A DNA stretch of 64,000 nt from Patescibacteria group bacterium (GCA_038065315.1 JBBTRF010000001.1:464458-528457), one strand, 5' to 3'. Shown: positions 1-64,000, numbered from the stretch's first letter. Translations and numbers: made by a program. Notes: generated by a model from the sequence alone, not told the origin.

Positions 1-205
1 CCATCATCTTGCCCTTCATCTTGAGAGAGGTAGCGGCCGCGAGGGTCTTCCCTGCCTCATCGTTGATGAGCTGAGCATACACGTACTTGTTTGATCGATA
101 CACAGCGAGACGAGGGCATGATGCGGTGCCAGAAATCTTCGCGCGAATTCGCTTCTGGCGTCGTGCTCGGGTGATCTGTGCAAGTTGTGTTTTGGTAGTA
201 GCCAT
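1..205 (-). CDS. rplR: 50S ribosomal protein L18 (N-terminal part; gene continues beyond window start)
   Basis: Reverse-complement translation starting at 205 reads [27 protein letters not shown]...[25 protein letters not shown], a typical L18 N-terminus. The frame differs from the listed 16..333 ORF. Confidence 0.8.
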
Positions 206-226
206 GTGAGTGTGAATATGAAGGGA

Positions 227-760
227 TTATGCAGTCTTCTTGCCTTCCTTGCGTCGGATGGTCTCGTCGTCATATCGGATACCTTTGCCCTTGTATGGCT
301 CAGGAACCTTGTTGGCGCGGACCTGCGCGGCAAACTGGCCGACGAGCTCTTTGTCCTGGCCGGTGATAGTGATGAGGTTTTTCTCGGCAGTGACCTTGAG
401 GCCCTTTGGGAGCTTCATGTTCACCGGATGAGAAAAGCCGAGAGACATTGCGAGAGTGTCCCCCTTTACATCAGACTTGTAACCAATGCCTTCGACAATG
501 AGCTTCTTGGTGTAGCCCTTGGTGACGCCTTCCATCATGTTCATGATATGTGAAGACCAAGTGCCCCAAAGCATTTTTGCTTCAGCAGTGGTGTTTTGTG
601 CAGAAACATTCACATGACCATCGGCCACAGCAACGTTGATCAAAGAGTGTATCTCACGAGCAAGCTCACCAAGAGGACCCTTTACGGTCACGACTCGGCC
701 AGCCACAGTAACAGTGGTATTTTCTGGGATAGCGAGAGGTTTTTTGCCGATTCGTGACAT
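227..760 (-). CDS. rplF: 50S ribosomal protein L6
   Basis: 177-aa protein beginning MSRIGKKPLAIPENTTVTVAGRVVTVKGPLGEL, a canonical L6; its position is the conserved L18-L6-S8 order. Confidence 0.95.
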   Translation of the reverse strand: MSRIGKKPLAIPENTTVTVAGRVVTVKGPLGELAREIHSLINVAVADGHVNVSAQNTTAEAKMLWGTWSSHIMNMMEGVTKGYTKKLIVEGIGYKSDVKGDTLAMSLGFSHPVNMKLPKGLKVTAEKNLITITGQDKELVGQFAAQVRANKVPEPYKGKGIRYDDETIRRKEGKKTA

Positions 761-778
761 GTGAGTATGATTAAATAA

Positions 779-1171
779 TTACCAGATCTTAAAGAGAAGC
801 TCGCCGCCAAGGCCGTCCTTTCGAGCTTGCACGTCGGTCATGACTCCCTTTGAGGTAGAGACAACGAGAGTACCGAAGCCATTCTTCACTCGAGGCAGGT
901 CGGTGGCACCAGCATAGATGCGCTTAGAAGGCTTTGAGATCCGCTCAGCACCGTGCATTCGAGCGAGGTTGCCTGTGTAGACGAGCTTGATCTCGACACT
1001 CCTGATTCCTTTCTTGCCTTTCTTCGTGGCATTCTTCACGTAGCCTTCCTTCTCGAGGAGGTCAGTGACGGCCATCAAAAGATTTGAGTATGGCAAAGTG
1101 ACGAGCTCTTTCTGTGAAGCAGCTGCGTTTTTGATATTTGAAATGTAGTCGCTGAGAGTATCCTTTACCAT
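779..1171 (-). CDS. rpsH: 30S ribosomal protein S8
   Basis: 130 aa; S8 signature (...LLEKEGYV...GIRSVEIKL...); lies between the S14 and L6 genes as in the spc operon. Confidence 0.95.
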
Positions 1172-1350
1172 GATGATTTTTTAATGCCTGGGATCATGCC
1201 TTCGTTCGCGAACTCTCGGAAGCAGATACGGCAGAGACCGAAATCTCGCATAAAGCCTCGCTTTCGACCACAGCGGAAACAGCGTCGAACAATCCGAGTA
1301 GAAAACTTCGGTTTCTTCTGAGATCGTGCGATGACTGATGTTTTCGCCAT
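1165..1350 (-). CDS. rpsZ: 30S ribosomal protein S14 type Z (zinc-binding)
   Basis: 61 aa starting at the internal Met [32 protein letters not shown]...CRIC; contains the CxxC...CxxC zinc ribbon. The listed ORF has a non-homologous 5' extension. Confidence 0.9.
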
Positions 1351-1445
1351 TGTGGATTGATAATTAAAAAAATGAGGCTCTTTGGGAGCGTGGAGACATA
1401 CTAGCAATACGGACTGCCGATGTCAAACCACGCTTCCCTGCTTGA

Positions 1446-2027
1446 TTATTCCTTGGCTTTCCGACCCTTCGCGGCCAGCTTCTTCTCCTCCTCCGGCTTC
1501 ATGAAAGGGATGCCGAGGTATTCGAAGAAGATCTCCGCCGACTTTGCATCCTTCGCCGTGGTGACGATGGTCGCCGCGAAGCCGAAGACGTCCTTGAGCT
1601 CTTCGTCTGAAGTCTCAGGGAAGATGGTGTGCTCGCGGATACCGATGTTGATGTTACCCATCTCATCGATGGCCTTGCGCGCAATACCACGGAAGTCCTT
1701 GGTTCGAGGGAGGGCGATGTTGATGAGCTTGTTGAGGAAGTTCACCATTCGATCGCCTCGGAGGGTCACCTGGTAGCCGGCTGGGTCGCCCTGTCGAGAC
1801 TTGAAGGTCGCGATCGACTTTTTCGCTGTCTTCACCACTACTTTCTGGCCCGCGATGCGGTTCATGCGGTCGGCGATGAGCTCGATCTTCTTCTTGTCCT
1901 TTACAGAACCAATGCCAGACGAAAGCACCACCTTTACGAGCTTTGGTGTTTCCATGATATTCGTAATACCAAGAGCTCCCTTGAGGGTCTCGAATGTCTT
2001 ATTCTGCTTTTCTTTTACTCCGTTCAT
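1446..2027 (-). CDS. rplE: 50S ribosomal protein L5
   Basis: 193 aa with L5 motifs and the conserved operon position. Carries a Lys-rich C-terminal tail. Confidence 0.95.
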   Translation of the reverse strand: MNGVKEKQNKTFETLKGALGITNIMETPKLVKVVLSSGIGSVKDKKKIELIADRMNRIAGQKVVVKTAKKSIATFKSRQGDPAGYQVTLRGDRMVNFLNKLINIALPRTKDFRGIARKAIDEMGNINIGIREHTIFPETSDEELKDVFGFAATIVTTAKDAKSAEIFFEYLGIPFMKPEEEKKLAAKGRKAKE

Positions 2028-2038
2028 GATAGTTATGA

Positions 2039-2269
2039 TTATTTCTTACGAGCTTCGACGAGCTTAACGTTTGAGACGTGAATCGGCATCGCCTTCTCGA
2101 CAATTTCACCCTTTTTGCCATTTCGCTGAGCCTTGATGTGTCGCTTGTGGACATTGACGCCGTCAACCAATACCAAATTCTCCTTTGGCATCGCCTTGAG
2201 GATCTTGCCTTTCTTGCCCTTGTCCTTGCCGGCAATCACTATTACGTTTTCGTCTTTTTTTACGTGCAT
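2039..2269 (-). CDS. rplX: 50S ribosomal protein L24
   Basis: 76 aa with a KOW-like motif (MHVKKDENVIVIAGKDKGKKGKIL); sits between the L14 and L5 genes. Confidence 0.9.
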   Translation of the reverse strand: MHVKKDENVIVIAGKDKGKKGKILKAMPKENLVLVDGVNVHKRHIKAQRNGKKGEIVEKAMPIHVSNVKLVEARKK

Positions 2270-2290
2270 TGGAGTATGGTTATGGTCTCG

Positions 2291-2662
2291 TTATACGATT
2301 TCTGGGGCCAAAGAAGCGATCTTCTGGAAACCCTTTTCCGCGATTTCTCGAGGGATAGGACCGAAGACACGGCCGCCGATTGGCTCCATCTTTTCTCGCT
2401 CGATGATCACCACAGCGTTCTCATCGAATCGGATGTATGAACCGTCCTTGCGTCGGAATGGGTTGCGCTGTCGCACGACCACTGCTCGAAGAACATCCTT
2501 CTTCTTGATCGCCTTTCGAGGCTCTGCCTTCTGCACAGAGAGGATCACGAGCTCACCGATCTGGGCGTATCGCTTCCCCGCGCTGCCGAGCACTTTGAAG
2601 ATACGGCCGATCTTCGCGCCGGTGTTGTCTGCAATAGTTACGATTGAGCGTGGTTGGATCAT
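2291..2662 (-). CDS. rplN: 50S ribosomal protein L14
   Basis: 123 aa beginning MIQPRSIVTIADNTGAK, a canonical L14. Confidence 0.95.
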   Translation of the reverse strand: MIQPRSIVTIADNTGAKIGRIFKVLGSAGKRYAQIGELVILSVQKAEPRKAIKKKDVLRAVVVRQRNPFRRKDGSYIRFDENAVVIIEREKMEPIGGRVFGPIPREIAEKGFQKIASLAPEIV

Positions 2663-2671
2663 GGAAGTGTA

Positions 2672-2965
2672 TTAAATAACGCGGAAATGCTTATTCTTCG
2701 AGATCGGTCGAGTCTCGATGATAGTGACAGTATCGCCGATCTTCTTGGTGTTGCCTGCATCGTGTGCCTGGAATCGCTTGGTGCTCTTCATGTACTTGCC
2801 GTACTTTGGCATTTTGTTGAAGGTATCGACAGCGACGACAATAGTGTCCTTCATTTTGTCAGACACGACCTTGCCGGTGAGAGTCTTCGGCTTCGATACA
2901 ACCGCAGCCGCAGGAGCGGTGCCCTGGGAGACTTTGGTTGCTTTGATTTTAGTGTTCTTTTCCAT
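2672..2965 (-). CDS. rpsQ: 30S ribosomal protein S17
   Basis: 97 aa; S17 core (...GKVVSDKMKDTIVVAV...HDAGNTKKIGDTVTIIETRPISKNKHFRV). Confidence 0.9.
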   Translation of the reverse strand: MEKNTKIKATKVSQGTAPAAAVVSKPKTLTGKVVSDKMKDTIVVAVDTFNKMPKYGKYMKSTKRFQAHDAGNTKKIGDTVTIIETRPISKNKHFRVI

Positions 2966-2970
2966 GAAAA

Positions 2971-3240
2971 TTATTTAACGGTAACTTTAGCAACCTTGGC
3001 CTTCGCCGCCTTCTTTGACGCAGCAACTGCCTTTGGAGCAACTGGGACGACAGGCGTAGCATTGTTTCGCGCAGAGACCTCGGTGAGAAGTCGAGCAATG
3101 TCCTTTCGGAGATTTCGGCCAGCCTTCACATCCTTGAGCTTGCTACCAGAAGAGCCAAGTCGAAACTCCTTCAAAGCCACTCGCTTCTCATCGATGGTCT
3201 TCAAAATTTCTTTGTCGCTGATTTTCTTGATTTCTTTCAT
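2971..3240 (-). CDS. rpmC: 50S ribosomal protein L29 (with Ala/Lys-rich C-terminal extension)
   Basis: 89 aa; L29 pattern (...LKEFRLG...LRKDIARLLT...); lies between the L16 and S17 genes. Confidence 0.85.
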   Translation of the reverse strand: MKEIKKISDKEILKTIDEKRVALKEFRLGSSGSKLKDVKAGRNLRKDIARLLTEVSARNNATPVVPVAPKAVAASKKAAKAKVAKVTVK

Positions 3241-3245
3241 GGGAG

Positions 3246-3662
3246 TTATCGTGAAATGACCTTAGACTTCAATGGGAGCTTGGTGCCTGCCTTTCGAAGA
3301 GCCTCCTTTGCTTCGGTGTCGACAACACCGTCCACCTCAAAGATGATACGACCTGCCTTCACTTCTGCACAGTATCCCTGTGGCTCACCCTTTCCGGAAC
3401 CCATCGGCACTTCAGCGGCCTTTGCGGTATATGGCATGTCTGGGAAAATGCGAATCCACACCTTTCCTGACTTTCCAGCAAATCGAGAGATCACCTTTCG
3501 TGCTGCTTCGATCTGGTTTGAGGTTACTCGCGCAGGGGTCATCGCCTTGAGGCCAAATGATCCAAATGCCAAAGCAATGCCTCGAGTCTCGATGAAAGGC
3601 TTAGCGTAGTTTCGGCGCATTCGGTGCCACTTGCGATGTTTTACTTTCTTTGGGAGTAACAT
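3246..3662 (-). CDS. rplP: 50S ribosomal protein L16
   Basis: 138 aa beginning MLLPKKVKHRKWHRMRR, a canonical L16. Confidence 0.95.
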   Translation of the reverse strand: MLLPKKVKHRKWHRMRRNYAKPFIETRGIALAFGSFGLKAMTPARVTSNQIEAARKVISRFAGKSGKVWIRIFPDMPYTAKAAEVPMGSGKGEPQGYCAEVKAGRIIFEVDGVVDTEAKEALRKAGTKLPLKSKVISR

Positions 3663-3673
3663 GGGAGTGTTGG

Positions 3674-4369
3674 TTAGTTCTGATTGTGGTTAGGCTTCGC
3701 CGCCTTTGCCTTCTCAGCAAAGATCTCACCTCGGTAGATCCACACCTTGATGCCGATGTCGCCATAGGTCATGTGCGCCTTTTCACGCTTGAAATCTACA
3801 TCGGCTCGCAAGGTCTGGAGAGGAACTCGGCCACGCTTGAGCTCTTCCTGTCGGGCCATATCGGCACCGCCAAGTCGGCCAGTGAGATAGATCTTCACTC
3901 CCAAGACGTCTCGGTTTGCCATCACCTTCTCAATGGTCTGCTTCATGACGCGTCGGAATGGGAGGCGCTTCTCGAGGCCTTCTGCCACAGTGTAGGCAAC
4001 GATGGCTGCATTAGACTCAGGAGATCGGACCTCTTCGATGTCGAGCTTGAGCTCTGGAGGCATTGCAAGCTTGTTCTTCTTGATGAAATTGAGGATGTCG
4101 TTTCGCAACGCGGTGGCACCTTCTCCACTCTTGCCGATGAGCATACCTGGTCGAGAAGTCTTGATGACCACGCGAAGGTTTTTAGAATTTCGCTCGATAT
4201 CTACGCCAGCAGTATAAAAACCACGGAGTTTCTTGTCCAAATATTCACGAAGAGTGACGTCGCACTTGAGGTACGATACGTACTTTGTCTTGTCCGCGCC
4301 GAACCAGCGAGACTTCCAGTCTCGGATGATTCCCAATCGATGTGCATATGGATGGACGACGTGTGACAT
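3674..4369 (-). CDS. rpsC: 30S ribosomal protein S3
   Basis: 231 aa; S3 KH and C-terminal domains (MSHVVHPYAHRLGIIRDWKSRWF...). Confidence 0.95.
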   Translation of the reverse strand: MSHVVHPYAHRLGIIRDWKSRWFGADKTKYVSYLKCDVTLREYLDKKLRGFYTAGVDIERNSKNLRVVIKTSRPGMLIGKSGEGATALRNDILNFIKKNKLAMPPELKLDIEEVRSPESNAAIVAYTVAEGLEKRLPFRRVMKQTIEKVMANRDVLGVKIYLTGRLGGADMARQEELKRGRVPLQTLRADVDFKREKAHMTYGDIGIKVWIYRGEIFAEKAKAAKPNHNQN

Positions 4370-4373
4370 GTGA

Positions 4374-4787
4374 TTATTTGCTATCTTTGTTAGTTTTTGG
4401 AGCCGCTTTTACCGCGCTCGCTGTCTTCGCGGCCTTTGTCACCTTTTTTGGCTTCTCTGCCACGACATCCAAGACCAAAGTGACGTGGCTTGAGTGCTTG
4501 TGGATCGGGAAAGCGCTACCACGAGCTCGAGGCATGCTGCGCTTCATGATGGTGCCGCCATTGACCTGCACGTTTTTGATGAAAAGGTTCTCTGCAGAGA
4601 GATTGAAGTTGGTCTTCGCGTTGGCCACAGCAGAAGCAATGAGCTTCTTCATTGGACCAGAAGCTTCCTTCACGAGGAAATCAAGCATGGTCATCGCATC
4701 GCCTACTTTCTTGCCCTTTACGAGATTCGCCACGAGACGAACCTTTCGCGGAGCCTGTCGATAATCGTTGAGTGATGCGGTAACCAT
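4374..4787 (-). CDS. rplV: 50S ribosomal protein L22 (Lys/Ala-rich C-terminal extension)
   Basis: 137 aa; L22 core (...VRLVANLVKGKKVGDAMTMLDF...). Confidence 0.9.
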   Translation of the reverse strand: MVTASLNDYRQAPRKVRLVANLVKGKKVGDAMTMLDFLVKEASGPMKKLIASAVANAKTNFNLSAENLFIKNVQVNGGTIMKRSMPRARGSAFPIHKHSSHVTLVLDVVAEKPKKVTKAAKTASAVKAAPKTNKDSK

Positions 4788-4823
4788 TGGAGTATTGATA
4801 AAATGAAGGATGATTATGCTGGA

Positions 4824-5165
4824 TTATTTCTTTTCTGCCACGGTGGCCTTAGCGGTCTGGGCAGCTGCGATCTCAGCCTCCTTCTTCTTGGCCTCAAGCT
4901 CCTTCTGCATCTTACCTCCGTGTCGTACAAACTTTCGGGTAAGCGCAAATTCACCGAGGCGGTGACCTACCATTTCCTCGGTGACAAGCACTTCAATATG
5001 ATCTTTGCCATTGTGGACGCCAAACTTATATCCCACCATTTCCGGTGAAATCTGGCTGTCTCGAGCCCAGGTCTTAATAACCCCAGCTTGTTCTGGCTTC
5101 TTGCCGGCGATCTTCTTGAGAAGAATCTCCGCTACATATGGTCCTTTTGCGAGTGATCGGGTCAT
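4824..5165 (-). CDS. rpsS: 30S ribosomal protein S19
   Basis: S19 core [19 protein letters not shown]...[13 protein letters not shown] plus a Lys/Glu/Ala tail. The listed ORF extends 10 codons upstream (to 5195) without homology, so the internal Met start was chosen; no Shine-Dalgarno is visible for either start. Confidence 0.85.
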
Positions 5166-5228
5166 GAATGAATGAAAACAGCTCACCTGAGCCATGGCTT
5201 AGTATCTTAGCAGAAGCATATATAATGT

Positions 5229-5339
5229 CAACCCGCCGCCCCGCTCCCTTCGGGCACGCGTCAAAACTCTGCTGAGTTTTGCACTCACTCTCAGGCCGTC
5301 GCCTTCCGAGAGACCCTCAGGGAGCGAGGCGGCGGGTTG
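5229..5339. repeat. Nested-hairpin intergenic repeat, copy A (20-bp outer inverted repeat with 1 mismatch; internal hairpin caaaactc-tgct-gagttttg; GC block ctctcaggccgtcgccttccgagag)
   Basis: Outer arms are caacccgccgccccgctccc (5229-5248) and gggagcgaggcggcgggttg (5320-5339). The core is homologous to copies at 11909, 16773, 25249 and 39297. Confidence 0.7.
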
Positions 5340-5445
5340 TTCATTGTGCAACAATTAGTGTCGTTTTACCGAGAGCGGAATGAAATTGTTATGAAGATTT
5401 TGCTTGTAAGTAGCCGTACTGGTTATATATAGTTACGGGTGCTAG

Positions 5446-5940
5446 ATGATGAAGAAACCCGCAAATAACTATGCTTTTATAGATAGCCAGAATCTGAATT
5501 TGGGTGTACTTGGTCTTGGTTGGAGGCTTGATTTTTCGCGCTTTCGAGTCTATCTGAAAGATAAGTATGATGTGTCTAGTGCCTTTATTTTTATAGGATA
5601 CGTACCCGGGAATGAGAGGTTGTACTCTTACCTCCAAAAATCTGGCTATATTTGTATTTTTAAACCCACCCTGGAATTACCTGATGGGGCAGTGAAAGGC
5701 AATGTCGACGCCGAACTCGTACTGAACACCATGATTGAGCTTCCAAATTTCGACAAAGCAGTGGTCGTTTCTGGGGACGGTGACTTCTACTGCCTGGCAC
5801 GACACCTTATTTCGAATAGAAAATGTGAAGCGATCATTGTACCGAACAAATACAAATACTCTGCTCTCTTGAGATTCAAAGACATTAAGCCCTACCTCCG
5901 TTTCATAAACGACCTGCAAAACAAGCTTGAGAAAAAATAA
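5446..5940 (+). CDS. NYN-domain (LabA/PIN-like) ribonuclease family protein
   Basis: 164 aa; NYN hallmarks include the N-terminal AFIDSQNL motif, acidic residues (D..E) and the SGDGDF motif. Transcribed divergently from rpsS. Confidence 0.8.
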   Translation: MMKKPANNYAFIDSQNLNLGVLGLGWRLDFSRFRVYLKDKYDVSSAFIFIGYVPGNERLYSYLQKSGYICIFKPTLELPDGAVKGNVDAELVLNTMIELPNFDKAVVVSGDGDFYCLARHLISNRKCEAIIVPNKYKYSALLRFKDIKPYLRFINDLQNKLEKK

Positions 5941-6039
5941 AAGAAAAGGCCCCGCAAGGACGGAACCTTGAAGGGTGATCTTTTCCATTCGTGATATTGA
6001 TAATTCTATCAAACTCAAGAAAGGAGTCAAGGCGATGAA

Positions 6040-6166
6040 GTAGCCCAAGTATCTACCCCCAGAGAGACCCCTATTCCGACTTTCGCCAGAGATACTCTCA
6101 TCGTTTCCCTTTCGAGAAACCGCAGTGGACGGGGATTTTCTGACCTTTAGAAGTAGATACTTGGGC
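6040..6166. other. 16-bp perfect inverted repeat (tagcccaagtatctac / gtagatacttgggcta) flanking a 94-nt spacer
   Basis: Read directly from the sequence between the NYN gene and the DinJ-like gene. Confidence 0.6.
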
Positions 6167-6232
6167 TATTTCAATTCGCTTTTCTATACCTAAGGCATAT
6201 ACCAAAAGTAGCCGAGCGGTCAAGTGTCGCGA

Positions 6233-6502
6233 TTAGGAAAGTAGGTGTTTTGTTAATTCCTCAGCATTCTTGTACCGCTTCCCATGCTTCTCCGCCCATT
6301 CGGTCTCCTTGATCATTCGCGCTTCCTGGCCAGGAGTAAAACCATTAACAGTCCTGATCTCAAAAGGAATCGACTTGGTGCGAGATACCGTACGAAGAAA
6401 CAACTTCATCGCGGAAGACATGTCCAAACCAAGCTCGGCAAGCACCTTTTGAGCGCTTACTTTGGTCGCCTTATCGATACGAAGTTGAATAGTGGTGTTC
6501 AT
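6233..6502 (-). CDS. DinJ/RelB-family antitoxin-like protein (orphan; no RelE/YafQ partner adjacent)
   Basis: 89 aa starting at the second Met, MNTTIQLRIDKATKVSAQKVLAELGLDMSSAMKLFLRTV...IPFEI, a DinJ ribbon-helix-helix pattern. Paralogous to the DinJ gene at 24890. Confidence 0.75.
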   Translation of the reverse strand: MNTTIQLRIDKATKVSAQKVLAELGLDMSSAMKLFLRTVSRTKSIPFEIRTVNGFTPGQEARMIKETEWAEKHGKRYKNAEELTKHLLS

Positions 6503-6540
6503 CACTCTAGTATAGACAATGTCACTACTTTGTCAATACG

Positions 6541-7461
6541 TTAGATATTCTTTGAAAAAAGGATCTTTGAGTCGAAATCTGCTATCTCATTTACTGCCTT
6601 CGATGTAGACCGGACAAACTCCGTCTCATCTTTTCTCGAATGTCCTTCCATCTTCCAGCGTAGGGAGACAAGAAGTCTGATTAGCACGAGGGTCTGGATA
6701 TCACGCATGGCCCCGGCCAACTCACTTTCGCCATACTCATATCCCTTAAGAAAAATGGCGATGTTCTCTTTGCCGGTATTCCAAGTAAATAGATCCGTAA
6801 GTTCCCCATGAGGCGCCCGGTGCCCACAAGAAGTTCCCCAATCCACAAGATAAATGGCTCCTGAAGGATGCACAACAACATTACTCAAATGAAGATTGCC
6901 ATGACACAATGTTGGGGCATATTGCCAAGAGCGGACTTCATTCACCCTCTTTTTAATACTCAAGAGTTTCTCACTGGAAAACACGCCTGCACTTTGGAAA
7001 AAGTTGTCTCCAAAAAGCTTGTCGTCAACATAATCAAGATCAAACTTGCAATCCGGTGCTGGGATGGCATTGAATTTCTTGGCATACTGACCTAAAGTAA
7101 GCCAAATTCTCCCTGCCTCCTTTGGCAAATCCCTACCATCAACACCCTCAATGAATTCTTGGAACGAGAATGAGTGCCCTACCTCCTCCCCTATCGCAAT
7201 ACACTTCGGGGTCGGAATATTTATCTTGGAAACCTCATCCATGCACCACTTCTCTCTTTGGTAGGTTTTGAGGGCCTTTCCACCTTTCTGCATCCGCAAG
7301 ATATAATCCACACCATTTACAGTAACCTTGCAGACAAGATTCACCACCCCCTTACCCCTAATCTCCTCGATCGATGAGGGTAGCACCCCGAAGACCTTCT
7401 TGGTAATTTGATCAACGACTTCTTTCATATATTTCTCTTTTATTTGCACTAATCGTATCAC
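6541..7461 (-). CDS. Aminoglycoside/choline-kinase-like phosphotransferase (APH family) with a non-canonical catalytic motif HGN instead of HGD
   Basis: 306 aa. It has an N-lobe Lys motif, the Brenner-type loop CHGNLHLSNVVV and the metal-binding motif VDWGTS, giving the APH/kinase-like fold. The catalytic Asp is replaced by Asn. Confidence 0.75.
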   Translation of the reverse strand: MIRLVQIKEKYMKEVVDQITKKVFGVLPSSIEEIRGKGVVNLVCKVTVNGVDYILRMQKGGKALKTYQREKWCMDEVSKINIPTPKCIAIGEEVGHSFSFQEFIEGVDGRDLPKEAGRIWLTLGQYAKKFNAIPAPDCKFDLDYVDDKLFGDNFFQSAGVFSSEKLLSIKKRVNEVRSWQYAPTLCHGNLHLSNVVVHPSGAIYLVDWGTSCGHRAPHGELTDLFTWNTGKENIAIFLKGYEYGESELAGAMRDIQTLVLIRLLVSLRWKMEGHSRKDETEFVRSTSKAVNEIADFDSKILFSKNI

Positions 7462-7484
7462 AAAGTGTTAACGCCAGGGCTGTG

Positions 7485-7528
7485 TAGCCAAAAGAAAAAT
7501 CCCCTCTCGGGGATTTTTCTTTTGGCTA
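7485..7528. terminator. Perfect 20-bp palindromic hairpin (tagccaaaagaaaaatcccc tctc ggggatttttcttttggcta), a bidirectional intrinsic terminator immediately after the rplB stop
   Basis: The stem contains A/T runs on both sides and ends 1 nt before the rplB stop codon at 7529. Confidence 0.7.
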
Positions 7529-8377
7529 CTAAGCCTCCTTCTTCTTCCCAACCTTTCGTCGAGAGACGATAAACTGATTTGAGTATCGCTTTGGAGTTCG
7601 AGTCTTCTGACCCTTACCTGAAGGCTTACCCCACATGGTCTTCGCTCGGCGGAGACCTCGGCCCTGCTTACCTTCTCCTCCTCCGTATGGGTGGTCTACT
7701 GGGTTCATCACCATACCTCGGACAGTCGGTCGAATACCCATCCATCGAGATCGTCCTGCCTTGCCAATGTTCACGAGCCAATTTTCATCATTTGAAACAG
7801 TACCGATAGAACCCCAAGCGGTGTCGAGCACCTTTCGTACTTCGGTAGAAGGCATCTTGAGGTGAGTCATGCCAGCATCCTGTGCGATCACCTGGATAAA
7901 GTTGCCGGCTGATCGTCCGAGCTGTGCGACGCCACTTGGCTGGATAGACACGCTGTGCACAAAGGCGCCAACAGGAATGTTCTTCAAAAGAGTTCGGTTG
8001 CCAGTCTTGAGCTCCGCCTTTTCTGAGACAATAATGCTGTCCCCCACCTTGAGATCCTTTGGAGAAAGGATGTAGCGCTTCTCGCCATCCTTGTAACACA
8101 CGAGCGCAATGAAACCGGTGCGGTTTGGATCGTACTCAATGGTCTGCACTACAGCAGGAATATCTTTCTTATCGAAAACAAAGTCAACGTGTCGATAGAG
8201 TCGCTTGTGTCCACCGCCCTTATGTCGCACAGTGATGCGGCCGTCGGAGTTGCGCCCGACTCGATGCTTGAAACCAGAGACGAGCGCCTTATGAGGAGTG
8301 TCAGTGGTCAAGTGCTCGCTGTATGACACAGTGGTCATACCTCGGCGAGATTTGGTGAATGGTTTATAGTGTTTCAT
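7529..8377 (-). CDS. rplB: 50S ribosomal protein L2
   Basis: 282 aa beginning MKHYKPFTKSRRGMT, with the ...GGGHKRLYR... L2 signature. Confidence 0.95.
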   Translation of the reverse strand: MKHYKPFTKSRRGMTTVSYSEHLTTDTPHKALVSGFKHRVGRNSDGRITVRHKGGGHKRLYRHVDFVFDKKDIPAVVQTIEYDPNRTGFIALVCYKDGEKRYILSPKDLKVGDSIIVSEKAELKTGNRTLLKNIPVGAFVHSVSIQPSGVAQLGRSAGNFIQVIAQDAGMTHLKMPSTEVRKVLDTAWGSIGTVSNDENWLVNIGKAGRSRWMGIRPTVRGMVMNPVDHPYGGGEGKQGRGLRRAKTMWGKPSGKGQKTRTPKRYSNQFIVSRRKVGKKKEA

Positions 8378-8400
8378 TGGAGTATTTGGTGGTGCGACGA

Positions 8401-8697
8401 TTATACAAATTCAATGGTCTCCTTCTTGCCGAGGGTGACGTAGGCCTTCTTGCCTCCCTGCTTTACGCCTGCCTTGCCTCGGACAAAAGATCGCTTTGAA
8501 GGTACCGCGAGGATCTTTACGTCGATCGGAGTCACCTTGTACAAGGTCTTGATCGCAGCCTTGATAGATGCCACGTTGGCACTCTGGGTCACGTTGAAGG
8601 TGTAGACCTTCTTCTCGGCCAAGCGAGCGGCCTTCTCGGTGATGCGTGGGCCGAGGATGACAGATACTGGGTCGTGTTTTACGGTAATGGTAGTCAT
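8401..8697 (-). CDS. rplW: 50S ribosomal protein L23
   Basis: 98 aa; L23 pattern and the conserved order L4-L23-L2. Confidence 0.9.
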   Translation of the reverse strand: MTTITVKHDPVSVILGPRITEKAARLAEKKVYTFNVTQSANVASIKAAIKTLYKVTPIDVKILAVPSKRSFVRGKAGVKQGGKKAYVTLGKKETIEFV

Positions 8698-8698
8698 G

Positions 8699-9421
8699 TT
8701 ATTTCTTTGCAGTCTTAGCTACTTTCTTTGGCTCACTCGCTGCGGTTCGCGCCGGAAGTCGGCTTGCAAGAGATGCGACACTCACCTTTGGATTCTCGAT
8801 CACGACGTACTTGTACTTCATGAGGTCGAGGACGTTGAGATTTCGTACTTCGTTGACCGAGATATTGCTCATGTTGCCGAAGCTTCGGTCTGCTGAAGCG
8901 CTCTTTGCAGACATCGCAATGAAAGCGGCGTTGTTCTTCTTGGTAGCGAGCATCTCGTAGCCCTTTACGCCAGCGAGTGCAGCGATGAGAGACTTTGCGT
9001 GCTTGGTCTTGGCCTCCTTGAGAGCAATAGACTCAACAAACAACACTTCGCCGTCTCGCATCTTCTTTGAGAGCAGGGTGAAAAGCGCCTTCGCCTTCAT
9101 CTTCTGGTTGACCTTTCGGTCGAAGTTCTTGTCATTTCGAGGACCATGAGACACACCTCCACCTGGCCACAACGGTGATCGGATAGAACCGTGTCGGGCA
9201 CGACCAGTACCCTTCTGCTGCCATGGCTTCTTACCGCCTCCTCGTACATCACCTCGAGTCTGAGTGTGAGCGACTGGATTGCGCTTTGAAGTCATCATTG
9301 AGGTCATGACCTGGTGTACCAAGTCGGCGTTCCAGTTCAAACCAAAGACATTCTCTGGGAGCTCGAAAGCGCCAGCAGCCTTGCCGTCCTGAGTGTAGAT
9401 TTTTGCTTCTAGAGTATTCAT
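8699..9421 (-). CDS. rplD: 50S ribosomal protein L4
   Basis: 240 aa; L4 family features (...RGGGKKPWQQKGTGRARHGS...). Confidence 0.9.
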   Translation of the reverse strand: MNTLEAKIYTQDGKAAGAFELPENVFGLNWNADLVHQVMTSMMTSKRNPVAHTQTRGDVRGGGKKPWQQKGTGRARHGSIRSPLWPGGGVSHGPRNDKNFDRKVNQKMKAKALFTLLSKKMRDGEVLFVESIALKEAKTKHAKSLIAALAGVKGYEMLATKKNNAAFIAMSAKSASADRSFGNMSNISVNEVRNLNVLDLMKYKYVVIENPKVSVASLASRLPARTAASEPKKVAKTAKK

Positions 9422-9442
9422 GGGTTCAGGGTTATTTCAGGA

Positions 9443-10057
9443 TTACTGTGCGATCACTTCTACCAAAGTACCTCGTCGGCCTGGAATTGCTCCAGAAACA
9501 AGAAGAAGGTTCTCTGTGGCGTTGATCTGCACGACCTTGAGGTTCTTGACAGTAACACGATCACCACCCATTCGTCCAGCCATTCGCATACCGGGAGCCA
9601 CACGGCCGCCGGCTCGTCCTGCACCAGAGATGGTACCGACTTCTCGCTCAGAGTGCTTCTGACCGTGGGTTCGGGAACCTCCCTTGAAGCCGTGTCGCTT
9701 CACTGCACCCTGGAAACCCTTGCCCTTGCTGATCGAAGACACTTCGATCTCATCGCCTTCCTTGAAGACAGAGACGTCGAATTTGTCTCCCAGCTTCTGG
9801 GTAGGAGCGGCCACGCGGAACTCCTTGAGGGTTCGGAAAAGACCGAGCGCCTTGGTGTGTCCCTTTTGAGGCTTCGAGACGAGCTTCTCGCGAATCTCGC
9901 CAAATCCAATCTGAACAGCTGAATAGCCATCCTTTCCGGACTCTTTAACCTGGGTTACAGTCACCGGACCGGCCTTGAGGACGGTCACTGGGTGAACATT
10001 TCCCTCTTGGTCGAAGACCTGGGTCATATTCAGTTTTGTTCCGATAATGAATTTCAT
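9443..10057 (-). CDS. rplC: 50S ribosomal protein L3
   Basis: 204 aa beginning MKFIIGTKLNMTQVFDQEGNVHPVTVL, a canonical L3. Confidence 0.95.
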   Translation of the reverse strand: MKFIIGTKLNMTQVFDQEGNVHPVTVLKAGPVTVTQVKESGKDGYSAVQIGFGEIREKLVSKPQKGHTKALGLFRTLKEFRVAAPTQKLGDKFDVSVFKEGDEIEVSSISKGKGFQGAVKRHGFKGGSRTHGQKHSEREVGTISGAGRAGGRVAPGMRMAGRMGGDRVTVKNLKVVQINATENLLLVSGAIPGRRGTLVEVIAQ

Positions 10058-10097
10058 GTGGGTTAGGTGAGGCGGTTAGTGGGGTGAATACTGGTGG

Positions 10098-10487
10098 TTA
10101 GATCATCTTGACGTCGATGTTGACTCCTGAAGGCAGGCTCAGGTTGGTGAGTGCCTCAATTGTCTTTGGATTTGGGTTCACAATGTCAATCAATCGCTTG
10201 TGCACTCGCATCTCAAACTGCTCTCGCGCGTCTTTGTAGACAAAGGCAGCTCGGTTTACGGTGTACTTCTTGATCTCTGTAGGGAGCGGAATCGGTCCGA
10301 GGATAGTGGCATCGTATCGAAGCGCAGTGTCCATGATCTGCTTCACGGAAGCATCGAGGATCTTGTGTTCGTACGCTCGCACACGAATGCGGAGCTTGTG
10401 GCTCACCTCCTGGCCCTTTACCGTAGCCTTGGCGACTTTCGTCTTGCCCTTGGCCTTATCGGCCGTCTTTGTTTCTTTTGTGGTCAT
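10098..10487 (-). CDS. rpsJ: 30S ribosomal protein S10 (with ~28-aa Lys-rich N-terminal extension)
   Basis: S10 core ...[42 protein letters not shown]... Confidence 0.9.
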
Positions 10488-10531
10488 GTTGAGTATGTGG
10501 CTCCTCTTGAATTGGTCGCGGAGCCGGCGAT

Positions 10532-11728
10532 TTACTTAGTGATCTTGGTGACCACTCCTGCACCGACGGTTCGTCCGCCTTCTCGCACAGCAAATCGCAT
10601 CTTTTCCTCGAGTGCAATCGGCGCTACGAGCTTGACGATGAACTTCACGGTGTCTCCTGGCATAACCATTTCAGTGCCCGCAGCGAGGGTTACCTCACCG
10701 GTGACGTCTGTGGTTCGGATGTAGAACTGTGGCTTGTACCCATTGAAGAATGGAGTGTGTCGGCCACCTTCTTCCTTCTTGAGAACGTAGATTTCACCCT
10801 CGAAGTCGGTGTGAGGAGTGGTAGTACCTGGCTTTGCAAGTACCTGACCTCGGGTAACGTCTTCCTTTCGAGTACCTCGGAGGAGAACACCCGCGTTGTC
10901 ACCTGCCATACCTTCGCTGAGCTGCTTGTTGAACATTTCGATACCAGTGATGGTAGACTTTGCAGTCGGCTTGAGACCAATGATCTCAACTTCCTCGCCA
11001 ACCTTTGCGATTCCTCGCTCGATTCGGCCAGTAACCACAGTACCTCGTCCTTCAATAGAGAAGATGTCTTCGATTGGCATCAAGAATGGCTTGTCGATCT
11101 CACGCACTGGCATAGGGATATAGGTGTCGAGTGAGTTCAAAAGCTCATCGATCTTTGCAACCCATGCTGCATCGCCTTCGATCGCCTTCAAAGCTGAACC
11201 TCGAATCACTGGAGTACCCTTTCCGTCGAAACCATACTTCTCGAGAAGGTCTCGGATTTCTGCCTCAACGAGGTCGAGCATGTCCTTGTCATCCACCATG
11301 TCGCACTTGTTCAAGAAGACCACGATCTTTGGAACACCCACCTGCTTTGCGAGGAGAATGTGCTCTCGAGTCTGTGGCATTGGACCGTCTACCGCAGATA
11401 CCACGAGGATAGCGCCGTCCATCTGAGCGGCACCAGTGATCATGTTCTTGACGTAGTCAGCGTGACCTGGACAGTCGACGTGAGCGTAGTGTCGAGCCAC
11501 AGTTGAATACTCAACGTGTGAAATCGCAATGGTAATAATCTTTGAAGGGTCGCGTCGGCCGTCCTTTTCAGATGCCTTCGCTACCTGGTCGTATGCAATA
11601 GGATTTGCAAGACCTTTCTTTGACTGAACAACAGTAAGAGCCGCGGTAAGAGTAGTCTTGCCGTGGTCGACGTGTCCAATAGTACCGACGTTTACGTGAG
11701 GCTTTGATCGATCAAATGCTTCTGCCAT
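10532..11728 (-). CDS. tuf: Elongation factor Tu
   Basis: 398 aa with the [10 protein letters not shown] and DCPGHADY motifs; full-length EF-Tu. Confidence 0.97.
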
Positions 11729-11908
11729 ATATTTAATGAGTCCCTAATTCTCAAAGCTCAACGCGCGAGAGTGGCTGAGCCTTGTAACTTAAGAACAAAA
11801 ATTAATGATAATAAATCGTGTTAATACCAGGACGTTTCTTTTGATTCGAAACGGCCAAAGACGCAAAAAATGCGACAATGGGTATAGTAACAAATTGGCC
11901 GATAAAGT

Positions 11909-12022
11909 CAACCTTGGCGCACTGGCCGCCTCAGACACGCCGTAAATTTCTCCTGAAATTTCGGCTCCTCTCGGCGCCGTCGCGCCTGCGAGAGGTCTTC
12001 GTCAGCCAGTGCGCCAAGGTTG
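11909..12022. repeat. Nested-hairpin intergenic repeat, copy D (18-bp perfect outer inverted repeat caaccttggcgcactggc / gccagtgcgccaaggttg)
   Basis: Core: acgccgt + aaatttc-tcct-gaaattt + cggctcc + tctcggcgccgtcgcgcctgcgagag. Lies between the Phd-ParE toxin-antitoxin pair and tuf. Confidence 0.75.
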
Positions 12023-12056
12023 GTTTGATAGACATTTGTTGCTAGACCCGATTGTC

Positions 12057-12296
12057 TTAGAGGTGGTAGGTGGTGTCGTCGCGATTGGTGACATCGAGTA
12101 GAAAGATGTCGTCGTTGGTGAGGTGAAAGAGTATTCTGTATTGACCGGAACGCACTCTATAGATATCAAGGCCTCCTTTGAGCTTTTTCAGGTCGAGACC
12201 AACGAAGTTGCGCGATTTGATTTGAGCAATGATCAGCAGGATCCGTCCTCTTTGCTTTTCTTCCAGCTTGGCGAGGAATTTATCAATTTTGTGCAT
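12057..12296 (-). CDS. ParE/RelE-family type II toxin
   Basis: 79 aa with a RelE/ParE pattern (...YRVRSGQYRILFHLTNDDIFLLDVTNRDD.Y). Overlaps the upstream antitoxin gene by 14 nt. Confidence 0.8.
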   Translation of the reverse strand: MHKIDKFLAKLEEKQRGRILLIIAQIKSRNFVGLDLKKLKGGLDIYRVRSGQYRILFHLTNDDIFLLDVTNRDDTTYHL

Positions 12297-12531
12297 CGAG
12301 ACGCTTCAGGGAGGCAAGCACTTCATCGATATGCACCCCCTTTGGATCAATTTGAGTAAAATCCACCAATGTCTTCCACACCCCTTCGTCTCCCCACTCG
12401 TCGACGGGCACCATTTTGAATGCCGGTTTCGACTTTTTCACCACGACGAAAGACCGCCCTTTTTCTACTTCAGAAATATATTTTTCCATGTTCTCTCGCA
12501 GCTCTTTTAGGCCGATAATATTGGTTTTCAT
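12283..12531 (-). CDS. Phd/YefM-family type II antitoxin
   Basis: 82 aa beginning MKTNIIGLKELRENMEKYISEVEKGRSFVVVKKSKPAFKMVPV, a YefM/Phd fold pattern. Confidence 0.8.
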   Translation of the reverse strand: MKTNIIGLKELRENMEKYISEVEKGRSFVVVKKSKPAFKMVPVDEWGDEGVWKTLVDFTQIDPKGVHIDEVLASLKRLDAQN

Positions 12532-12534
12532 AGC

Positions 12535-12562
12535 ACAAGTTTATCTTAAGATAAACTTGTGT
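12535..12562. promoter_or_regulatory. 12-bp perfect palindrome (cacaagtttatc tta gataaacttgtg) 3 nt upstream of the Phd start codon; candidate toxin-antitoxin autoregulatory operator
   Basis: Read directly. Type II toxin-antitoxin promoters are classically repressed through palindromic operators. Confidence 0.5.
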
Positions 12563-12610
12563 CAACCAAGCCTGCCGTCGACAAAACAGACAAAGAAAGC
12601 ATATCAGAGT

Positions 12611-12665
12611 GGCGATAAAGAAACTGCTAAGAAATGTTCAAGAAAAAGCTAATTTTTGATAAAGA
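12611..12665. repeat. Bipartite A-rich repeat, copy 1: AGAAACTGCTAAGAAA-N18-TTTTTGATAAAGA
   Basis: The same two blocks with the same 18-nt spacing recur at 32986-33045. Confidence 0.55.
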
Positions 12666-12687
12666 TTCAACAAAGAAAGTCTAGGGG

Positions 12688-13431
12688 CTACTCCGCTGCA
12701 ACACCGCCCAAAAACACTTTGCTGAGCGTATCGCCCTTGATAATCTCGGCAGCAGGACCGGCAGCCACTACCCTACCCTTGTCGAGTACATAGGCACGAT
12801 GAGCAACTTCGAGAAGAGATTTGATATTGTGCTCCACCACCACGACAGCCATCTTGCGGCGCTGGTTGATCTCGAGGATCTTGGCGAACATTTCCTTCAC
12901 GATCTTCGGAGCAAGACCGAGCGACGGCTCATCGAGCAGGAGGATCTTTGGGTCGGTCATGAGGCCGCGGGCGATCGCGAGCATTTGCTGTTGGCCGCCG
13001 GAGAGATTGGAGGATTTTTCCGAGAGTCGGCTACGTAGTGCCGGGAACAGATCAAGCACCTGCTCGAGACGCTCGGCACGAATCTTTGCAGAAGCGACGG
13101 TCCAGCCGCCGAGTTCGATATTCTCACGGACGCTCAGATGTTTAAACACGCGGCGGCCTTGAGGGACAAATGAAATCCCTCGATGGATCACCTCATGCGA
13201 CACCGGCAAGAAGGTCTGCCCTTCCCAAGAGACCGATCCAGAGCTGATCGGCGCCAAGCCGAAGATCGCCTTGAGTACCGTTGACTTGCCGGCACCGTTT
13301 GGACCCATGAGCGCCACGATCTCGCCTTCATCTATAGACACCGAGGCACCATCAAGAGCCTTCACGCCACCGTAATGGACGTGTAGGTCGCGGGTTTCGA
13401 GAAGGATCTCTCTTTTTACATTATCGGCCAT
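12688..13431 (-). CDS. livF: Branched-chain amino acid ABC transporter ATP-binding protein LivF-like
   Basis: Walker A GPNGAGKST, the ABC signature LSGGQQQ and the Walker B motif LLLDEP. Start set at MADNVK. Confidence 0.85.
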   Translation of the reverse strand: MADNVKREILLETRDLHVHYGGVKALDGASVSIDEGEIVALMGPNGAGKSTVLKAIFGLAPISSGSVSWEGQTFLPVSHEVIHRGISFVPQGRRVFKHLSVRENIELGGWTVASAKIRAERLEQVLDLFPALRSRLSEKSSNLSGGQQQMLAIARGLMTDPKILLLDEPSLGLAPKIVKEMFAKILEINQRRKMAVVVVEHNIKSLLEVAHRAYVLDKGRVVAAGPAAEIIKGDTLSKVFLGGVAAE

Positions 13432-13488
13432 TACGCCTTCAATTCTATCATCGCGGGAGGATGAGGGCGAGCTACTAAACACCGAGCG

Positions 13489-14397
13489 TTAATTCACAGC
13501 CACAGGTTGACCATTCTTGACTTGCTTCAAGATCATTTCCCGCTTCGCCACACCGTTCTCATCAAAGAGACCGGATTTTGAGAGGCTGGATTGGACACAG
13601 ATAGTATCTGCTTTACATTCATCCACTGCTGAAGAGAGAATCTCTGCTGCTTGCTCAGAAAGACCGAACACGGCTCCTTCTCCCTCAGCAATATCTTTCG
13701 GGAAAGAATAAAAAACGTCCGGAACCAAAGTACGGACAACGGGAAGCTCAGCTACGTAAGTAGAGAAGACGGGTGCGACGACACCAAACTGCCTGAGCTT
13801 CGCGACCCCGCCAGCAAAGAAGAATGAAATATCTGGTGAGTAGATCACATCGGGCCTCGAAGCCTTGATCTTCGCCACTTCAGTGGAAATGTCGCCAGTA
13901 TCAGCACCAATCGCAACATGATAGACGATGTCACCCTTAAAATGAGCTCGGAAACTATCGACGTGCGTCTTCGAGAAGGCATTTTGATAGGAGACGAGAG
14001 CAACCCGCTTGTAGCCGCGACGGGTAAGCTCTTCCGCAATGAACTTTGATTCGTCTTCCAGAGAATACTGCACGTTGTAGAGGTTACCCCCGCTCGCTTC
14101 ATAGAGCGTCTTCGAAGCCGCCGATGGTACGAGCGCGAAGTAGTCACCCGCAAACTTCGACAACACTGCACCAATAAGGAAGCTCGCCGCCGCCGTGACC
14201 AGCGCCCCGACGAGCAGTGACAGGAAGAAATTCATCCCCGTGGTCGTGAGCAGGATGCCTGTCGCATAGGCACCGAGGCCGTAGAAGGCCGCGTGTGTCA
14301 CCGAGAGTAGGCCGGTATACCCCACCACCAAGTTGAGCGACAAACCCAAGATCCCGTAGATGCCGATGAGAATGAGGAGGTGAATGAGGTAGTCCAT
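13489..14397 (-). CDS. Chimeric ORF joining a LivM-like permease N-terminus (3 TM helices, through GDYFALV) to the C-terminal two-thirds of a LivK-like periplasmic binding protein
   Basis: N-terminal ~95 aa match the LivM family (MDYLIHLLILIGIYGILGLSLNLVVGYTGLLS...LSKFAGDYFALV). The remainder matches type-I periplasmic binding proteins (...YKRVALVSYQNAF...IKASRPDVIY...FDENG...). No livG gene is present. Confidence 0.6.
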   Translation of the reverse strand: MDYLIHLLILIGIYGILGLSLNLVVGYTGLLSVTHAAFYGLGAYATGILLTTTGMNFFLSLLVGALVTAAASFLIGAVLSKFAGDYFALVPSAASKTLYEASGGNLYNVQYSLEDESKFIAEELTRRGYKRVALVSYQNAFSKTHVDSFRAHFKGDIVYHVAIGADTGDISTEVAKIKASRPDVIYSPDISFFFAGGVAKLRQFGVVAPVFSTYVAELPVVRTLVPDVFYSFPKDIAEGEGAVFGLSEQAAEILSSAVDECKADTICVQSSLSKSGLFDENGVAKREMILKQVKNGQPVAVN

Positions 14398-14628
14398 GAT
14401 ATGCAGGCGCTTGTGCGCCTTTAATCATACCAAAAAAGGCGCTTGACTCATATTTTCGATTTTGCTAACATACTAACTGTGGTACCTCAGGGGCTTCCGG
14501 AAACGGGAGCCCCTTGAAGCTTCTAGTTGGGAAGATAATGTAGAGGCATAAAAAGACCCACCCGCCATTGCTGGCGGGTGGTAACATCTAACACTCTAAG
14601 TATCGCAAAACTGAATTGAAGTGTCAAT

Positions 14629-15496
14629 TTACTTCTTCAAAATCCCCTGCGGCCGGAAGAGCAGGAACAGGATAAGCACAGTGAAGGCAATCGCATCCTT
14701 CCACTCGCCGGAGATGTGCCAAATACCGAAGTTTTCGACAAAGCCGAGGAAAAAAGCGCCGAGTACGCCGCCGTAGATGTTGCCGATGCCGCCGATGATA
14801 CAGGCGATCACGCCTTTGAGGAGTAGCGACATGCCCATGGTCGGCTCAATGCCCGTATCGAAGCCGATGAGAATGCCGGCGAGGCCAGCGATCGCCGAAC
14901 CGATGAGAAACACCTTGCCGATGACTTTGTCAGTGTTGATGCCGACAATCTTGGAAACATCTTCATCGTCGCCCACAGCTCGTACCGCGCGGCCGAACAT
15001 TGTCTTTTTTGAGCACCAGCGCCAATCCGCTCATGATGACCAGTCCCGTCACGAGGATGACGAGCTGGATCTCCGTAATCACTCCCCCGAAGATGTCATA
15101 CACCCGCTGCGCTGAGGAGTTTTGCGAGAGCGTCTGGAATTGGCTGGTGAAGAGGATGGCGATAATGGCCTGCACTGCAGTGAAAGCCCCGAGCGAAGCC
15201 ACCATGAGCACCATGCTGGAGGATTTGCGAGCACGGAGGGGACGATAAACAAAGTGATTGATGAGTCCGCCCACCGCCGCCGCAATGACCACGCCAAGCA
15301 GCACCGCCAGCCACAGATCGAGGCCAAGCATTTTGTAGAAATAGAACACCGCGTAGCCGCCCACCGCAGTGAGCGCACCATAGCCGAGATCGAAGAACTT
15401 CACCGTCCCGAAGATGATATTGAATCCGAGCGCCAGCAGCGAATAGATCGCGCCGGCAATGATGCTGTTCAGGATGAGTTGTGGGAGGATGTCCAT
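14629..15496 (-). pseudogene. livH: livH-like permease disrupted by a frameshift near 14963-15000 at an A6/T6 run
   Basis: Two adjacent ORFs, 14963..15496 and 14629..15000, encode the N- and C-halves of LivH in different frames. The junction is ...VLKK/D... versus ...MFGRAVRAV... at the homopolymer ttttttga. Confidence 0.65.
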
Positions 15497-15511
15497 GTCT
15501 CAATAGTATAG

Positions 15512-15545
15512 CAAAAAACCGCTCGGAGGGAGCGGTTTTTTGCTC
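15512..15545. terminator. Hairpin aaaaaaccgctc-ggaggg-agcggtttttt, a bidirectional intrinsic terminator
   Basis: GC stem flanked by A and T runs, between the liv fragments. Confidence 0.55.
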
Positions 15546-15557
15546 ATTGAGGAAAAA

Positions 15558-16082
15558 TTACTTCGCGTCAACAAGTGCACCATCCTTGACCTGCATCATT
15601 CGCATACCGATACCGGTAACGTCACCATTCTCATCGAATCCAAAAGTTCCAGTAATCCCTGGAAAATCTTTAGTAGCATAGAGAGCCTGCTTGATCTTTT
15701 CAGTATCACTAGCCCCTACTTTTTCAAAGATGGTCGCTAGGAGATAGACCTCGTCATAAGCGTTTGCAGAAAAGAACGGATAGGTTGGTTCAGAGCTGTA
15801 ACGCTTCTTACTTTCCTGCAAGAAAGCGTTGGCTCGGGAGTTTTCAGAGCCAAGTGCCGGAGCATCCACAATATACGCACCTTCCACAGCCATGCCTGTC
15901 TTCACAAACTCAGGACCTGAGAAATATGCTGTGTAGAACTGAGACTTGATACCGAGTGTTCGAGCCTGTTCAGCCAGACGAGCACCGTCTGAACCAGTCT
16001 GGGTATCGATCAGGATCGCCTCATGGCGCGAGAAGCTCGGTATCATCATCGAGAGCCACGAGATCGCCGATGCCATGCGCAA
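15558..16082 (-). pseudogene. Truncated LivK-like substrate-binding protein (C-terminal ~150 aa only)
   Basis: ...ARLAEQARTLGIKSQFYTAYFSGPEF...TGTFGFDENGDVTG... matches the C-terminus of branched-chain amino-acid binding proteins. The N-terminal two-thirds and the signal peptide are absent. Confidence 0.6.
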
Positions 16083-16234
16083 AATCTACGAACTCGCCTG
16101 GGCCGAAGCAAAACGGCTTGACGCCGACCTACGCCTGAAACCATAGCCCTCATTGACACCCATCTCTTAAAAGAATAGGCTTTAAGGCGGATTTGAATCT
16201 GCACTGTTTTGAATCCAGAAAGGAGGCCGAAACT

Positions 16235-16636
16235 ATGTATCTGAATATTCGAGGAATCGAGAACGATCTCTACCCCGAGATTCCCTACTACCGCTTTGTT
16301 TGGGGGCCAGTGATAGAAAAAATGTTGGACTTCAAAGACGAAAAAACTCCCTTCCGCCTCAGAATGGCCAGCACTCACTATCGCGGTGCTTCGGAAAATA
16401 TCCCAGACGACACAGATATAAAGGTGCTTGTCTTTGCGGTTCGAGTTCTGATTGGCACTCCTGACCACTTCTGCTTCGGAGCCCACGTCATCAGCGGCTG
16501 GCCACCATACGAAGGCCGTGTGATTGAGGGCGGCATCATGGACGACGGAAGTGGACTGTTTGTCCTGACTACTCCAGATATCTACCTTCTCGCCGGCTTC
16601 GACCGGACCATAAATAGAGCCGTTTACACGGCCTGA
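16235..16636 (+). CDS. Hypothetical protein (133 aa), no recognisable domain
   Basis: GGAGG Shine-Dalgarno sequence 7 nt upstream of the ATG at 16235; followed by a hairpin plus T-run terminator. Convergent with the liv remnants and fusA. Confidence 0.5.
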   Translation: MYLNIRGIENDLYPEIPYYRFVWGPVIEKMLDFKDEKTPFRLRMASTHYRGASENIPDDTDIKVLVFAVRVLIGTPDHFCFGAHVISGWPPYEGRVIEGGIMDDGSGLFVLTTPDIYLLAGFDRTINRAVYTA

Positions 16637-16653
16637 TACATGGAGTTTTATCG

Positions 16654-16690
16654 CCCCGCAGCTCAGCCGCGGGGTTTTCTTTTGCAGTTT
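16654..16690 (+). terminator. Intrinsic terminator (ccccgcag...cgcgggg followed by ttttctttt)
   Basis: GC hairpin followed by a T-tract immediately after the 16235..16636 ORF. Confidence 0.6.
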
Positions 16691-16772
16691 CGTAATTCAG
16701 GAAAGGCAAAACCGCCTGTTGGCGAAGACCTCGCGCAACTGCAACGGCTCGATATTGACCGAGATATGTAAA

Positions 16773-16884
16773 GAAAACAAAAACACCTTCGGTGAAGACC
16801 TCTCGCAGCCACGTCGGTGGCGAGAGGAGCCAAAATCCTAGCAAGGATTTATGGCGTGTCTTCGACGAAGGTGTTTTTGTTTTC
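16773..16884. repeat. Nested-hairpin intergenic repeat, copy E (27-bp outer stem with 1 mismatch; opposite orientation to A and D); ends 2 nt before the fusA stop codon
   Basis: Arms gaaaacaaaaacaccttcggtgaagac and gtcttcgacgaaggtgtttttgttttc. The reverse complement of the core aligns with copy D (gacacgccat + aaaatcc-ttgcta-ggatttt + ggctcctctcgc...gcgagag). Confidence 0.75.
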
Positions 16885-16885
16885 T

Positions 16886-19030
16886 CTACTTCCTCGCTTC
16901 AATAATCTGCTGCTCCACAAACTTCGGCACCGGCGCGTAATGGTCGAATTCCATCGTCGCTGAACCCTGTCCTGAAGTCATAGATCGGAGCTGAGTAGTG
17001 TAACCGAACATTTCGGACAACGGCACCTTTGCGTGCATTACCTTGGCCTGACCGCGCTCGGTCATTTCTTCGATCGTACCTCGCTTTGAAGAAATGCTGC
17101 CGGTGATATCACCCATAAACTTCTCTGGGAACAATACCTCCACCTTCATGATTGGTTCCAAAATAACCGGCTTCGCACGCTTTGAGGCGCTCTGGAAGGC
17201 CAATGAACCGGCGATCTTGTACGCGATTTCAGATGAGTCGACATCGTGGTAGCTACCGAACGTCAATTCACAAGACACGTTCACCATGCGGTATCCGGCG
17301 ATAACACCTCGGTCCATCGCTTCGTGCACACCCTTCTCCACTGCAGGGATGAATTCGCCAGGGATCGCACCGCCCTTGATAGAGTTAATGAATTCGAAGT
17401 CGGCAAATCGGCTGACATTCTTCTTCACCTTCTCGCCTTCTTCCAACGGCTTCATCGGTCGGAGAGTGATGATAACGTGACCGTACTGACCCTTTCCTCC
17501 GGTCTGCTTGATGTACTTCTCTTCCGCCTCTGCCTCGCCCTGAATCGTCTCTCGATATGCCACCTGAGGCTTGCCGACGTTGGCCTCGACACCGAATTCT
17601 CGCTTCATACGATCCACCATGATTTCCAAGTGAAGTTCACCCATACCTGAGATGATCGTCTCGCCTGTTTCAGAGTTGGAACTGATCTTGAAAGTCGGAT
17701 CTTCATTTGCGAGCTTCTTCAAAGCCACGCCCATCTTTTCCTGGTCGGCCTTGGTCTTTGGCTCGACGCGCAACGACACCACTGGCTCCATGAACTTGAT
17801 CGCTTCGAGGATAACTGGATTTTCTTCGTCACAAAAGGTGTGCGAAGTAAGGGCGTCTTTGAGACCCACCGCAGCGGCAATCTCTCCGGCGTACACTTTC
17901 TTCACTTCCTCGCGCTCGTTGGCCTGGAGGCGCACGATACGACCCAATCGCTCGCGCTTGCCGGTGGTTGAGTTATACAAATACGTACCAGACTCCACAG
18001 TACCCGAGTACACGCGGAAGAAAGTCAGTTGCCCAACAAAAGGATCGTTCTGGAGTTTGAAGGCCAAGGCACAGAAAGGTTCCTCATCTGAAGGCTTGCG
18101 GAAGATGTGGTCACCCGTGTTTGGATCAATGCCTCGTACCGGGGGAAGGTCAAGGGGAGATGGAAGATAATCAACGACGGCGTCCAATACGAGCTGCACA
18201 CCCACATTCTTGAGCGCAGAACCAGTAAACACTGGGAAGATCTTTCCAGCAAGCACCGCCTTTCGGACCACTCGCTTGATCTCATCGATCGAGATCTCCT
18301 TCCCTTCCAAATATGCCGACATGGTCGCCTCATCGTATTCTGCCACTCGGTCAATGAGTTCAGCTCGATACTTCTTTGCATCTTCGAGCATGTCTGCAGG
18401 AATCTCCTGTTCAATAATCTTAATACCCTTCTCACCTTCGAAGGTGTAGGCCTTCATCTTCACGAGGTCGACAACACCACGATGATCACCCTCCAAGCCA
18501 ATAGGCAGCTGGAATCGGATCGCATTTTTGTTCAATCGCTCGAGAATAGAGGCATATGAGCGCTCAAAAGACGCGCCGGTTCGGTCCATTTTGTTGATGA
18601 AGCAAAGTCGAGGAACATTGCTTTCGTCGGCATAGCGCCAGTTGGTCTCAGACTGTGGCTCTACTCCCGCCACGCCGTCGAATACCACCACAGCACCGTC
18701 GAGTACTCTGAGAGAACGCTTCACTTCTACGGTAAAGTCGATGTGCCCTGGAGTGTCAATGATGTTGAAACGCACCTTCTTTGAAACATCCTCCTTTGGC
18801 ATGTAGGTAGGGTTCCAGAAACAGGTGATCGCCGCGGCGGTAATAGTAATACCTCGCTCTCGCTCCTGCTCCATCCAGTCGGTAGTGGTCTCGCCCTCGT
18901 GCACCTCGCCGATCTTGTGGATCATACCTGTGTAGTACAGGATTCGCTCTGATGTGGTGGTTTTTCCCGCATCAATGTGCGCGATAATGCCGAAATTACG
19001 TACTTTTTCGAGTGGATAGTCTCTGTTCAT
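16886..19030 (-). CDS. fusA: Elongation factor G
   Basis: 714 aa with AHIDAGKTT, DTPGHIDF and the EF-G domains IV and V; full length. Confidence 0.97.
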   Translation of the reverse strand: MNRDYPLEKVRNFGIIAHIDAGKTTTSERILYYTGMIHKIGEVHEGETTTDWMEQERERGITITAAAITCFWNPTYMPKEDVSKKVRFNIIDTPGHIDFTVEVKRSLRVLDGAVVVFDGVAGVEPQSETNWRYADESNVPRLCFINKMDRTGASFERSYASILERLNKNAIRFQLPIGLEGDHRGVVDLVKMKAYTFEGEKGIKIIEQEIPADMLEDAKKYRAELIDRVAEYDEATMSAYLEGKEISIDEIKRVVRKAVLAGKIFPVFTGSALKNVGVQLVLDAVVDYLPSPLDLPPVRGIDPNTGDHIFRKPSDEEPFCALAFKLQNDPFVGQLTFFRVYSGTVESGTYLYNSTTGKRERLGRIVRLQANEREEVKKVYAGEIAAAVGLKDALTSHTFCDEENPVILEAIKFMEPVVSLRVEPKTKADQEKMGVALKKLANEDPTFKISSNSETGETIISGMGELHLEIMVDRMKREFGVEANVGKPQVAYRETIQGEAEAEEKYIKQTGGKGQYGHVIITLRPMKPLEEGEKVKKNVSRFADFEFINSIKGGAIPGEFIPAVEKGVHEAMDRGVIAGYRMVNVSCELTFGSYHDVDSSEIAYKIAGSLAFQSASKRAKPVILEPIMKVEVLFPEKFMGDITGSISSKRGTIEEMTERGQAKVMHAKVPLSEMFGYTTQLRSMTSGQGSATMEFDHYAPVPKFVEQQIIEARK

Positions 19031-19102
19031 ATATGTTTAGTGATAGGCGTTAGACTACAGGAAAAGGGCGAAAAATGCAACGCTATCGGGCGATTGGGGC
19101 CC

Positions 19103-19915
19103 TTATTTCCCCATAGTATAAAGGCGCTTAACCTCGGCTGAGGAGAGAGTGCGATTATAGATCCGGACCTCATCAATTTCACCCAAGTAGTCATTGTTAC
19201 AAACACTGTCACCGATGCGCAATGGCGCCGCATTGACGAGATCGAGGATATCCACACCTGATGCACTATTGTCGAACACGCCATCAACATAGGCGCTGAG
19301 CGTTACACCATCCCGGACAGCCACTCCATGATGCCACTCCCCGTCATTTACGACGGCATTACTTGCTACGCAGGTCAAATTACCTAGAGCATCATCTATG
19401 CAGGCCGAAAATGTACCGGCTGCAATATCGACCTCCCAGAAACTATCATTGAGGCAGACATCGCGAACAGAAACAAGACGCACGCCGCCACCAGCAAAGG
19501 TCGTTTTGAACCAAACTGAGACTGAAAATGGACCTGTGCCGAAATCGTAGGAAGAAACATTCTCTCCTTCTAAATAATCAATTGCGCCGTCTTCAAAGTT
19601 GAGACCTTGTCCGATCCTTCCAGGCACTAGTGCGGTAGTGGTCGGCATATCGATCATAAAGAGATTATTACCAATACCACTGCGATCGTACACCGTCCCG
19701 CCAATCATGTCCGGGCCATTGAAAGACCAGTATCCCGTCAATCCACCTCTAAGGGTCGCGTCAGGGGTAGTATTCACTTTCAATCGGGTCAGGGAAGCCA
19801 TCACCTTCGATGTCCACGAATTAGAAAGGAACGTCCAGCTAGCCTCTACCGTAATCGGCAGAAACCAGCAAGAGAGACTGAGAAGAAGGACGCTGATCGC
19901 GGAGTGGTACTTCAT
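19103..19915 (-). CDS. Secreted LamG-like (concanavalin A-like lectin/glucanase) domain protein
   Basis: Signal peptide followed by a LamG pattern (GYWSFNG...DRSG.GNN...FSVSVWFK...WHHGVAVRDG...LSAYVDGV...IDEVRIYNRTLSSAEVKRLY). Confidence 0.75.
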   Translation of the reverse strand: MKYHSAISVLLLSLSCWFLPITVEASWTFLSNSWTSKVMASLTRLKVNTTPDATLRGGLTGYWSFNGPDMIGGTVYDRSGIGNNLFMIDMPTTTALVPGRIGQGLNFEDGAIDYLEGENVSSYDFGTGPFSVSVWFKTTFAGGGVRLVSVRDVCLNDSFWEVDIAAGTFSACIDDALGNLTCVASNAVVNDGEWHHGVAVRDGVTLSAYVDGVFDNSASGVDILDLVNAAPLRIGDSVCNNDYLGEIDEVRIYNRTLSSAEVKRLYTMGK

Positions 19916-19917
19916 AG

Positions 19918-21720
19918 CTATTGTTGTGGATCAGAAGGGCTGAAAGGATTCGCGACGATTACCGTGCGCGTCGAGGTTGCGGCATTGCCAGATAGATCAG
20001 TCGCTACGTAGGTAATGATGTAGTTTCCGACGGCGGCGGTGTCGATTTGATCACCCGAAACAACAACGGAGAGATTGTTGTCCCGATTGTCGGCCACGAG
20101 TGCACCAAGATCGGAATACACTGCACCGACCAGAAGGTTGGCTGGATTGTTTCCTTGGATGGTGATTGTCGGGGGCTCAATATCGGGTGCCAAGACCAGC
20201 GCAGGAGCGTCAACTACAGCAGGAGAGGTCGAGGAGATACTCGTACCGCCATAGCTTCGGAGAAGTGCCTTGAGCTGCTCTTTCTCTATGCACACATCAT
20301 CGACACATAGACGCTGGCTGACACGAAGTGTATCGGAAGTTGGGACAGAGACGGAAGATAGGGTGTTGTTTCGGATCGAATTGATCTGCGCTTGCTGCTC
20401 TTGGATTGCCCTTACGAGAACTGGGGTTAATTCTTCATACCGAACACCTCGAGGGGTAATGCCGTCAATTTCAGTAAATATCAGTCTTGAATCGACGCGT
20501 GCCACCTCTTCCGCAATGAAACCGAAGCGGGACTCATTGTTGCTATTTGAATTAAACGTGATCGGCCGCAGCTGGCCGATGAGAGTAAGAGCTGGACCAT
20601 CAAACGTCTCTATGTTGTGTTTGAAGCGAGCAGAAGAAACAGTGCAATTGGTGGCACCCGTGTTCACTAAAATTTCCTTTGTCGACGCATTAATACAGAC
20701 CGCGTCCGAAGTCGCACTTGCTAGAGTCAAGCCATCTACGGCCATCGACCCCACCACTGAAAGTGTCTTCCAAGGAGAAGTGCTGGCAACGCCCACTCTT
20801 CGGCTCCAGGACGGCACCGCGCCGGCGCCATCTGACTCTGCATACACGGTGAAAAGCGAGTTGCCGTCGATCCTAGCCGAGTAACTCTCGACCGTGCTGG
20901 AAGCGGCAGTGGCAGTGATGGGCATATCGATCCAGGCAACAATCCCGGCGTTGGTATCAAAGGTCATTGGACCAACCTGAAGATCGTCCACCGAGGTGAC
21001 GCCGCTCGAAAAATCATACTGAAAGGATCCGCCGCCAACAGAGAGACCTCCCGATAACGTGGAAGTAGCGGTAGTTGAAGTGGCGCTTAAATTGCGGAAA
21101 ACTCCCTCGCCTATCACAGAGAGCTTCGCGTAGGGAGAGGTGGTGCCAATGCCAATATTTCCCGCCTGACTCACAAACAGACTCGAAGTCGCCGTCAGCG
21201 TCGTCCCCGAGCCGTTGTAGAAAGGAAACTGACCTTGGGTGCCTGAATTCACCGTCCCAGACCCACCGCTTCCGGAAATACAAGTACCTCCCACAGCGAA
21301 GCAACCGGCAGCCAGATTAATGCCGCCAGTTCCGTAAAAAGTCGTGGTAGCAGTAGTAAAATTAGCCAAGCTCCCGATGGAAAGAATGCTCCCAGGCGTG
21401 GTGGTACCGATACCGACGTATCCACCGGAATTAACAATGAAATCGGTCTGCGTGGAAGATCCAATCGCAAAAGATGGCCCGCTGATGCCACTCGGATTGA
21501 TAGAAAACAAACCCCACGGCGAGGTGGTAGAGACACCGAAATTCCCAGACGCAGTTGAAGCATTCACCTGGAGCACAATACAACTAGCATTAGTCGGCGC
21601 ACAGCCTGGATCCAGTGTTTCGCCCGGCGCAAATGAGGCGGAAACGCTCGATGGGAGGGCGAAAAAAGAAACAGATGCACTGAAACAAACAAACGCGCTT
21701 GTGAAAAGAAAGCGTCTCAT
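19918..21720 (-). CDS. Secreted Gly/Thr/Ser-rich fibre-like protein with an internal peptidase-S74 intramolecular-chaperone domain followed by a C-terminal DUF5011-type Ig-like domain
   Basis: Signal peptide and (G.IGIGTT.P...L.V.G)-type repeats. The S74 motif is ...ARFKHNIETFDGPALTLIGQLRPITFNSN...GFIAEEVARVDSRLIFTEIDGITPRGVRYEELTPVLVRAIQEQQAQIN, and the C-terminal ~130 aa match DUF5011 (...VVSGDQIDTAAVGNYIITYVATDLSGNAATSTRTVIV). Confidence 0.7.
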   Translation of the reverse strand: MRRFLFTSAFVCFSASVSFFALPSSVSASFAPGETLDPGCAPTNASCIVLQVNASTASGNFGVSTTSPWGLFSINPSGISGPSFAIGSSTQTDFIVNSGGYVGIGTTTPGSILSIGSLANFTTATTTFYGTGGINLAAGCFAVGGTCISGSGGSGTVNSGTQGQFPFYNGSGTTLTATSSLFVSQAGNIGIGTTSPYAKLSVIGEGVFRNLSATSTTATSTLSGGLSVGGGSFQYDFSSGVTSVDDLQVGPMTFDTNAGIVAWIDMPITATAASSTVESYSARIDGNSLFTVYAESDGAGAVPSWSRRVGVASTSPWKTLSVVGSMAVDGLTLASATSDAVCINASTKEILVNTGATNCTVSSARFKHNIETFDGPALTLIGQLRPITFNSNSNNESRFGFIAEEVARVDSRLIFTEIDGITPRGVRYEELTPVLVRAIQEQQAQINSIRNNTLSSVSVPTSDTLRVSQRLCVDDVCIEKEQLKALLRSYGGTSISSTSPAVVDAPALVLAPDIEPPTITIQGNNPANLLVGAVYSDLGALVADNRDNNLSVVVSGDQIDTAAVGNYIITYVATDLSGNAATSTRTVIVANPFSPSDPQQ

Positions 21721-21732
21721 GGATGCGGTTAA

Positions 21733-23679
21733 TTATAGCACGACCTTTTCTTCGATCACGCCGTTTTTTGCCAAAAATACGGGCGATGTGTGGACAAGAG
21801 TATATGTCTCGTCGGGATTTTTCTTCTCCACCGTGAGGTAGTACTCGCCCGGCGGCACCAAGGCATAGAAATGGCCGAGACGGTCTGTCACTTTGTGTAG
21901 TAACTCTTGGTTTGGGCCGGCAATATATACGCGGATGATCGCAAAGGCAATTGGCAAATCCGTGGAGCTATCCATCACGCTGGCAAATGCCTTTTTCTTG
22001 GCACCAAAGATTCTCAAGAGGAGTAGGCAAACATAGAGAGCGAAGATGGCGATGTTGTATGGAGCCGGTGCTGCCCAGAATGCAAGGACGGCCACGAAAA
22101 AGCCGACGGAGAAGGAAGCGTCGGTGATGCGCTTTTTGATGAGGTCGCGCTTCGAGTAAAAACGCGAAATCTGCTGTTGTGATTTAGCAAATTCATTCCA
22201 ATCGAAATTCACGGGGTCCAGCGGGATGTTTTTGATGAGTACTCCGCCCGCTTCCAAGGCAGTGATCGGTTCACCGAAATAAAGGTCTGAGTAGAGCTCA
22301 TCCGCCATCTTTCCGGCCAATTTCTTCGAGGGAAATGTGTAGTTGGTCTTGTTGGCGACCATGGTGTATGTGCCGGACGCGAGCAAGAAGCCATAGCGGC
22401 CATCGAGGTCGGTAATCGACGTATTGACCTCGTTCCCCTTCTCATCTTGCAAGACCACGTACGCGGGGTCGAGCGGCTGCTTGGTAACGCTGTCATACAC
22501 AGTACCCCACGGACGAGAACGTTTTTTCAGGCCAAAAGCCCCGAGCAAGATTCCCCACAATCGGAGTGGGATGAGAAACAGCTCGGAAAATGACAGCGGG
22601 TTCAAGAAAAGCGATGAAACGCTGGCCGCACCCGCGCCGACCACGCCCGCCGTCGACACCGTCTTGGTCACCACCGAGCCAGTTGGACTCTGGATCACTT
22701 CTTTTGTCTCCTCCGCCACAACCTTTACCGTCTCTTGGGCGAATTCATAGCTTTGCTTTACCTGCTCGACAGCACCGGAGACGATTTGCGTGACCGCACC
22801 TCCTCCGCCGCCACCGCCACTCGAACCGGAGCCTGAACCTGAAGAGCCGCTACTACCGCTATCACCACCAAAAAAGTTGGCGATGCTCGAAAAGACACTA
22901 TCGACAGTCGCGGCCACGGACTCGACGGCCGACTCAACCACCGATGGAGTTTCTGCCTCGGCCGGAGGGGCTTCAGATGGAGTATCTTCTGGTGGCGCCA
23001 CATCGGGAGCTGGCGCCGGAGACTCTGCCGGAGCTTCAGATGGTGCCGGTGAGGACTCCGCCGCTGGCGCAGACGACTCTGAAGAAGAGCTACTAGATTC
23101 TCCGCTACTGCTCGAGCTTGAACTCGAACCTGATCCGGAACCACCACCCCCTCCGCCGCCACCACCACCGCCGCCACCTGAAGAAGCACCGCGAACGCTC
23201 GCAGGGCGCCAATCTGTGGCCACATTAAATGAACCCGAGCCGCAGGTGCTGTTTGTGCTGCAATTAAACACGATCCAGCCAGTGTTTTGACCCCAAGCGT
23301 AGCCGGAAAAGACTCCCGAAGAGCTGATCACGACTCGAACACCGCTGGCGGATGGATGGAAATTAATCCAGCCAGTGTTTTGGCCCCAAGCGTAGCCGGA
23401 AAGATTGCCGCTACCGTCATTTACCACCCCGTAGCCAGTCGGATTAAGGTTGATCCAGCCATAGTAGTCGCTCCACACGTAGCCGGTCATCGCGCTGTCG
23501 GTGACGTGCACATCTCCTTCCGTCGTGCCGAAATTGAACGTACCGAAATTGGTATCAACGGCCTTGGCATAGAAATTTCCTGGCTCAATGATGCCGTTGG
23601 TGTCTGAGGCGTGCACAGAAATCGAGCCAGACGAAAGGATAGACAGCACAACCAAAAGAAAGAGGGCGACTCTTGTCAT
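21733..23679 (-). CDS. Secreted/membrane-anchored repeat protein: three GYAWGQNTGWINF-type repeats, a Gly13/Ser-rich low-complexity linker, two TM helices each followed by a carboxypeptidase-regulatory-like beta-sandwich
   Basis: Repeats GYVWSDYYGWINLNP, GYAWGQNTGWINFHP and GYAWGQNTGWIVFNC; a (GGN)13 codon run at 23137-23176; two hydrophobic helices; CarboxypepD_reg-like segments (...GTVYDSVTKQPLDPAYVVLQDEKGNEV...DLDGRYGF...). Confidence 0.65.
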   Translation of the reverse strand: MTRVALFLLVVLSILSSGSISVHASDTNGIIEPGNFYAKAVDTNFGTFNFGTTEGDVHVTDSAMTGYVWSDYYGWINLNPTGYGVVNDGSGNLSGYAWGQNTGWINFHPSASGVRVVISSSGVFSGYAWGQNTGWIVFNCSTNSTCGSGSFNVATDWRPASVRGASSGGGGGGGGGGGGGSGSGSSSSSSSSGESSSSSSESSAPAAESSPAPSEAPAESPAPAPDVAPPEDTPSEAPPAEAETPSVVESAVESVAATVDSVFSSIANFFGGDSGSSGSSGSGSGSSGGGGGGGAVTQIVSGAVEQVKQSYEFAQETVKVVAEETKEVIQSPTGSVVTKTVSTAGVVGAGAASVSSLFLNPLSFSELFLIPLRLWGILLGAFGLKKRSRPWGTVYDSVTKQPLDPAYVVLQDEKGNEVNTSITDLDGRYGFLLASGTYTMVANKTNYTFPSKKLAGKMADELYSDLYFGEPITALEAGGVLIKNIPLDPVNFDWNEFAKSQQQISRFYSKRDLIKKRITDASFSVGFFVAVLAFWAAPAPYNIAIFALYVCLLLLRIFGAKKKAFASVMDSSTDLPIAFAIIRVYIAGPNQELLHKVTDRLGHFYALVPPGEYYLTVEKKNPDETYTLVHTSPVFLAKNGVIEEKVVL

Positions 23680-23741
23680 ACTTCCCTATTCTACCGCGCT
23701 ACTGCAAAATGCGGAACGGATATCTCGCTAGCAGCAAAAAA

Positions 23742-24272
23742 CTAGAACCCACTGAACATTGCCATCATCATCCACATAAACAAAATGACGCAGAGGATGA
23801 TCACCCCTGGAGAAAGTCGGCCGCCGCGCTTCAAAAGTGGGCTGTTCTCACGCTCGAGGCAAGTGAGTACGATTACAAATGAAGAGAATGCGATGACCGC
23901 GAGAGAGCTGAGTGATTTATAGAGAATTGCTTTATCGGTAATAATCTCCCAAATGCTACAGACCCCGAGAAATGCGAGAAGAACGGCCGAAACGATGAGA
24001 GCGCCGAGAGTGGCAATGCGCACAATCCTGAAGGTCGGATTTGGCACCGCGGGAACAGGAGGGTTCAGAGGATCTACCGCCTCTCCGCCGCCAACAAAAC
24101 GCCCGGCCACCATCACTACCACTGCAACAACGGCCAAAATACCGAGGGTCGCAAATGATTTCGAAATAACCTCTTTGTTAAAAACGTCCCAAACCCCAAG
24201 AATAGAAATGAGGGACAGGACACTCACGGCTCCAATAAAGATTCCCGAAGCGATATTTTGAATGGTTTTCAT
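23742..24272 (-). CDS. Small integral membrane protein with an internal tandem duplication (2 x 2 TM)
   Basis: The two halves align (IASGIFIGAVSVLSLISILGVWDVFNKEVISKSF... versus IATLGALIVSAVLLAFLGVCSIWEIITDKAILYKSL...). Start set at MKTIQN. Confidence 0.55.
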   Translation of the reverse strand: MKTIQNIASGIFIGAVSVLSLISILGVWDVFNKEVISKSFATLGILAVVAVVVMVAGRFVGGGEAVDPLNPPVPAVPNPTFRIVRIATLGALIVSAVLLAFLGVCSIWEIITDKAILYKSLSSLAVIAFSSFVIVLTCLERENSPLLKRGGRLSPGVIILCVILFMWMMMAMFSGF

Positions 24273-24607
24273 AAAGGAAATTGTACGTCGGTACCCGGAA
24301 ATTGGCAATGGAAAGAAAAACGGACACCTTTCGGCGTAATGTGGGGATACGCAGGTGTCCGTCGGTTAGAAGAAAGAAGAAACAGTAGGGTTGGTTTCGT
24401 CGGGTTCCTTTTTTCTGTTAACTCTCAAGTCGTCGCCCGAGCGCAAAAGCATCAGGTCCGACCTGCCTATAGGTGTACAAGGCCTCGGAAGATATTCCGC
24501 CACGTCGGCCACATCACAACCAAAGGTTGTGGCCTTTTTCTCCCTTGCCATCTTGCAACCCACTCAATCTTGGCCTTTCAGCGCCGATTTGTCAAAATTT
24601 CTGACAA

Positions 24608-24874
24608 CTAGCCCCACAAGTCGCTATGCGTACCCACGTCGACAAGCAAGTAGAAGGAGTTTTCAATCTCCCTGTATAGTATTCGATAGTCGCCAGTTGC
24701 GTTGATACTGCGACAATCCTTGTTTCTGCCTAATAATTTATGATTGTTGAGAATCGGACTGAATTCATCTTGCACGAAAATTCTGAGCCGATCCGAGACC
24801 TTCTCCCGGATCTTGAGTGGCAGTTTTCTGAAGTGCCGTTCGAATTCCGATGATCTAATAATAGTAACTGCCAT
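24608..24874 (-). CDS. YafQ/RelE-family type II toxin (mRNA interferase)
   Basis: 88 aa ending ...GRNKDCRSINATGDYRILYREIENSFYLLVDVGTHSDLWG, a YafQ-like C-terminal catalytic region. Confidence 0.8.
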   Translation of the reverse strand: MAVTIIRSSEFERHFRKLPLKIREKVSDRLRIFVQDEFSPILNNHKLLGRNKDCRSINATGDYRILYREIENSFYLLVDVGTHSDLWG

Positions 24875-24889
24875 TTCGAAAGAACAGAA

Positions 24890-25162
24890 TTAGGAGTTAA
24901 GATCAGCCAAAAGGTCTTCGATATCGGTGAACTTCTTCAACTTTCCTGAAGCGAGCTCCTTTTCCGCAATCTCGATAGACCGAAGAAGTCTTCGTGTCGG
25001 TCGAAGATTCATCGAGAAAGACACCTCCTTCGTGCGCACAAATTGCCTCAAATACGCATTTACGATCGTACCAAGCTGAAAACCGAGCTCCTCAGCTGTT
25101 TTTTGAGCAGCTACCTTCAATCTTTTATCTACTTTTGTTGTCATAAGCGTAGTAGTATTCAT
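24890..25162 (-). CDS. DinJ/RelB-family antitoxin
   Basis: 90 aa starting at the internal Met MNTTTLMTTKVDKRLKVAAQKTAEELGFQLGTIVNAYLRQFV..., a DinJ pattern. The listed ORF's 5' extension, which overlaps a repeat and a terminator, was rejected. Confidence 0.8.
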   Translation of the reverse strand: MNTTTLMTTKVDKRLKVAAQKTAEELGFQLGTIVNAYLRQFVRTKEVSFSMNLRPTRRLLRSIEIAEKELASGKLKKFTDIEDLLADLNS

Positions 25163-25176
25163 ATACCAAAGTATAT

Positions 25177-25190
25177 ACCTAGGTATAGTA
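25177..25190. promoter_or_regulatory. 14-bp perfect palindrome tatacctaggtata upstream of the DinJ-YafQ operon; candidate operator
   Basis: Read directly; lies 15 nt upstream of the antitoxin start. Confidence 0.45.
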
Positions 25191-25204
25191 TCTGTCAACA
25201 AAGA

Positions 25205-25230
25205 AAAAACCGCTTCCCAGCGGTTTTTTC
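25205..25230. terminator. Bidirectional intrinsic terminator aaaaaaccgc-ttccca-gcggtttttt
   Basis: GC stem with an A-run on one side and a T-run on the other, downstream of rpsG. Confidence 0.7.
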
Positions 25231-25248
25231 TAATCGCGGAGAGGAGCT

Positions 25249-25328
25249 TTTTCAAAGGGACTGCGGAGCGCGACTGGCGCGAGCCGGAGCAAAATTTCAC
25301 CAGAAATTTATGCGTACCCTTTGAAAAA
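25249..25328. repeat. Nested-hairpin intergenic repeat, copy B (12-bp outer stem tttttcaaaggg / ccctttgaaaaa; same orientation as C and E)
   Basis: Core actgcggagcgcgactggcgcgagccggagc + aaatttc-acca-gaaattt + atgcgtaccc, near-identical to copy C at 39297 apart from compensatory hairpin changes. Confidence 0.75.
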
Positions 25329-25340
25329 CTCCTTGTAGCG

Positions 25341-25811
25341 CTACCAAGCGAAGTGCGCAAACGCCTTGTTGGCCTCTGCCATCTTGTGAGTGTTCTCACG
25401 CTTCTTCACGGCCTCGCCTTCGTTCTTCATGGCGAGCATGATCTCTTCCGCGAGCTTCAAGTGCATTGGCTTGCCCTTCTTCGCTCGAGCAGCATCAACA
25501 ATCCACTTGATCGAGAGCGCCTGTCGTCGGTCTGGTCGGACTTCGATTGGTACCTGATAGTTGGCGCCTCCCACACGACGAGATTTCACCTCCACCATCG
25601 GTGCAGTGTTCTTCAGCGCGTTCTCAAAATACTCCAAAGGATTTTCTACCTTAGCAGTCTCCTTGATAGTGTCGAATGCTCCGTACACAATCTTTCGAGC
25701 GGCATTCTTCTTACCTCGCTCCATACAATAGTTGATCAACTTCCCTACTTTCTGGGAGCTGTACACGCTGTCAGGGGATACGATATTACGATTTTTGGCT
25801 TTTCGTCTCAT
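25341..25811 (-). CDS. rpsG: 30S ribosomal protein S7
   Basis: 156 aa; canonical S7 ([35 protein letters not shown]...). Confidence 0.95.
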
Positions 25812-25822
25812 TGGAGTATGGA

Positions 25823-26239
25823 TTATTTAGCGGCTTTTGGCTTCTTCATACCGTATTGGCTTCGACCCTTTCGTCGTGTTTCTACACCACCTGAGTCGAG
25901 CACGCCTCGAACAATAGTGTATCGGAGACCGACATCCTTTACTCGTCCGCCTCGGAGAAGTACCACTGAGTGTTCCTGGAGGTTGTGGCCGATACCTGGG
26001 ATGTATGCGGTGACTTCCATACCGTTGGTAAGTCGCACTCGGGCGATCTTGCGGATCGCTGAGTTTGGCTTCTTTGGAGTCTTGGTCGTAACCTTGACGC
26101 ATACTCCTCGCTTAAATGGCGAGTAGAAGAATCGAGGCTTGTTCTTGAGCGTATTGAAGCTCTTGGTCAAGGCGATCGCCTTTGACTTTCGGTAGAGCTT
26201 GACTCGCTTGCGGCGCACCAATTGATTGATGGTTGGCAT
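25823..26239 (-). CDS. rpsL: 30S ribosomal protein S12
   Basis: Start set at [12 protein letters not shown]; motifs ...[10 protein letters not shown]... and ...[17 protein letters not shown]... Confidence 0.95.
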
Positions 26240-26552
26240 AGTGAAATGCAAATAAATAAACCGATTTTAATAATGACGATGATTAAATTCTGCTTCGCCG
26301 CGCGGAGATCTGTGTGGCTTCACCCTTTGCTTCCGAGGATTACTCACAGATTCCTGATGGTTGTGGCTGAATTATGAAGCTTTTTGGAGCTTGGCGAGCT
26401 CAGGCGAACCTGTTGGGCCGCGCTTTGCTCCGAGAAAAGCGTCCCCGTACTCTACTATAGAGAGGGGTTTTGCGCAAATATAACGCCTTGAACCCCCCTG
26501 AAACACGGCAAGAGCGTTACGCGAGGAGGCGCGCGGTGTTTTTGAGTAGGTG

Positions 26553-26604
26553 CGGATTTTTCATACTTTCTCATACACATTCATACAAAGTATGAAAAAT
26601 CCGC
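26553..26604. terminator. 18-bp perfect-stem hairpin (gcggatttttcatacttt ... aaagtatgaaaaatccgc) with a 16-nt loop, downstream of folD
   Basis: Read directly; sits between the folD stop and the rpsL upstream region. Confidence 0.5.
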
Positions 26605-26687
26605 AGGTACTCTTTTTCACTCCACCACCCCCCTCCAAAATGAAAGCCGCAGGATGTTGCACCTGCGGCGAGCTTTCGCTACCAAAC

Positions 26688-27560
26688 CTACTTCGCCATA
26701 GCGGCGTCCAACGTGTTCTGAAGAAGCATGGCAATAGTCATCGGACCGACTCCACCAGGGACCGGAGTAATGGCCGAAGCGATCAAGCAGACAGGACCGA
26801 AGTCCACATCTCCCGATGTTACGCCGTCGACGCGACTGATCCCAACATCAACGACCACCGCGCCAGGCTTCACAAACCCAAGCTTCACGAAACCCGACTT
26901 GCCAAGAGCGGTGACCAAAATATCGGCCTCCTTGCACACAGTCGCTAGGTCAGGTGTCTGCGAGTGCGCCACAGTGACCGTCGCATCACCCATCTCGCCC
27001 TTCATGAGAAACGCTGCGGCGAGCGGCTTGCCGACAATGGAGCTGCGACCGACGATGACCACACGCTTCCCTTTCGCGGTGATGCCGTTGCGGCGGAGCA
27101 ATTCGATAATCCCTCGCGGCGTGGCCGGAACAAAGCGCGGCGTGCCTCTCAAGAGCAAGCCTTGATTCTCCGGATGGAAGCCGTCAACATCCTTCAGCGG
27201 ATCGATAGCGGCGACCACCGCCTCGACATCAATGTGCGCCGGCAGGGGCAACTGAACGATGTAGCCGTGGATCTTTGGGTCGGCATTGTATTGCGCGATG
27301 AGCTTGAGTAACTCAGCTTGCGTGGTGGTCGCGGGACGAATATCCACGACGCTGTGGAAACCGGCGTTGCGAGCAGCTTCGCCCTTACTCTTCACATACA
27401 TTCGGCTGGCAGCGTCATTACCAAGCAAGATCACGGCCAGCCCGGGCTTGAAGCCAAGGGTACGCACGCCGTCGGCTATCTCGGCACGGATGTGCTGGGC
27501 GCAGGCCTTGCCGTCGAGAATGAGCGGTTTGTTCAGCGGTTGGGTAAATTCATATTGCAT
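26688..27560 (-). CDS. folD: Bifunctional methylenetetrahydrofolate dehydrogenase/cyclohydrolase
   Basis: 290 aa; the FolD family pattern runs throughout (...GKRVVIVGRSSIVGKP...PGGVGPMTIAML...). Confidence 0.9.
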   Translation of the reverse strand: MQYEFTQPLNKPLILDGKACAQHIRAEIADGVRTLGFKPGLAVILLGNDAASRMYVKSKGEAARNAGFHSVVDIRPATTTQAELLKLIAQYNADPKIHGYIVQLPLPAHIDVEAVVAAIDPLKDVDGFHPENQGLLLRGTPRFVPATPRGIIELLRRNGITAKGKRVVIVGRSSIVGKPLAAAFLMKGEMGDATVTVAHSQTPDLATVCKEADILVTALGKSGFVKLGFVKPGAVVVDVGISRVDGVTSGDVDFGPVCLIASAITPVPGGVGPMTIAMLLQNTLDAAMAK

Positions 27561-27627
27561 AATAGAGAGTGCTCCAATCCCATACTAGACCGTCGGGCGG
27601 AATAGTCAATGCGAGAAGCAACGAAAA

Positions 27628-28239
27628 TTAAAGTGTCAGTGGCACACCCATCAATAGAGCGAAGAGCTTGAACACGATCGGCTCAAAAAATTGCCAGAGG
27701 AAAAAGATGAAAAAGAGTGCCAGCATGAGCGAGTGACGCTCCAATTGCACTCGAACATGGCTGTATCGCTGCGGGATCAGGGCGAACAACAGCTTTGAAC
27801 CATCGAGTGGTGGCACAGGAGCGAGATTGAAAATGCCGAGCGTGATATTCACCAGCACGATCAGCCCAAACAAGGAGAAAGCTGCCTGATTGGCCACAAA
27901 ATGCGCCGCAACACCAAAGACCGCGGCCACAATAAAGTTCGACATTGGCCCGGCCAGTGCCACGAGAGCCTCACCCCAGCGAACATTAAAGGCACTTTTG
28001 CGGAAGTTATCCGGATTGAACGGCACTGGCTTCGCCCACCCAAAAGACACCCCCATGAGCGTCGTGATGATGGGGATAATGACTGAACCGATTGGATCGA
28101 GGTGTTTGATTGGATTCAGCGTGAGGCGGCCAGCATATTTCGCTGTTGGGTCACCCAAACGCAGCGCCATATAGCCATGAGATACCTCGTGGATTACGAC
28201 AGATAGTATGAGGACGGCCAGAGAAAAGAGGTTTAGCAT
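27628..28239 (-). CDS. Site-2 protease family (M50) zinc metalloprotease, membrane-embedded
   Basis: 203 aa; HEVSHG (HExxH) within the first TM region, multiple TM helices, small M50B-type architecture. Confidence 0.8.
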   Translation of the reverse strand: MLNLFSLAVLILSVVIHEVSHGYMALRLGDPTAKYAGRLTLNPIKHLDPIGSVIIPIITTLMGVSFGWAKPVPFNPDNFRKSAFNVRWGEALVALAGPMSNFIVAAVFGVAAHFVANQAAFSLFGLIVLVNITLGIFNLAPVPPLDGSKLLFALIPQRYSHVRVQLERHSLMLALFFIFFLWQFFEPIVFKLFALLMGVPLTL

Positions 28240-28315
28240 GAAATTGGCGCTATAAAGCCTTGGAAACTTGCGCTTTTGTCAATGTATGATAGCATAACTG
28301 AACTAAATCACCCCC

Positions 28316-28558
28316 ATGGCGAAAATCTGCCCAATCACCAAGAAAACCTCAATCGTCGCTGGCGGCTATTCAAACCGTACTCGAGCTACTCAATACAACC
28401 CTACCGGTATGGTGCGAAAGTACCCAAACCTCCAGAAGAAGACTATTTACATCCCTGAATTGAAGAAGTCGATTCGACTCACCATTTCTACCAAGGCAAT
28501 CAAGACCATCAATAAGAACGGTGCGTACGCAACACTGAAGAAAGCGGGGTTGATTTAA
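28316..28558 (+). CDS. rpmB: 50S ribosomal protein L28
   Basis: 80 aa beginning MAKICPITKKTSIVAGGYSNRTRATQYNP, an L28 pattern. Confidence 0.8.
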   Translation: MAKICPITKKTSIVAGGYSNRTRATQYNPTGMVRKYPNLQKKTIYIPELKKSIRLTISTKAIKTINKNGAYATLKKAGLI

Positions 28559-28627
28559 TCGGCCCGCAGGATTAGGATAGTCTCCAGACGGTCAACGAAG
28601 GCAAAACTTCACAGGAGAAAACAACGT

Positions 28628-29089
28628 ATGAGAACTTACTACGTGGTGGGCGGCTCTGTCTGCCTAATGATCCTTGCGGTGTTTACTGACAACGGGGGGT
28701 TGTTCCCTCGCTGGATCATCGGCTCCCTTTGGATCACACTGGCCTATTGTTTTAGCAAGCTCGCACTTCCCCCAGAAACGACGCCATCTCTGAAACCGAA
28801 AAAAACCCGTGAGGTGTATCACAACAGTCCGAGACCTTCGGCTGCCAGGAGCGCTTCCAATTCGACGGAGTTCTCCCGCAATTTTTGTCGGCAGCTCTAC
28901 CAAGGCGTCCAAGCCTGGAAGAAAGAAAATGCTTTCAAAAGCTGGGGCCACGTTGAGGCGGTAGAGATTTTCGATGAATTCTCAGCGGCGCTGGACAAAC
29001 ACCTCGATGAATTCCCGGATGAAGCCTACGAATCCGAGGTGCAACAATGGATCGCCTACGCCACCGAGATTCGCCGGAATCGGGACTGA
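28628..29089 (+). CDS. Hypothetical membrane protein (2 N-terminal TM helices)
   Basis: AGGAG Shine-Dalgarno sequence 9 nt upstream; terminator hairpin plus T6 downstream; no recognisable domain. Confidence 0.45.
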   Translation: MRTYYVVGGSVCLMILAVFTDNGGLFPRWIIGSLWITLAYCFSKLALPPETTPSLKPKKTREVYHNSPRPSAARSASNSTEFSRNFCRQLYQGVQAWKKENAFKSWGHVEAVEIFDEFSAALDKHLDEFPDEAYESEVQQWIAYATEIRRNRD

Positions 29090-29192
29090 TCACGTGGGCT
29101 CCGTGACTCGCTCGCCGAACCCCCACCACGATGGCCCGCCTTGCGCGAGCCATCTTTTTTATTTCTCTCTCCAATAATGATACAATCATCGT

Positions 29193-29798
29193 ATGAAAAA
29201 ATTTGAAGAAACAAAATTCAATATCCCCGCTCTGAGGGGTATTTCGGCAAAGACGATCGAGGAACACTTGAAGCTCTATGCCGGCTATGTGAAGTTCAGC
29301 AATCTCATCCTCGAAAAAATCGACGAGCTCTCGAAGGATGCGGAAAAGAATGCCTATGCTCTGGGCGAGCTCCAGCGGCGTTTTGGCTTTGAGTTCGATG
29401 GCATGCGCAATCACGAATATTATTTCCGGTCTTTTGAAGGCGGGGCAAAGGCAATCGACTCTGCGGCCGGCGCCAGTTCTTTAAAAAAGGCCGTCGAGGA
29501 AGAGTGGGGGTCTTGGGACGGCTGGCTCGCACGATTCAAAGCAATCGCTCTCACTCGAGGCATTGGCTGGGCAATGATGTATTACGACCCTGTCACCAAG
29601 CGTCTTTTGAATGCATGGGTGGATGAGCAGCATCTCGGACACCTCACCGGCCTCTCCCCTGTTCTAGCACTTGATATGTGGGAACACTCTTTCGTCGCCG
29701 ACTATCAGCCGAGCGGCAAAAAGCAGTATGTTGAAGATTTCTTTGCAAACCTGAATTGGGAAGTGATCGAGGAGAATTTCCAGAAAGCGGCGAAGTAA
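29193..29798 (+). CDS. sod: Fe/Mn superoxide dismutase
   Basis: 201 aa; the C-terminal DMWEHSF (D-x-W-E-H) metal-ligand motif, NHEYYF, and N-terminal His in EEHLKLY. Confidence 0.8.
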   Translation: MKKFEETKFNIPALRGISAKTIEEHLKLYAGYVKFSNLILEKIDELSKDAEKNAYALGELQRRFGFEFDGMRNHEYYFRSFEGGAKAIDSAAGASSLKKAVEEEWGSWDGWLARFKAIALTRGIGWAMMYYDPVTKRLLNAWVDEQHLGHLTGLSPVLALDMWEHSFVADYQPSGKKQYVEDFFANLNWEVIEENFQKAAK

Positions 29799-29807
29799 CG
29801 AAAAGAT

Positions 29808-30542
29808 TTACTTTTCTTCTGCATGGGCAGAAAGAATTTGTAGATGTCTTTTAGTGGCTTCAACTATTTTCTCGTAAATACACTGAACATCGCCGAAGTC
29901 TTTGTAAGACTGTTGCTTGATAGGGTCAGCGAAGGCTACAAAATAATTGTAGTATCTATTACCCTTCCCACTGTTTTTTATTTTCTCAGAAAGTTTGGCC
30001 ATCTTCTGTACATCAAAAGGTTCACCTGGGAATTCTCTGCGGTACCGGTAAGCAAACTGTCTTCCATGGGCCTCGATCTCACCTGGATTCCCCAAGTACT
30101 CAATTGTCTCTGGAATATCGACGGGCTCCAGTCCAGAACCAGGATTATAGATATGTTCCGCCTCATGATAAACAGCCTCAATCACACCAAGAAGCACACC
30201 TTCCGATTCTTCAAGTGTGGTGGCCCGACGAAGATTACCAACAGCAATAGTCATCAGGCGTGCAGCGCTATCATATTCATTGCTCTCACCCTCAAAGCGA
30301 ACGGAAAAAACTTCATCGAGATGCGATACGGTGAAACGAGGTTTCCGTTGCCATGCAGCACCGTCATTTTCTGGCCAAACATTCTGTAGGCATTGGACAA
30401 TATCGATATCATTACCACTCTGCACAGCTTCCCACCTGAGGCGAACAGCCTGAATTAATTTATCTTCTATGAAACGAGAGACTCGGAACTTTATCCTTTC
30501 CTGTCTTTCCTGAGGAGTTTCGTGTTCAGAGATTTCTTCCAT
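29808..30542 (-). CDS. Hypothetical protein with an HEAEH (HExxH) motif; possible zinc-dependent hydrolase
   Basis: 244 aa; no family recognised. The motif is AVYHEAEHIYNPGSG. Confidence 0.4.
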   Translation of the reverse strand: MEEISEHETPQERQERIKFRVSRFIEDKLIQAVRLRWEAVQSGNDIDIVQCLQNVWPENDGAAWQRKPRFTVSHLDEVFSVRFEGESNEYDSAARLMTIAVGNLRRATTLEESEGVLLGVIEAVYHEAEHIYNPGSGLEPVDIPETIEYLGNPGEIEAHGRQFAYRYRREFPGEPFDVQKMAKLSEKIKNSGKGNRYYNYFVAFADPIKQQSYKDFGDVQCIYEKIVEATKRHLQILSAHAEEK

Positions 30543-30580
30543 GTATAAGAGTATACCCCTATATTCATAACCATGTAAAA

Positions 30581-31528
30581 CTAGTGCGGAAACGTGGGCT
30601 CCGAAAAGGCGCGGCCGTCCGAGGTGAAGACGATCGTGCCTTTTTCGTAGGTGATGAGCGTGGTTACGTCGAATTTTTTGAGTGTATTCAGCGTTTCTTC
30701 ATGCGGATGACCGTATTTGTTTTTGAAACCGGCAGAAATCACAGCCCACTTTGGCCGCAACATTGAGACCAGAGCCTCACCAGTGGAAGTGCGGGAGCCA
30801 TGATGGCCAACCTTCAGGATGTCGGTGGGTTCGACGCGACCAAGCAGTGACTCGGTCTTCTTCGTCGAATCTCCCGTGAGCAACACGGAGGTGCTCGCGA
30901 ACACCACTCGAGCAATAATGGAACCGTCGTTCGTTTTCCAATCAGATACGTCGCGATCCGGAAACAGAATATCGATTTCTGCTCCGGCGCCAATCGGGAA
31001 ACGCATTCCCTTTCGGGCGATGACCGTCCGCGTGCCATGTTCTTTTTGTGATTTTGCTATTTCTTCTTTCAGCGTGCGGTATGTTGCCGAGACAGACGAG
31101 GTGCCGGGCTCGAGCACTAGACCAACTTTCATGGTTTGTAGCAGCGGAATGAAGCCGCCGATGTGGTCTTTGTCTGGGTTTGTGATCACGATCATATCGA
31201 TAGAGTGTTGCCAAAATGGCAGGACTTCGCCCAGGCGCACGAGGAGTGTGCGATCGGGGCCGCCATCAAACAACACTGTGGTTCCGTTCGGTCCACGCAC
31301 TAAGATAGCGTCGCCTTGGCCGATATCCAGAAAAGCAATCATCAGCGTGTCCTCAACGTCACCACCAAACTCCCCACCGTTTGCAAGATTCGGTGCATTC
31401 AGTGCTGTTGACGGTACGGCTCGAAACACGAACGACAGCGCAAAGAAAGCAACAGCAAAAACAGTGGCGACACCGAGCGCGCCTGTCGCCCACTTTTTCC
31501 AATTGATTATGTTATGCTTCTCTTCCAT
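30581..31528 (-). CDS. ComEC C-terminal-type MBL-fold metallo-hydrolase with its own N-terminal TM helix
   Basis: 315 aa with DIGQGDAILV...DGGP...ITNPDKDHIGG...GDS...VGHHGS motifs typical of the ComEC/Rec2 beta-lactamase domain. The ATG overlaps the stop of the upstream comEC gene by 17 nt. Confidence 0.75.
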   Translation of the reverse strand: MEEKHNIINWKKWATGALGVATVFAVAFFALSFVFRAVPSTALNAPNLANGGEFGGDVEDTLMIAFLDIGQGDAILVRGPNGTTVLFDGGPDRTLLVRLGEVLPFWQHSIDMIVITNPDKDHIGGFIPLLQTMKVGLVLEPGTSSVSATYRTLKEEIAKSQKEHGTRTVIARKGMRFPIGAGAEIDILFPDRDVSDWKTNDGSIIARVVFASTSVLLTGDSTKKTESLLGRVEPTDILKVGHHGSRTSTGEALVSMLRPKWAVISAGFKNKYGHPHEETLNTLKKFDVTTLITYEKGTIVFTSDGRAFSEPTFPH

Positions 31529-32960
31529 ATTTCCACCACAATAATCCGCCGGTGATACCGTACCATCCTACCATCAGCCAAGCCGGAAAGTATGGAATGG
31601 CCACCGTGGCAAAAGACAGTTCCGCGAAGAATCGAACAATCAGAAAAATATATGCGAGCAGTGCATGGGCGATAGCCGCCGGGATGACAGCGATGCCGAG
31701 CGGCAAGATAGTCGCCACGAATCCAGATAGCATCGCAAATGGAATTGTCGGCAAAATGGCGAGGTTGGTGAAGATCGAGACCAACGAAATATCACCCATG
31801 CTGTACAACAAGTACGGTAGCACGAAGAGCTGCGTTGAGAGTGTCGCGACAAGTATTGTACGTAACGTCTCATGACACCACATAAGTCGGCGTTCGATCA
31901 TTGGAGAGAGATAGATCAGGCCAGCCGTCGCAAGAAACGAGAGTTGGAAAGATGGATCGAAGATGAGCACACCCGGCTGAAACAGTACCATCAGAAAAGC
32001 GGCAAGAAAGAGTGCGCGAGGTACGTCATAGGTTCGATAGAATAACGCGGCGAGGAGCGCGATGACGGCCATGATTGCCGAACGCACGACGGTGGCTGCC
32101 GCGCCGGTCATGATCGAAAACAGAGCAATGAACACGATTCCGGAAACGATACTGATCCGTCGCGGCAAGCCAGACAAGAGATACATTACGGCCACGCCAA
32201 TGATCGTGATATTGAACCCAGACAATACGACAATATGAATCACGCCCGCCTTCCGAAAGGCGTCTTCAAGTGGCTTTCCAAGTGAACTTTTTTCGCCAAG
32301 CAAAAGGCCCGCCAGCAACGCACTTTCCGGCACCGCAAAACGCTCGCCAATCCGCCGCAGAAACAGCTCGCGAAAGGTGAAGAGCTTGTCCTTTAGCCAG
32401 CCACCGCTACCGTGTCCGACGATCGTAGATCGAACGTTCTTTAATTGGTAATAGACATTGTCGAGAGCGAGGTAGCTTGGGTAGTCGAACATCCGACCAT
32501 TGTCGGAAAGGAACGCTTCTGGCTTCACGAGAACTCCAGAAATACGGAGACGGTCACCGTATCGCACCGGCGGATACAACGGAACCGACACACTGATATT
32601 CGACCGTCCCCCATCCGGATGAAACAGGGTACGCCAAACCTGCCCGCGTTCTTGTGGCGGCTGTATTACCGTGCCGACAAACTGCACTGAACGGCCTAGG
32701 TATTGGTCTAATTCTGTTTTTGGTGCGCGGAGATCCGCGACGTCACAGCGGATCACTCCAAGCGACCCCCCGACCAATACCATCGCGACCCAAAGCATGC
32801 GGGCACTGGTTGGGGTCGTTGGATGGTTTCGAATAACCAGAATCACGCAGCCAAAAACAAACAGACCAAGTAGTCCAAGCCACCATGGAGTGAAGACCAA
32901 TGAGCGAACCGCCACCCCTAGGAAAAAACCGAAGAGGCAACTGCGTAGCTTCAACTCCAT
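31512..32960 (-). CDS. comEC: ComEC/Rec2 N-terminal (DUF4131 OB-fold + competence channel domain) membrane protein
   Basis: 482 aa, polytopic, with a competence-domain pattern (...HIVVLSGFNITIIG...). Confidence 0.75.
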   Translation of the reverse strand: MELKLRSCLFGFFLGVAVRSLVFTPWWLGLLGLFVFGCVILVIRNHPTTPTSARMLWVAMVLVGGSLGVIRCDVADLRAPKTELDQYLGRSVQFVGTVIQPPQERGQVWRTLFHPDGGRSNISVSVPLYPPVRYGDRLRISGVLVKPEAFLSDNGRMFDYPSYLALDNVYYQLKNVRSTIVGHGSGGWLKDKLFTFRELFLRRIGERFAVPESALLAGLLLGEKSSLGKPLEDAFRKAGVIHIVVLSGFNITIIGVAVMYLLSGLPRRISIVSGIVFIALFSIMTGAAATVVRSAIMAVIALLAALFYRTYDVPRALFLAAFLMVLFQPGVLIFDPSFQLSFLATAGLIYLSPMIERRLMWCHETLRTILVATLSTQLFVLPYLLYSMGDISLVSIFTNLAILPTIPFAMLSGFVATILPLGIAVIPAAIAHALLAYIFLIVRFFAELSFATVAIPYFPAWLMVGWYGITGGLLWWKYGREA

Positions 32961-32985
32961 CCAAAAAGTATACCGAAACAGTAAT

Positions 32986-33045
32986 AGAGAAACTGCTAAG
33001 AAAGGGTAAAGAAACCACTCTTTTTTGATAAAGAAATTATGAAGA
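32986..33045. repeat. Bipartite A-rich repeat, copy 2: AGAAACTGCTAAGAAA-N18-TTTTTGATAAAGA
   Basis: Both blocks are identical and the 18-nt spacing is the same as copy 1 at 12611; lies immediately upstream (minus strand) of comEC. Confidence 0.55.
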
Positions 33046-33105
33046 AAAGATAAAATTAGAATAAAGAAATTCTAAAGAAAAAATGAAGACGAAAAAGGCA
33101 CCGTT

Positions 33106-33855
33106 TTACGCAGAAAATTCGCCAGAAATAATCGACTCTTCGGCTGCGGACAATGCCTTCCTGAACCGTGCACCGCGCTGTCCTTTAACGCGCGCTTCGC
33201 ACTCTTTCCATGTCTTATGTACTTGCACCACACCCTTCACCGCACTTACATATGAATATGCCACGGCCTTACTGCGCGACCGATCGGCACCCTTGTCCTT
33301 TTTCTTTTCCAAGCTGTGAGAGATATCAAGGACATCAGAAATAAAATATGCAGAAAATTTGCCGTCAAACAACGGCGGACGCAACACACCTCCAGTCGCC
33401 AAAGCTGTTGCGATCACATCGCAGCGCTCGTTCCCCTTCACACCGATATGTCCACCAACATACTGCCATCGAACCTGCATTCCATCTGCATTCAAATGTG
33501 TAATCACCATGTCTAAACCCTCCCACAATTCGCGATTTTCTACGGGAGTTTTAGTGGAAGTGATCCAGCCCTTCTTCTTCCAGCCAGCAACCCATTTAGT
33601 AATCCCGTTGATCATATAGCTCGAATCAGAGTGAACGAGAATGTCACCGGAAATCTTTTGTGCCGACACATATTCCAACGCTCGCAAGGCCGCAAGCAGC
33701 TCCATTTGATTGTTCGTCGCTGTTCGTTCGGCACCGCCACCCTCTTTTACGCGCCGCTCTCCTGAACCTTGCATTTCATACACAGCCACAAAAGCCCAGC
33801 CTCCTGGACCAGGATTGCCTCGCGATGCTCCGTCGGTAAAAATAGTGGTGCTCAT
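33106..33855 (-). CDS. rnhA: Ribonuclease HI with a C-terminal (rather than N-terminal) hybrid-binding-domain-like module
   Basis: Start set at MSTTIFTDGASRGNPGPGGWAFV; motifs ...TNNQMELLAALRALE... and ...HSDSSYMINGITKWVAGWKKKGW.... The C-terminal ...AVAYSYVSAVKGVVQVHKTWKECEARVKGQRGARFRKALSAAEE resembles the RNase H1 hybrid-binding-domain (Cauli_VI) fold. Confidence 0.8.
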   Translation of the reverse strand: MSTTIFTDGASRGNPGPGGWAFVAVYEMQGSGERRVKEGGGAERTATNNQMELLAALRALEYVSAQKISGDILVHSDSSYMINGITKWVAGWKKKGWITSTKTPVENRELWEGLDMVITHLNADGMQVRWQYVGGHIGVKGNERCDVIATALATGGVLRPPLFDGKFSAYFISDVLDISHSLEKKKDKGADRSRSKAVAYSYVSAVKGVVQVHKTWKECEARVKGQRGARFRKALSAAEESIISGEFSA

Positions 33856-33872
33856 CAAAAGATTATACTGCT

Positions 33873-35723
33873 TCAAAATATATCCACAATCCTCAATCTC
33901 AATTCGGGAAAGTTGCGAAAGGTGGACTTTTCCAGTGTTGCCACCAGATGCACTTTTTCTCCGACGGCCAACTTTCGCCCTGCCCCAAGCTGGGCCTGCC
34001 AATCTTCGGGCGTGCTGAAAAAACCGATAGCGGAAACCTTGCTGCCATTCGTCTTGCCGAAGCCGAGTTCGATGTGATTTCGCTCTTTACCAAACGCTTT
34101 CACCTCACGCAGCAATGCATGCTCAAACAAAAACAAAGGTTTAGGATTTCCCGTGCCAAATGGCGCCAGCTTTTCGAGCATGCCGTACGTCTGCCAGTTG
34201 ACATCATCAAGGGTGATCGAGGCATCGACAAAAAGACCTTCCCCTGCCTCGCCCCCACTATCACCACCCGCAGATTCCGTCGCAGCCGAATCCGAGGCCA
34301 CCTCATACGCGGCCATCAGATCCGCCTCGAGCTTGTGCACTTCTTCATTCGTCACGGCAAAACCGCCGGCCAGCGTGTGGCCACCGTATGCCGACAGAGT
34401 CGCACCGGGCACCTTGCACATCAAAGCCTGCAAGCTCATCCCATTGGAACGGCACGAACCCTTCAGAACATCCTCACCGTCGCGTCCCCAGAGAAAAACA
34501 GGGCAAGAATAGGCCTCCATGAGGGTATTGGCCGCCAAACCAAGCAGTGCGGGCTTCCATTTTGGATTGCCGAGGACGATGAGTTTGGGTTTTTCTGTCT
34601 GGTTCGCCCACCGCGCCTCAAGCGCATGCTTCATTTCCTTCACCATGGCGGCCACAATACCCTTGCGCTCGTCATTTATGCGATTCAAATGGTCACTGAG
34701 CTGGTCGGCCTCAGTCTCATCGGTCGTAGAGAGCAAGCGAAAGGCGTCGTGCGGCACCCCCATGCGCGAAGCGGCGTTGATACGAGGCGAAATCGTGAAG
34801 CCGATGTCATCTTCGGTGAGATTACGCTGGTCCGTCTTGATCTTCCGCAGGAGCTTCATGAGGCCCACTCGAGGCGATTTGCGCAATACCTTGAGGCCAT
34901 AGTAGGCAAATACGCGGTTTTCGCCGGTGAGGGGTACCATGTCGGACAATGTTGCCATCCCCACCATGTCGAGCAGCCATTTTTCCCATCCATCCTTTAT
35001 TTCCGGCTTTTTTGACACCAGTGCCTGCACCAGCTTGAAAATCACCCCTGAACCACAGAGCATCTTCTCCGGATACGCACAATCGGCTTGTTTTGGGTTC
35101 AAAATAGCAAAAGCAGGCGGCAATACCGGCACTTCCTGGCCCTTTTTGTTCTTTTCCGTAATCGGCAGGTGGTGATCCGTGACGATCATATCCATTCCAA
35201 GCTCCTGACCACGCTTCACCTCGGCAATATCGGCAATGCCGCAATCGATCGTGATCACCAATTTTGCTCCATCCTTCGCAAAACCCTCGACCGCCTCCAT
35301 GTTGAGACCAAAACCTTCGTCGTGACGATGTGGAATGTAGTTTGAAAAGTTTGCATAACCGATCTTCTTGAAGAAATCGTGCAATACGACACCGCCAGGG
35401 ATACCATCGGCATCATAATCACTAAAAATGACGATCTTTTCGCCTTTTTCCACCGCCCCGAGCACTCGCTTCACCGCCTTTGCCATGTCTTTCAGCAAAA
35501 ATGGATCGTGAGTATGCGTTTCGTAGCTGGGATTGAGAAAGGCTTCGGCCGATACCACGTCCGTAATGCCTCGATGGAACATCAAATGTTGTAGAAAGTC
35601 GGGATATGCCGCGAGCGCCTTTTTCGCCTCCGCGGGCACGGCCGATCGGAGAGCGTATTTCGCCTTTGTGGCGGAAGCGGTCCTGGCAGTCATAGCGGAA
35701 AGTATATCACGCACATTTAGCAC
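33873..35723 (-). CDS. recJ: Single-stranded-DNA-specific exonuclease RecJ
   Basis: 616 aa; DHH motifs (IFSDYDADGI, ITIDCGI, IVTDHHLP) and the DHHA1 region. Confidence 0.9.
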   Translation of the reverse strand: MLNVRDILSAMTARTASATKAKYALRSAVPAEAKKALAAYPDFLQHLMFHRGITDVVSAEAFLNPSYETHTHDPFLLKDMAKAVKRVLGAVEKGEKIVIFSDYDADGIPGGVVLHDFFKKIGYANFSNYIPHRHDEGFGLNMEAVEGFAKDGAKLVITIDCGIADIAEVKRGQELGMDMIVTDHHLPITEKNKKGQEVPVLPPAFAILNPKQADCAYPEKMLCGSGVIFKLVQALVSKKPEIKDGWEKWLLDMVGMATLSDMVPLTGENRVFAYYGLKVLRKSPRVGLMKLLRKIKTDQRNLTEDDIGFTISPRINAASRMGVPHDAFRLLSTTDETEADQLSDHLNRINDERKGIVAAMVKEMKHALEARWANQTEKPKLIVLGNPKWKPALLGLAANTLMEAYSCPVFLWGRDGEDVLKGSCRSNGMSLQALMCKVPGATLSAYGGHTLAGGFAVTNEEVHKLEADLMAAYEVASDSAATESAGGDSGGEAGEGLFVDASITLDDVNWQTYGMLEKLAPFGTGNPKPLFLFEHALLREVKAFGKERNHIELGFGKTNGSKVSAIGFFSTPEDWQAQLGAGRKLAVGEKVHLVATLEKSTFRNFPELRLRIVDIF

Positions 35724-35765
35724 TCAACGCCGCACACCAAGAATAAAAATGGTATACTTTTTCGC

Positions 35766-36134
35766 ATGAGTGCTTGTATTTTCTGCAAAATCGTCGCCAA
35801 AGAAGTGCCTGCGGAGATAGTGTATGAAGACGCTGATTTTCTCGCCTTTCTGGACATCCGCCCACTCTCGCCTGGCCATGCCCTAGTGATCCCGAAGCAG
35901 CACTATCGCTGGGTCTGGGACGTGCCGAATGCCGGGGCATATTTTGAAGTGGCGAAAAAGGTGGCGAACGCGCAGAAAAAAGCCTTCGAGGTGGAGATGG
36001 TACTCTCAAAGATTGTTGGCGAAGAGGTTCCACATGCCCACATCTGGATATACCCCGATAACGCAGCTAGTGCAAAATTTAAAAAGAGTGACATTGTCGG
36101 AAATGCAGCGAAGTTGCGTTCGCAGATTTTATAA
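35766..36134 (+). CDS. HIT-family (histidine triad) nucleotide hydrolase
   Basis: 122 aa with a CIFCKI N-terminus and the histidine triad VPHAHIWIYP. Confidence 0.85.
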   Translation: MSACIFCKIVAKEVPAEIVYEDADFLAFLDIRPLSPGHALVIPKQHYRWVWDVPNAGAYFEVAKKVANAQKKAFEVEMVLSKIVGEEVPHAHIWIYPDNAASAKFKKSDIVGNAAKLRSQIL

Positions 36135-36190
36135 AGAAAACCGCACACGTCGAGCGTGGCGGCTTGTGATCCTGGAGAGGAGGGGCTCGA

Positions 36191-36862
36191 TTACTTGGCT
36201 TGGCGAGCGTTGTGTTTGAACTTCCCCGTCCGTTCAACCCCAATGGTGAGGAGTAGGAAATGTCTGGCGAGATTCGCAAACGCCCATTTCCACGGACCCC
36301 TCTGCATGTCGACAGGGTGGTCTGGCTGGTATTCGAAATGATGCGGGATACAGCAGATGAAGACTGTCGCCTCCGGGAAGTAGTGTTCCCAAATAAGCCG
36401 GGCGCTGCGTGAATGCATCTCGCCGGTCACTACCAGAATCGAGTAGGGTGAACCCTTTCTGATCCCTGCGACACTAGCGCGAGAATCGAGAGCCGCTCTG
36501 ATCTGCTGCGCTTCCTGAACCGTGTTGTCCATGGAACCAGCAGAGAAGTATTTGCAGCCATCAGAGATCTGGGCAACACGCAAAACGAGTTCGACCTCTT
36601 CGGCTCCGGGGAATGGGTAGCGGCAGGGACTGAAAGCCAGCCACGCTTGTGGAAACCGCTTGAGGTATTCAAGACCAACCCTCAGTGTCTCTTGTGTGGC
36701 ATCCGTGAGACGATCACGACGTGTGACATATGAGGTCGAAATAACGAGTCGCAAATCTGGACTTCCCAAGTGGTCACCTGGGAGGCTTTCGACCTTCCAA
36801 AGGTCGACCAGTAGATTGAGGAAACGCTGCAAGAAACCGAGCGACGGAACGTGGGGCTTCAT
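36191..36862 (-). CDS. DUF218 (YdcF/SanA/ElyC-like) domain protein
   Basis: 223 aa; the ...ILVVTGEMHSRSARLIWEHYFPEA... pattern typical of DUF218. Confidence 0.55.
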   Translation of the reverse strand: MKPHVPSLGFLQRFLNLLVDLWKVESLPGDHLGSPDLRLVISTSYVTRRDRLTDATQETLRVGLEYLKRFPQAWLAFSPCRYPFPGAEEVELVLRVAQISDGCKYFSAGSMDNTVQEAQQIRAALDSRASVAGIRKGSPYSILVVTGEMHSRSARLIWEHYFPEATVFICCIPHHFEYQPDHPVDMQRGPWKWAFANLARHFLLLTIGVERTGKFKHNARQAK

Positions 36863-37328
36863 AGTTGACTCCTAGGGGTATTCGGGTTGAGACTGAATGG
36901 AAAAGTTCGTATTTAGGCCTTTCGTATTATATAACAAGTGGTGCCTATATGTCAAATATCTGCTGGTAAAAAAAGACCCTCCAGATTGCTCTGTGGGCTT
37001 GCAAGACTGACCGATGTTCCTGAAGAGTCCCTTACAGGTGACATGGGCCGTCAGAAGTGAAATTAGCCGACACCACAGGGGCGTCGCTAGAAAAAGGGCT
37101 TTTGTTTCATGGAGCGGGAGGGGCTACTTCGCCGGCGGGCCGATGGTTTGATTGCGGAGGCGGAGCTGCTGAACTTTCATCGTTTTGGTCCTTCCACTTG
37201 TTGTCGAAGAGTTGCCACTGCCTTGAATGTTAGCACTTCACACGCGTACGACGGGATGAATCCCGCTCGCGTGGACCAACACCAGGTGCATACTCTTCCC
37301 GCTTCTGAATATATACCCGCCCTCGATT

Positions 37329-38483
37329 TTACGCAAGTGCCTCAATCCCCACCAGCGTACCGTTCGCCAAAAAGTCGAGCATCGCACCGCCGCCAGTAGA
37401 GACGAAAATATGTTCGTTATTCAAACATGCATCAAGCAGACCTGCCTTCGAGAGCACGGCGATGGTATCTCCTCCGCCGAGCACCGCCTTGGTCGGGCTA
37501 GCGAGGAGCGCTTTCGCCAAATCGATCGTCGACTGCTCAAAACCTTTTTCATAATCGCCGAGCGGCCCATTCCACAACACAAACTTTGCTGTCTGTAACG
37601 TGCGGCTCAAATAATCGACAGTTTCGGGGCCGCAATCGAGGATCCGATCAGTCGCGGACACTTCGGTCGGGAGTTTTGGGTACGAATCAGGCGTATTCAC
37701 TAATACATCGATCGGTGTAGCGCAGCGCGGATGCGCAGCGAGGGCTGAGAGGTCGATACTGCCCTTCGCCCGAAGCGACTTTCCCACTTCGAGGCCACGC
37801 TGAGCAAACATATCATTGGCTAAGGCCCCACCAACAAATACAAGGTCAGCTTTAGTGAGAAACTTCTGCACGAGCGGAAGCTTCGTCTCGAACTTCGCAC
37901 CGCCAAGGATGAAAATGAAAGGGTGGAGCGGCTGGAAGGCTTGAGAAAGATGCTTCACTTCGCTATCAAACAACGGCCCGGCAAAATGCGGAAGGAGTTT
38001 TGGCAGGCCGACGATGGAAGCATGCGGTCGATGCGACACAGAAAACGCTTCGTTCACGTATACATCACCCAATTGCGCCACTTTTTTTGCAAAATCCGGA
38101 GAATTTTCCTTCTCACCGGCGTCGAGCGAGCGTAGGTTCTCTAAGATTGCCACATCACCGTCCCTCATCTGTGCAACATGTACGGAAAGAGTGTCGAAAG
38201 ATTCGACAAAAGTCACCGGCGTCTTCGCATTCACATATTCCGCCACGGCGCGGAGCGACTGCGTCTCCACACTTTCGATATGCGCGAGCACGATGGTCTT
38301 TGCGCCAGCCTTTTTGAGCCACTCAATAGTCGGCAACAGCTTCTCGATGCGAAAATCATCTCGCACCTCCAACCGCCCCGCCTCCCCCTTCACGATCGGC
38401 ACATTGAGATCGACGCGCAACAGAACTCGCTTCCCCGCAAGCGGACCGGCTTGGTCGAGTGTTTTGTAGCTATTTGAGCTCAT
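37329..38483 (-). CDS. pgk: Phosphoglycerate kinase
   Basis: Start set at MSSNSYKTL (14-nt overlap with the tpiA stop); motifs RVDLNVP, GGGA and ...VLWNGPLG... Confidence 0.9.
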   Translation of the reverse strand: MSSNSYKTLDQAGPLAGKRVLLRVDLNVPIVKGEAGRLEVRDDFRIEKLLPTIEWLKKAGAKTIVLAHIESVETQSLRAVAEYVNAKTPVTFVESFDTLSVHVAQMRDGDVAILENLRSLDAGEKENSPDFAKKVAQLGDVYVNEAFSVSHRPHASIVGLPKLLPHFAGPLFDSEVKHLSQAFQPLHPFIFILGGAKFETKLPLVQKFLTKADLVFVGGALANDMFAQRGLEVGKSLRAKGSIDLSALAAHPRCATPIDVLVNTPDSYPKLPTEVSATDRILDCGPETVDYLSRTLQTAKFVLWNGPLGDYEKGFEQSTIDLAKALLASPTKAVLGGGDTIAVLSKAGLLDACLNNEHIFVSTGGGAMLDFLANGTLVGIEALA

Positions 38484-39243
38484 TGGCAATCTTGGCAATA
38501 GCAATAAAGTCCGCAGGAACAAGACTTTCTCGGCCGATAAGCAGACCATCGACCTCTCCATCCTTTAAAATAGCCTGCGCATTCGATACATTCACCGAAC
38601 CGCCATACAAAATCGGCATTTTGGAAACCAATTCTGGAGTGTAGAGATCGGAAAGTACTTTTCGGATATAGATACTGGTTTCATGAATCTGTCCTGGAGA
38701 CATTGCGGCGCTAGCGCCAATCTCCCACACCGGCTCGTAGGCAATAACCAGCTTTTTCAGCTCTGCTGCCGAAACAGTGGCCAAAGAACGTGCGAGCTGA
38801 TCTTTCAGGAAGGCGAGATACTTTCCATGTGCGTCTCGTTCTGCTTCACCAACACACACAATCGCCACGAGGCCATTGCGAATCGCTAAAAGTGCTTTTT
38901 TGGCGACAATTTCGTCGGTTTCCCCTATTTTTCTGCGTTCGGAGTGGCCAACGACAGCATATTCAGCGCCACAAGAGGCTGCCTGCACTGCTGATATATC
39001 GCCAGTATGCGAACCGGCTTCCTCACTAGAGATATTCTGCACACCGATCGCGATATTCGTCCGGCCAATGATTGTCTTAACCTCTGGCACATACAAAAAA
39101 GGAGGACAAACAACCATTTTCGTCTTCGAAAGGCCCCTCGCTCCCTTCTTTATCTTCTTCGCAATATCTTTCGCCTCCGCCAACGTATCCGGATGCATCT
39201 TCCAGTTTCCAACAATCAGTGGCATCATTCGCTTCTTTTTCAT
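38470..39243 (-). CDS. tpiA: Triosephosphate isomerase
   Basis: 257 aa with GNWKMH, VVGHSERR and AYEPVWEIG. Confidence 0.95.
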   Translation of the reverse strand: MKKKRMMPLIVGNWKMHPDTLAEAKDIAKKIKKGARGLSKTKMVVCPPFLYVPEVKTIIGRTNIAIGVQNISSEEAGSHTGDISAVQAASCGAEYAVVGHSERRKIGETDEIVAKKALLAIRNGLVAIVCVGEAERDAHGKYLAFLKDQLARSLATVSAAELKKLVIAYEPVWEIGASAAMSPGQIHETSIYIRKVLSDLYTPELVSKMPILYGGSVNVSNAQAILKDGEVDGLLIGRESLVPADFIAIAKIANELK

Positions 39244-39296
39244 CCCGACAGTATATCATTTCACCGCGTGCGTTGTTAGATAGTGTGTAGGACTAG

Positions 39297-39391
39297 GCGG
39301 GGGAAAGAAAAAGGGACTACGGAGCGCGACGGCGCGAGTCGGAGCAAAAAGCCACCAGGCTTTTATGCGTACCCTTTTTCTTTCCCCCGCC
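39297..39391. repeat. Nested-hairpin intergenic repeat, copy C (20-bp perfect outer stem ggcgggggaaagaaaaaggg / ccctttttctttcccccgcc); ends 8 nt before the pilC stop
   Basis: Core actacggagcgcgacggcgcgagtcggagc + aaaagcc-acca-ggctttt + atgcgtaccc. Compared with copy B, the hairpin stem shows covariation while the loop is conserved. Confidence 0.75.
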
Positions 39392-39398
39392 TCGTCCT

Positions 39399-40616
39399 CT
39401 ATATATTATCCAACAAAGAGTATGTTGGACTAATCATCGAAACCGCAAAAAACCCCACCGCACAACCAATCATCACCATGAGCAGTGGCTCAATAATCGT
39501 CGACATATCCTTGGTCTTCTGTTCCACCTCGCCTTCGTAGAAAGTGGCAATACCGAGCATCATTTCGGCCAATTGACCCGTCTCTTCCCCCACGCTGGTC
39601 ATTTCCCCCACAAAAGCGGGATACAAATGTTCATTTTCGATAAACACACTGGAGATCGGATCCCCTTTCTGCACATTCAAACGCGCCTTCTCGAGCACTT
39701 CTTTGTAAAATCCATTCTGCACCACATCACGAGTGATCTCCATCGCTGCCAAAAAAGAAACACCAGCAGACAGCAGCGAGGAAAGTGTTCGAGCGGTGCG
39801 CGCCGAGTTGGCCTCTTTCACCAACACACCAATGATCGGCAATTTCAACATGGTTCGCTCGATCATCTTCTTTCCAACAACACTGCGCTTGAACAAAATC
39901 AGTCCGGACACCACAGCGACGATCGCAGCGACAAATGCGAACGTATGATATCGCAAAAAGTCACTGGTTGAGACGATGAGTTGCGTACTCCACGGCAATT
40001 CCACATTCAGCTCCTTAAACGTATTAGTCAGCGTCGGCACCACGTAGATAAACATCAGCACACCGATCACCGCGATGAGACAGATTACGATCGCCGGATA
40101 GATAAGAGCACCGCGCAAGCGCTTTTGCAGCAAATAGCTCTTCTCCATTTGGCCGCTGAGGGTCTTCAACGAGCCCGCGAGATTGCCGGATTCTTCGCCG
40201 GAACGTACCATGGCGATAAAGAGTGGCGAAAACGCCTTTGGGAATGCGGCCATCGCCTCATTGAGTGTTTTTCCAGCTCGAATTTCGTTGTTGATCGTCG
40301 AAACAGTCTTTTTAAACTTGTCATTTCTCGACTGACGATCGATCACCGACAAAATACGTGAGAGAGTGAGTCCGGCTTCGAGCATCGAGCCCATATTGCG
40401 AGCAAACATGATCTTCTCACGCATGCTGATGCGGCCAAAGAGCTGTCGCACCTTCTCGTCGATCACCGAGTGCTTCTCCAAGGTCTCCTCGGCGCTCACC
40501 AACATGAGTCCGCGGTCCTTCAGATTGCGGGAGACGACAAAACGGTCCGGCGCGTCATTGGTACCGGTGGTAGTGACTCCATTCACATCGATCGCTTTGT
40601 ATGAAAAAAGTGGCAT
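39399..40616 (-). CDS. pilC: Type IV pilus / type II secretion platform protein (PilC/GspF family)
   Basis: 405 aa with two T2SSF repeats and 3 TM helices. Confidence 0.85.
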   Translation of the reverse strand: MPLFSYKAIDVNGVTTTGTNDAPDRFVVSRNLKDRGLMLVSAEETLEKHSVIDEKVRQLFGRISMREKIMFARNMGSMLEAGLTLSRILSVIDRQSRNDKFKKTVSTINNEIRAGKTLNEAMAAFPKAFSPLFIAMVRSGEESGNLAGSLKTLSGQMEKSYLLQKRLRGALIYPAIVICLIAVIGVLMFIYVVPTLTNTFKELNVELPWSTQLIVSTSDFLRYHTFAFVAAIVAVVSGLILFKRSVVGKKMIERTMLKLPIIGVLVKEANSARTARTLSSLLSAGVSFLAAMEITRDVVQNGFYKEVLEKARLNVQKGDPISSVFIENEHLYPAFVGEMTSVGEETGQLAEMMLGIATFYEGEVEQKTKDMSTIIEPLLMVMIGCAVGFFAVSMISPTYSLLDNI

Positions 40617-40646
40617 GGTGTTTTTTACAGCAAAACCTATCTGCGA

Positions 40647-42401
40647 CTACTCCGAAATCACTCGCAAGACCTCTTCGATCGTCGTCATTCCCTCCACCGC
40701 TTTGAAAATACCGTCTTCAAGCATGGTCATCATGCCCTCTTTGCGCGCTTGAGCTTCGATCTCGGACGCGCTCTTCTCCTGCATCACCAATTCGCGGATG
40801 GTGTTCGTCACTTTGAGCACCTCATGGATGCCAAGACGACCATGGAAACCGTCTTCCGATTCCTTCGAGGCCTTTGGCTTGTAGAAAGGGATCTTTTCCC
40901 ACGTCGCGGCTTTGTCGATAATCTTTTCCTCCTTCAGCAACGCCAACACATGATCAAGGTCCACCTTTTTGCCGAGCGAATCGAGCTGGGCCTTGGTCAA
41001 AAAGTATTTTTCCTTCGCCTCGGTGAGTTTGCGGATGAGGCGTTGGCCAATGATGACATTCACGGTCGACACCACGAGGAATGGCTCGACCTTCATATCG
41101 AGCAATCGTGGAATGGCGCCAGAAGCGCTATTGGTGTGCAGCGTAGAGAGCACCAAGTGTCCAGTGAGCGAAGCGTTGATCGCCAAAGAAGCCGTTTCGT
41201 TGTCGCGAATTTCACCAACCATGATGATATCCGGATCTTGTCGCACCAAGGTACGCAGCCCGCTCGAAAAAGTGAAGCCGATCTCCGGTCGCACCTGGGT
41301 CTGGTTGATGCGCTTCATCTGATATTCGATCGGATCCTCAATCGTCGAAATATTCACGTCGGCAGTGTTCACAATGTCGAGCATGGTATAGAGTGTCGTC
41401 GTCTTTCCGGAACCAGTCGGACCAGAAGTGAGGATCATGCCTGTTGTCTGCTTGAGCGCCTGGTGCACAAACTCCAAGCCGCGACCATGGAAGCCCATTC
41501 CCTCGAGGGTAAAGCCGGAAACGCTCTCTCGGAGGAGTCGCATTACGGTCTTTTCGCCGTAGTAGGTTGGGAGCATGGACACACGGAAAGACACCCGCTC
41601 GTTATTGATATCCACCTTGAAACGGCCGTCCTGTGGCAGACGCTTCTCGTCGAGCTTTAGATTGGCAAGCACTTTGAGACGCGCCGTCACACTGCTAATG
41701 GCATTTTTCGGCAGCACCATGGCGTCGTGGAGCATGCCGTCGATGCGATAGCGCACGAGCATCTGCTCTTCCATCGGCTCAATGTGAATATCGGATGCAT
41801 TCTGCAAGATCGCGTGCTTCAAAAGGGTCTCGACGATACGCACCACTGGCAATTCCTCCGCCATCTTTTTCAAATCCCCTTCCGAAGCCGCGTCGCCACC
41901 CACTTGGTCGGCCAACGTCTTCAAACTTGCGGTGTCTTTTTGGATAATATCGCCGAATTCGGCCTTCAAGCTCTTTTGGTACTGCAACACGCCCGACTTT
42001 ATCGAGTCCGCATCCGTGAGACGCGCCAAAATCTTCAATTTCGTCTTCTTTTTGATGAAATCGATCGCCCCGAGGTCGTCGATATCGGTCATCGCCACCT
42101 CGAGCGAGTCCTCGCTCTTCTTGAAGGCGATCACATTGTGATTGCGAGCGATCGGCTCCGGAATCATCGACAGCACTTCGAAGTCAATCTTCTGGCCTTT
42201 TAGGTCGACGAAAGGAATACCGAGCACATATGCCTGCATTCGGCGCAAATCGTCTTCAGAAAGCTTGCCCGCGGTCACCAAAAGCTGGCCGACGCTGACG
42301 CCTTTCTCAGCGCCCTCGGTCTCCGCAACCTCAAAATCCTTTTTAGACACCAATCCGGAGTCGAGAATAAGCTCCTTGAGCTGTTTCGGTTCGATGAACA
42401 T
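40647..42401 (-). CDS. pilB: Type IV pilus assembly ATPase (PilB/GspE family)
   Basis: 584 aa; an N-terminal GSPII_E_N-like domain, Walker A GPTGSGKTTTLY, and Asp and His boxes. Confidence 0.9.
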   Translation of the reverse strand: MFIEPKQLKELILDSGLVSKKDFEVAETEGAEKGVSVGQLLVTAGKLSEDDLRRMQAYVLGIPFVDLKGQKIDFEVLSMIPEPIARNHNVIAFKKSEDSLEVAMTDIDDLGAIDFIKKKTKLKILARLTDADSIKSGVLQYQKSLKAEFGDIIQKDTASLKTLADQVGGDAASEGDLKKMAEELPVVRIVETLLKHAILQNASDIHIEPMEEQMLVRYRIDGMLHDAMVLPKNAISSVTARLKVLANLKLDEKRLPQDGRFKVDINNERVSFRVSMLPTYYGEKTVMRLLRESVSGFTLEGMGFHGRGLEFVHQALKQTTGMILTSGPTGSGKTTTLYTMLDIVNTADVNISTIEDPIEYQMKRINQTQVRPEIGFTFSSGLRTLVRQDPDIIMVGEIRDNETASLAINASLTGHLVLSTLHTNSASGAIPRLLDMKVEPFLVVSTVNVIIGQRLIRKLTEAKEKYFLTKAQLDSLGKKVDLDHVLALLKEEKIIDKAATWEKIPFYKPKASKESEDGFHGRLGIHEVLKVTNTIRELVMQEKSASEIEAQARKEGMMTMLEDGIFKAVEGMTTIEEVLRVISE

Positions 42402-42688
42402 TGCTGTGTATTATATCATCGACGGGCGTGGTGCATATCCACACGAAATCAGATAAAATCGACTTAGTATATACTTTGCATATGTTAAAAAACATTCAAT
42501 CTAAGGTTGGGGAGGGATTGCAGTTCAGCAAGAAAGAAATTGGTGAACTTCTACGCACCATCCGTCAGGTGAAAAAAGGAGAAGGTGTCGCCGGCCCATT
42601 TAAAAATTCGAAGATGGTCTTAGACTACCTGCACAATGAGGGTTCTCATCGGCAATAGCTTCAAGAAATCGTGTGATTGACCAGCACA

Positions 42689-42717
42689 TTGACCTCCCTC
42701 CCCATTTCCGCTATAGT
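42689..42717 (+). promoter_or_regulatory. Near-consensus sigma70-type promoter TTGACC-N17-TATAGT upstream of nusA
   Basis: Read directly; lies ~105 nt upstream of the nusA ATG. Confidence 0.55.
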
Positions 42718-42821
42718 ATAGGGGTCTAAGTTCGCCTCCCGGCGGGCTTTATTTTTTAACAGCGCGGCAGCGCCGACAAGACACGGCCTTTCCGCACCAT
42801 TATTCGCCCAACAACAAAGAT

Positions 42822-43994
42822 ATGTTCGACTTAAAAGTAATCAACTCGGTCCTCGCCCAGCTCGAAGAAGAGCGCGGCATTCCGAAGGAAAAGATCATCG
42901 AGGCCATCGAAATGGCCCTCGCGACTGCGTACAAAAAAGAGTACGGCAAGAAAGGCCAGATCGTCCGAGCGAAATTCGACCTCAACACCGGCAAAACTGA
43001 GTTCTCTCAGGTGAAGGTGGTGGTGGACGATACACGTGTGATTATCGAAGATCCTGCGACGACCGAGAATGCCGCAGACATTGACGAGACCACCGACGGC
43101 GTAGTGGATGAGCGTGCCCGATTCAACCCGGAGCACCACATCATGATCGAAGACGCGCAGAAGATGCGCAAGGGTGTCGCCCTCGATGATGAAGTGGTCT
43201 TCCCTCTTGATGCAAAGGATGACTACGGCCGCATCGCTGCTCAAACAGCGAAGCAGGTGATCATCCAGAAGATCCGCGAGGCAGAAAAAGAGTCTGTGCT
43301 CCGAGAATACGGCAAGCGCCAGGGAGAAGTGATCTCCGGCACCGTGCAGCGTATTGAACGAGGCAATATCTTTGTTGATTTGGGACGAACAGTGGCGATC
43401 TTGCCATACGAAGAGCAGATTCCGGGAGAGCGATACAAGCAGGGAGAGCGCGTGCGAGGCTATCTCGCCTCGGTAGAGGACGGCGCAAAGGGTGTCTTTT
43501 TGCGAATGTCTCGAGCGCATCCAAAATTCCTCGAGAAGTTGTTTGCGGTGGAAGCGCCTGAAATTGCTTCCGGCACTGTAGAAATCAAGGCGATTGCCCG
43601 TGAAGCGGGTTCTCGTTCGAAGGTTGCGGTCATGTCTCACGACAGTCACATCGACCCTATCGGTTCAATGGTGGGCCAGCGAGGTGTGCGAGTGAACACT
43701 GTCACCAGCGAGCTCGGCGGTGAGAAAATTGATATTATTGAATGGTCAGCAGAAGCGAAGAAGTTTATTGAGGATGCCCTCTCTCCTGCCAAGGTGGTGA
43801 GTGTCACTCTAGACGAGCGCGACACCAAGGCTGTCGTGAAGGTAGCGGAGGATCAGCAGTCATTAGCGATCGGCAAGGGCGGACAAAATGTCCGACTCGC
43901 TGCAAAGCTCACTGGCTGGAAGATCGACATTCAGTCAGACGGTCCGGCGAAGCCAGCGGAAGGTGAAGGCGCAGCAGTTGCGGAGGAGAAGTAA
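42822..43994 (+). CDS. nusA: Transcription termination/antitermination factor NusA
   Basis: 390 aa with the NusA N-terminal domain, S1 domain and two KH domains. Confidence 0.9.
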   Translation: MFDLKVINSVLAQLEEERGIPKEKIIEAIEMALATAYKKEYGKKGQIVRAKFDLNTGKTEFSQVKVVVDDTRVIIEDPATTENAADIDETTDGVVDERARFNPEHHIMIEDAQKMRKGVALDDEVVFPLDAKDDYGRIAAQTAKQVIIQKIREAEKESVLREYGKRQGEVISGTVQRIERGNIFVDLGRTVAILPYEEQIPGERYKQGERVRGYLASVEDGAKGVFLRMSRAHPKFLEKLFAVEAPEIASGTVEIKAIAREAGSRSKVAVMSHDSHIDPIGSMVGQRGVRVNTVTSELGGEKIDIIEWSAEAKKFIEDALSPAKVVSVTLDERDTKAVVKVAEDQQSLAIGKGGQNVRLAAKLTGWKIDIQSDGPAKPAEGEGAAVAEEK

Positions 43995-44021
43995 TTATTA
44001 AAAAACAATAATCACAAACCC

Positions 44022-44570
44022 ATGAGCATGAATTTGTGGCATGACATCGAGCCGGGCAGCGTCGAGTCGATCAACACGATCGTCGAGATCAACCGCGGTT
44101 CGAAAAATAAATATGAGATCGACAAAGCGACTGGCCTCATCGCCCTCGACCGCGTCTCTCACACTGCGCAGGACTTTCCTTTCGACTATGGCTTCGTCCC
44201 TCGCACCCTGTGGGAAGACGGCGACGCGCTCGACGTGATCGTCCTCACGACCCACCCTCTGTTCCCCGGCCTTTTGGTCCGAGTGCGGCCGGTAGCAGTG
44301 ATGGAAATGATCGATGGCGGCGACTCAGACGCGAAACTCATCGCTGTCCCGGTAGACGACCCACGCTGGGCCAATGTGAAGGATCTGAAGGATGTGAACC
44401 CTCACACCCTCAAAGAGATCGAGCATTTCTACTCGACCTACAAGCAGCTCCAGAAGAAAGAGGTGAAAGTCCTCGGTTTCAAGGGCCGAAGCGACGCGGA
44501 GAAGGCGTTTGCGCGAGGTATTGAGATCTACAACGCCAAGTTTGGGACCCCGAAGGCCAAGAAAGCTTAA
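44022..44570 (+). CDS. ppa: Inorganic pyrophosphatase (family I)
   Basis: 182 aa with ...NKYEIDKATG... and the DGDALDV signature. Confidence 0.9.
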   Translation: MSMNLWHDIEPGSVESINTIVEINRGSKNKYEIDKATGLIALDRVSHTAQDFPFDYGFVPRTLWEDGDALDVIVLTTHPLFPGLLVRVRPVAVMEMIDGGDSDAKLIAVPVDDPRWANVKDLKDVNPHTLKEIEHFYSTYKQLQKKEVKVLGFKGRSDAEKAFARGIEIYNAKFGTPKAKKA

Positions 44571-44717
44571 AAGGGTGCTTAGGCGTGTCGGAGGTGGATA
44601 AGTCGGTTTGAAGCGAAAATGGCCCTGTTGATGGCTTTTTTCGTGCTTTTTGGCCGCTAAAACCCTCCAAAAGCTCGATTTTCTGCCCGAAATATGCTAT
44701 AGTATCTACCTACCCAT

Positions 44718-45350
44718 ATGAACACAAAACCAACAACAACTGCCGCCAAAGTAGTTTCTGCCGGGATTGCGCTCACCCTTCTCCTTTCGGCTACCACTGC
44801 TTTTGCGCAGAGCACCTCAGCATCTGCTACTACGGCCCAAAATCAGCCTTTTTCCAACAAATTAGCTCTTTTTGAGGGATTTTCCTCTTGGTTCAGCCAG
44901 CTCAAAAGGAACATGTCACCGGCTCCAGCCCCTACCCCAAGCGTCTTCATTGCCCCTGCAGCAACAGACCCAGACGAAGATCCTCTCAAAAACATTCGCC
45001 ACGGCCAGAACATCCTCAACCGACTCCAAGACAAACACGACGATTTGAAGACGGTAGCAGACCAACTCAGCAAGCAGGTGGACGATTTTACCGCGCGAGG
45101 CTTTGACACTTCGAAGGTAAAGGTGTTTACTGACCTCGCCCAGGACAAATTGGCAGTGGCCGGGTACGATATCAAGATCGCCGCATCAGCTATGGTGACG
45201 ATCGCGGAAGACGAACAGTCAACCAACGAAGACATTCGTATCACCCTGAAGGCCGCAGACGAAAGCGTCCGCACTGCCAGCCAAACAGTGGCGACAGCGA
45301 AGACCAAGGTTCGCGACTTTTCTTTGAAGGTTCGCAAGGAGGCGCGGTAA
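44718..45350 (+). CDS. Hypothetical secreted protein
   Basis: Signal-peptide-like N-terminus (…ALTLLLSATTAFAQS); the remainder is predicted helical; no domain recognised. Confidence 0.45.
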   Translation: MNTKPTTTAAKVVSAGIALTLLLSATTAFAQSTSASATTAQNQPFSNKLALFEGFSSWFSQLKRNMSPAPAPTPSVFIAPAATDPDEDPLKNIRHGQNILNRLQDKHDDLKTVADQLSKQVDDFTARGFDTSKVKVFTDLAQDKLAVAGYDIKIAASAMVTIAEDEQSTNEDIRITLKAADESVRTASQTVATAKTKVRDFSLKVRKEAR

Positions 45351-45404
45351 GCAGCGCAGCGTCGAGCAGTGCCGATTCAATTTAATTCATTTTTTCTTTT
45401 TTCA

Positions 45405-46481
45405 ATGAGCAACACCACCCACACCCATGGCCACAGCCACGGGGAGCATCCGCGACATTACTCGAACATCAAGACCAAGAAGATTGCTGGGTCTCAAGTA
45501 GAGATCACCGGAGAGATCAGTGCCGCGGAGATGAAGCGCGCTTTTAAAGAATCGTTGAAGGCGTTTTCTGAACAGGCTTCTGTACCCGGCTTTCGAAAAG
45601 GTCATGTTCCTGAGGATGTCATTTTGAATAAAATGGGCGAGATGGCCGTGCTCGAGCATGCTGCCGAGGGTGTGTTGTCGCATGAATACATGCATATTGT
45701 CGTCGACCACAAAATCGAAGCGATCAGCCGCCCACAGATCGAGCTCACCAAGATCGCGAAGGATGCGCCGCTGGAATTTAAGATCACGGTTGCTGTCTTC
45801 CCCGAGGTGAAGATGCCAGACTACAAGAAGATCGCAAAGACCGAGATGAAAAAGGAGGAGAAGATCGAGATCACCGACAAGGAATTCGACGGCGCGATCG
45901 ACGAGATCCACAAGACATACGGAAAGAAGGAGGGTGCAGAAGGGGACGCGAAAGACGCTGCTCTCGCCCCGCTCGATAACGCACTCGTGCAGACTCTCGG
46001 CGATTTCAAAGACCTCGCTGATTTCAAGAAAAAAGTGAAGGAAAATATGCTCAAGGAGAAGGAGTATCGAGCAAAGGAAAAGAAGCGTCTCCAAATCGGC
46101 GAAAATATCGTCGCAGAAATGAAGGCGGAGCTGCCGGAAGTGCTCGTCTCAAGCGAGCTCGCAAAGATGTGGGGCGAATTTGAACACAACATCTCCCGCA
46201 TGGGTCTGAAGATCGAGGATTATTTGAAACATATCAAAAAGACTCGCGAGGAACTCAACAAAGAGTGGCGAAAGGACGCGGAGAAGCGCGTGAGCCTGCA
46301 GATCGCCCTCAACCGCATCGTCAGTGAAGAAAAGCTCTTGCCAAGCGACGCCGAAGTGACTACGGAAGTTGAAAAGATTCTCGCCGAACACAAAGATGCC
46401 GACGCCGAACGCGCTCGCGCCTACGTGGAAATGGTCCTGGGCAACGAAAAGGCGTTTCGCTTTTTGGAGGAGCAGAAGTAA
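45405..46481 (+). CDS. tig: Trigger factor lacking the central PPIase domain (N-terminal ribosome-binding + C-terminal chaperone domains), with a His-rich N-terminus
   Basis: ...VPGFRKGHVPEDVILNKMGEMAVLEHAAEGVL matches the trigger-factor GFRxGxxP signature. The length (358 aa) and absence of an FKBP motif indicate a PPIase-less form. The start is uncertain (45369 or 45405). Confidence 0.7.
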   Translation: MSNTTHTHGHSHGEHPRHYSNIKTKKIAGSQVEITGEISAAEMKRAFKESLKAFSEQASVPGFRKGHVPEDVILNKMGEMAVLEHAAEGVLSHEYMHIVVDHKIEAISRPQIELTKIAKDAPLEFKITVAVFPEVKMPDYKKIAKTEMKKEEKIEITDKEFDGAIDEIHKTYGKKEGAEGDAKDAALAPLDNALVQTLGDFKDLADFKKKVKENMLKEKEYRAKEKKRLQIGENIVAEMKAELPEVLVSSELAKMWGEFEHNISRMGLKIEDYLKHIKKTREELNKEWRKDAEKRVSLQIALNRIVSEEKLLPSDAEVTTEVEKILAEHKDADAERARAYVEMVLGNEKAFRFLEEQK

Positions 46482-46490
46482 CTATACTTT

Positions 46491-46904
46491 TTGTTGTATA
46501 ATGACGACATGAAACGAACTACTTACTACATCTTGTCTGGCATTCTTTTGGGTGTCGCGACGGATTTTCCTTTAGGATTATTATTTATGTCGTGCGGACT
46601 AGGAGGCGGTTGCCCAAATGTAGTCAATCTGGCCACCTTGATAATGCTATGGCTATCGCCAATAATAGGTGGTGTTATTGGGTTTTTTATCGCTCATAGA
46701 AATCCACAAGGTACCCCGTCCTCAGATATGGAACAGAAAATAGGTGAGGGTGTTATCGCTGAGCATGACAGAAAACCAAAGAAGGTGTTATTTTTTTCCA
46801 GCCTGCCCGTTATCATTATTCTAGCTTGGTATGTATTTGGCACGATACTATCTATCATCATTTTTCTAGCTTGGTATCTGTTTGTCATGCGAAAAACTAA
46901 ATAG
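46491..46904 (+). CDS. Hypothetical small membrane protein (4 predicted TM segments)
   Basis: Hydrophobic throughout; no homology recognised. Confidence 0.4.
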   Translation: MLYNDDMKRTTYYILSGILLGVATDFPLGLLFMSCGLGGGCPNVVNLATLIMLWLSPIIGGVIGFFIAHRNPQGTPSSDMEQKIGEGVIAEHDRKPKKVLFFSSLPVIIILAWYVFGTILSIIIFLAWYLFVMRKTK

Positions 46905-46931
46905 CTAGCCGCTACCGAGAGCACTTTGCAC

Positions 46932-47690
46932 CTACCCCATCACCACTAACGCTGCCGCCACGATTGCTGCTGTCTCTGTGCGCAGCACCTGCGAGCCGAC
47001 GGTCACAATCTGCGCACCTTTCTCGCGAAACAACCCGAGCTCTCGATCGGTCCAGCCGCCTTCGGGACCAACAAGAATACCGAGGCCTCCACGCTTCCCT
47101 GCTTTTGCCGCTTGGCCGAAAAGCTCGCCTCGCAACTCCACTGACCACTGCTTACCCGTGAGATGAAAAGCGACAAATTCTGTATCGGCGCTGTATTTTT
47201 CAAACAATTCATCAATCGGACAGATCGCCGCAAGCGTCGGCACCGTAGTGCGCTCCGATTGCTCGGAAGCCTCGACAAGAATCTTCTGGCAGCGCTCTTC
47301 GTTGATCGCCAGCTTCTCCGAACGGTCCGACAGCACGGGCACAAAACCGCTCACACCGATCTCGGTCCCCTTTTCAAGCACATATTCGAATTTATCTTTT
47401 TTTGGAAGCGATTGAAAGAGGGTCACGGGCATCTGGCGTGCCGCTTCTTTGACTTTCTGTGGCTCGTGTTTCTCGAGCACGCGGAACACCCCCTCGGTTT
47501 TCTCAAGAGAAACGATTTCTGCCGTGTATTGAAAGCCAGTATTGTCGAGCAGCATCACCGAATCACCCGCATGCAGGCGAAAGACGCGCTTGAGCTGGTG
47601 AACGAGAGCCTCGTCGTGTAGGTGTACCTCGCGGCGGTCGCCGATCGGCTCATTCAGCAACTTGTGGATGAAAAAACGCTGGAGTTTCAT
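46932..47690 (-). CDS. rsmE: 16S rRNA (uracil1498-N3)-methyltransferase RsmE family
   Basis: 252 aa with the N-terminal PUA-like domain and a C-terminal SPOUT pattern (...GILVGPEGGWTDRE...). Confidence 0.8.
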   Translation of the reverse strand: MKLQRFFIHKLLNEPIGDRREVHLHDEALVHQLKRVFRLHAGDSVMLLDNTGFQYTAEIVSLEKTEGVFRVLEKHEPQKVKEAARQMPVTLFQSLPKKDKFEYVLEKGTEIGVSGFVPVLSDRSEKLAINEERCQKILVEASEQSERTTVPTLAAICPIDELFEKYSADTEFVAFHLTGKQWSVELRGELFGQAAKAGKRGGLGILVGPEGGWTDRELGLFREKGAQIVTVGSQVLRTETAAIVAAALVVMG

Positions 47691-47755
47691 GGGTGTTGGA
47701 TGTTTCGTGTTTAGTGTATGGCAAAGCGCGTGAAAAAGAAAGCGCCGCCCGAAAG

Positions 47756-47784
47756 TTGCGAAATATCCCCGTTTTCATTATAGT
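47756..47784 (+). promoter_or_regulatory. Promoter TTGCGA-N17-TATAGT whose -10 element ends 6 nt before the clpP ATG (predicted leaderless or near-leaderless transcript)
   Basis: Read directly. Confidence 0.45.
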
Positions 47785-47790
47785 AGGCAC

Positions 47791-48372
47791 ATGTTAATCC
47801 CAACCGTTATCGAAAAGTCGCAGTTTGGCGAGCGAGCGTATGATATCTATTCGCGCCTGCTTCGTGATCGCATCATCTTCCTCGGCGGCCCAGTGGACGA
47901 CCACATGGCCAACATCATCATCGCCCAACTCCTTTTCCTCGAATCTGAGGATGCCAAGAAGGATATTTTTCTCTACGTAAACTCTCCGGGCGGCTCTGTG
48001 TCGGCCGGCCTCGCGATCATCGACACGATGCGACACATCAAGCCGGACATCTCGACTGTCGGCGTCGGCATCGCGGCTTCTATGGGCGCAATGATCCTCT
48101 CTTGCGGCAAAAAAGGCAAGCGTATGATCCTGCCAAACGCCGAAGTGATGATCCATCAGCCATCGGGCGGCACCGAGGGTATGGCTTCGGACATCGAGAT
48201 TTCCGCGAAGCATATTTTGAAGACCCGAGAGAACCTCAACAAAATGCTTTCCAAAAACACTGGCCAGTCTTTGGCTCAGATCGAAAAGGATGTCGATCGC
48301 GATTTCTTTATGTCAGCCGAGGAAGCAAAAAAGTACGGCATCGTCGACAAAGTCTTGCCAGCGAAAGAATAG
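47791..48372 (+). CDS. clpP: ATP-dependent Clp protease proteolytic subunit
   Basis: 193 aa with the Ser-His-Asp catalytic triad context (...[11 protein letters not shown]..., ...IHQPSGG...). Confidence 0.95.
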
Positions 48373-48555
48373 TGTTATACTATGACCTCGTTCCCTTTTA
48401 ATTGTTAATTCGCTTCCTTCGGACAGCCGACACGATAGACACGACCGACTTCCCGCTCTCCAGACACGCTTCGCACACCCATTTCCTGAACCCCACCATT
48501 CGATAAAAGTCACCTCACCTCCATCGCAGACACTGTTCGGAAAAGCCGCTAAAAT

Positions 48556-50085
48556 ATGTCATTAAAACTCGCCGCCCTGGCCGCTAGCATGGCCAGCTTG
48601 ATCAGTATTGCGCTTGGATACTATCTCCGAGTGCTCATTTCACTTGGCAAAAAGGGCTCTGTGGAGCTCCAGCTCAAGCAGCTCCACCTCGAAGCTGAGG
48701 AAAAGTCGCAGAAAGTACTTGGCGATGCCGAAGCCAAGGCTGCCGACATTCTTCGAGACGTCCGCGCTTCATCGAAAGAGAAGGAGGAGTCCCTCAAAAA
48801 GACCGAGGAGCGTCTCAACAAGAAGGAAGACTTGCTAGACCGCCGACAGGGCGACCTCGACAAGGAAGTCGAGTCGATCAAGCAAAAAATTGTTGAAGTT
48901 CGCACTATGAAGGACAAAGTGGAGGTGATGGAGAAGCAAAAACTCTCGGAATTGGAGAAAATCGCGAAATTGAGTAGCGAAGATGCGCGAAATCAGATCA
49001 TTTCGAGTGTGGAGAAGGCCAATGAAGATGACTTGATGAGCCGCATGCGCAAGCTTGAGCAATTTGGCGAAGAAAAGCTCGAGGACAAGGCCAAGGAGAT
49101 CCTCGGCGCCTGTATCCAGCGACTCGCCGGTGCTGTACCAGTCGACATGATGTCCACCACCGTCACCATCCCATCCGACGAGGTGAAGGGCAAGATCATC
49201 GGCAAAGAAGGCCGCAATATCAAGGCTTTTGAGCGAATCACTGGTGTGGAACTCATTGTGGATGATGCCCCAGGAGCGATCATCGTCTCGTCTTTCGACC
49301 CAGTGCGCCGCCAAGTGGCCAAAATCGCCCTCGAACGCCTCGTGGCCGACGGCCGTATTCAGCCGGCAAAGATCGAAAAGGAGGTGGAGCAGGTGCAGAG
49401 CGAATTGAACAAGATTATTAAGGATAAGGGCGTGGAAGCGGCTCAGGAGGTGGGCGTGATCAATATCGACCCTCGAGTGCTCCAGATATTGGGCCGTTTG
49501 CACTTCCGCACCAGCTACGGACAGAATGTGCTGGCCCACTCGGTGGAAATGGCACATGTCGCCGGCATGATCGCTGAGGAAATCGGCGCTAATGTGGCTG
49601 TAGCCAAGGCTGGTGCCCTCCTCCATGACATCGGCAAGGCCCTCGACCACGAGGTGGAAGGCACCCACGTGGAGATTGGCCGCCGAATTTTGCAGAAATT
49701 CGGCGTGAGCGAGCAGATCGTAAAGGCAATGGAGGCGCATCACGAGGAATATCCGTATGAAACCGTGGAATCGCGCATTGTGCAGACGGCAGACGCTATT
49801 TCCGGCGGCCGACCAGGCGCGCGACGTGACAGTATCGAGAATTATTTGAAGCGATTGGGCGATTTGGAGGCGATTGCGACGTCATTTAAGGGCGTGGAGA
49901 AGGCGTACGCCCTCCAGGCGGGCCGAGAAATAAGGGTTTTTGTGACTCCAGCCGATATCAACGACCTCGAAGCCAAGCGGATCGCCCGCGAGATCGCTTT
50001 GCGCATCGAAAAAGAGCTTCGCTACCCTGGCGAGATCAAAATTACCGTGATTCGTGAGACGAGAGTGATCGAAGTGGCGCGCTAG
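48556..50085 (+). CDS. rny: Ribonuclease Y
   Basis: 509 aa with an N-terminal TM helix, coiled coil, KH domain (GKEGRNIKAFERITGVELIVDD) and HD domain (...LLHDIGKA...). Confidence 0.9.
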   Translation: MSLKLAALAASMASLISIALGYYLRVLISLGKKGSVELQLKQLHLEAEEKSQKVLGDAEAKAADILRDVRASSKEKEESLKKTEERLNKKEDLLDRRQGDLDKEVESIKQKIVEVRTMKDKVEVMEKQKLSELEKIAKLSSEDARNQIISSVEKANEDDLMSRMRKLEQFGEEKLEDKAKEILGACIQRLAGAVPVDMMSTTVTIPSDEVKGKIIGKEGRNIKAFERITGVELIVDDAPGAIIVSSFDPVRRQVAKIALERLVADGRIQPAKIEKEVEQVQSELNKIIKDKGVEAAQEVGVINIDPRVLQILGRLHFRTSYGQNVLAHSVEMAHVAGMIAEEIGANVAVAKAGALLHDIGKALDHEVEGTHVEIGRRILQKFGVSEQIVKAMEAHHEEYPYETVESRIVQTADAISGGRPGARRDSIENYLKRLGDLEAIATSFKGVEKAYALQAGREIRVFVTPADINDLEAKRIAREIALRIEKELRYPGEIKITVIRETRVIEVAR

Positions 50086-50118
50086 GGCTAAAAAGCAACA
50101 CCCTCGGTTCTGTCTACT

Positions 50119-51156
50119 CTACCTATCGACTCTGTCGATCATGAATTTCACGTTCTCGTTCATGTCGACGGGAATAATTGAGATCTCTGGATGCTTTTTT
50201 CGGAACACTCGGAAGATTTCGTCCGCAAATGCCTGGCCGATTGTCTCCACCTTTGTGAAGTCAAGAGTAATCGAACGGAAATTATCCAGGCCGACAAGTA
50301 TCCTTCTGGCTTGTGACCTTGAGATATAGATCCCCTCTCTCGTGTACAGCTTTACCTTTACATCAGTCTTGTCGAATCCAAAATCACTACTCTCCCCCAT
50401 ATCCGAATACTTCTTGAACACATCGATAGTTTCTTTTTTTGAATCTAGCGAAACAGAGAAGCTTACCCTTGTCCCACTTTTACTTCTCTTGGGCTTTTTT
50501 AGGAAAATATCGTCGATCTTGTTGTTTACGATGAGCTGTTGAGAAAAACTCTCTAAATTAAAAATGTCTCCCATTTTCGAAGTAAAGAAAATGCCTTGCC
50601 CAGAATGATTTTCCGGAGCTGTCGTGGTTTTTCCCTTCAAAATATCCTGAATTGCCTCCAACTCAGAGTTTAGCTTCTTTACTTTCATGACATTACGAAA
50701 AACTCCTACGCCAGCGTCGGAAATAACAAATCGAAGCTCTCCATCCGCAACGGAAACCATCACCTCGATTGAATCAGTCTGCGAGTGCTCAATGGCATTG
50801 TTCATCATTTCCAAGAAACCGTAGCGCAATATCTGCAAAATATTCTTTGGCAGGGTTTTTATCCTCGGAAGTTTTTGCTCGATCTCATCCAAGACCGAAC
50901 CCTCCTCTAGGTCTTTATTTTTATAGACTTTCTTAAAAAAAGTCGGGTACACCTCGGAATGATCCTGAGCATACTCCGTCAAGATATAGGACGCCTTCTT
51001 CGTAGATCCAATTTTAACCAAAACACCCTGCTTCAATAAGTCTTTAACCAACAGAAAGGCAGTTTGCCTCGAAACAGCCAACAGCGTAGCGATATCAGCC
51101 GTTTTAAACTGTTTTTTATCCCTGATATGGCTTAAAATAAGGTTTTTATTTGACAT
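50119..51156 (-). CDS. Fusion protein: N-terminal winged HTH + GHKL (HATPase_c, RsbW/SpoIIAB-like) ATPase + C-terminal STAS-like DUF4325 domain
   Basis: wHTH ...KKQFKTADIATLLAVSRQTAFLLVKDLLKQGVLVKIG...; GHKL N-box EMMNNAIEHS, G1 box ISDAGVGV and G2 box HSGQGIFF; the C-terminus ...SRSQARRILVGLDNFRSITLDFTKVETIGQAFADEIFRVF... matches the STAS-like DUF4325 fold. Start set at MSNKN (alternative at 51186). Confidence 0.65.
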   Translation of the reverse strand: MSNKNLILSHIRDKKQFKTADIATLLAVSRQTAFLLVKDLLKQGVLVKIGSTKKASYILTEYAQDHSEVYPTFFKKVYKNKDLEEGSVLDEIEQKLPRIKTLPKNILQILRYGFLEMMNNAIEHSQTDSIEVMVSVADGELRFVISDAGVGVFRNVMKVKKLNSELEAIQDILKGKTTTAPENHSGQGIFFTSKMGDIFNLESFSQQLIVNNKIDDIFLKKPKRSKSGTRVSFSVSLDSKKETIDVFKKYSDMGESSDFGFDKTDVKVKLYTREGIYISRSQARRILVGLDNFRSITLDFTKVETIGQAFADEIFRVFRKKHPEISIIPVDMNENVKFMIDRVDR

Positions 51157-51171
51157 AATTTGATTACATAT

Positions 51172-51247
51172 CAATTGTAAACCCACTACAATTAATTGTC
51201 AAGTGATTGTAAACTTCCCAAATATAATTGTAAAGTAATTGTAAAAA
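51172..51247. promoter_or_regulatory. Five direct repeats of (A/G)ATTGTAAA at 51173, 51195, 51206, 51227 and 51238 (spacings 22, 11, 21, 11 bp, i.e. helically phased) in the divergent region between the HTH-GHKL-STAS gene and hup
   Basis: Read directly; constitutes an iteron-like or operator array. Confidence 0.6.
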
Positions 51248-51467
51248 CTAGTAAACTGGCCTCTTGGCAAGGATATGGCCGCCCAGGATTTGACATGCTA
51301 ATGCTTTTTCGTTGTAAACATCTGCGGGTTGCGTAAAAAATGGCCTACTATATAATTATCTTAGGTTAAACCAATTCCTTGTGAAAGCGAGTTGGAAAAT
51401 AAGTTGAGAATAAAAGCAGCGACAGCAGAAGTTCGGAGAATGTTTTTTATTTGTAATTTTCATTCCT

Positions 51468-51740
51468 ATGAATAAAGCATCAATTGTCGACGCGATTCAC
51501 GCGAAGATTGGAGGCACCAAGGTCCAGGCTGAGCAAGCTATGGATGTCGTGGTGGAATCCATCGTGAACACCATGAAGGGTGGCAACGAAGTATCTATCG
51601 CAGGCATCGGCATATTCTCAGTGAAGGCGCGAGCAGCGCGAGACGCACGAAACCCTCGAACCGGCGAGACTATCAAGGTCCCGGCGATGAAGGTTCCAAA
51701 GTTCCGAGCCGCAAAGGCGCTGAAGGACGCGGTGAGATAA
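51468..51740 (+). CDS. hup: DNA-binding protein HU
   Basis: 90 aa beginning MNKASIVDAIHAKIGGTKVQAEQAMDVVVESIV, with the ...RNPRTGETIKVPA... arm. Confidence 0.9.
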   Translation: MNKASIVDAIHAKIGGTKVQAEQAMDVVVESIVNTMKGGNEVSIAGIGIFSVKARAARDARNPRTGETIKVPAMKVPKFRAAKALKDAVR

Positions 51741-51798
51741 TCCGCCTCAGCCCAAGTCGTCGGTACCCTCCACAAGTACAGACATCTCTTCTCGAGAA

Positions 51799-51826
51799 GC
51801 AAAAACCGCCCAAGGGCGGTTTTTGC
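51799..51826. terminator. Bidirectional intrinsic terminator gcaaaaaccgccc-aag-ggcggtttttgc
   Basis: Perfect GC-rich stem with flanking A and T runs, downstream of hup. Confidence 0.7.
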
Positions 51827-51905
51827 TTTGCTATAAAATTTGAAGCATTAAAAAAAGCGCTGGTGAGGCGCTCGGTTGAGTATTTTACTAGCCTCCACTA
51901 GTTGA

Positions 51906-52130
51906 CTAAAACCACCTCGATTCACTTGAGGCAATAGCCCCGTCAGGAATGTCTAGGATCTCCCTGATCCACCGGACCTGCTGGGATCCAACACCTCGAC
52001 AGGCTTTAATTTCTGCAAAGGTCACCTTGCCTTCGAGAATGAGCCGCCGGAGAGCTTGGAGTTTCTTCTCCCCCGGCTTCATATCTGCTGCGTGCACTTC
52101 CAAGATTTTCTCGACGATATTAGGGTTCAT
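51906..52130 (-). CDS. Small HTH protein resembling sigma-70 region 4 (74 aa)
   Basis: ...LQALRRLILEGKVTFAEIKACRGVGSQQVRWIREIL fits the sigma region-4.2 HTH pattern. It may be the C-terminal part of a disrupted gene continuing from 52134..52682 (4-nt gap, different frame). Confidence 0.4.
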   Translation of the reverse strand: MNPNIVEKILEVHAADMKPGEKKLQALRRLILEGKVTFAEIKACRGVGSQQVRWIREILDIPDGAIASSESRWF

Positions 52131-52133
52131 GAA

Positions 52134-52682
52134 TCACAGGTAGAGGATGGCGTGTTTGCAGCCGAGCAAATCCCCGCAAGGAATAATCTTTTCCCCAACG
52201 AGAAAGTTTTTGAGCCCGCGTTCCCGCATGAACTCAATAACCTCCCGGCCAGGCAGACTCCCCATGAGAAACGGGGTGTTTGCAGGAATGACCCTGCCGC
52301 CAAATTGCACGACCCCACCATACTGCCAGCGGCGAGCCTTGATCCTGCAGCTCTCTTGACCCGGCATCCAGCCATACACCCCGGCACAGTGTGCGAGGTT
52401 TTTAGCTTCAGAAGATACCTTCTTCAGAGCAGTGCGTTTCTCGAGCACCTCTTTGGCAACCACTCGATTGATTCCTGCCCTAGCCACGAGAGCATAGGCC
52501 TGGCTCTTCCCGAAGCCGACGAGGTTCATCACACCAGCAATGCCGCTAGAACGGTAAACCCGCTCGAGTTCGCCACTATGGATGAAGTGGTCGTGACTGC
52601 TCGAGCTACGCACACCCTCATCGAAACGAGCACGACCACGAGGTGTCGAAACCGAGCCGCTCCAACATGCGAGAGTTTTCAT
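52134..52682 (-). CDS. Hypothetical protein (182 aa), unrecognised; possibly the 5' part of a frameshifted sigma-like or element-associated gene
   Basis: ORF of good length on the strand of its neighbours; no motif recognised. Confidence 0.3.
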   Translation of the reverse strand: MKTLACWSGSVSTPRGRARFDEGVRSSSSHDHFIHSGELERVYRSSGIAGVMNLVGFGKSQAYALVARAGINRVVAKEVLEKRTALKKVSSEAKNLAHCAGVYGWMPGQESCRIKARRWQYGGVVQFGGRVIPANTPFLMGSLPGREVIEFMRERGLKNFLVGEKIIPCGDLLGCKHAILYL

Positions 52683-53149
52683 TGTGTATCTTTCTACCGG
52701 TTATTCCGGCTTGTCAAAAAGCATTCTGTTTCATCCTTCACCCGATCGCCACACAGCATTCGAGGGACTCATCAGTCGAGATTTAATCTCGAGACAGAGA
52801 CCTGGACGACACGGAGAAGTGGATAAGAAGATTTTAACAGTACCGTCCACGGTACCACCCCCTATGCGAAGCAATTAGGTAATCTTTTGCTTATCTTTTT
52901 CTCCGTGTCATACCAGGGATACGACCAAGGTCCGTAGAGATATCAACCTCCACAAGACGATTCTTTTGGGTTTGGGAGCCCTTGTTACGAAACAAGAATC
53001 AAACGGGTTGTTTTCAGATACAACCAAACTCAAATCCAAAGCATTCTGTTTCGTCGTTTCCGACTCATCAGGCGAAGCACACACTTCGCAACAGACCCAG
53101 TCACTCACTGGGCAGAGGGAAGTTTTTAATGGTCTTCCAACCTCACGAT

Positions 53150-53533
53150 TCACACCGTGACCGAGAACAGCGCAAAGCTGAACTTCGCACCGTCAATTTC
53201 GGCCTGGGTATATTCGTGGCGACCTTCGAGCCGCGGCAAGCCACTCACCGCAAGGACGATCAGATCATCACCACCTTCGAGTGAGACAGTCGGTGCCTTG
53301 GCGGGAATTTCCACCTTCAACCCGAACCGTGACTCCATCACCGCGATTGTGGCCGTGTGGGACGGATTGAGGCAGGACACCACACCCGCCGCGAGCATCC
53401 CACGGACCTGCTCCAGCGTAAGCTGACGCTTACAGATGTTACAGAAGTCCGGGAACATGCTCGGGGCGATTCCGAAACCGAAATACGTTTTGCTCATAAC
53501 TGGATGGTTTTCTGGGGTGTATGGTTTTGGCAC
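53150..53533 (-). CDS. DUF1874 (STIV B116-like) family protein, typically associated with mobile elements and viruses
   Basis: 127 aa; ...TIAVMESRFGLKVEIPAKAPTVSLEGGDDLIVLAVSGLPRLEGRHEYTQAEIDGAKFSFALFSV resembles the B116/DUF1874 fold pattern (assignment from memory, moderate). Confidence 0.45.
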   Translation of the reverse strand: MPKPYTPENHPVMSKTYFGFGIAPSMFPDFCNICKRQLTLEQVRGMLAAGVVSCLNPSHTATIAVMESRFGLKVEIPAKAPTVSLEGGDDLIVLAVSGLPRLEGRHEYTQAEIDGAKFSFALFSVTV

Positions 53534-53713
53534 ACCTACCTAAGCCGTTTCAAAGACTGACAGTAAGGTCACTTGCCCTGCTGTCCTGTTTGTAATCATA
53601 GCACAGTAAATCTGTTTGTCAATCAAAATGCGGTAAATACCCTTAGAAAATCACCTATTTGTAAGGATATTCTAAAGTAGGCTTGATTTTATAGCTAAAT
53701 ATGTTACGATAGT

Positions 53714-54487
53714 GTGACAAACATGATATCAAAAAATATACTATCAGATGCTGGTCTTACAAATGAACAGTCTGTCGTTTATCTCTACCTTCTGGAAACC
53801 GGTTTTTCAACCGCCAAACATCTGGCTCAAAAGGCGGGAATCGGGCGGGCATTGACCTATAAAGTCCTCAAACAACTCGTTGACCTAAATTTAGTAGAGA
53901 AACGAGATGATATTGGCAAGATATCGAAGTTCTTCCCAAAGCACCCCAAGGTGATAAAGGAGCTACTTCACAGCAAAAAGGCCGAGCTAGATCGAGCTTC
54001 GGACACTTTGGGTCAGGTTTTTGGTGAATTGACCTCTGACTTCAACCTTCTGCTAGGGAAACCGAATGTTCAGTTCTTTGAGGGTCATGACGGCATCAAA
54101 AAAGTGTACGCTGATATTCTCGAGACAAATAAAGACATCAGCGTGATCAGTTCTGCTTCAGACAAGGGAGAGACGCTGCATTTGATCCGCGAGCAGATCA
54201 AAAAACAGGTGGCTCAAAACATCCGAACACGAGCCATCACCCCCATTGGTCATGAACATGAGCTATCCCACTCCCCAGAAGATGACGCGAAGCTCCTCGT
54301 GGAACGCAAAAAGGTCTCGGCAGAAAAATTAAATATCCCTGCGCAGATCATCATGTATGAAAACAAAGTAGCCATAACAAACTTCAAGGAGGAGTTTATC
54401 ACGGTAGTCATCGAGAGTGCCTACATATATCAGACGATGCAAACTCTATTTGACTACGTATGGAATCATACGGCGGAGAAGAGCTAG
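53714..54487 (+). CDS. TrmB-family transcriptional regulator
   Basis: N-terminal HTH (LTNEQSVVYLYLLETGFSTAKHLAQKAGIGRALTYKVLKQLVDLNLVEK) typical of TrmB, plus a C-terminal TrmB_C-like region. Confidence 0.7.
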   Translation: MTNMISKNILSDAGLTNEQSVVYLYLLETGFSTAKHLAQKAGIGRALTYKVLKQLVDLNLVEKRDDIGKISKFFPKHPKVIKELLHSKKAELDRASDTLGQVFGELTSDFNLLLGKPNVQFFEGHDGIKKVYADILETNKDISVISSASDKGETLHLIREQIKKQVAQNIRTRAITPIGHEHELSHSPEDDAKLLVERKKVSAEKLNIPAQIIMYENKVAITNFKEEFITVVIESAYIYQTMQTLFDYVWNHTAEKS

Positions 54488-55710
54488 GAGGTTTTAATCT
54501 TTCTTAATATCACAAGGCCGATGACGATAAGAACCATGAGAGAAAGCATTCCTGTTTGATAGCCGCGCGCGCCTTCGCCCATAGTGATGAGAGCGATGCT
54601 CCACACTGCAGGACCGACGAAAGTCGCAAAACGTTCAGCGACCACATAGTAACTAAAAGAAGACGCCACAAGATGCGTCGGCGCAAGCTCCCCCACCAAG
54701 GCGCGACTGATGCCCCACACTGGTCCATACAATATTCCGGCAAACAAAAAGACTGGGATCAGAGCCTTGAAACTCGTGATGAGGGCCATTGCTAAGAAAA
54801 TAAAACACCAAATGACGAGGATCCATTTCAATACCTTGAGCTTTCCTTTCTTGTCAGCGATCCTGCCGAAGACAACTGCACCAATAGCAGCGAGAATGAG
54901 GATACTTGCTGTGAGGAGAGATTTTGTCGTGTCGCTAGCGCCATGAACCATTTCCAGATATAGAGGAAAATTATTGGCAAAGGTCAGCATCGCATCACTG
55001 AAGAGGAAGTAAGCGAGCAGAAGGAACATAAGCGGCTTGTAGCTGAACACCTCCTTGCACAAGGAGAGGATACTTGGTTGTGGTCTAGCCTGATCCGTGG
55101 CTGGAGATACTTGAGAAGTCTCTTTTTCCTCTCGATACAGAAACAACATCGGCAGTGCAAGCAAGCCGAAGAGGATAGTCGCCGGAAACAGCGCCTGAGC
55201 ACGGCCAGGGTCACCAAAGAGCGTCAGACCGTTCACGAAAGGAAGGGTTACGAGCACTCCGACCACTAGACCAATCGAGTTGGCTCCCTGGCCGATACCA
55301 GATACCTGCGAACGGTTCCCTTCATTCGAAAGGTCATTTAGCATCGGTGTGAAGTAGGAAAAGCAGACCATGTAGGCATAGTTCGCGAGTGTATACAAGA
55401 CGGTGGCTAGAAGTTCTCGACCATCGGTGAGCATCGTTAGCAAAGAAACAACGATGAAGCCTGCAAAAGAAAGTGCTGTCCACCATCGAAGGCCCTTTAT
55501 TTTAACCTTGGTCGCATCAATCGCCCTGCTGATGACCGGTGCTGTGAGAATAAAAAGCCCTGAAGAAAGCGCGAGGGATAAGTTGTACCACCACGCAGGT
55601 TTCCCTTGATCAATCACGAGCCATTGCGAGAAATAGAAGAGGAACGCCATCAAGACGATGGAATTTGCGAAATCGTAGAGAGACCAGAGAAAAATGCGTT
55701 TCTTGTCCAT
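54484..55710 (-). CDS. MFS transporter (12 TM)
   Basis: 408 aa, highly hydrophobic, with the MFS loop 2-3 motif region (...GRIADKKGK...). Confidence 0.8.
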   Translation of the reverse strand: MDKKRIFLWSLYDFANSIVLMAFLFYFSQWLVIDQGKPAWWYNLSLALSSGLFILTAPVISRAIDATKVKIKGLRWWTALSFAGFIVVSLLTMLTDGRELLATVLYTLANYAYMVCFSYFTPMLNDLSNEGNRSQVSGIGQGANSIGLVVGVLVTLPFVNGLTLFGDPGRAQALFPATILFGLLALPMLFLYREEKETSQVSPATDQARPQPSILSLCKEVFSYKPLMFLLLAYFLFSDAMLTFANNFPLYLEMVHGASDTTKSLLTASILILAAIGAVVFGRIADKKGKLKVLKWILVIWCFIFLAMALITSFKALIPVFLFAGILYGPVWGISRALVGELAPTHLVASSFSYYVVAERFATFVGPAVWSIALITMGEGARGYQTGMLSLMVLIVIGLVILRKIKTS

Positions 55711-55761
55711 ACATCAATATTAGCGCACATACTAGACTTTGGAAACATCTACTGCTGTGAG

Positions 55762-55835
55762 TGGTGCGGGATGGGGGAATCGAACTCCCGACAACAGTTT
55801 GGAAAACTGTAGTTTTACCACTAAACTAATCCCGC
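55762..55835 (-). tRNA. tRNA-Trp (anticodon CCA), CCA 3' end encoded
   Basis: Reverse complement GCGGGATTAGTTTAGTGGTAAAACTACAGTTTTCCAAACTGTTGTCGGGAGTTCGATTCCCCCATCCCGCACCA forms a cloverleaf with anticodon loop TTCCAAA. Confidence 0.85.
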
Positions 55836-55927
55836 ATATACTGCGTGCTTTCTAAACGAATCGCGAACCGACCCTGATACTAGCAAAAAAAGAGGCGCAT
55901 GAAAAGGAGGTAGGATATAATGTCCCA

Positions 55928-57226
55928 ATGGAAGCTTTTATCGATCAGGCGGCCAAAGTGATCATGTCTCTCGTCTTCGGTGTGGTTACATTTGTCCAAA
56001 CGACGTTACCGATGGCAACCAGCACTCATCCCCCCTACCAACCAAAGACGCCGGCTGCGGTGGTGAAGGAAATGGAGAAGGCGACCACGACGACCGTCGT
56101 GAAAGCCGACACTGTTGTCGAAATTGTCGAGATCGCCGAACCTGTCGCGACATCGACAGAAACCATCGTCCCAAAAACTCACGAGACTGTCGTTGTTCCT
56201 GCGCCCACAGCTCCAAAACCTGCGGCGAAACCTGCAACACCGCCGAAGCCGACACCAGTAGTAACGCCTGCAGTCGTAGCGACTCCACCAAAAAACACCG
56301 CTCTCACCGATTCGGCAATAACCGCCCTCGCCACCACTTCGCTGAAAGCTGGCCCACTCACCTTCGACGACATCAACACCCTCACCCGCGAGGCGCTCGT
56401 AAATATTCTCTGCTACACGCAAACGAGCGGACCGATCAGTCCGATCACCGGCTCCGGTGTCATCATCGACCCGCGCGGTGTGATCCTCACCAACGCGCAC
56501 ATTGCGCAGTATTTTTTACTGAAAGATTATGGAATGAAAGACTACGTCTCTTGCAATATCCGCACCGGCAATCCGGCAGTGCCGAAATACAAAGCCACCC
56601 TTTTGTACATTTCGCCGCGCTGGGTGAAAAACAATTCTGACAACATCAAGCGGCAGGAGGCCAAGGGCACCGGCGAGGACGATTTTGCTTTCCTCATCAT
56701 CGACCGAGGTCTCAATGCCGAGCAGAAACTTCCCTCCTCCTTCCCCTACCTCCCCATTGATAGCATCGAACATGACTACGCCAACGAGTCGGTACTAGTG
56801 GCCGGATACGGAGCGGGCTTTTTGGGCGGTGAAGAAATCCAGCGCAACTTATACGGCATCTCTGCGATCGCGACAGTGAAGGAGATGCTCAGCTACAGCG
56901 GCAGCACCCTCGACTATCTCAATATCAACGGCAATGCCGTGGCGCAACGCGGCTCTTCCGGTGGCGCGGTGGTAGACAGCAAGGGCGCGCTGGTGGGAGT
57001 GATCAGCACTGTGTCTTCTGGCACGCAGACAGACACGCGCGAGCTTGGCAGCATCGGCCTTTCGCACATCAATGACAGTTTGTTGAAACAATCCGGCTCG
57101 GACATCCCATCATTTTTGAATACCAACCTCACAGAAAAAGCCGCGCAATTCAACTCGCTCATCGCACCGACACTGGTTAACGTCCTGTTAAAATCAATTG
57201 GCAGCGACACACCGGCGAGGTACTAG
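55928..57226 (+). CDS. Membrane-anchored trypsin-like (S1/S1C-fold) serine protease with a Pro/Thr/Ala-rich linker
   Basis: N-terminal TM helix and low-complexity linker; catalytic His (ILTNAHIAQY) and Ser (GSSGGAVVDSKGALVGVIS) regions. Confidence 0.75.
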   Translation: MEAFIDQAAKVIMSLVFGVVTFVQTTLPMATSTHPPYQPKTPAAVVKEMEKATTTTVVKADTVVEIVEIAEPVATSTETIVPKTHETVVVPAPTAPKPAAKPATPPKPTPVVTPAVVATPPKNTALTDSAITALATTSLKAGPLTFDDINTLTREALVNILCYTQTSGPISPITGSGVIIDPRGVILTNAHIAQYFLLKDYGMKDYVSCNIRTGNPAVPKYKATLLYISPRWVKNNSDNIKRQEAKGTGEDDFAFLIIDRGLNAEQKLPSSFPYLPIDSIEHDYANESVLVAGYGAGFLGGEEIQRNLYGISAIATVKEMLSYSGSTLDYLNINGNAVAQRGSSGGAVVDSKGALVGVISTVSSGTQTDTRELGSIGLSHINDSLLKQSGSDIPSFLNTNLTEKAAQFNSLIAPTLVNVLLKSIGSDTPARY

Positions 57227-57262
57227 CAAAAGCCCGCGAAGTGTAGGACGAAATCGTGCCGG

Positions 57263-57580
57263 CTATTTTTTCTGCGAGTCCACAAATTGCTTTTGAATCC
57301 GGAGAATTTCGTCAAAAGAATCGTTCGAAGAGGTGCGATTGCGGCGCTCGGTGCCGCAGCGAGTACAGACATGATAGAGGACGTACTCGCTTTTTTGCGT
57401 TTCAATGCGTGCTGGCTTCATCATGCCGAGACACGGATTCGCCCGATCGCCAGGCTGAATATCGACGTGCTTCGCCCAAAGACATGCTGGGCAGTGATTG
57501 GTGTAGCCATTCCCTTTCACTGCCGCGCCACAATGTTCACAGGTGAAGTCTTCGATCTTTCGGATAAAGATTTTTGCCAT
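57263..57580 (-). CDS. RNHCP-domain protein
   Basis: 105 aa; ...CEHCGAAVKGNGYTNHCPACLWAKHVD... is the RNHCP signature, with two further Cys pairs. Confidence 0.7.
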   Translation of the reverse strand: MAKIFIRKIEDFTCEHCGAAVKGNGYTNHCPACLWAKHVDIQPGDRANPCLGMMKPARIETQKSEYVLYHVCTRCGTERRNRTSSNDSFDEILRIQKQFVDSQKK

Positions 57581-57633
57581 ACAGCGAGCATACGCTAGTC
57601 AGACTTTTTTCTCAACTTTTTTGCCACTTCGCT

Positions 57634-58569
57634 CTATTTTTTCGCCAAGGAAACGGTCGCGCCGAGAATATGCAGGAAGCCTTCTTGTGCGAGCGTTGTG
57701 ATATTTGTATCAATGTCTCTTTGAGTGACCTTGAGAGTCTTCGGGGATTTTGGTGTCAAGATATTTTTTCGCACACCATTCAAAAGGACTTTCTTTGTGC
57801 AACCATTCACATATTCGGGCCTGGCAAGGACAGCCAAGATCGCTCCTCTCACCTGCCGATTCGAACCGACAAATGCTGATTGTCTTTTATACCCCTTGCC
57901 CTGGCGATTGGGATTCTCTACAACACCCTTCAACATAGAGCCGTAGTCCATAAGGGCGTAATACCATTCTCGCGGGCCACTTCGAGAAGTATTTTGCACC
58001 CGTCCCCTATCCGACTCTGGTAACATCCTCTCTACCAAAGCGAGAATGTCCATATCAGACACTTTCGTTTGACCTTTAAAAAAGCGGTGGATGAAGACTC
58101 GTCGAATATTTGTCTCGATAAAAGACACGCGAACATTCCAAGCGAAGGCGGAAATCGAACAAGCTGTGGCATAGCCGATGTGCGGCAGTGCATCAAGCTC
58201 TTCCACTGAAAGTTTCGGTAGGGTGTAGTGCCATTTCTCCCCGGCTAGTGCCGCAATCTTTTTCAGCGCGAGCGCACGACGATTGTAGCCGAGACCCCGC
58301 CAAACAGCGATCACCTCTGCGACTGAAGCCCTGTCGAGCGTCTCGAATGTCGGAAACTTCTCGATAAACTCTTGATACTTCCCCACCACCCAGCTCGCCT
58401 GCGTCTGCTGAAGCATCAGCTCGGAAACGAGAATTTTGTATGGATCTCCGTAATGTTCCGGACGACGCCATGGAAAATCCCGCTTGTTTCGAGCGTAATA
58501 CTGCCAAATCTCCTTCTGGAATTGCTGAATCTGCTTCTGCGATATGCTTTTTGGTCGCACTGGTCGCAT
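57634..58569 (-). CDS. HhH-GPD superfamily DNA glycosylase (MutY/Nth-like) lacking the Fe-S cluster cysteine motif
   Basis: 311 aa with ...YKILVSELMLQQTQ..., an HhH region (LPHIGYATACSI) and no C-x6-C-x2-C-x5-C motif. Confidence 0.7.
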   Translation of the reverse strand: MRPVRPKSISQKQIQQFQKEIWQYYARNKRDFPWRRPEHYGDPYKILVSELMLQQTQASWVVGKYQEFIEKFPTFETLDRASVAEVIAVWRGLGYNRRALALKKIAALAGEKWHYTLPKLSVEELDALPHIGYATACSISAFAWNVRVSFIETNIRRVFIHRFFKGQTKVSDMDILALVERMLPESDRGRVQNTSRSGPREWYYALMDYGSMLKGVVENPNRQGKGYKRQSAFVGSNRQVRGAILAVLARPEYVNGCTKKVLLNGVRKNILTPKSPKTLKVTQRDIDTNITTLAQEGFLHILGATVSLAKK

Positions 58570-58579
58570 TTGTTATCTG

Positions 58580-58652
58580 TCGGGGCGCAGGGATTCGAAC
58601 CCTGAGTCGCCTGTTCCCAAAACAGGAATGTTAGCCGTTACACCACGCCCCG
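58580..58652 (-). tRNA. tRNA-Pro (anticodon TGG), no encoded CCA
   Basis: Reverse complement CGGGGCGTGGTGTAACGGCTAACATTCCTGTTTTGGGAACAGGCGACTCAGGGTTCGAATCCCTGCGCCCCGA has a 7-bp acceptor stem and anticodon loop TTTGGGA. Confidence 0.85.
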
Positions 58653-58757
58653 ATATTTCTTTTTTACTGCCGAGCTTCACCATACTAGCACAGGAGTCTA
58701 GCAACTTCAATGGAATTGCGTGAATTCGGGACGCAGCCACGCATACTAAGAACAAAT

Positions 58758-59207
58758 CTACAGTACTGGGATAAAAGAAACCCTCGCGAGCCGTGTTTCG
58801 CTATTTAGCAGCACAGAGATCACTCCTAGTCGCCAAGGTGTTTCTTGTGAAACACCCTTCTGGTCCAGGTATATGGTGATTGTCCTATAGAGCTTCGCCA
58901 ACTTTCTTCGATCCACCTGTTCTTCTGGGCGAAATCCTCCAGAACCAAGTTCATTACCCCACTCAGCACAAGGAAAGGATCCCACGGATAAAGTCTTCAC
59001 TTCAAAGAACCAGAGGGTGCCGGTGGATGTTTCATGTGCAACAATGTCAATTTCCCCACACTTTTGACGAAAGTTAGCCTCAAAACGACTAAAACCACGT
59101 TTCACAAGGAACATTTTGGCGATTTTCTCACCTAATTGCCCTGTTTCTGAGGTATTTTTCTTTTTTTGTGGTATTTGCATATTTGGTTTCACGTGAAACG
59201 TTTTCAT
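58758..59207 (-). CDS. YraN/UPF0102-family predicted endonuclease
   Basis: ...GQLGEKIAKMFLVKRGFSRFEANFRQKCGEIDIVAHE...LWFFEVKT... pattern; the N-terminal start is uncertain. Confidence 0.6.
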   Translation of the reverse strand: MKTFHVKPNMQIPQKKKNTSETGQLGEKIAKMFLVKRGFSRFEANFRQKCGEIDIVAHETSTGTLWFFEVKTLSVGSFPCAEWGNELGSGGFRPEEQVDRRKLAKLYRTITIYLDQKGVSQETPWRLGVISVLLNSETRLARVSFIPVL

Positions 59208-59536
59208 TTTTACTCTCGGACATGCTCTTAAGCTCTGTAATTATCCTTTATACTAGCCATATTTCTGAGAAATTAAGCATAAAAATGTGTGCCTTATCGG
59301 ACTTTTATAGCCATATTTTGACCTCAAAAAGACTGTCCTTTATACACACTGTGCACATAGTTATCCACAGTTACGTCAATAGGGGCAGATTGAATACCCT
59401 TTGTTTTGATTGGACATTTTTGAGGAACAGACTCGGAATTCGCCGACGATCTACTACCTACCCACCGGCCTTCCATCAGCCATCTAAGGGACATTTCCTA
59501 CACCACCCTGTAGTCTTTACTAAGTCTTTTGCTTTG

Positions 59537-59607
59537 TGCGGTCAGAGAGAATCGAACTCTCATCTCAACCTTGGCAAGGTCGTGTTCTACCACTAAACCA
59601 TGACCGC
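59537..59607 (-). tRNA. tRNA-Gly (anticodon GCC), no encoded CCA
   Basis: Reverse complement GCGGTCATGGTTTAGTGGTAGAACACGACCTTGCCAAGGTTGAGATGAGAGTTCGATTCTCTCTGACCGCA; anticodon loop TTGCCAA. Confidence 0.85.
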
Positions 59608-59706
59608 AGTGCGACTATTTTACCTCACTTGCAGAAAAATTCAACAAGTCCGTGTGCGTCGAGCACATATCTCCTGCAAAAGGGGACATGGTCGACGCGC
59701 TACAGG

Positions 59707-59778
59707 TGCACCCATCAGGACTCGAACCTGAACTAACGGTTCCGAAGACCGTTGTGATATCCGTTTCACTATAGGTGC
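59707..59778 (-). tRNA. tRNA-Arg (anticodon TCG), no complete CCA (ACCT follows)
   Basis: Reverse complement GCACCTATAGTGAAACGGATATCACAACGGTCTTCGGAACCGTTAGTTCAGGTTCGAGTCCTGATGGGTGCA; anticodon loop CTTCGGA. Confidence 0.75.
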
Positions 59779-59860
59779 AAACAAATGCATCATACTCTAA
59801 AATTAGCTAAAACACAAAAGCTGTACTAAAATATAGCGACGAACAATCCTCTCAAGTAAC

Positions 59861-61333
59861 ATGAAAAAAGCGTCATTCTCAATACCAAAAGAAGTTTCAC
59901 GTGTCACCGAAACGCTAGAAAAGGCTAATTTAAAGGCTTTTTTGGTGGGTGGTTGCGTGCGTGACCTGCTCAGCGGAAAAAAACCGAAAGATTGGGATGT
60001 GACCACAGACGCGACTCCGGAGCAGATCATTGCGCTTTTCCCTGACACTTTCTACGAAAATACCTATGGCACCGTGGGGGTAGTGAACAAAGAAGAGGGG
60101 ATTGATGAGACTCTCAAGGTAATCGAAGTGACACCGTTCCGCCTCGAAGCCGACTACTCCGATGGTCGCCGCCCAGACCACGTCACCTTCAGCAAAAATA
60201 TCAAAGACGACCTCAAGCGCCGCGATTTCACCTTCAACGCTATCGCGCTCAGCTCGAAAGGGGAGATTGTGGATCTTTTTAAAGGACAGGACGATCTCAA
60301 AGCTCGCACCATTCGCGCTGTGGGCAACGCAGACGAACGTTTCAAGGAGGATGCACTCCGCATCCTGCGAGCAGTGCGAATTGCGACTGAGCACGATTTT
60401 AGCATCGTAAAGGACACGGAGAATGCGATCCGTGCTGATGTCCATATGCTGAAGAATATCTCCCAGGAGCGTATCCGCGACGAATTCAATCGTATTTTGA
60501 TGTCTTCGGAACCGATGAAGGGTCTCGTAATGGCTCAAAGCTTGGGTATTTTGAAATATATCGCTTCGGAACTTGAGCTTGCCATCGGCGTAGAGCAGAA
60601 TCAGGCACACGCCTATACCGTCTGGGAACATCTCTTGCGATCCATGCAGCACGCTGCCGACAAGAAATGGCCGCTGGAAATCCGTATCGCGGCTCTATTC
60701 CATGATATTTCTAAACCGGAGACGCGCCGCAAAGGCCCAAAAGGGGAGTGGACTTTCTATGGCCACGAGGTGGTTGGTTCACGTGTAACCAAGAAAATCC
60801 TTGAACGACTCAAGTATTCCAACGATATCATCGAAAAAGTCACCAAATTGGTACGCTGGCACATGTTTTTCAGTGACACCGAGCAGATCAGCCTGTCTGC
60901 AGTGCGTCGTATGGTGAATAACGTTGGTCAGGAAGACATCTGGAACCTCATGAACGTCCGTATTTGCGACCGTATCGGCACTGGGCGACCAAAAGAGAAC
61001 CCGTATCGACTGCGGAAGTATCACGCCATGATCGAAGAAGCCTTGCGCGATCCGATTTCTGTCGGGATGCTGAAGATAAATGGCGGCATTCTCATAAAAG
61101 AGCTCGATTTAGCGCCCGGACCGAAGATTGGCTTCATCTTGCATGCCCTACTCGAGGAAGTACTCGAAGATCCGAAGCTGAACACTGCAGAATATTTAAA
61201 AGAAAAGGCCCAAAAGCTCGCTCTTTTGCCTGAAGCCGACCTACAAAAGCTTGGTGCCGCTGGAAAAGATTCAAAAATGAAGGCGGACGAAGAGCTTGTA
61301 GCTGAAATACGCAAGAAACACTGGGTGGAATAG
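59861..61333 (+). CDS. cca: CCA-adding tRNA nucleotidyltransferase with a C-terminal HD domain
   Basis: 490 aa; N-terminal LVGGCVRDLL...DWD (polymerase-beta-type head); HD motif LFHDISKP. Confidence 0.85.
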   Translation: MKKASFSIPKEVSRVTETLEKANLKAFLVGGCVRDLLSGKKPKDWDVTTDATPEQIIALFPDTFYENTYGTVGVVNKEEGIDETLKVIEVTPFRLEADYSDGRRPDHVTFSKNIKDDLKRRDFTFNAIALSSKGEIVDLFKGQDDLKARTIRAVGNADERFKEDALRILRAVRIATEHDFSIVKDTENAIRADVHMLKNISQERIRDEFNRILMSSEPMKGLVMAQSLGILKYIASELELAIGVEQNQAHAYTVWEHLLRSMQHAADKKWPLEIRIAALFHDISKPETRRKGPKGEWTFYGHEVVGSRVTKKILERLKYSNDIIEKVTKLVRWHMFFSDTEQISLSAVRRMVNNVGQEDIWNLMNVRICDRIGTGRPKENPYRLRKYHAMIEEALRDPISVGMLKINGGILIKELDLAPGPKIGFILHALLEEVLEDPKLNTAEYLKEKAQKLALLPEADLQKLGAAGKDSKMKADEELVAEIRKKHWVE

Positions 61334-62003
61334 GGAATTCAACCAACAAAAAACCGCCACAGCGAGAGTACTGCGAGCGGTTCGAAGACCGCTACGAACA
61401 ATGGGTAGGACGACGAGTGAAGTTGATCTGCTGCGAAAGTGATTGCCTTCTTGGGTTAAAATAGTCCGTAAAGGACTTAAAAGGTTTGTGAAGGAATACT
61501 TTTACTACATTGACGACTCCAAAATGTCCACCGGAAAGTTCCGTTTGGCCTTCTAGATTACGAGCGTTGTTACTCGTGTGATTGTAGAAGAGCAGTTGCC
61601 AGTTGTGGGTAAGATTCGGACCTTGGTTCCCAATCTATTTTGTCCCGATCAATTTCTGGCCTGGAGTGATTGTATGTCCTTTATAAAATGCTGTAAAGGA
61701 CATGGTGTGGATAACTTACTTGTGATGTCCTTTATCAGGCGTACAATTACTATCAGTCGGTCAATCCTGGAGGACAATTATGGCGAAAAGATCTGTAAAT
61801 GTGAGGAAGCCAGCGAGAAGATTGCTGTGCATCCCTCGGAGTCCACTATGGGCAAGCGCTCTGCGAGTCGGTTCTCTCGAACCGTCGCGCGCACCCATTC
61901 ATTGCAGGGACTAGAAACCCCTGCCCAGACGAAACGAAAGCGGCGCCCCATGGACGCCGCTTTGTTTTTGTAAAAACTATTTTATTTTCTTTTTGCGAAA
62001 CAC

Positions 62004-62798
62004 CTACTCCACTTCCACCATCACTGGGCAATGATCCGAGCCCATCACTTCTGGGAGGATCGCAGCAGACTTCAGGCGCGGCAATAGAGCAGGGGAGATG
62101 AGTACGTAGTCAATACGCCAACCGACATTTCTCTCGCGGGCGTTGGCAAAATGAGACCACCAGGTGTAGAAGCCGTTGCCTTTGTGGAAGACGCGGAAGG
62201 TATCAATGAGACCAGCGTCGATGAAAGCCTGGAAGCCGGCCCGCTCTTCATCAGTGAAGCCTTTCAAGCCGACATTCTCCTTTGGTCGCGCCAAATCTTC
62301 TGGAGTGTGGGCGACATTGAGATCGCCGCAGAAGATCACGGGCTTTTTCTTCTCGAGCTGCTTGCAATATGCGAGAAAAGCGGGGTCCCACTGCTTGTGG
62401 CGCAAAGGAACGCGGCTCAGATCGTCCTTGGCGTTCGGCGTATAAACTGTGACGACATAAAAATCGGGGTATTCGGCAGCAATGACGCGGCCCTCAGTGA
62501 GCGGGTCGCCATACTCATCAGCGCAAAGCCCGTGCTTCTTCACGATCGCTTCAGGCAGGCCGTTCAAAACAGCGAGCGGCTTCTCTTTGGTGAAGATCGC
62601 CGTGCCAGAGTAGCCTTTTTTCTCAGCGGAGTTCCAATATTCGCTATATTCGGCCAGGTCCACCTCCGACTGGCTCTCCTGAGCCTTGGTTTCTTGCAAA
62701 CACAAAATATCCGGCTGATATTTTTCGACAAACGGCACAAACAAGCCCTTTTTGTGCACCGCGCGGATACCGTTCACATTCCAAGAGATGATTTTCAT
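62004..62798 (-). CDS. xth: Exodeoxyribonuclease III (AP endonuclease family)
   Basis: Start set at MKIISWNVNGIRA; motifs ...LCLQETK... and ...SDHCPVMVEVE at the C-terminus. Confidence 0.9.
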   Translation of the reverse strand: MKIISWNVNGIRAVHKKGLFVPFVEKYQPDILCLQETKAQESQSEVDLAEYSEYWNSAEKKGYSGTAIFTKEKPLAVLNGLPEAIVKKHGLCADEYGDPLTEGRVIAAEYPDFYVVTVYTPNAKDDLSRVPLRHKQWDPAFLAYCKQLEKKKPVIFCGDLNVAHTPEDLARPKENVGLKGFTDEERAGFQAFIDAGLIDTFRVFHKGNGFYTWWSHFANARERNVGWRIDYVLISPALLPRLKSAAILPEVMGSDHCPVMVEVE

Positions 62799-63201
62799 GG
62801 GGCAAATGATAGCATGAAACACTCGCACAAGGTTTTCACTATGCCTCATTGCGCCAATGTTCGATATTTGTCATAATTCTCACATGAACACACATGAATC
62901 AGTCGGCGACCAACCAAAATCAGCGCTTCAAGAAAAGCTCTCTGACTTGCCAAAAACTACCGCGGCCCTAGACGAAATATTCAACAGCGGCAAGATTGAA
63001 GGTTCTTTCGAGAACTTCGTGGCAAAAGTTTCCACTCCGGAAGATGTGAAATTGACGATGCAAATCGTCGAAAAATACCTCAATGCCTGCGAAGATAGCG
63101 ATGTGCGGATAAAAAATGCAGCAATCGCAGAAGTCGGGGCATTGATGGATCGTCTGTATAGCTAGTCCGGAGCCGAGAGAAAGTCGCCCTGCTCGCAGCG
63201 C

Positions 63202-63678
63202 CTATTTCATTCGCTCCAAAGAAGCGAGTGCGGCATCCTCCTTGGTCGTATCGAGACCGAGGCGTTCGAGATTGTCTCGAAAATCCTGGAGCTTCGCGAT
63301 CGCGGATGCCATATTCGACTCTTCGAGTGCCCTGTCACGCTTGCGCTCCTCAGCAGCAGCCTGAGCGGCCTGCTCCTCGCGAATGGAGCGCATGTCATTG
63401 GTGATGCCCTGAATTTCAACATCATCGGCGCACGCACGGCGGAGTGCTTCATTTAACAAATCGGTAAAAGCAAGAGAATCGTCTGCAGAAATCTCAGGGT
63501 CTGCAAGAAGGTCTTGCTTGAGCGCAGTTCTTCGCTTGTCCACAGCGGCGTCGAGATAACCTTTGAGAGTCTGATATGCGCCCTCTGGGTTATCTTCAAA
63601 CTTACCCGCGACCTCTGTGCGAATCGCATCGAGAGATGTCACATCGCTCTGTTCAAAACCTTTTCCTTCGGTTGCCAT
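63202..63678 (-). CDS. Hypothetical coiled-coil protein
   Basis: 158 aa, acidic, predicted helical; no family recognised. Confidence 0.4.
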   Translation of the reverse strand: MATEGKGFEQSDVTSLDAIRTEVAGKFEDNPEGAYQTLKGYLDAAVDKRRTALKQDLLADPEISADDSLAFTDLLNEALRRACADDVEIQGITNDMRSIREEQAAQAAAEERKRDRALEESNMASAIAKLQDFRDNLERLGLDTTKEDAALASLERMK

Positions 63679-63745
63679 GATGTTCGTGGATTATGTATGT
63701 AATGTAATAACGTATCCAAAGTATAGCGCGACGGGCGACTGTCCG

Positions 63746-64000
63746 CTACTTCCGATTATGAAACTTCTTGTGCACCTCGCGAAGCTGCTTGTCGGTGACG
63801 TGGGTGTAGATCTGGGTGGTTCCGATATTGGCATGGCCGAGCAGCATCTGCACGGAGCGGAGGTCGGCACCGTTTTGGAGGAGGTCGGTGGCGAAGCTGT
63901 GGCGGATGACGTGAGGCGTGACCTTCTTCGATATACCAGACTTCACACCGTAATGTTTGACGATGCGTTCCACCGAGCGGGCCGTAAGGCGGGTGGTGCT
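63746..64000 (-). CDS. Tyrosine site-specific recombinase XerC/XerD family (C-terminal catalytic part; gene continues beyond window end)
   Basis: ...[39 protein letters not shown]... contains the R-H-R-Y catalytic region consensus (HxxRHSFAT...LLGH...Y). Confidence 0.85.

Follow-up and report, generated by a model that had tools for sequence, protein, structure and literature searches.

Among the closest known systems to the locus described here is the S74 subgroup of the MAT (mosaic adhesive trimer) fibres of Bdellovibrio bacteriovorus, a predatory bacterium that carries these S74 adhesins on its cell surface (Caulton et al. 2024, PMC10769870). What the two have in common is a chromosomal, non-phage gene whose product carries a signal peptide, a long Gly-rich fibre and an S74 chaperone/protease domain with a Ser...Lys motif. 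The bearers also resemble each other: a life in attachment to other cells is assumed for CPR/Patescibacteria, and Bdellovibrio likewise depends on contact with other cells. To our knowledge, the attachment proteins of CPR are almost entirely uncharacterised, and a literature search on CPR in connection with S74 fibres, CarboxypepD_reg proteins or interrupted ribosomal operons brought up no relevant work.

Here, we analyse a 6.3-kb block of six genes that interrupts the str operon of a Patescibacteria group bacterium between rpsG and fusA. The block is probably a resident, fast-evolving cell-surface locus of an uncultivated lineage of Paceibacteria (Patescibacteria/CPR). It would then occupy a str-operon spacer that tolerates insertions and consist of cassettes that are gained and lost separately. 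Judging from domains and gene order, its most likely function would be attachment to a host or substrate.

Layout of the rpsG-fusA spacer

The block runs on the minus strand from the rpsG stop (25341) to the fusA start (19030) of the window, by which we mean the whole 64,000-nucleotide stretch of DNA that was analysed. Its features and their flanks, in minus-strand order, are as follows.

25341..25811, minus: rpsG (ribosomal protein S7), upstream backbone (Pfam Ribosomal_S7, E = 1.7e-57)
25243..25332, minus: structured three-way-junction hairpin ('repeat B'), about 9 nt after the rpsG stop (RNA fold -36.7 kcal/mol, z = -4.7)
25204..25229, minus: intrinsic terminator after rpsG and the hairpin, AAAAAACCGC-TGGGAA-GCGGTTTTTT, read from the sequence
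25170..25198, minus: sigma-70-like promoter of the toxin-antitoxin cassette, TTGACA-17-TATACT, 11/12 matches
24890..25162, minus: RelB/DinJ-family antitoxin, 90 aa from the first ATG (TIGR02384, Pfam RelB)
24608..24874, minus: RelE/YafQ-type toxin, 88 aa (ParE_toxin, TIGR02385)
24316..24607, minus: non-coding tail of the toxin-antitoxin cassette, with a terminator at 24316-24360
23742..24272, minus: small membrane protein, 176 aa, five hydrophobic segments, start ATG at 24272
21733..23679, minus: 648-aa membrane protein (Pfam CarboxypepD_reg; AlphaFold; Foldseek)
19918..21720, minus: 600-aa secreted fibre protein (Peptidase_S74, Bact_surface_Ig-like)
19103..19915, minus: 270-aa secreted Laminin_G_3 (concanavalin-like) protein (PF13385)
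16886..19030, minus: fusA (EF-G), downstream backbone (domain scan; 97% identical in the close relative L165)

The host fusA is 60-85% identical to those of Patescibacteria/Paceibacteria metagenome-assembled genomes. Gene calls and domain scans bear out the six-gene order given by a first-pass annotation of this DNA: the genes are real, on the minus strand and in the positions listed. The same annotation held that all products are secreted or membrane proteins, which is true of the surface-type genes but fails for the toxin and antitoxin, since neither has a signal peptide or a membrane segment.

These two genes form a predicted type II toxin-antitoxin pair of the RelBE / DinJ-YafQ type, as had been claimed for this place. 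The antitoxin scores 37.3 against a cut-off of 45.65 for TIGR02384 (E = 2.4e-9) and 20.7 against 22.4 for Pfam RelB (E = 3.9e-4). The toxin exceeds the curated cut-offs of TIGR02385 RelE_StbE (28.8 vs 27.9) and Pfam ParE_toxin (25.5 vs 23) and falls under the YafQ-specific ones (YafQ_toxin, 29.1 vs 30; TIGR00053, 15.4 vs 87); its PDB matches, to H. pylori HP0892/HP0894 and RelE, are weak. As in E. coli DinJ-YafQ and HP0892/HP0894, the antitoxin gene comes first (same strand, 15 nt between the two), each protein has about 90 aa, and the pair has its own promoter. The C-terminal GTHSDLW motif of the toxin resembles YafQ and HP0892, although, unlike in YafQ, one catalytic histidine appears by eye to be replaced. 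The cassette is a clean indel of about 0.9 kb that adjoins the rpsG terminator and carries its own promoter and terminator. The antitoxin is 94-100% identical in L167 and L172 and absent from L165 and L169, and the TTGACA-17-TATACT promoter accompanies the cassette in L167 and is missing from L165. About 230 nt of the non-coding tail, which has no match in Rfam (24316-24607), are lacking in L167, with the terminator retained. The pair may be a selfish or stabilising passenger, mechanistically unlinked to the surface genes.

Cassette turnover among relatives and the hairpin

Was the block delivered as one unit, as the first-pass annotation proposed? In five genomes of one genus-level group (rpsG of L165, L167, L169 and L172 98-99% identical to that of the window), the rpsG-fusA spacer contains the 648-aa gene with an S74 fibre gene behind it. 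In L165 (fusA 97%, rpsG 99%) the order is rpsG, hairpin, terminator, small membrane protein (84%), 648-aa homologue (70%), a 1659-aa S74 fibre and fusA, with the LamG gene absent; homology to this genome at the nucleotide level picks up again on the fusA side at window position 19082. In L167 and L172 the order is rpsG, hairpin, terminator, the toxin-antitoxin pair (94-100% / 84%, the first value being that of the antitoxin), a 648-aa homologue (78-79% identical over residues 296-648) and the start of a fibre gene, and in L169 it is rpsG, a 648-aa homologue (67%) and a fibre; the contigs of L167, L169 and L172 stop shortly after the 648-aa gene. The terminator at 25204-25229 is conserved in L165 and L167. 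A three-way junction alignment resolves the cassette indels to a single base. The block is thus neither present nor absent as a whole, each of the four relatives having part of it in the position that it takes here. Presence or absence varies independently for the toxin-antitoxin pair, the small membrane protein and the LamG gene. The toxin-antitoxin cassette, the LamG gene and the fibre allele differ between genomes with 97-100% identical backbones, and the fibre gene has been replaced or reshuffled between genomes with 97% identical fusA.

More distant relatives share the backbone M50-rpsL-rpsG-fusA-tuf. In L081 and L177 the 648-aa/fibre pair is found between M50 and rpsL, in L175 between fusA and tuf, and L043 and L056 have the 648-aa homologue without the fibre in the M50-rpsL / fusA-tuf positions. 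Across 63 species the rpsG-fusA spacer measures anywhere between 10 and 7389 bp and holds unrelated cargo; the rpsG-fusA and fusA-tuf spacers are routinely filled in this clade. The 648-aa family has more than 1000 homologous proteins in Patescibacteria, and a homologue lies within 10 kb of fusA in 3-4 of 80 species-representative genomes, so that linkage to the str region is confined to a sub-clade. The homologues become less similar at the pace at which housekeeping genes diverge, a sign of vertical descent.

These comparisons bear directly on the proposal that the block is a horizontally acquired accessory island, a surface 'armoury' plus an addiction module, inserted whole between rpsG and fusA. 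The spacer is indeed a variable hot spot, toxin-antitoxin pairs are common passengers of mobile DNA, the GC content of this pair is 0.43-0.45 against about 0.51, and a genome whose fusA is 97% identical differs in fibre allele and LamG gene. However, in close relatives the 648-aa and fibre genes hold this site too and the differences concern single genes, and the toxin-antitoxin cassette has indel boundaries of its own. Nor is there a signature of mobility. Pfam, NCBIfam and PHROG scans find no integrase, transposase or transfer gene among the six products, and it is rpsG and fusA that border the block; 19.0-25.4 kb is not enclosed by direct repeats; no tRNA adjoins the block, the tRNAs of the window lying only at 55.7-59.8 kb; and the hairpin beside rpsG has no counterpart beside fusA. 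Composition is ordinary: tetranucleotide z-scores are -0.32 to +1.13 in four 3-kb segments inside the block, and GC content is 0.49-0.55 for the block genes against 0.51-0.52 for rpsG/fusA, with only the toxin-antitoxin genes lower. Insertion as a whole island is therefore largely refuted and, in our view, very unlikely; what stands of it is that the str operon is interrupted at a spacer highly variable in this clade.

The hairpin had been taken, together with the terminator, as the upstream boundary of the block. Both elements are present, but the repeat does not flank the block: its five copies are dispersed in the window, with none at the fusA end. The copies are intergenic and lie mostly directly past stop codons. 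Each has a conserved apical core of about 57 nt and a long outer stem (16-35 bp) that is different in every copy; the hairpin comprises three helices, with covariation. Orthologous hairpins follow rpsG in L165, L167, L172, L004 and L068, with compensatory changes in their stems. In a scan of the window against Rfam the gathering score was reached by tRNAs only, and permissive scans of three hairpin copies gave chance-level matches only. A viral scan with a DNA pattern of the core returned 23 matches, 0 of which were confirmed by the covariance model. The pair counts of G·U (37) and A·C (26) do not discriminate action as RNA from action as DNA. As a multi-copy intergenic hairpin found mostly behind stop codons, the repeat resembles REP/BIME/REPIN palindromes and intrinsic terminators; unlike REP elements, and in fact in reverse of them, it has a conserved core and a variable outer stem, and the protein scans turned up no gene for a RAYT-like transposase. 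We regard the hairpin as a candidate new structured element, absent from Rfam, and the family merits separate study as such.

The surface proteins and their possible function

The 648-aa protein begins with a signal peptide, an ectodomain (29-160) with three GYAWxxxxGWI β-repeats of about 30 aa each, and a disordered Gly/Ser/Pro stalk (165-300). The remainder consists of a transmembrane segment (364-381), a transthyretin-like domain (392-490), a transmembrane hairpin (510-559) and a second transthyretin-like domain (566-648). The AlphaFold model has pLDDT > 90 in the folded domains, and Foldseek matches transthyretin and CnaB folds. The first-pass description of a GW-like repeat protein does not hold: Pfam finds CarboxypepD_reg as the sole family and no GW / SH3-like domain over the full length, and residues 1-166, which include the repeats, give no family match even at E <= 1. 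The protein is 70% identical to its L165 homologue overall, with differences mostly in the low-complexity linker 165-300. A tblastn result by which L167 and L172 would lack the N-terminal domain, as in a domain swap, was rejected when a profile search found the domain.

The small membrane protein had been described as a tandem-duplicated 4-TM protein; it is a membrane protein, but with the five hydrophobic segments listed above and an internal duplication that is weakly detectable (E = 0.23). It has a promoter-like site of its own at 24280-24308 and no family in Pfam, NCBIfam or PHROG scans. L167, L172 and L169 have no room for its gene, and the small genes beside the 648-aa/fibre pair in L177 and L081, considered as possible homologues, are not homologous to it.

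The fibre protein is correctly called an S74-chaperone protein. Its order is signal peptide, Gly-rich region with GIGTT(T/S)P motifs, S74 domain, long helix and C-terminal Ig-like domain, and the match to Peptidase_S74 (PF13884) scores 34.2 bits against a cut-off of 22 (residues 362-409). Within the motif S362-S-A-R-F-K367, Ser362 and Lys367 are each at least 90% conserved in an alignment of 40 homologues, and the dyad is thus kept. Foldseek matches the K1F intramolecular chaperone 3gw6 (probability 0.9) and the Bdellovibrio MAT fibres 8ojn, 8onc and 8ond; the AlphaFold monomer model of residues 30-360 is of low confidence (pLDDT 40-60). Because the S74 domain is internal, followed by a linker and the Big_3/DUF5011 Ig-like domain (519-589), unlike in characterised S74 proteins, self-cleavage of the fibre is a prediction. 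The fibre is the most divergent gene of the locus, and the 1659-aa fibre of L165 stands in its place. Variation driven by a DGR was considered and rejected, the block containing no reverse transcriptase and no template/variable repeat pair.

The last gene before fusA encodes, as the first-pass annotation had it, a secreted LamG-lectin-like protein, with Laminin_G_3 at residues 122-263 (PF13385, 86.8 bits against a cut-off of 27.6, E = 2.2e-24) and a signal peptide. Its ATG lies 2 nt past the fibre stop codon, and in L081 a LamG orthologue (57%, 270 aa) lies directly behind the fibre orthologue with a 4-nt overlap. In CPR metagenome loci, a same-strand fibre-like gene lies upstream of LamG in 14 of the 26 with enough upstream sequence and downstream in 0 of 24. 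The relatives found by the metagenome scan with the LamG alignment, which supplied the loci for this gene order, are at most 39% identical and so do not represent orthologous loci.

A prophage or tailocin remnant, in which the fibre and LamG genes would be leftover tail-fibre and baseplate genes, has some matches to offer: in PHROG the 600-aa protein hits tail-fibre families (phrog_1980, E = 2.5e-14) and the LamG protein hits LamG domains that belong to baseplate and virion proteins, and NCBI names fibre homologues 'tail fiber domain-containing protein'. We nevertheless consider a phage origin of this kind extremely unlikely. Genes for capsid, portal, terminase, sheath, lysis or integration are absent from the block and its vicinity, translation genes flank it, and PHROG matches are limited to the fibre, LamG and the toxin-antitoxin pair, with none for the 648-aa or small membrane proteins. 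The IMG/VR matches to the fibre cover the S74 segment only, at 30-36% identity. Moreover, the fibre is paired with the non-phage 648-aa gene in the window and in several of the relatives examined (L084, L165, L169, L175 and L177), and the 648-aa, fibre and LamG proteins have Sec signal peptides, which virion proteins normally do not.

It is just as improbable that the LamG protein and its neighbours are type IV pilus accessories, that is, pilus-tip or minor-pilin adhesins working with pilB/pilC 14-20 kb away. The window does contain pilC (39399-40616) and pilB (40647-42401), a LamG protein with a prepilin N-terminus lies directly upstream of fusA in L025, and the L002 rpsG-fusA spacer holds a pilin-like gene. 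However, the block contains no pilin gene, and its LamG protein has an ordinary signal peptide that ends VEA|S, with no prepilin motif.

A more serious alternative is that the 648-aa protein and fibre are structural or biogenesis parts of the envelope (S-layer-like) rather than host-interaction adhesins. The 648-aa family is very widespread, its differences from the closest homologue fall mostly in the linker, and the locus sits among translation genes. By the positive-inside rule, both transthyretin-like domains would be cytoplasmic, a prediction that fits an envelope/housekeeping role as well as an adhesin anchor. On the other hand, the fibre is hypervariable, in its length as in its sequence, where the backbones are almost identical; LamG and Ig-like domains are of the kind typically used for binding; and the closest characterised cellular S74 fibres are adhesins (PMC10769870). 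We consider this housekeeping role unlikely.

If the locus serves attachment, as we favour, its products could work as follows. The 648-aa, fibre and LamG proteins, whose signal peptides all end in A-x-A-type sites, would be exported via Sec. The fibre would trimerise with the aid of its S74 intramolecular-chaperone domain and cut itself at Ser362 by means of the Ser362/Lys367 dyad, freeing a chaperone-plus-Ig tail while the N-terminal fibre remains. The LamG protein, probably translationally coupled to the fibre gene, would form a binding module together with the fibre. The 648-aa protein would be the conserved membrane partner, anchored by three membrane helices and displaying its β-repeat domain on a long flexible stalk. 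The three proteins might then jointly attach to a host cell or substrate, with specificity altered by turnover of the fibre and LamG cassettes.

A broader proposal can be made only tentatively. Perhaps the 648-aa protein, S74 fibre and coupled LamG protein are a dedicated Paceibacteria attachment apparatus, analogous to the Bdellovibrio MAT fibres and kept in the str/ribosomal super-operon, and the hairpin-marked spacers (3' ends of rpsG and fusA; upstream of tuf) are permissive sites that swap adhesin and toxin-antitoxin cassettes without a dedicated recombinase in the locus.

Comparison with known systems

The locus offers a testable candidate set, namely a conserved membrane partner, a fibre predicted to process itself and a lectin-like protein coupled to it; Bdellovibrio provides a characterised analogue. 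It also suggests that adhesins may vary by cassette turnover at a fixed site within an essential operon, and it counsels caution in island calling, because even a large insertion within a ribosomal operon may be something other than mobile DNA.

In its genomic organisation the block resembles the flexible genomic islands of O-antigen and capsule loci, which likewise occupy a fixed site between conserved genes, have ordinary composition and no mobility genes, and replace surface determinants between close relatives. Unlike those loci, it lies in the str ribosomal/translation operon, encodes proteinaceous fibres instead of glycan-synthesis enzymes, and has a conserved anchor gene adjoining the variable gene.

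With the chaperone domains of the K1F endosialidase (3GW6) and the T5 L-shaped fibre (4UW8), the fibre shares the Peptidase_S74 match and the catalytic Ser and Lys; unlike phage tailspikes and tail fibres, it has a Sec signal peptide and no phage context. The MAT fibres, too, differ. In MAT proteins the S74 domain ends the protein, whereas here the Ig-like Big_3/DUF5011 domain follows it; the dyad motif is SSARFK here and SDxxxK in characterised members; and the fibre has 600 aa against about 1000 in MAT proteins. Finally, the fibre of this locus, unlike MAT, has two partners, a multi-pass membrane protein that is conserved and a LamG gene coupled to the fibre gene.

Cassette structure of the rpsG-fusA block

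The minus strand of the window carries, in order, genes for an M50 peptidase, FolD, rpsL, rpsG, a 6.3-kb block, fusA, about 5 kb of other DNA, tuf, rpsJ and rplC. The EF-G encoded at 16886-19030 shares 60-85% identity with that of uncultivated Patescibacteria (Paceibacteria/Parcubacteria), with Ca. Taylorbacteria and Ca. Zambryskibacteria among the named relatives. The first-pass annotation had described the block as an accessory island of six open reading frames, and these are present in the order that it gave:

24890-25162, minus strand, antitoxin gene, RelB/DinJ-like
24608-24874, minus strand, toxin gene, RelE/YafQ-like
ATG at 24272, minus strand, small membrane protein gene
21733-23679, minus strand, 648-aa protein gene
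19918-21720, minus strand, 600-aa fibre gene with Peptidase_S74 and Bact_surface_Ig-like domains
19103-19915, minus strand, 270-aa gene with a Laminin_G_3 domain (LamG)

All six are real genes, not chance ORFs, as judged by their long reading frames, strong family matches and hundreds to thousands of homologues. The small membrane protein (176 aa), whose start was placed by alignment with the close relative L165, has five hydrophobic segments instead of the four assigned to it, and its supposed tandem duplication is weakly detectable. Nor are all of the products secreted or membrane proteins, since the antitoxin and toxin have no export signal.

Close relatives were identified via homologues of the 648-aa protein, with L165 and L167 belonging to the same genus as the window. 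In L165 (GCA_037130265.1), whose fusA, rpsG and tuf are 97%, 99% and 97% identical to those of the window, rpsG is followed by a hairpin, a terminator, the small membrane protein (84%), a 648-aa homologue (70% identity overall, with most differences in a low-complexity linker), a 1659-aa S74 fibre and fusA; this spacer has neither a toxin-antitoxin pair nor a LamG gene. Two further relatives, L167 (GCA_974945995.1) and L172, keep M50, FolD, rpsL, rpsG, hairpin and terminator in order on the backbone side. There, the toxin-antitoxin pair (94-100% / 84%) comes next after the rpsG terminator and is followed by a second terminator; beyond this lie the 648-aa homologue and the first part of a fibre gene. 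Neither genome has the small membrane protein gene at this site. In a fourth relative, L169, rpsG is accompanied by the 648-aa homologue and a fibre gene (N-terminal part 57-65% identical).

A three-way junction alignment resolves the toxin-antitoxin cassette as a cleanly bounded indel of about 0.9 kb, made up of a promoter (TTGACA-17-TATACT, 25170-25198), two genes, a tail and a terminator, with the rpsG terminator on one side and the promoter of the small membrane protein gene on the other. The latter gene is likewise cleanly missing at the aligned junction in L167. These clean indels argue that the block is a mosaic, in which cassettes are gained and lost independently around a conserved 648-aa gene and fibre gene.

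At both ends of the toxin-antitoxin indel (about 25201-25210 and 24312-24320), a terminator T-tract is followed by a TTGACA/TTGCCA promoter box, the junction sequences being …GTTTTTTCTTTGTTGACA… and …GTTTTTCTTTCCATTGCCA…. This similarity may reflect a short direct repeat from insertion, or only a terminator-promoter grammar common to the cassettes. The cassette also contains about 230 nt of non-coding DNA between the toxin stop codon and the terminator (24361-24607). L167, whose cassette is otherwise 90% identical, lacks this stretch, which folds moderately better than shuffles (z = -2.7) and has no match in Rfam.

Was the block delivered as one unit, as the first-pass annotation proposed? The usual signatures of mobility are absent: there is no integrase or transposase among the products, no direct repeat brackets the block, and no tRNA lies near it. 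Tetranucleotide usage shows nothing unusual (z = -0.3 to +1.1), with the toxin-antitoxin genes alone somewhat AT-richer, and the relatives vary cassette by cassette at the rpsG-fusA site. In addition, similarity of the 648-aa protein declines along with housekeeping divergence, as vertical descent would predict. Where the backbone (fusA or rpsG) is 97-99% identical, the homologue is 67-79% identical, falling to 58% at a backbone identity of 76% and to 25-44% at 65-69% (identities partly over partial alignments). The term accessory therefore suits the toxin-antitoxin cassette, the LamG gene and the fibre allele, but not the block as a whole. The original observation was largely right and its mobile-island reading wrong: the block is a resident, cassette-structured surface-protein locus with a toxin-antitoxin passenger in a permissive str-operon spacer.

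Spacers of the ribosomal operons across the clade

The backbone of SOD, L28, M50, rpsL, rpsG, fusA, tuf and rpsJ is conserved across the clade, and members of the block recur in two others of its spacers. The 648-aa/fibre pair occupies the M50-rpsL spacer in L081 and L177, and a 648-aa homologue stands alone in that spacer in L043 and in the fusA-tuf spacer of L056. In L175 (GCA_034521025.1, 1016-11987), the fusA-tuf spacer holds a 648-aa homologue between giant S74 fibre genes (1992 and 1009 aa). The 648-aa family lies within 10 kb of fusA in only 3-4 of 80 species representatives, and its linkage to the str region is thus confined to a sub-clade.

The rpsG-fusA spacer is itself a general hot spot. 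Its length in 63 species varies from 10 to 7389 bp (median 226 bp), exceeding 500 bp in 24 and 4 kb in 4, and the cargo there is unrelated: pilins, a subtilase, a P-type ATPase, a reverse transcriptase, a LamG protein, and PIN and DUF2283 parts of toxin-antitoxin systems. The fusA-tuf spacer is filled more often (median 1717 bp). In the window, this spacer (11729-16885) contains a decayed operon for a branched-chain amino-acid ABC transporter, in which LivF is complete, a frameshift divides LivH (14629-15000 and 14963-15496), 13489-14397 is a LivM/binding-protein chimera ORF and 15558-16082 encodes a truncated binding protein. A 147-aa ORF of no known family is also present, and two inverted hairpin copies (68 nt, 79% complementary) bracket the region; L165 has a Phd/YefM-type pair in place of the transporter operon. 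The S10 operon is interrupted too, between rplB (7529-8377) and rpsS (4824-5195). This insert (5196-7528) carries an APH-family kinase gene (6541-7461), a RelB antitoxin gene (6239-6505, E = 8.7e-15), an NYN-domain gene on the opposite strand (5446-5940) and one hairpin copy. For the ribosomal super-operon of this genome, insertions seem to be the norm.

A family of three-way-junction hairpins

The repeat taken as the upstream boundary of the block, repeat B, does exist just after rpsG. It is not an att site of the block but belongs to a dispersed, structured element with five copies in the window:

5229-5339, plus strand, hairpin copy
11902-12029, plus strand, hairpin copy
16768-16889, minus strand, hairpin copy
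25243-25332, minus strand, hairpin copy (repeat B)
39289-39398, minus strand, hairpin copy, directly after pilC

The copies span 90-130 nt, with a long outer stem (16-35 bp) that is different in each, and a conserved core of about 57 nt with two small hairpins inside (…ACGC-RTAAA-hairpin-TTTYGCTCC-hairpin…). Fold z-scores run from -4.7 to -11.3. Covariation is strong: in 24 copies, 85.5% of cells pair versus 60% in shuffles (none of 500 shuffles as high) and 39-54% in slid controls, and helix 2 has compensatory changes in all nine of its pairs. Covariance models found 30 copies in about 17 related genomes, and none in 80 other CPR loci or in viral contigs; the hairpin matches no Rfam family.

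Orthologous hairpins follow rpsG in L165, L167, L172, L004 and L068, follow fusA in L165 and L001, and lie antisense about 200 nt upstream of tuf in L165 and L046, with further copies in L047, L006 and others. Most copies begin no more than about 60 nt from a stop codon on their own strand (after mis-called antisense ORFs were corrected by hand), and the element probably acts at mRNA 3' ends. The family may represent a novel structured RNA, or else a small element whose insertion sites are the loops of long terminator hairpins. Plain, near-perfect long hairpins occur after rplB (7478-7535) and in the FolD-rpsL gap (26544-26612), with 26-27-bp stems and A-tract/T-tract arms that resemble the outer stems of the element without its core. 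Their presence would fit an origin of the element by insertion of the core into terminator hairpins that already existed.

Predicted surface proteins of the block

All three large proteins have signal peptides with A-x-A-type site ends. The 648-aa protein had been called GW-like, a label that does not hold: CarboxypepD_reg is its sole Pfam match, and the N-terminal repeat region matches no Pfam family even at E <= 1. In an AlphaFold model built on 80 homologues, the signal peptide is followed by a confident β-rich ectodomain (29-160) containing three GYAWxxxxGWI repeats and by a Gly/Ser/Pro stalk (165-300) modelled as disordered. Beyond the stalk, a membrane helix (364-381) leads into the first of two transthyretin-like domains (392-490), which a membrane hairpin (510-559) separates from the other (566-648); Foldseek backs the transthyretin/CnaB fold.

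The fibre gene is the hypervariable member of the block. Despite the 97%-identical fusA, the L165 fibre matches the 600-aa fibre only piecewise (34-55%), and the best full-length database matches are merely 47-51% identical. Independent assemblies of related genomes (L167, L168, L172-L174 and L169-L171) break no more than a few hundred bases past the 648-aa gene, where the fibre gene begins. Contigs tend to end in this way when strains vary within a metagenome, and the breaks suggest strain-level hypervariability, or fibre-gene repeats, in natural populations.

The LamG gene starts 2 nt past the fibre stop codon. An orthologue directly after a fibre orthologue was found only in the more distant L081, where it is 57% identical, also 270 aa long, and overlaps the fibre gene by 4 nt. 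Among LamG loci of CPR metagenomes, where the LamG part is often a multi-domain array, a same-strand fibre-like gene lies upstream in 14 of 26 and downstream in none of 24, a gene order that points to the fibre and LamG proteins as a functional pair. Among the products, the conserved 648-aa protein stands out as the candidate membrane partner, given its three membrane helices and the ectodomain on its stalk. In other CPR metagenome contigs, LamG_3 domains form in-frame tandem arrays of up to 14 downstream of fibre-like genes (L108, 1727-12556; L104, L096, L086 and others), a large multi-lectin architecture.

The fibre itself has Gly-rich repeats with GIGTT(T/S)P motifs, and its S74 domain carries Ser362 and Lys367, both retained by at least 90% of 40 homologues. 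Structural matches of the fibre model include the K1F intramolecular chaperone (3gw6) and the MAT fibres of Bdellovibrio. The latter are S74 adhesins that are encoded on the chromosome, displayed at the surface and able to cleave themselves at the catalytic serine (PMC10769870). From these features and matches, the fibre would be expected to trimerise with chaperone assistance and to cleave itself at Ser362, which would release the chaperone together with the C-terminal Ig-like domain.

Such domains could also mark a prophage or tailocin remnant, a reading that we reject or down-weight: the PHROG matches are at the domain level only, no further phage genes accompany them, and relatives in IMG/VR align only over the S74 segment (30-36% identity). 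A role as pilus accessory genes is similarly disfavoured, since the LamG protein of the window lacks a prepilin motif, in contrast to the LamG-pilin of locus L025. Type IV pilus and secretion genes lie at 37329-42401, 14-20 kb from the block (pilB-like ATPase, 40647-42401; pilC-like, 39399-40616). The main rival to attachment is a structural role of the block proteins in the envelope. CPR bacteria are presumed to live as epibionts, and an attachment role would fit that lifestyle. The members of the block come from known families, and the useful leads are the gene partnership and the hairpin family.
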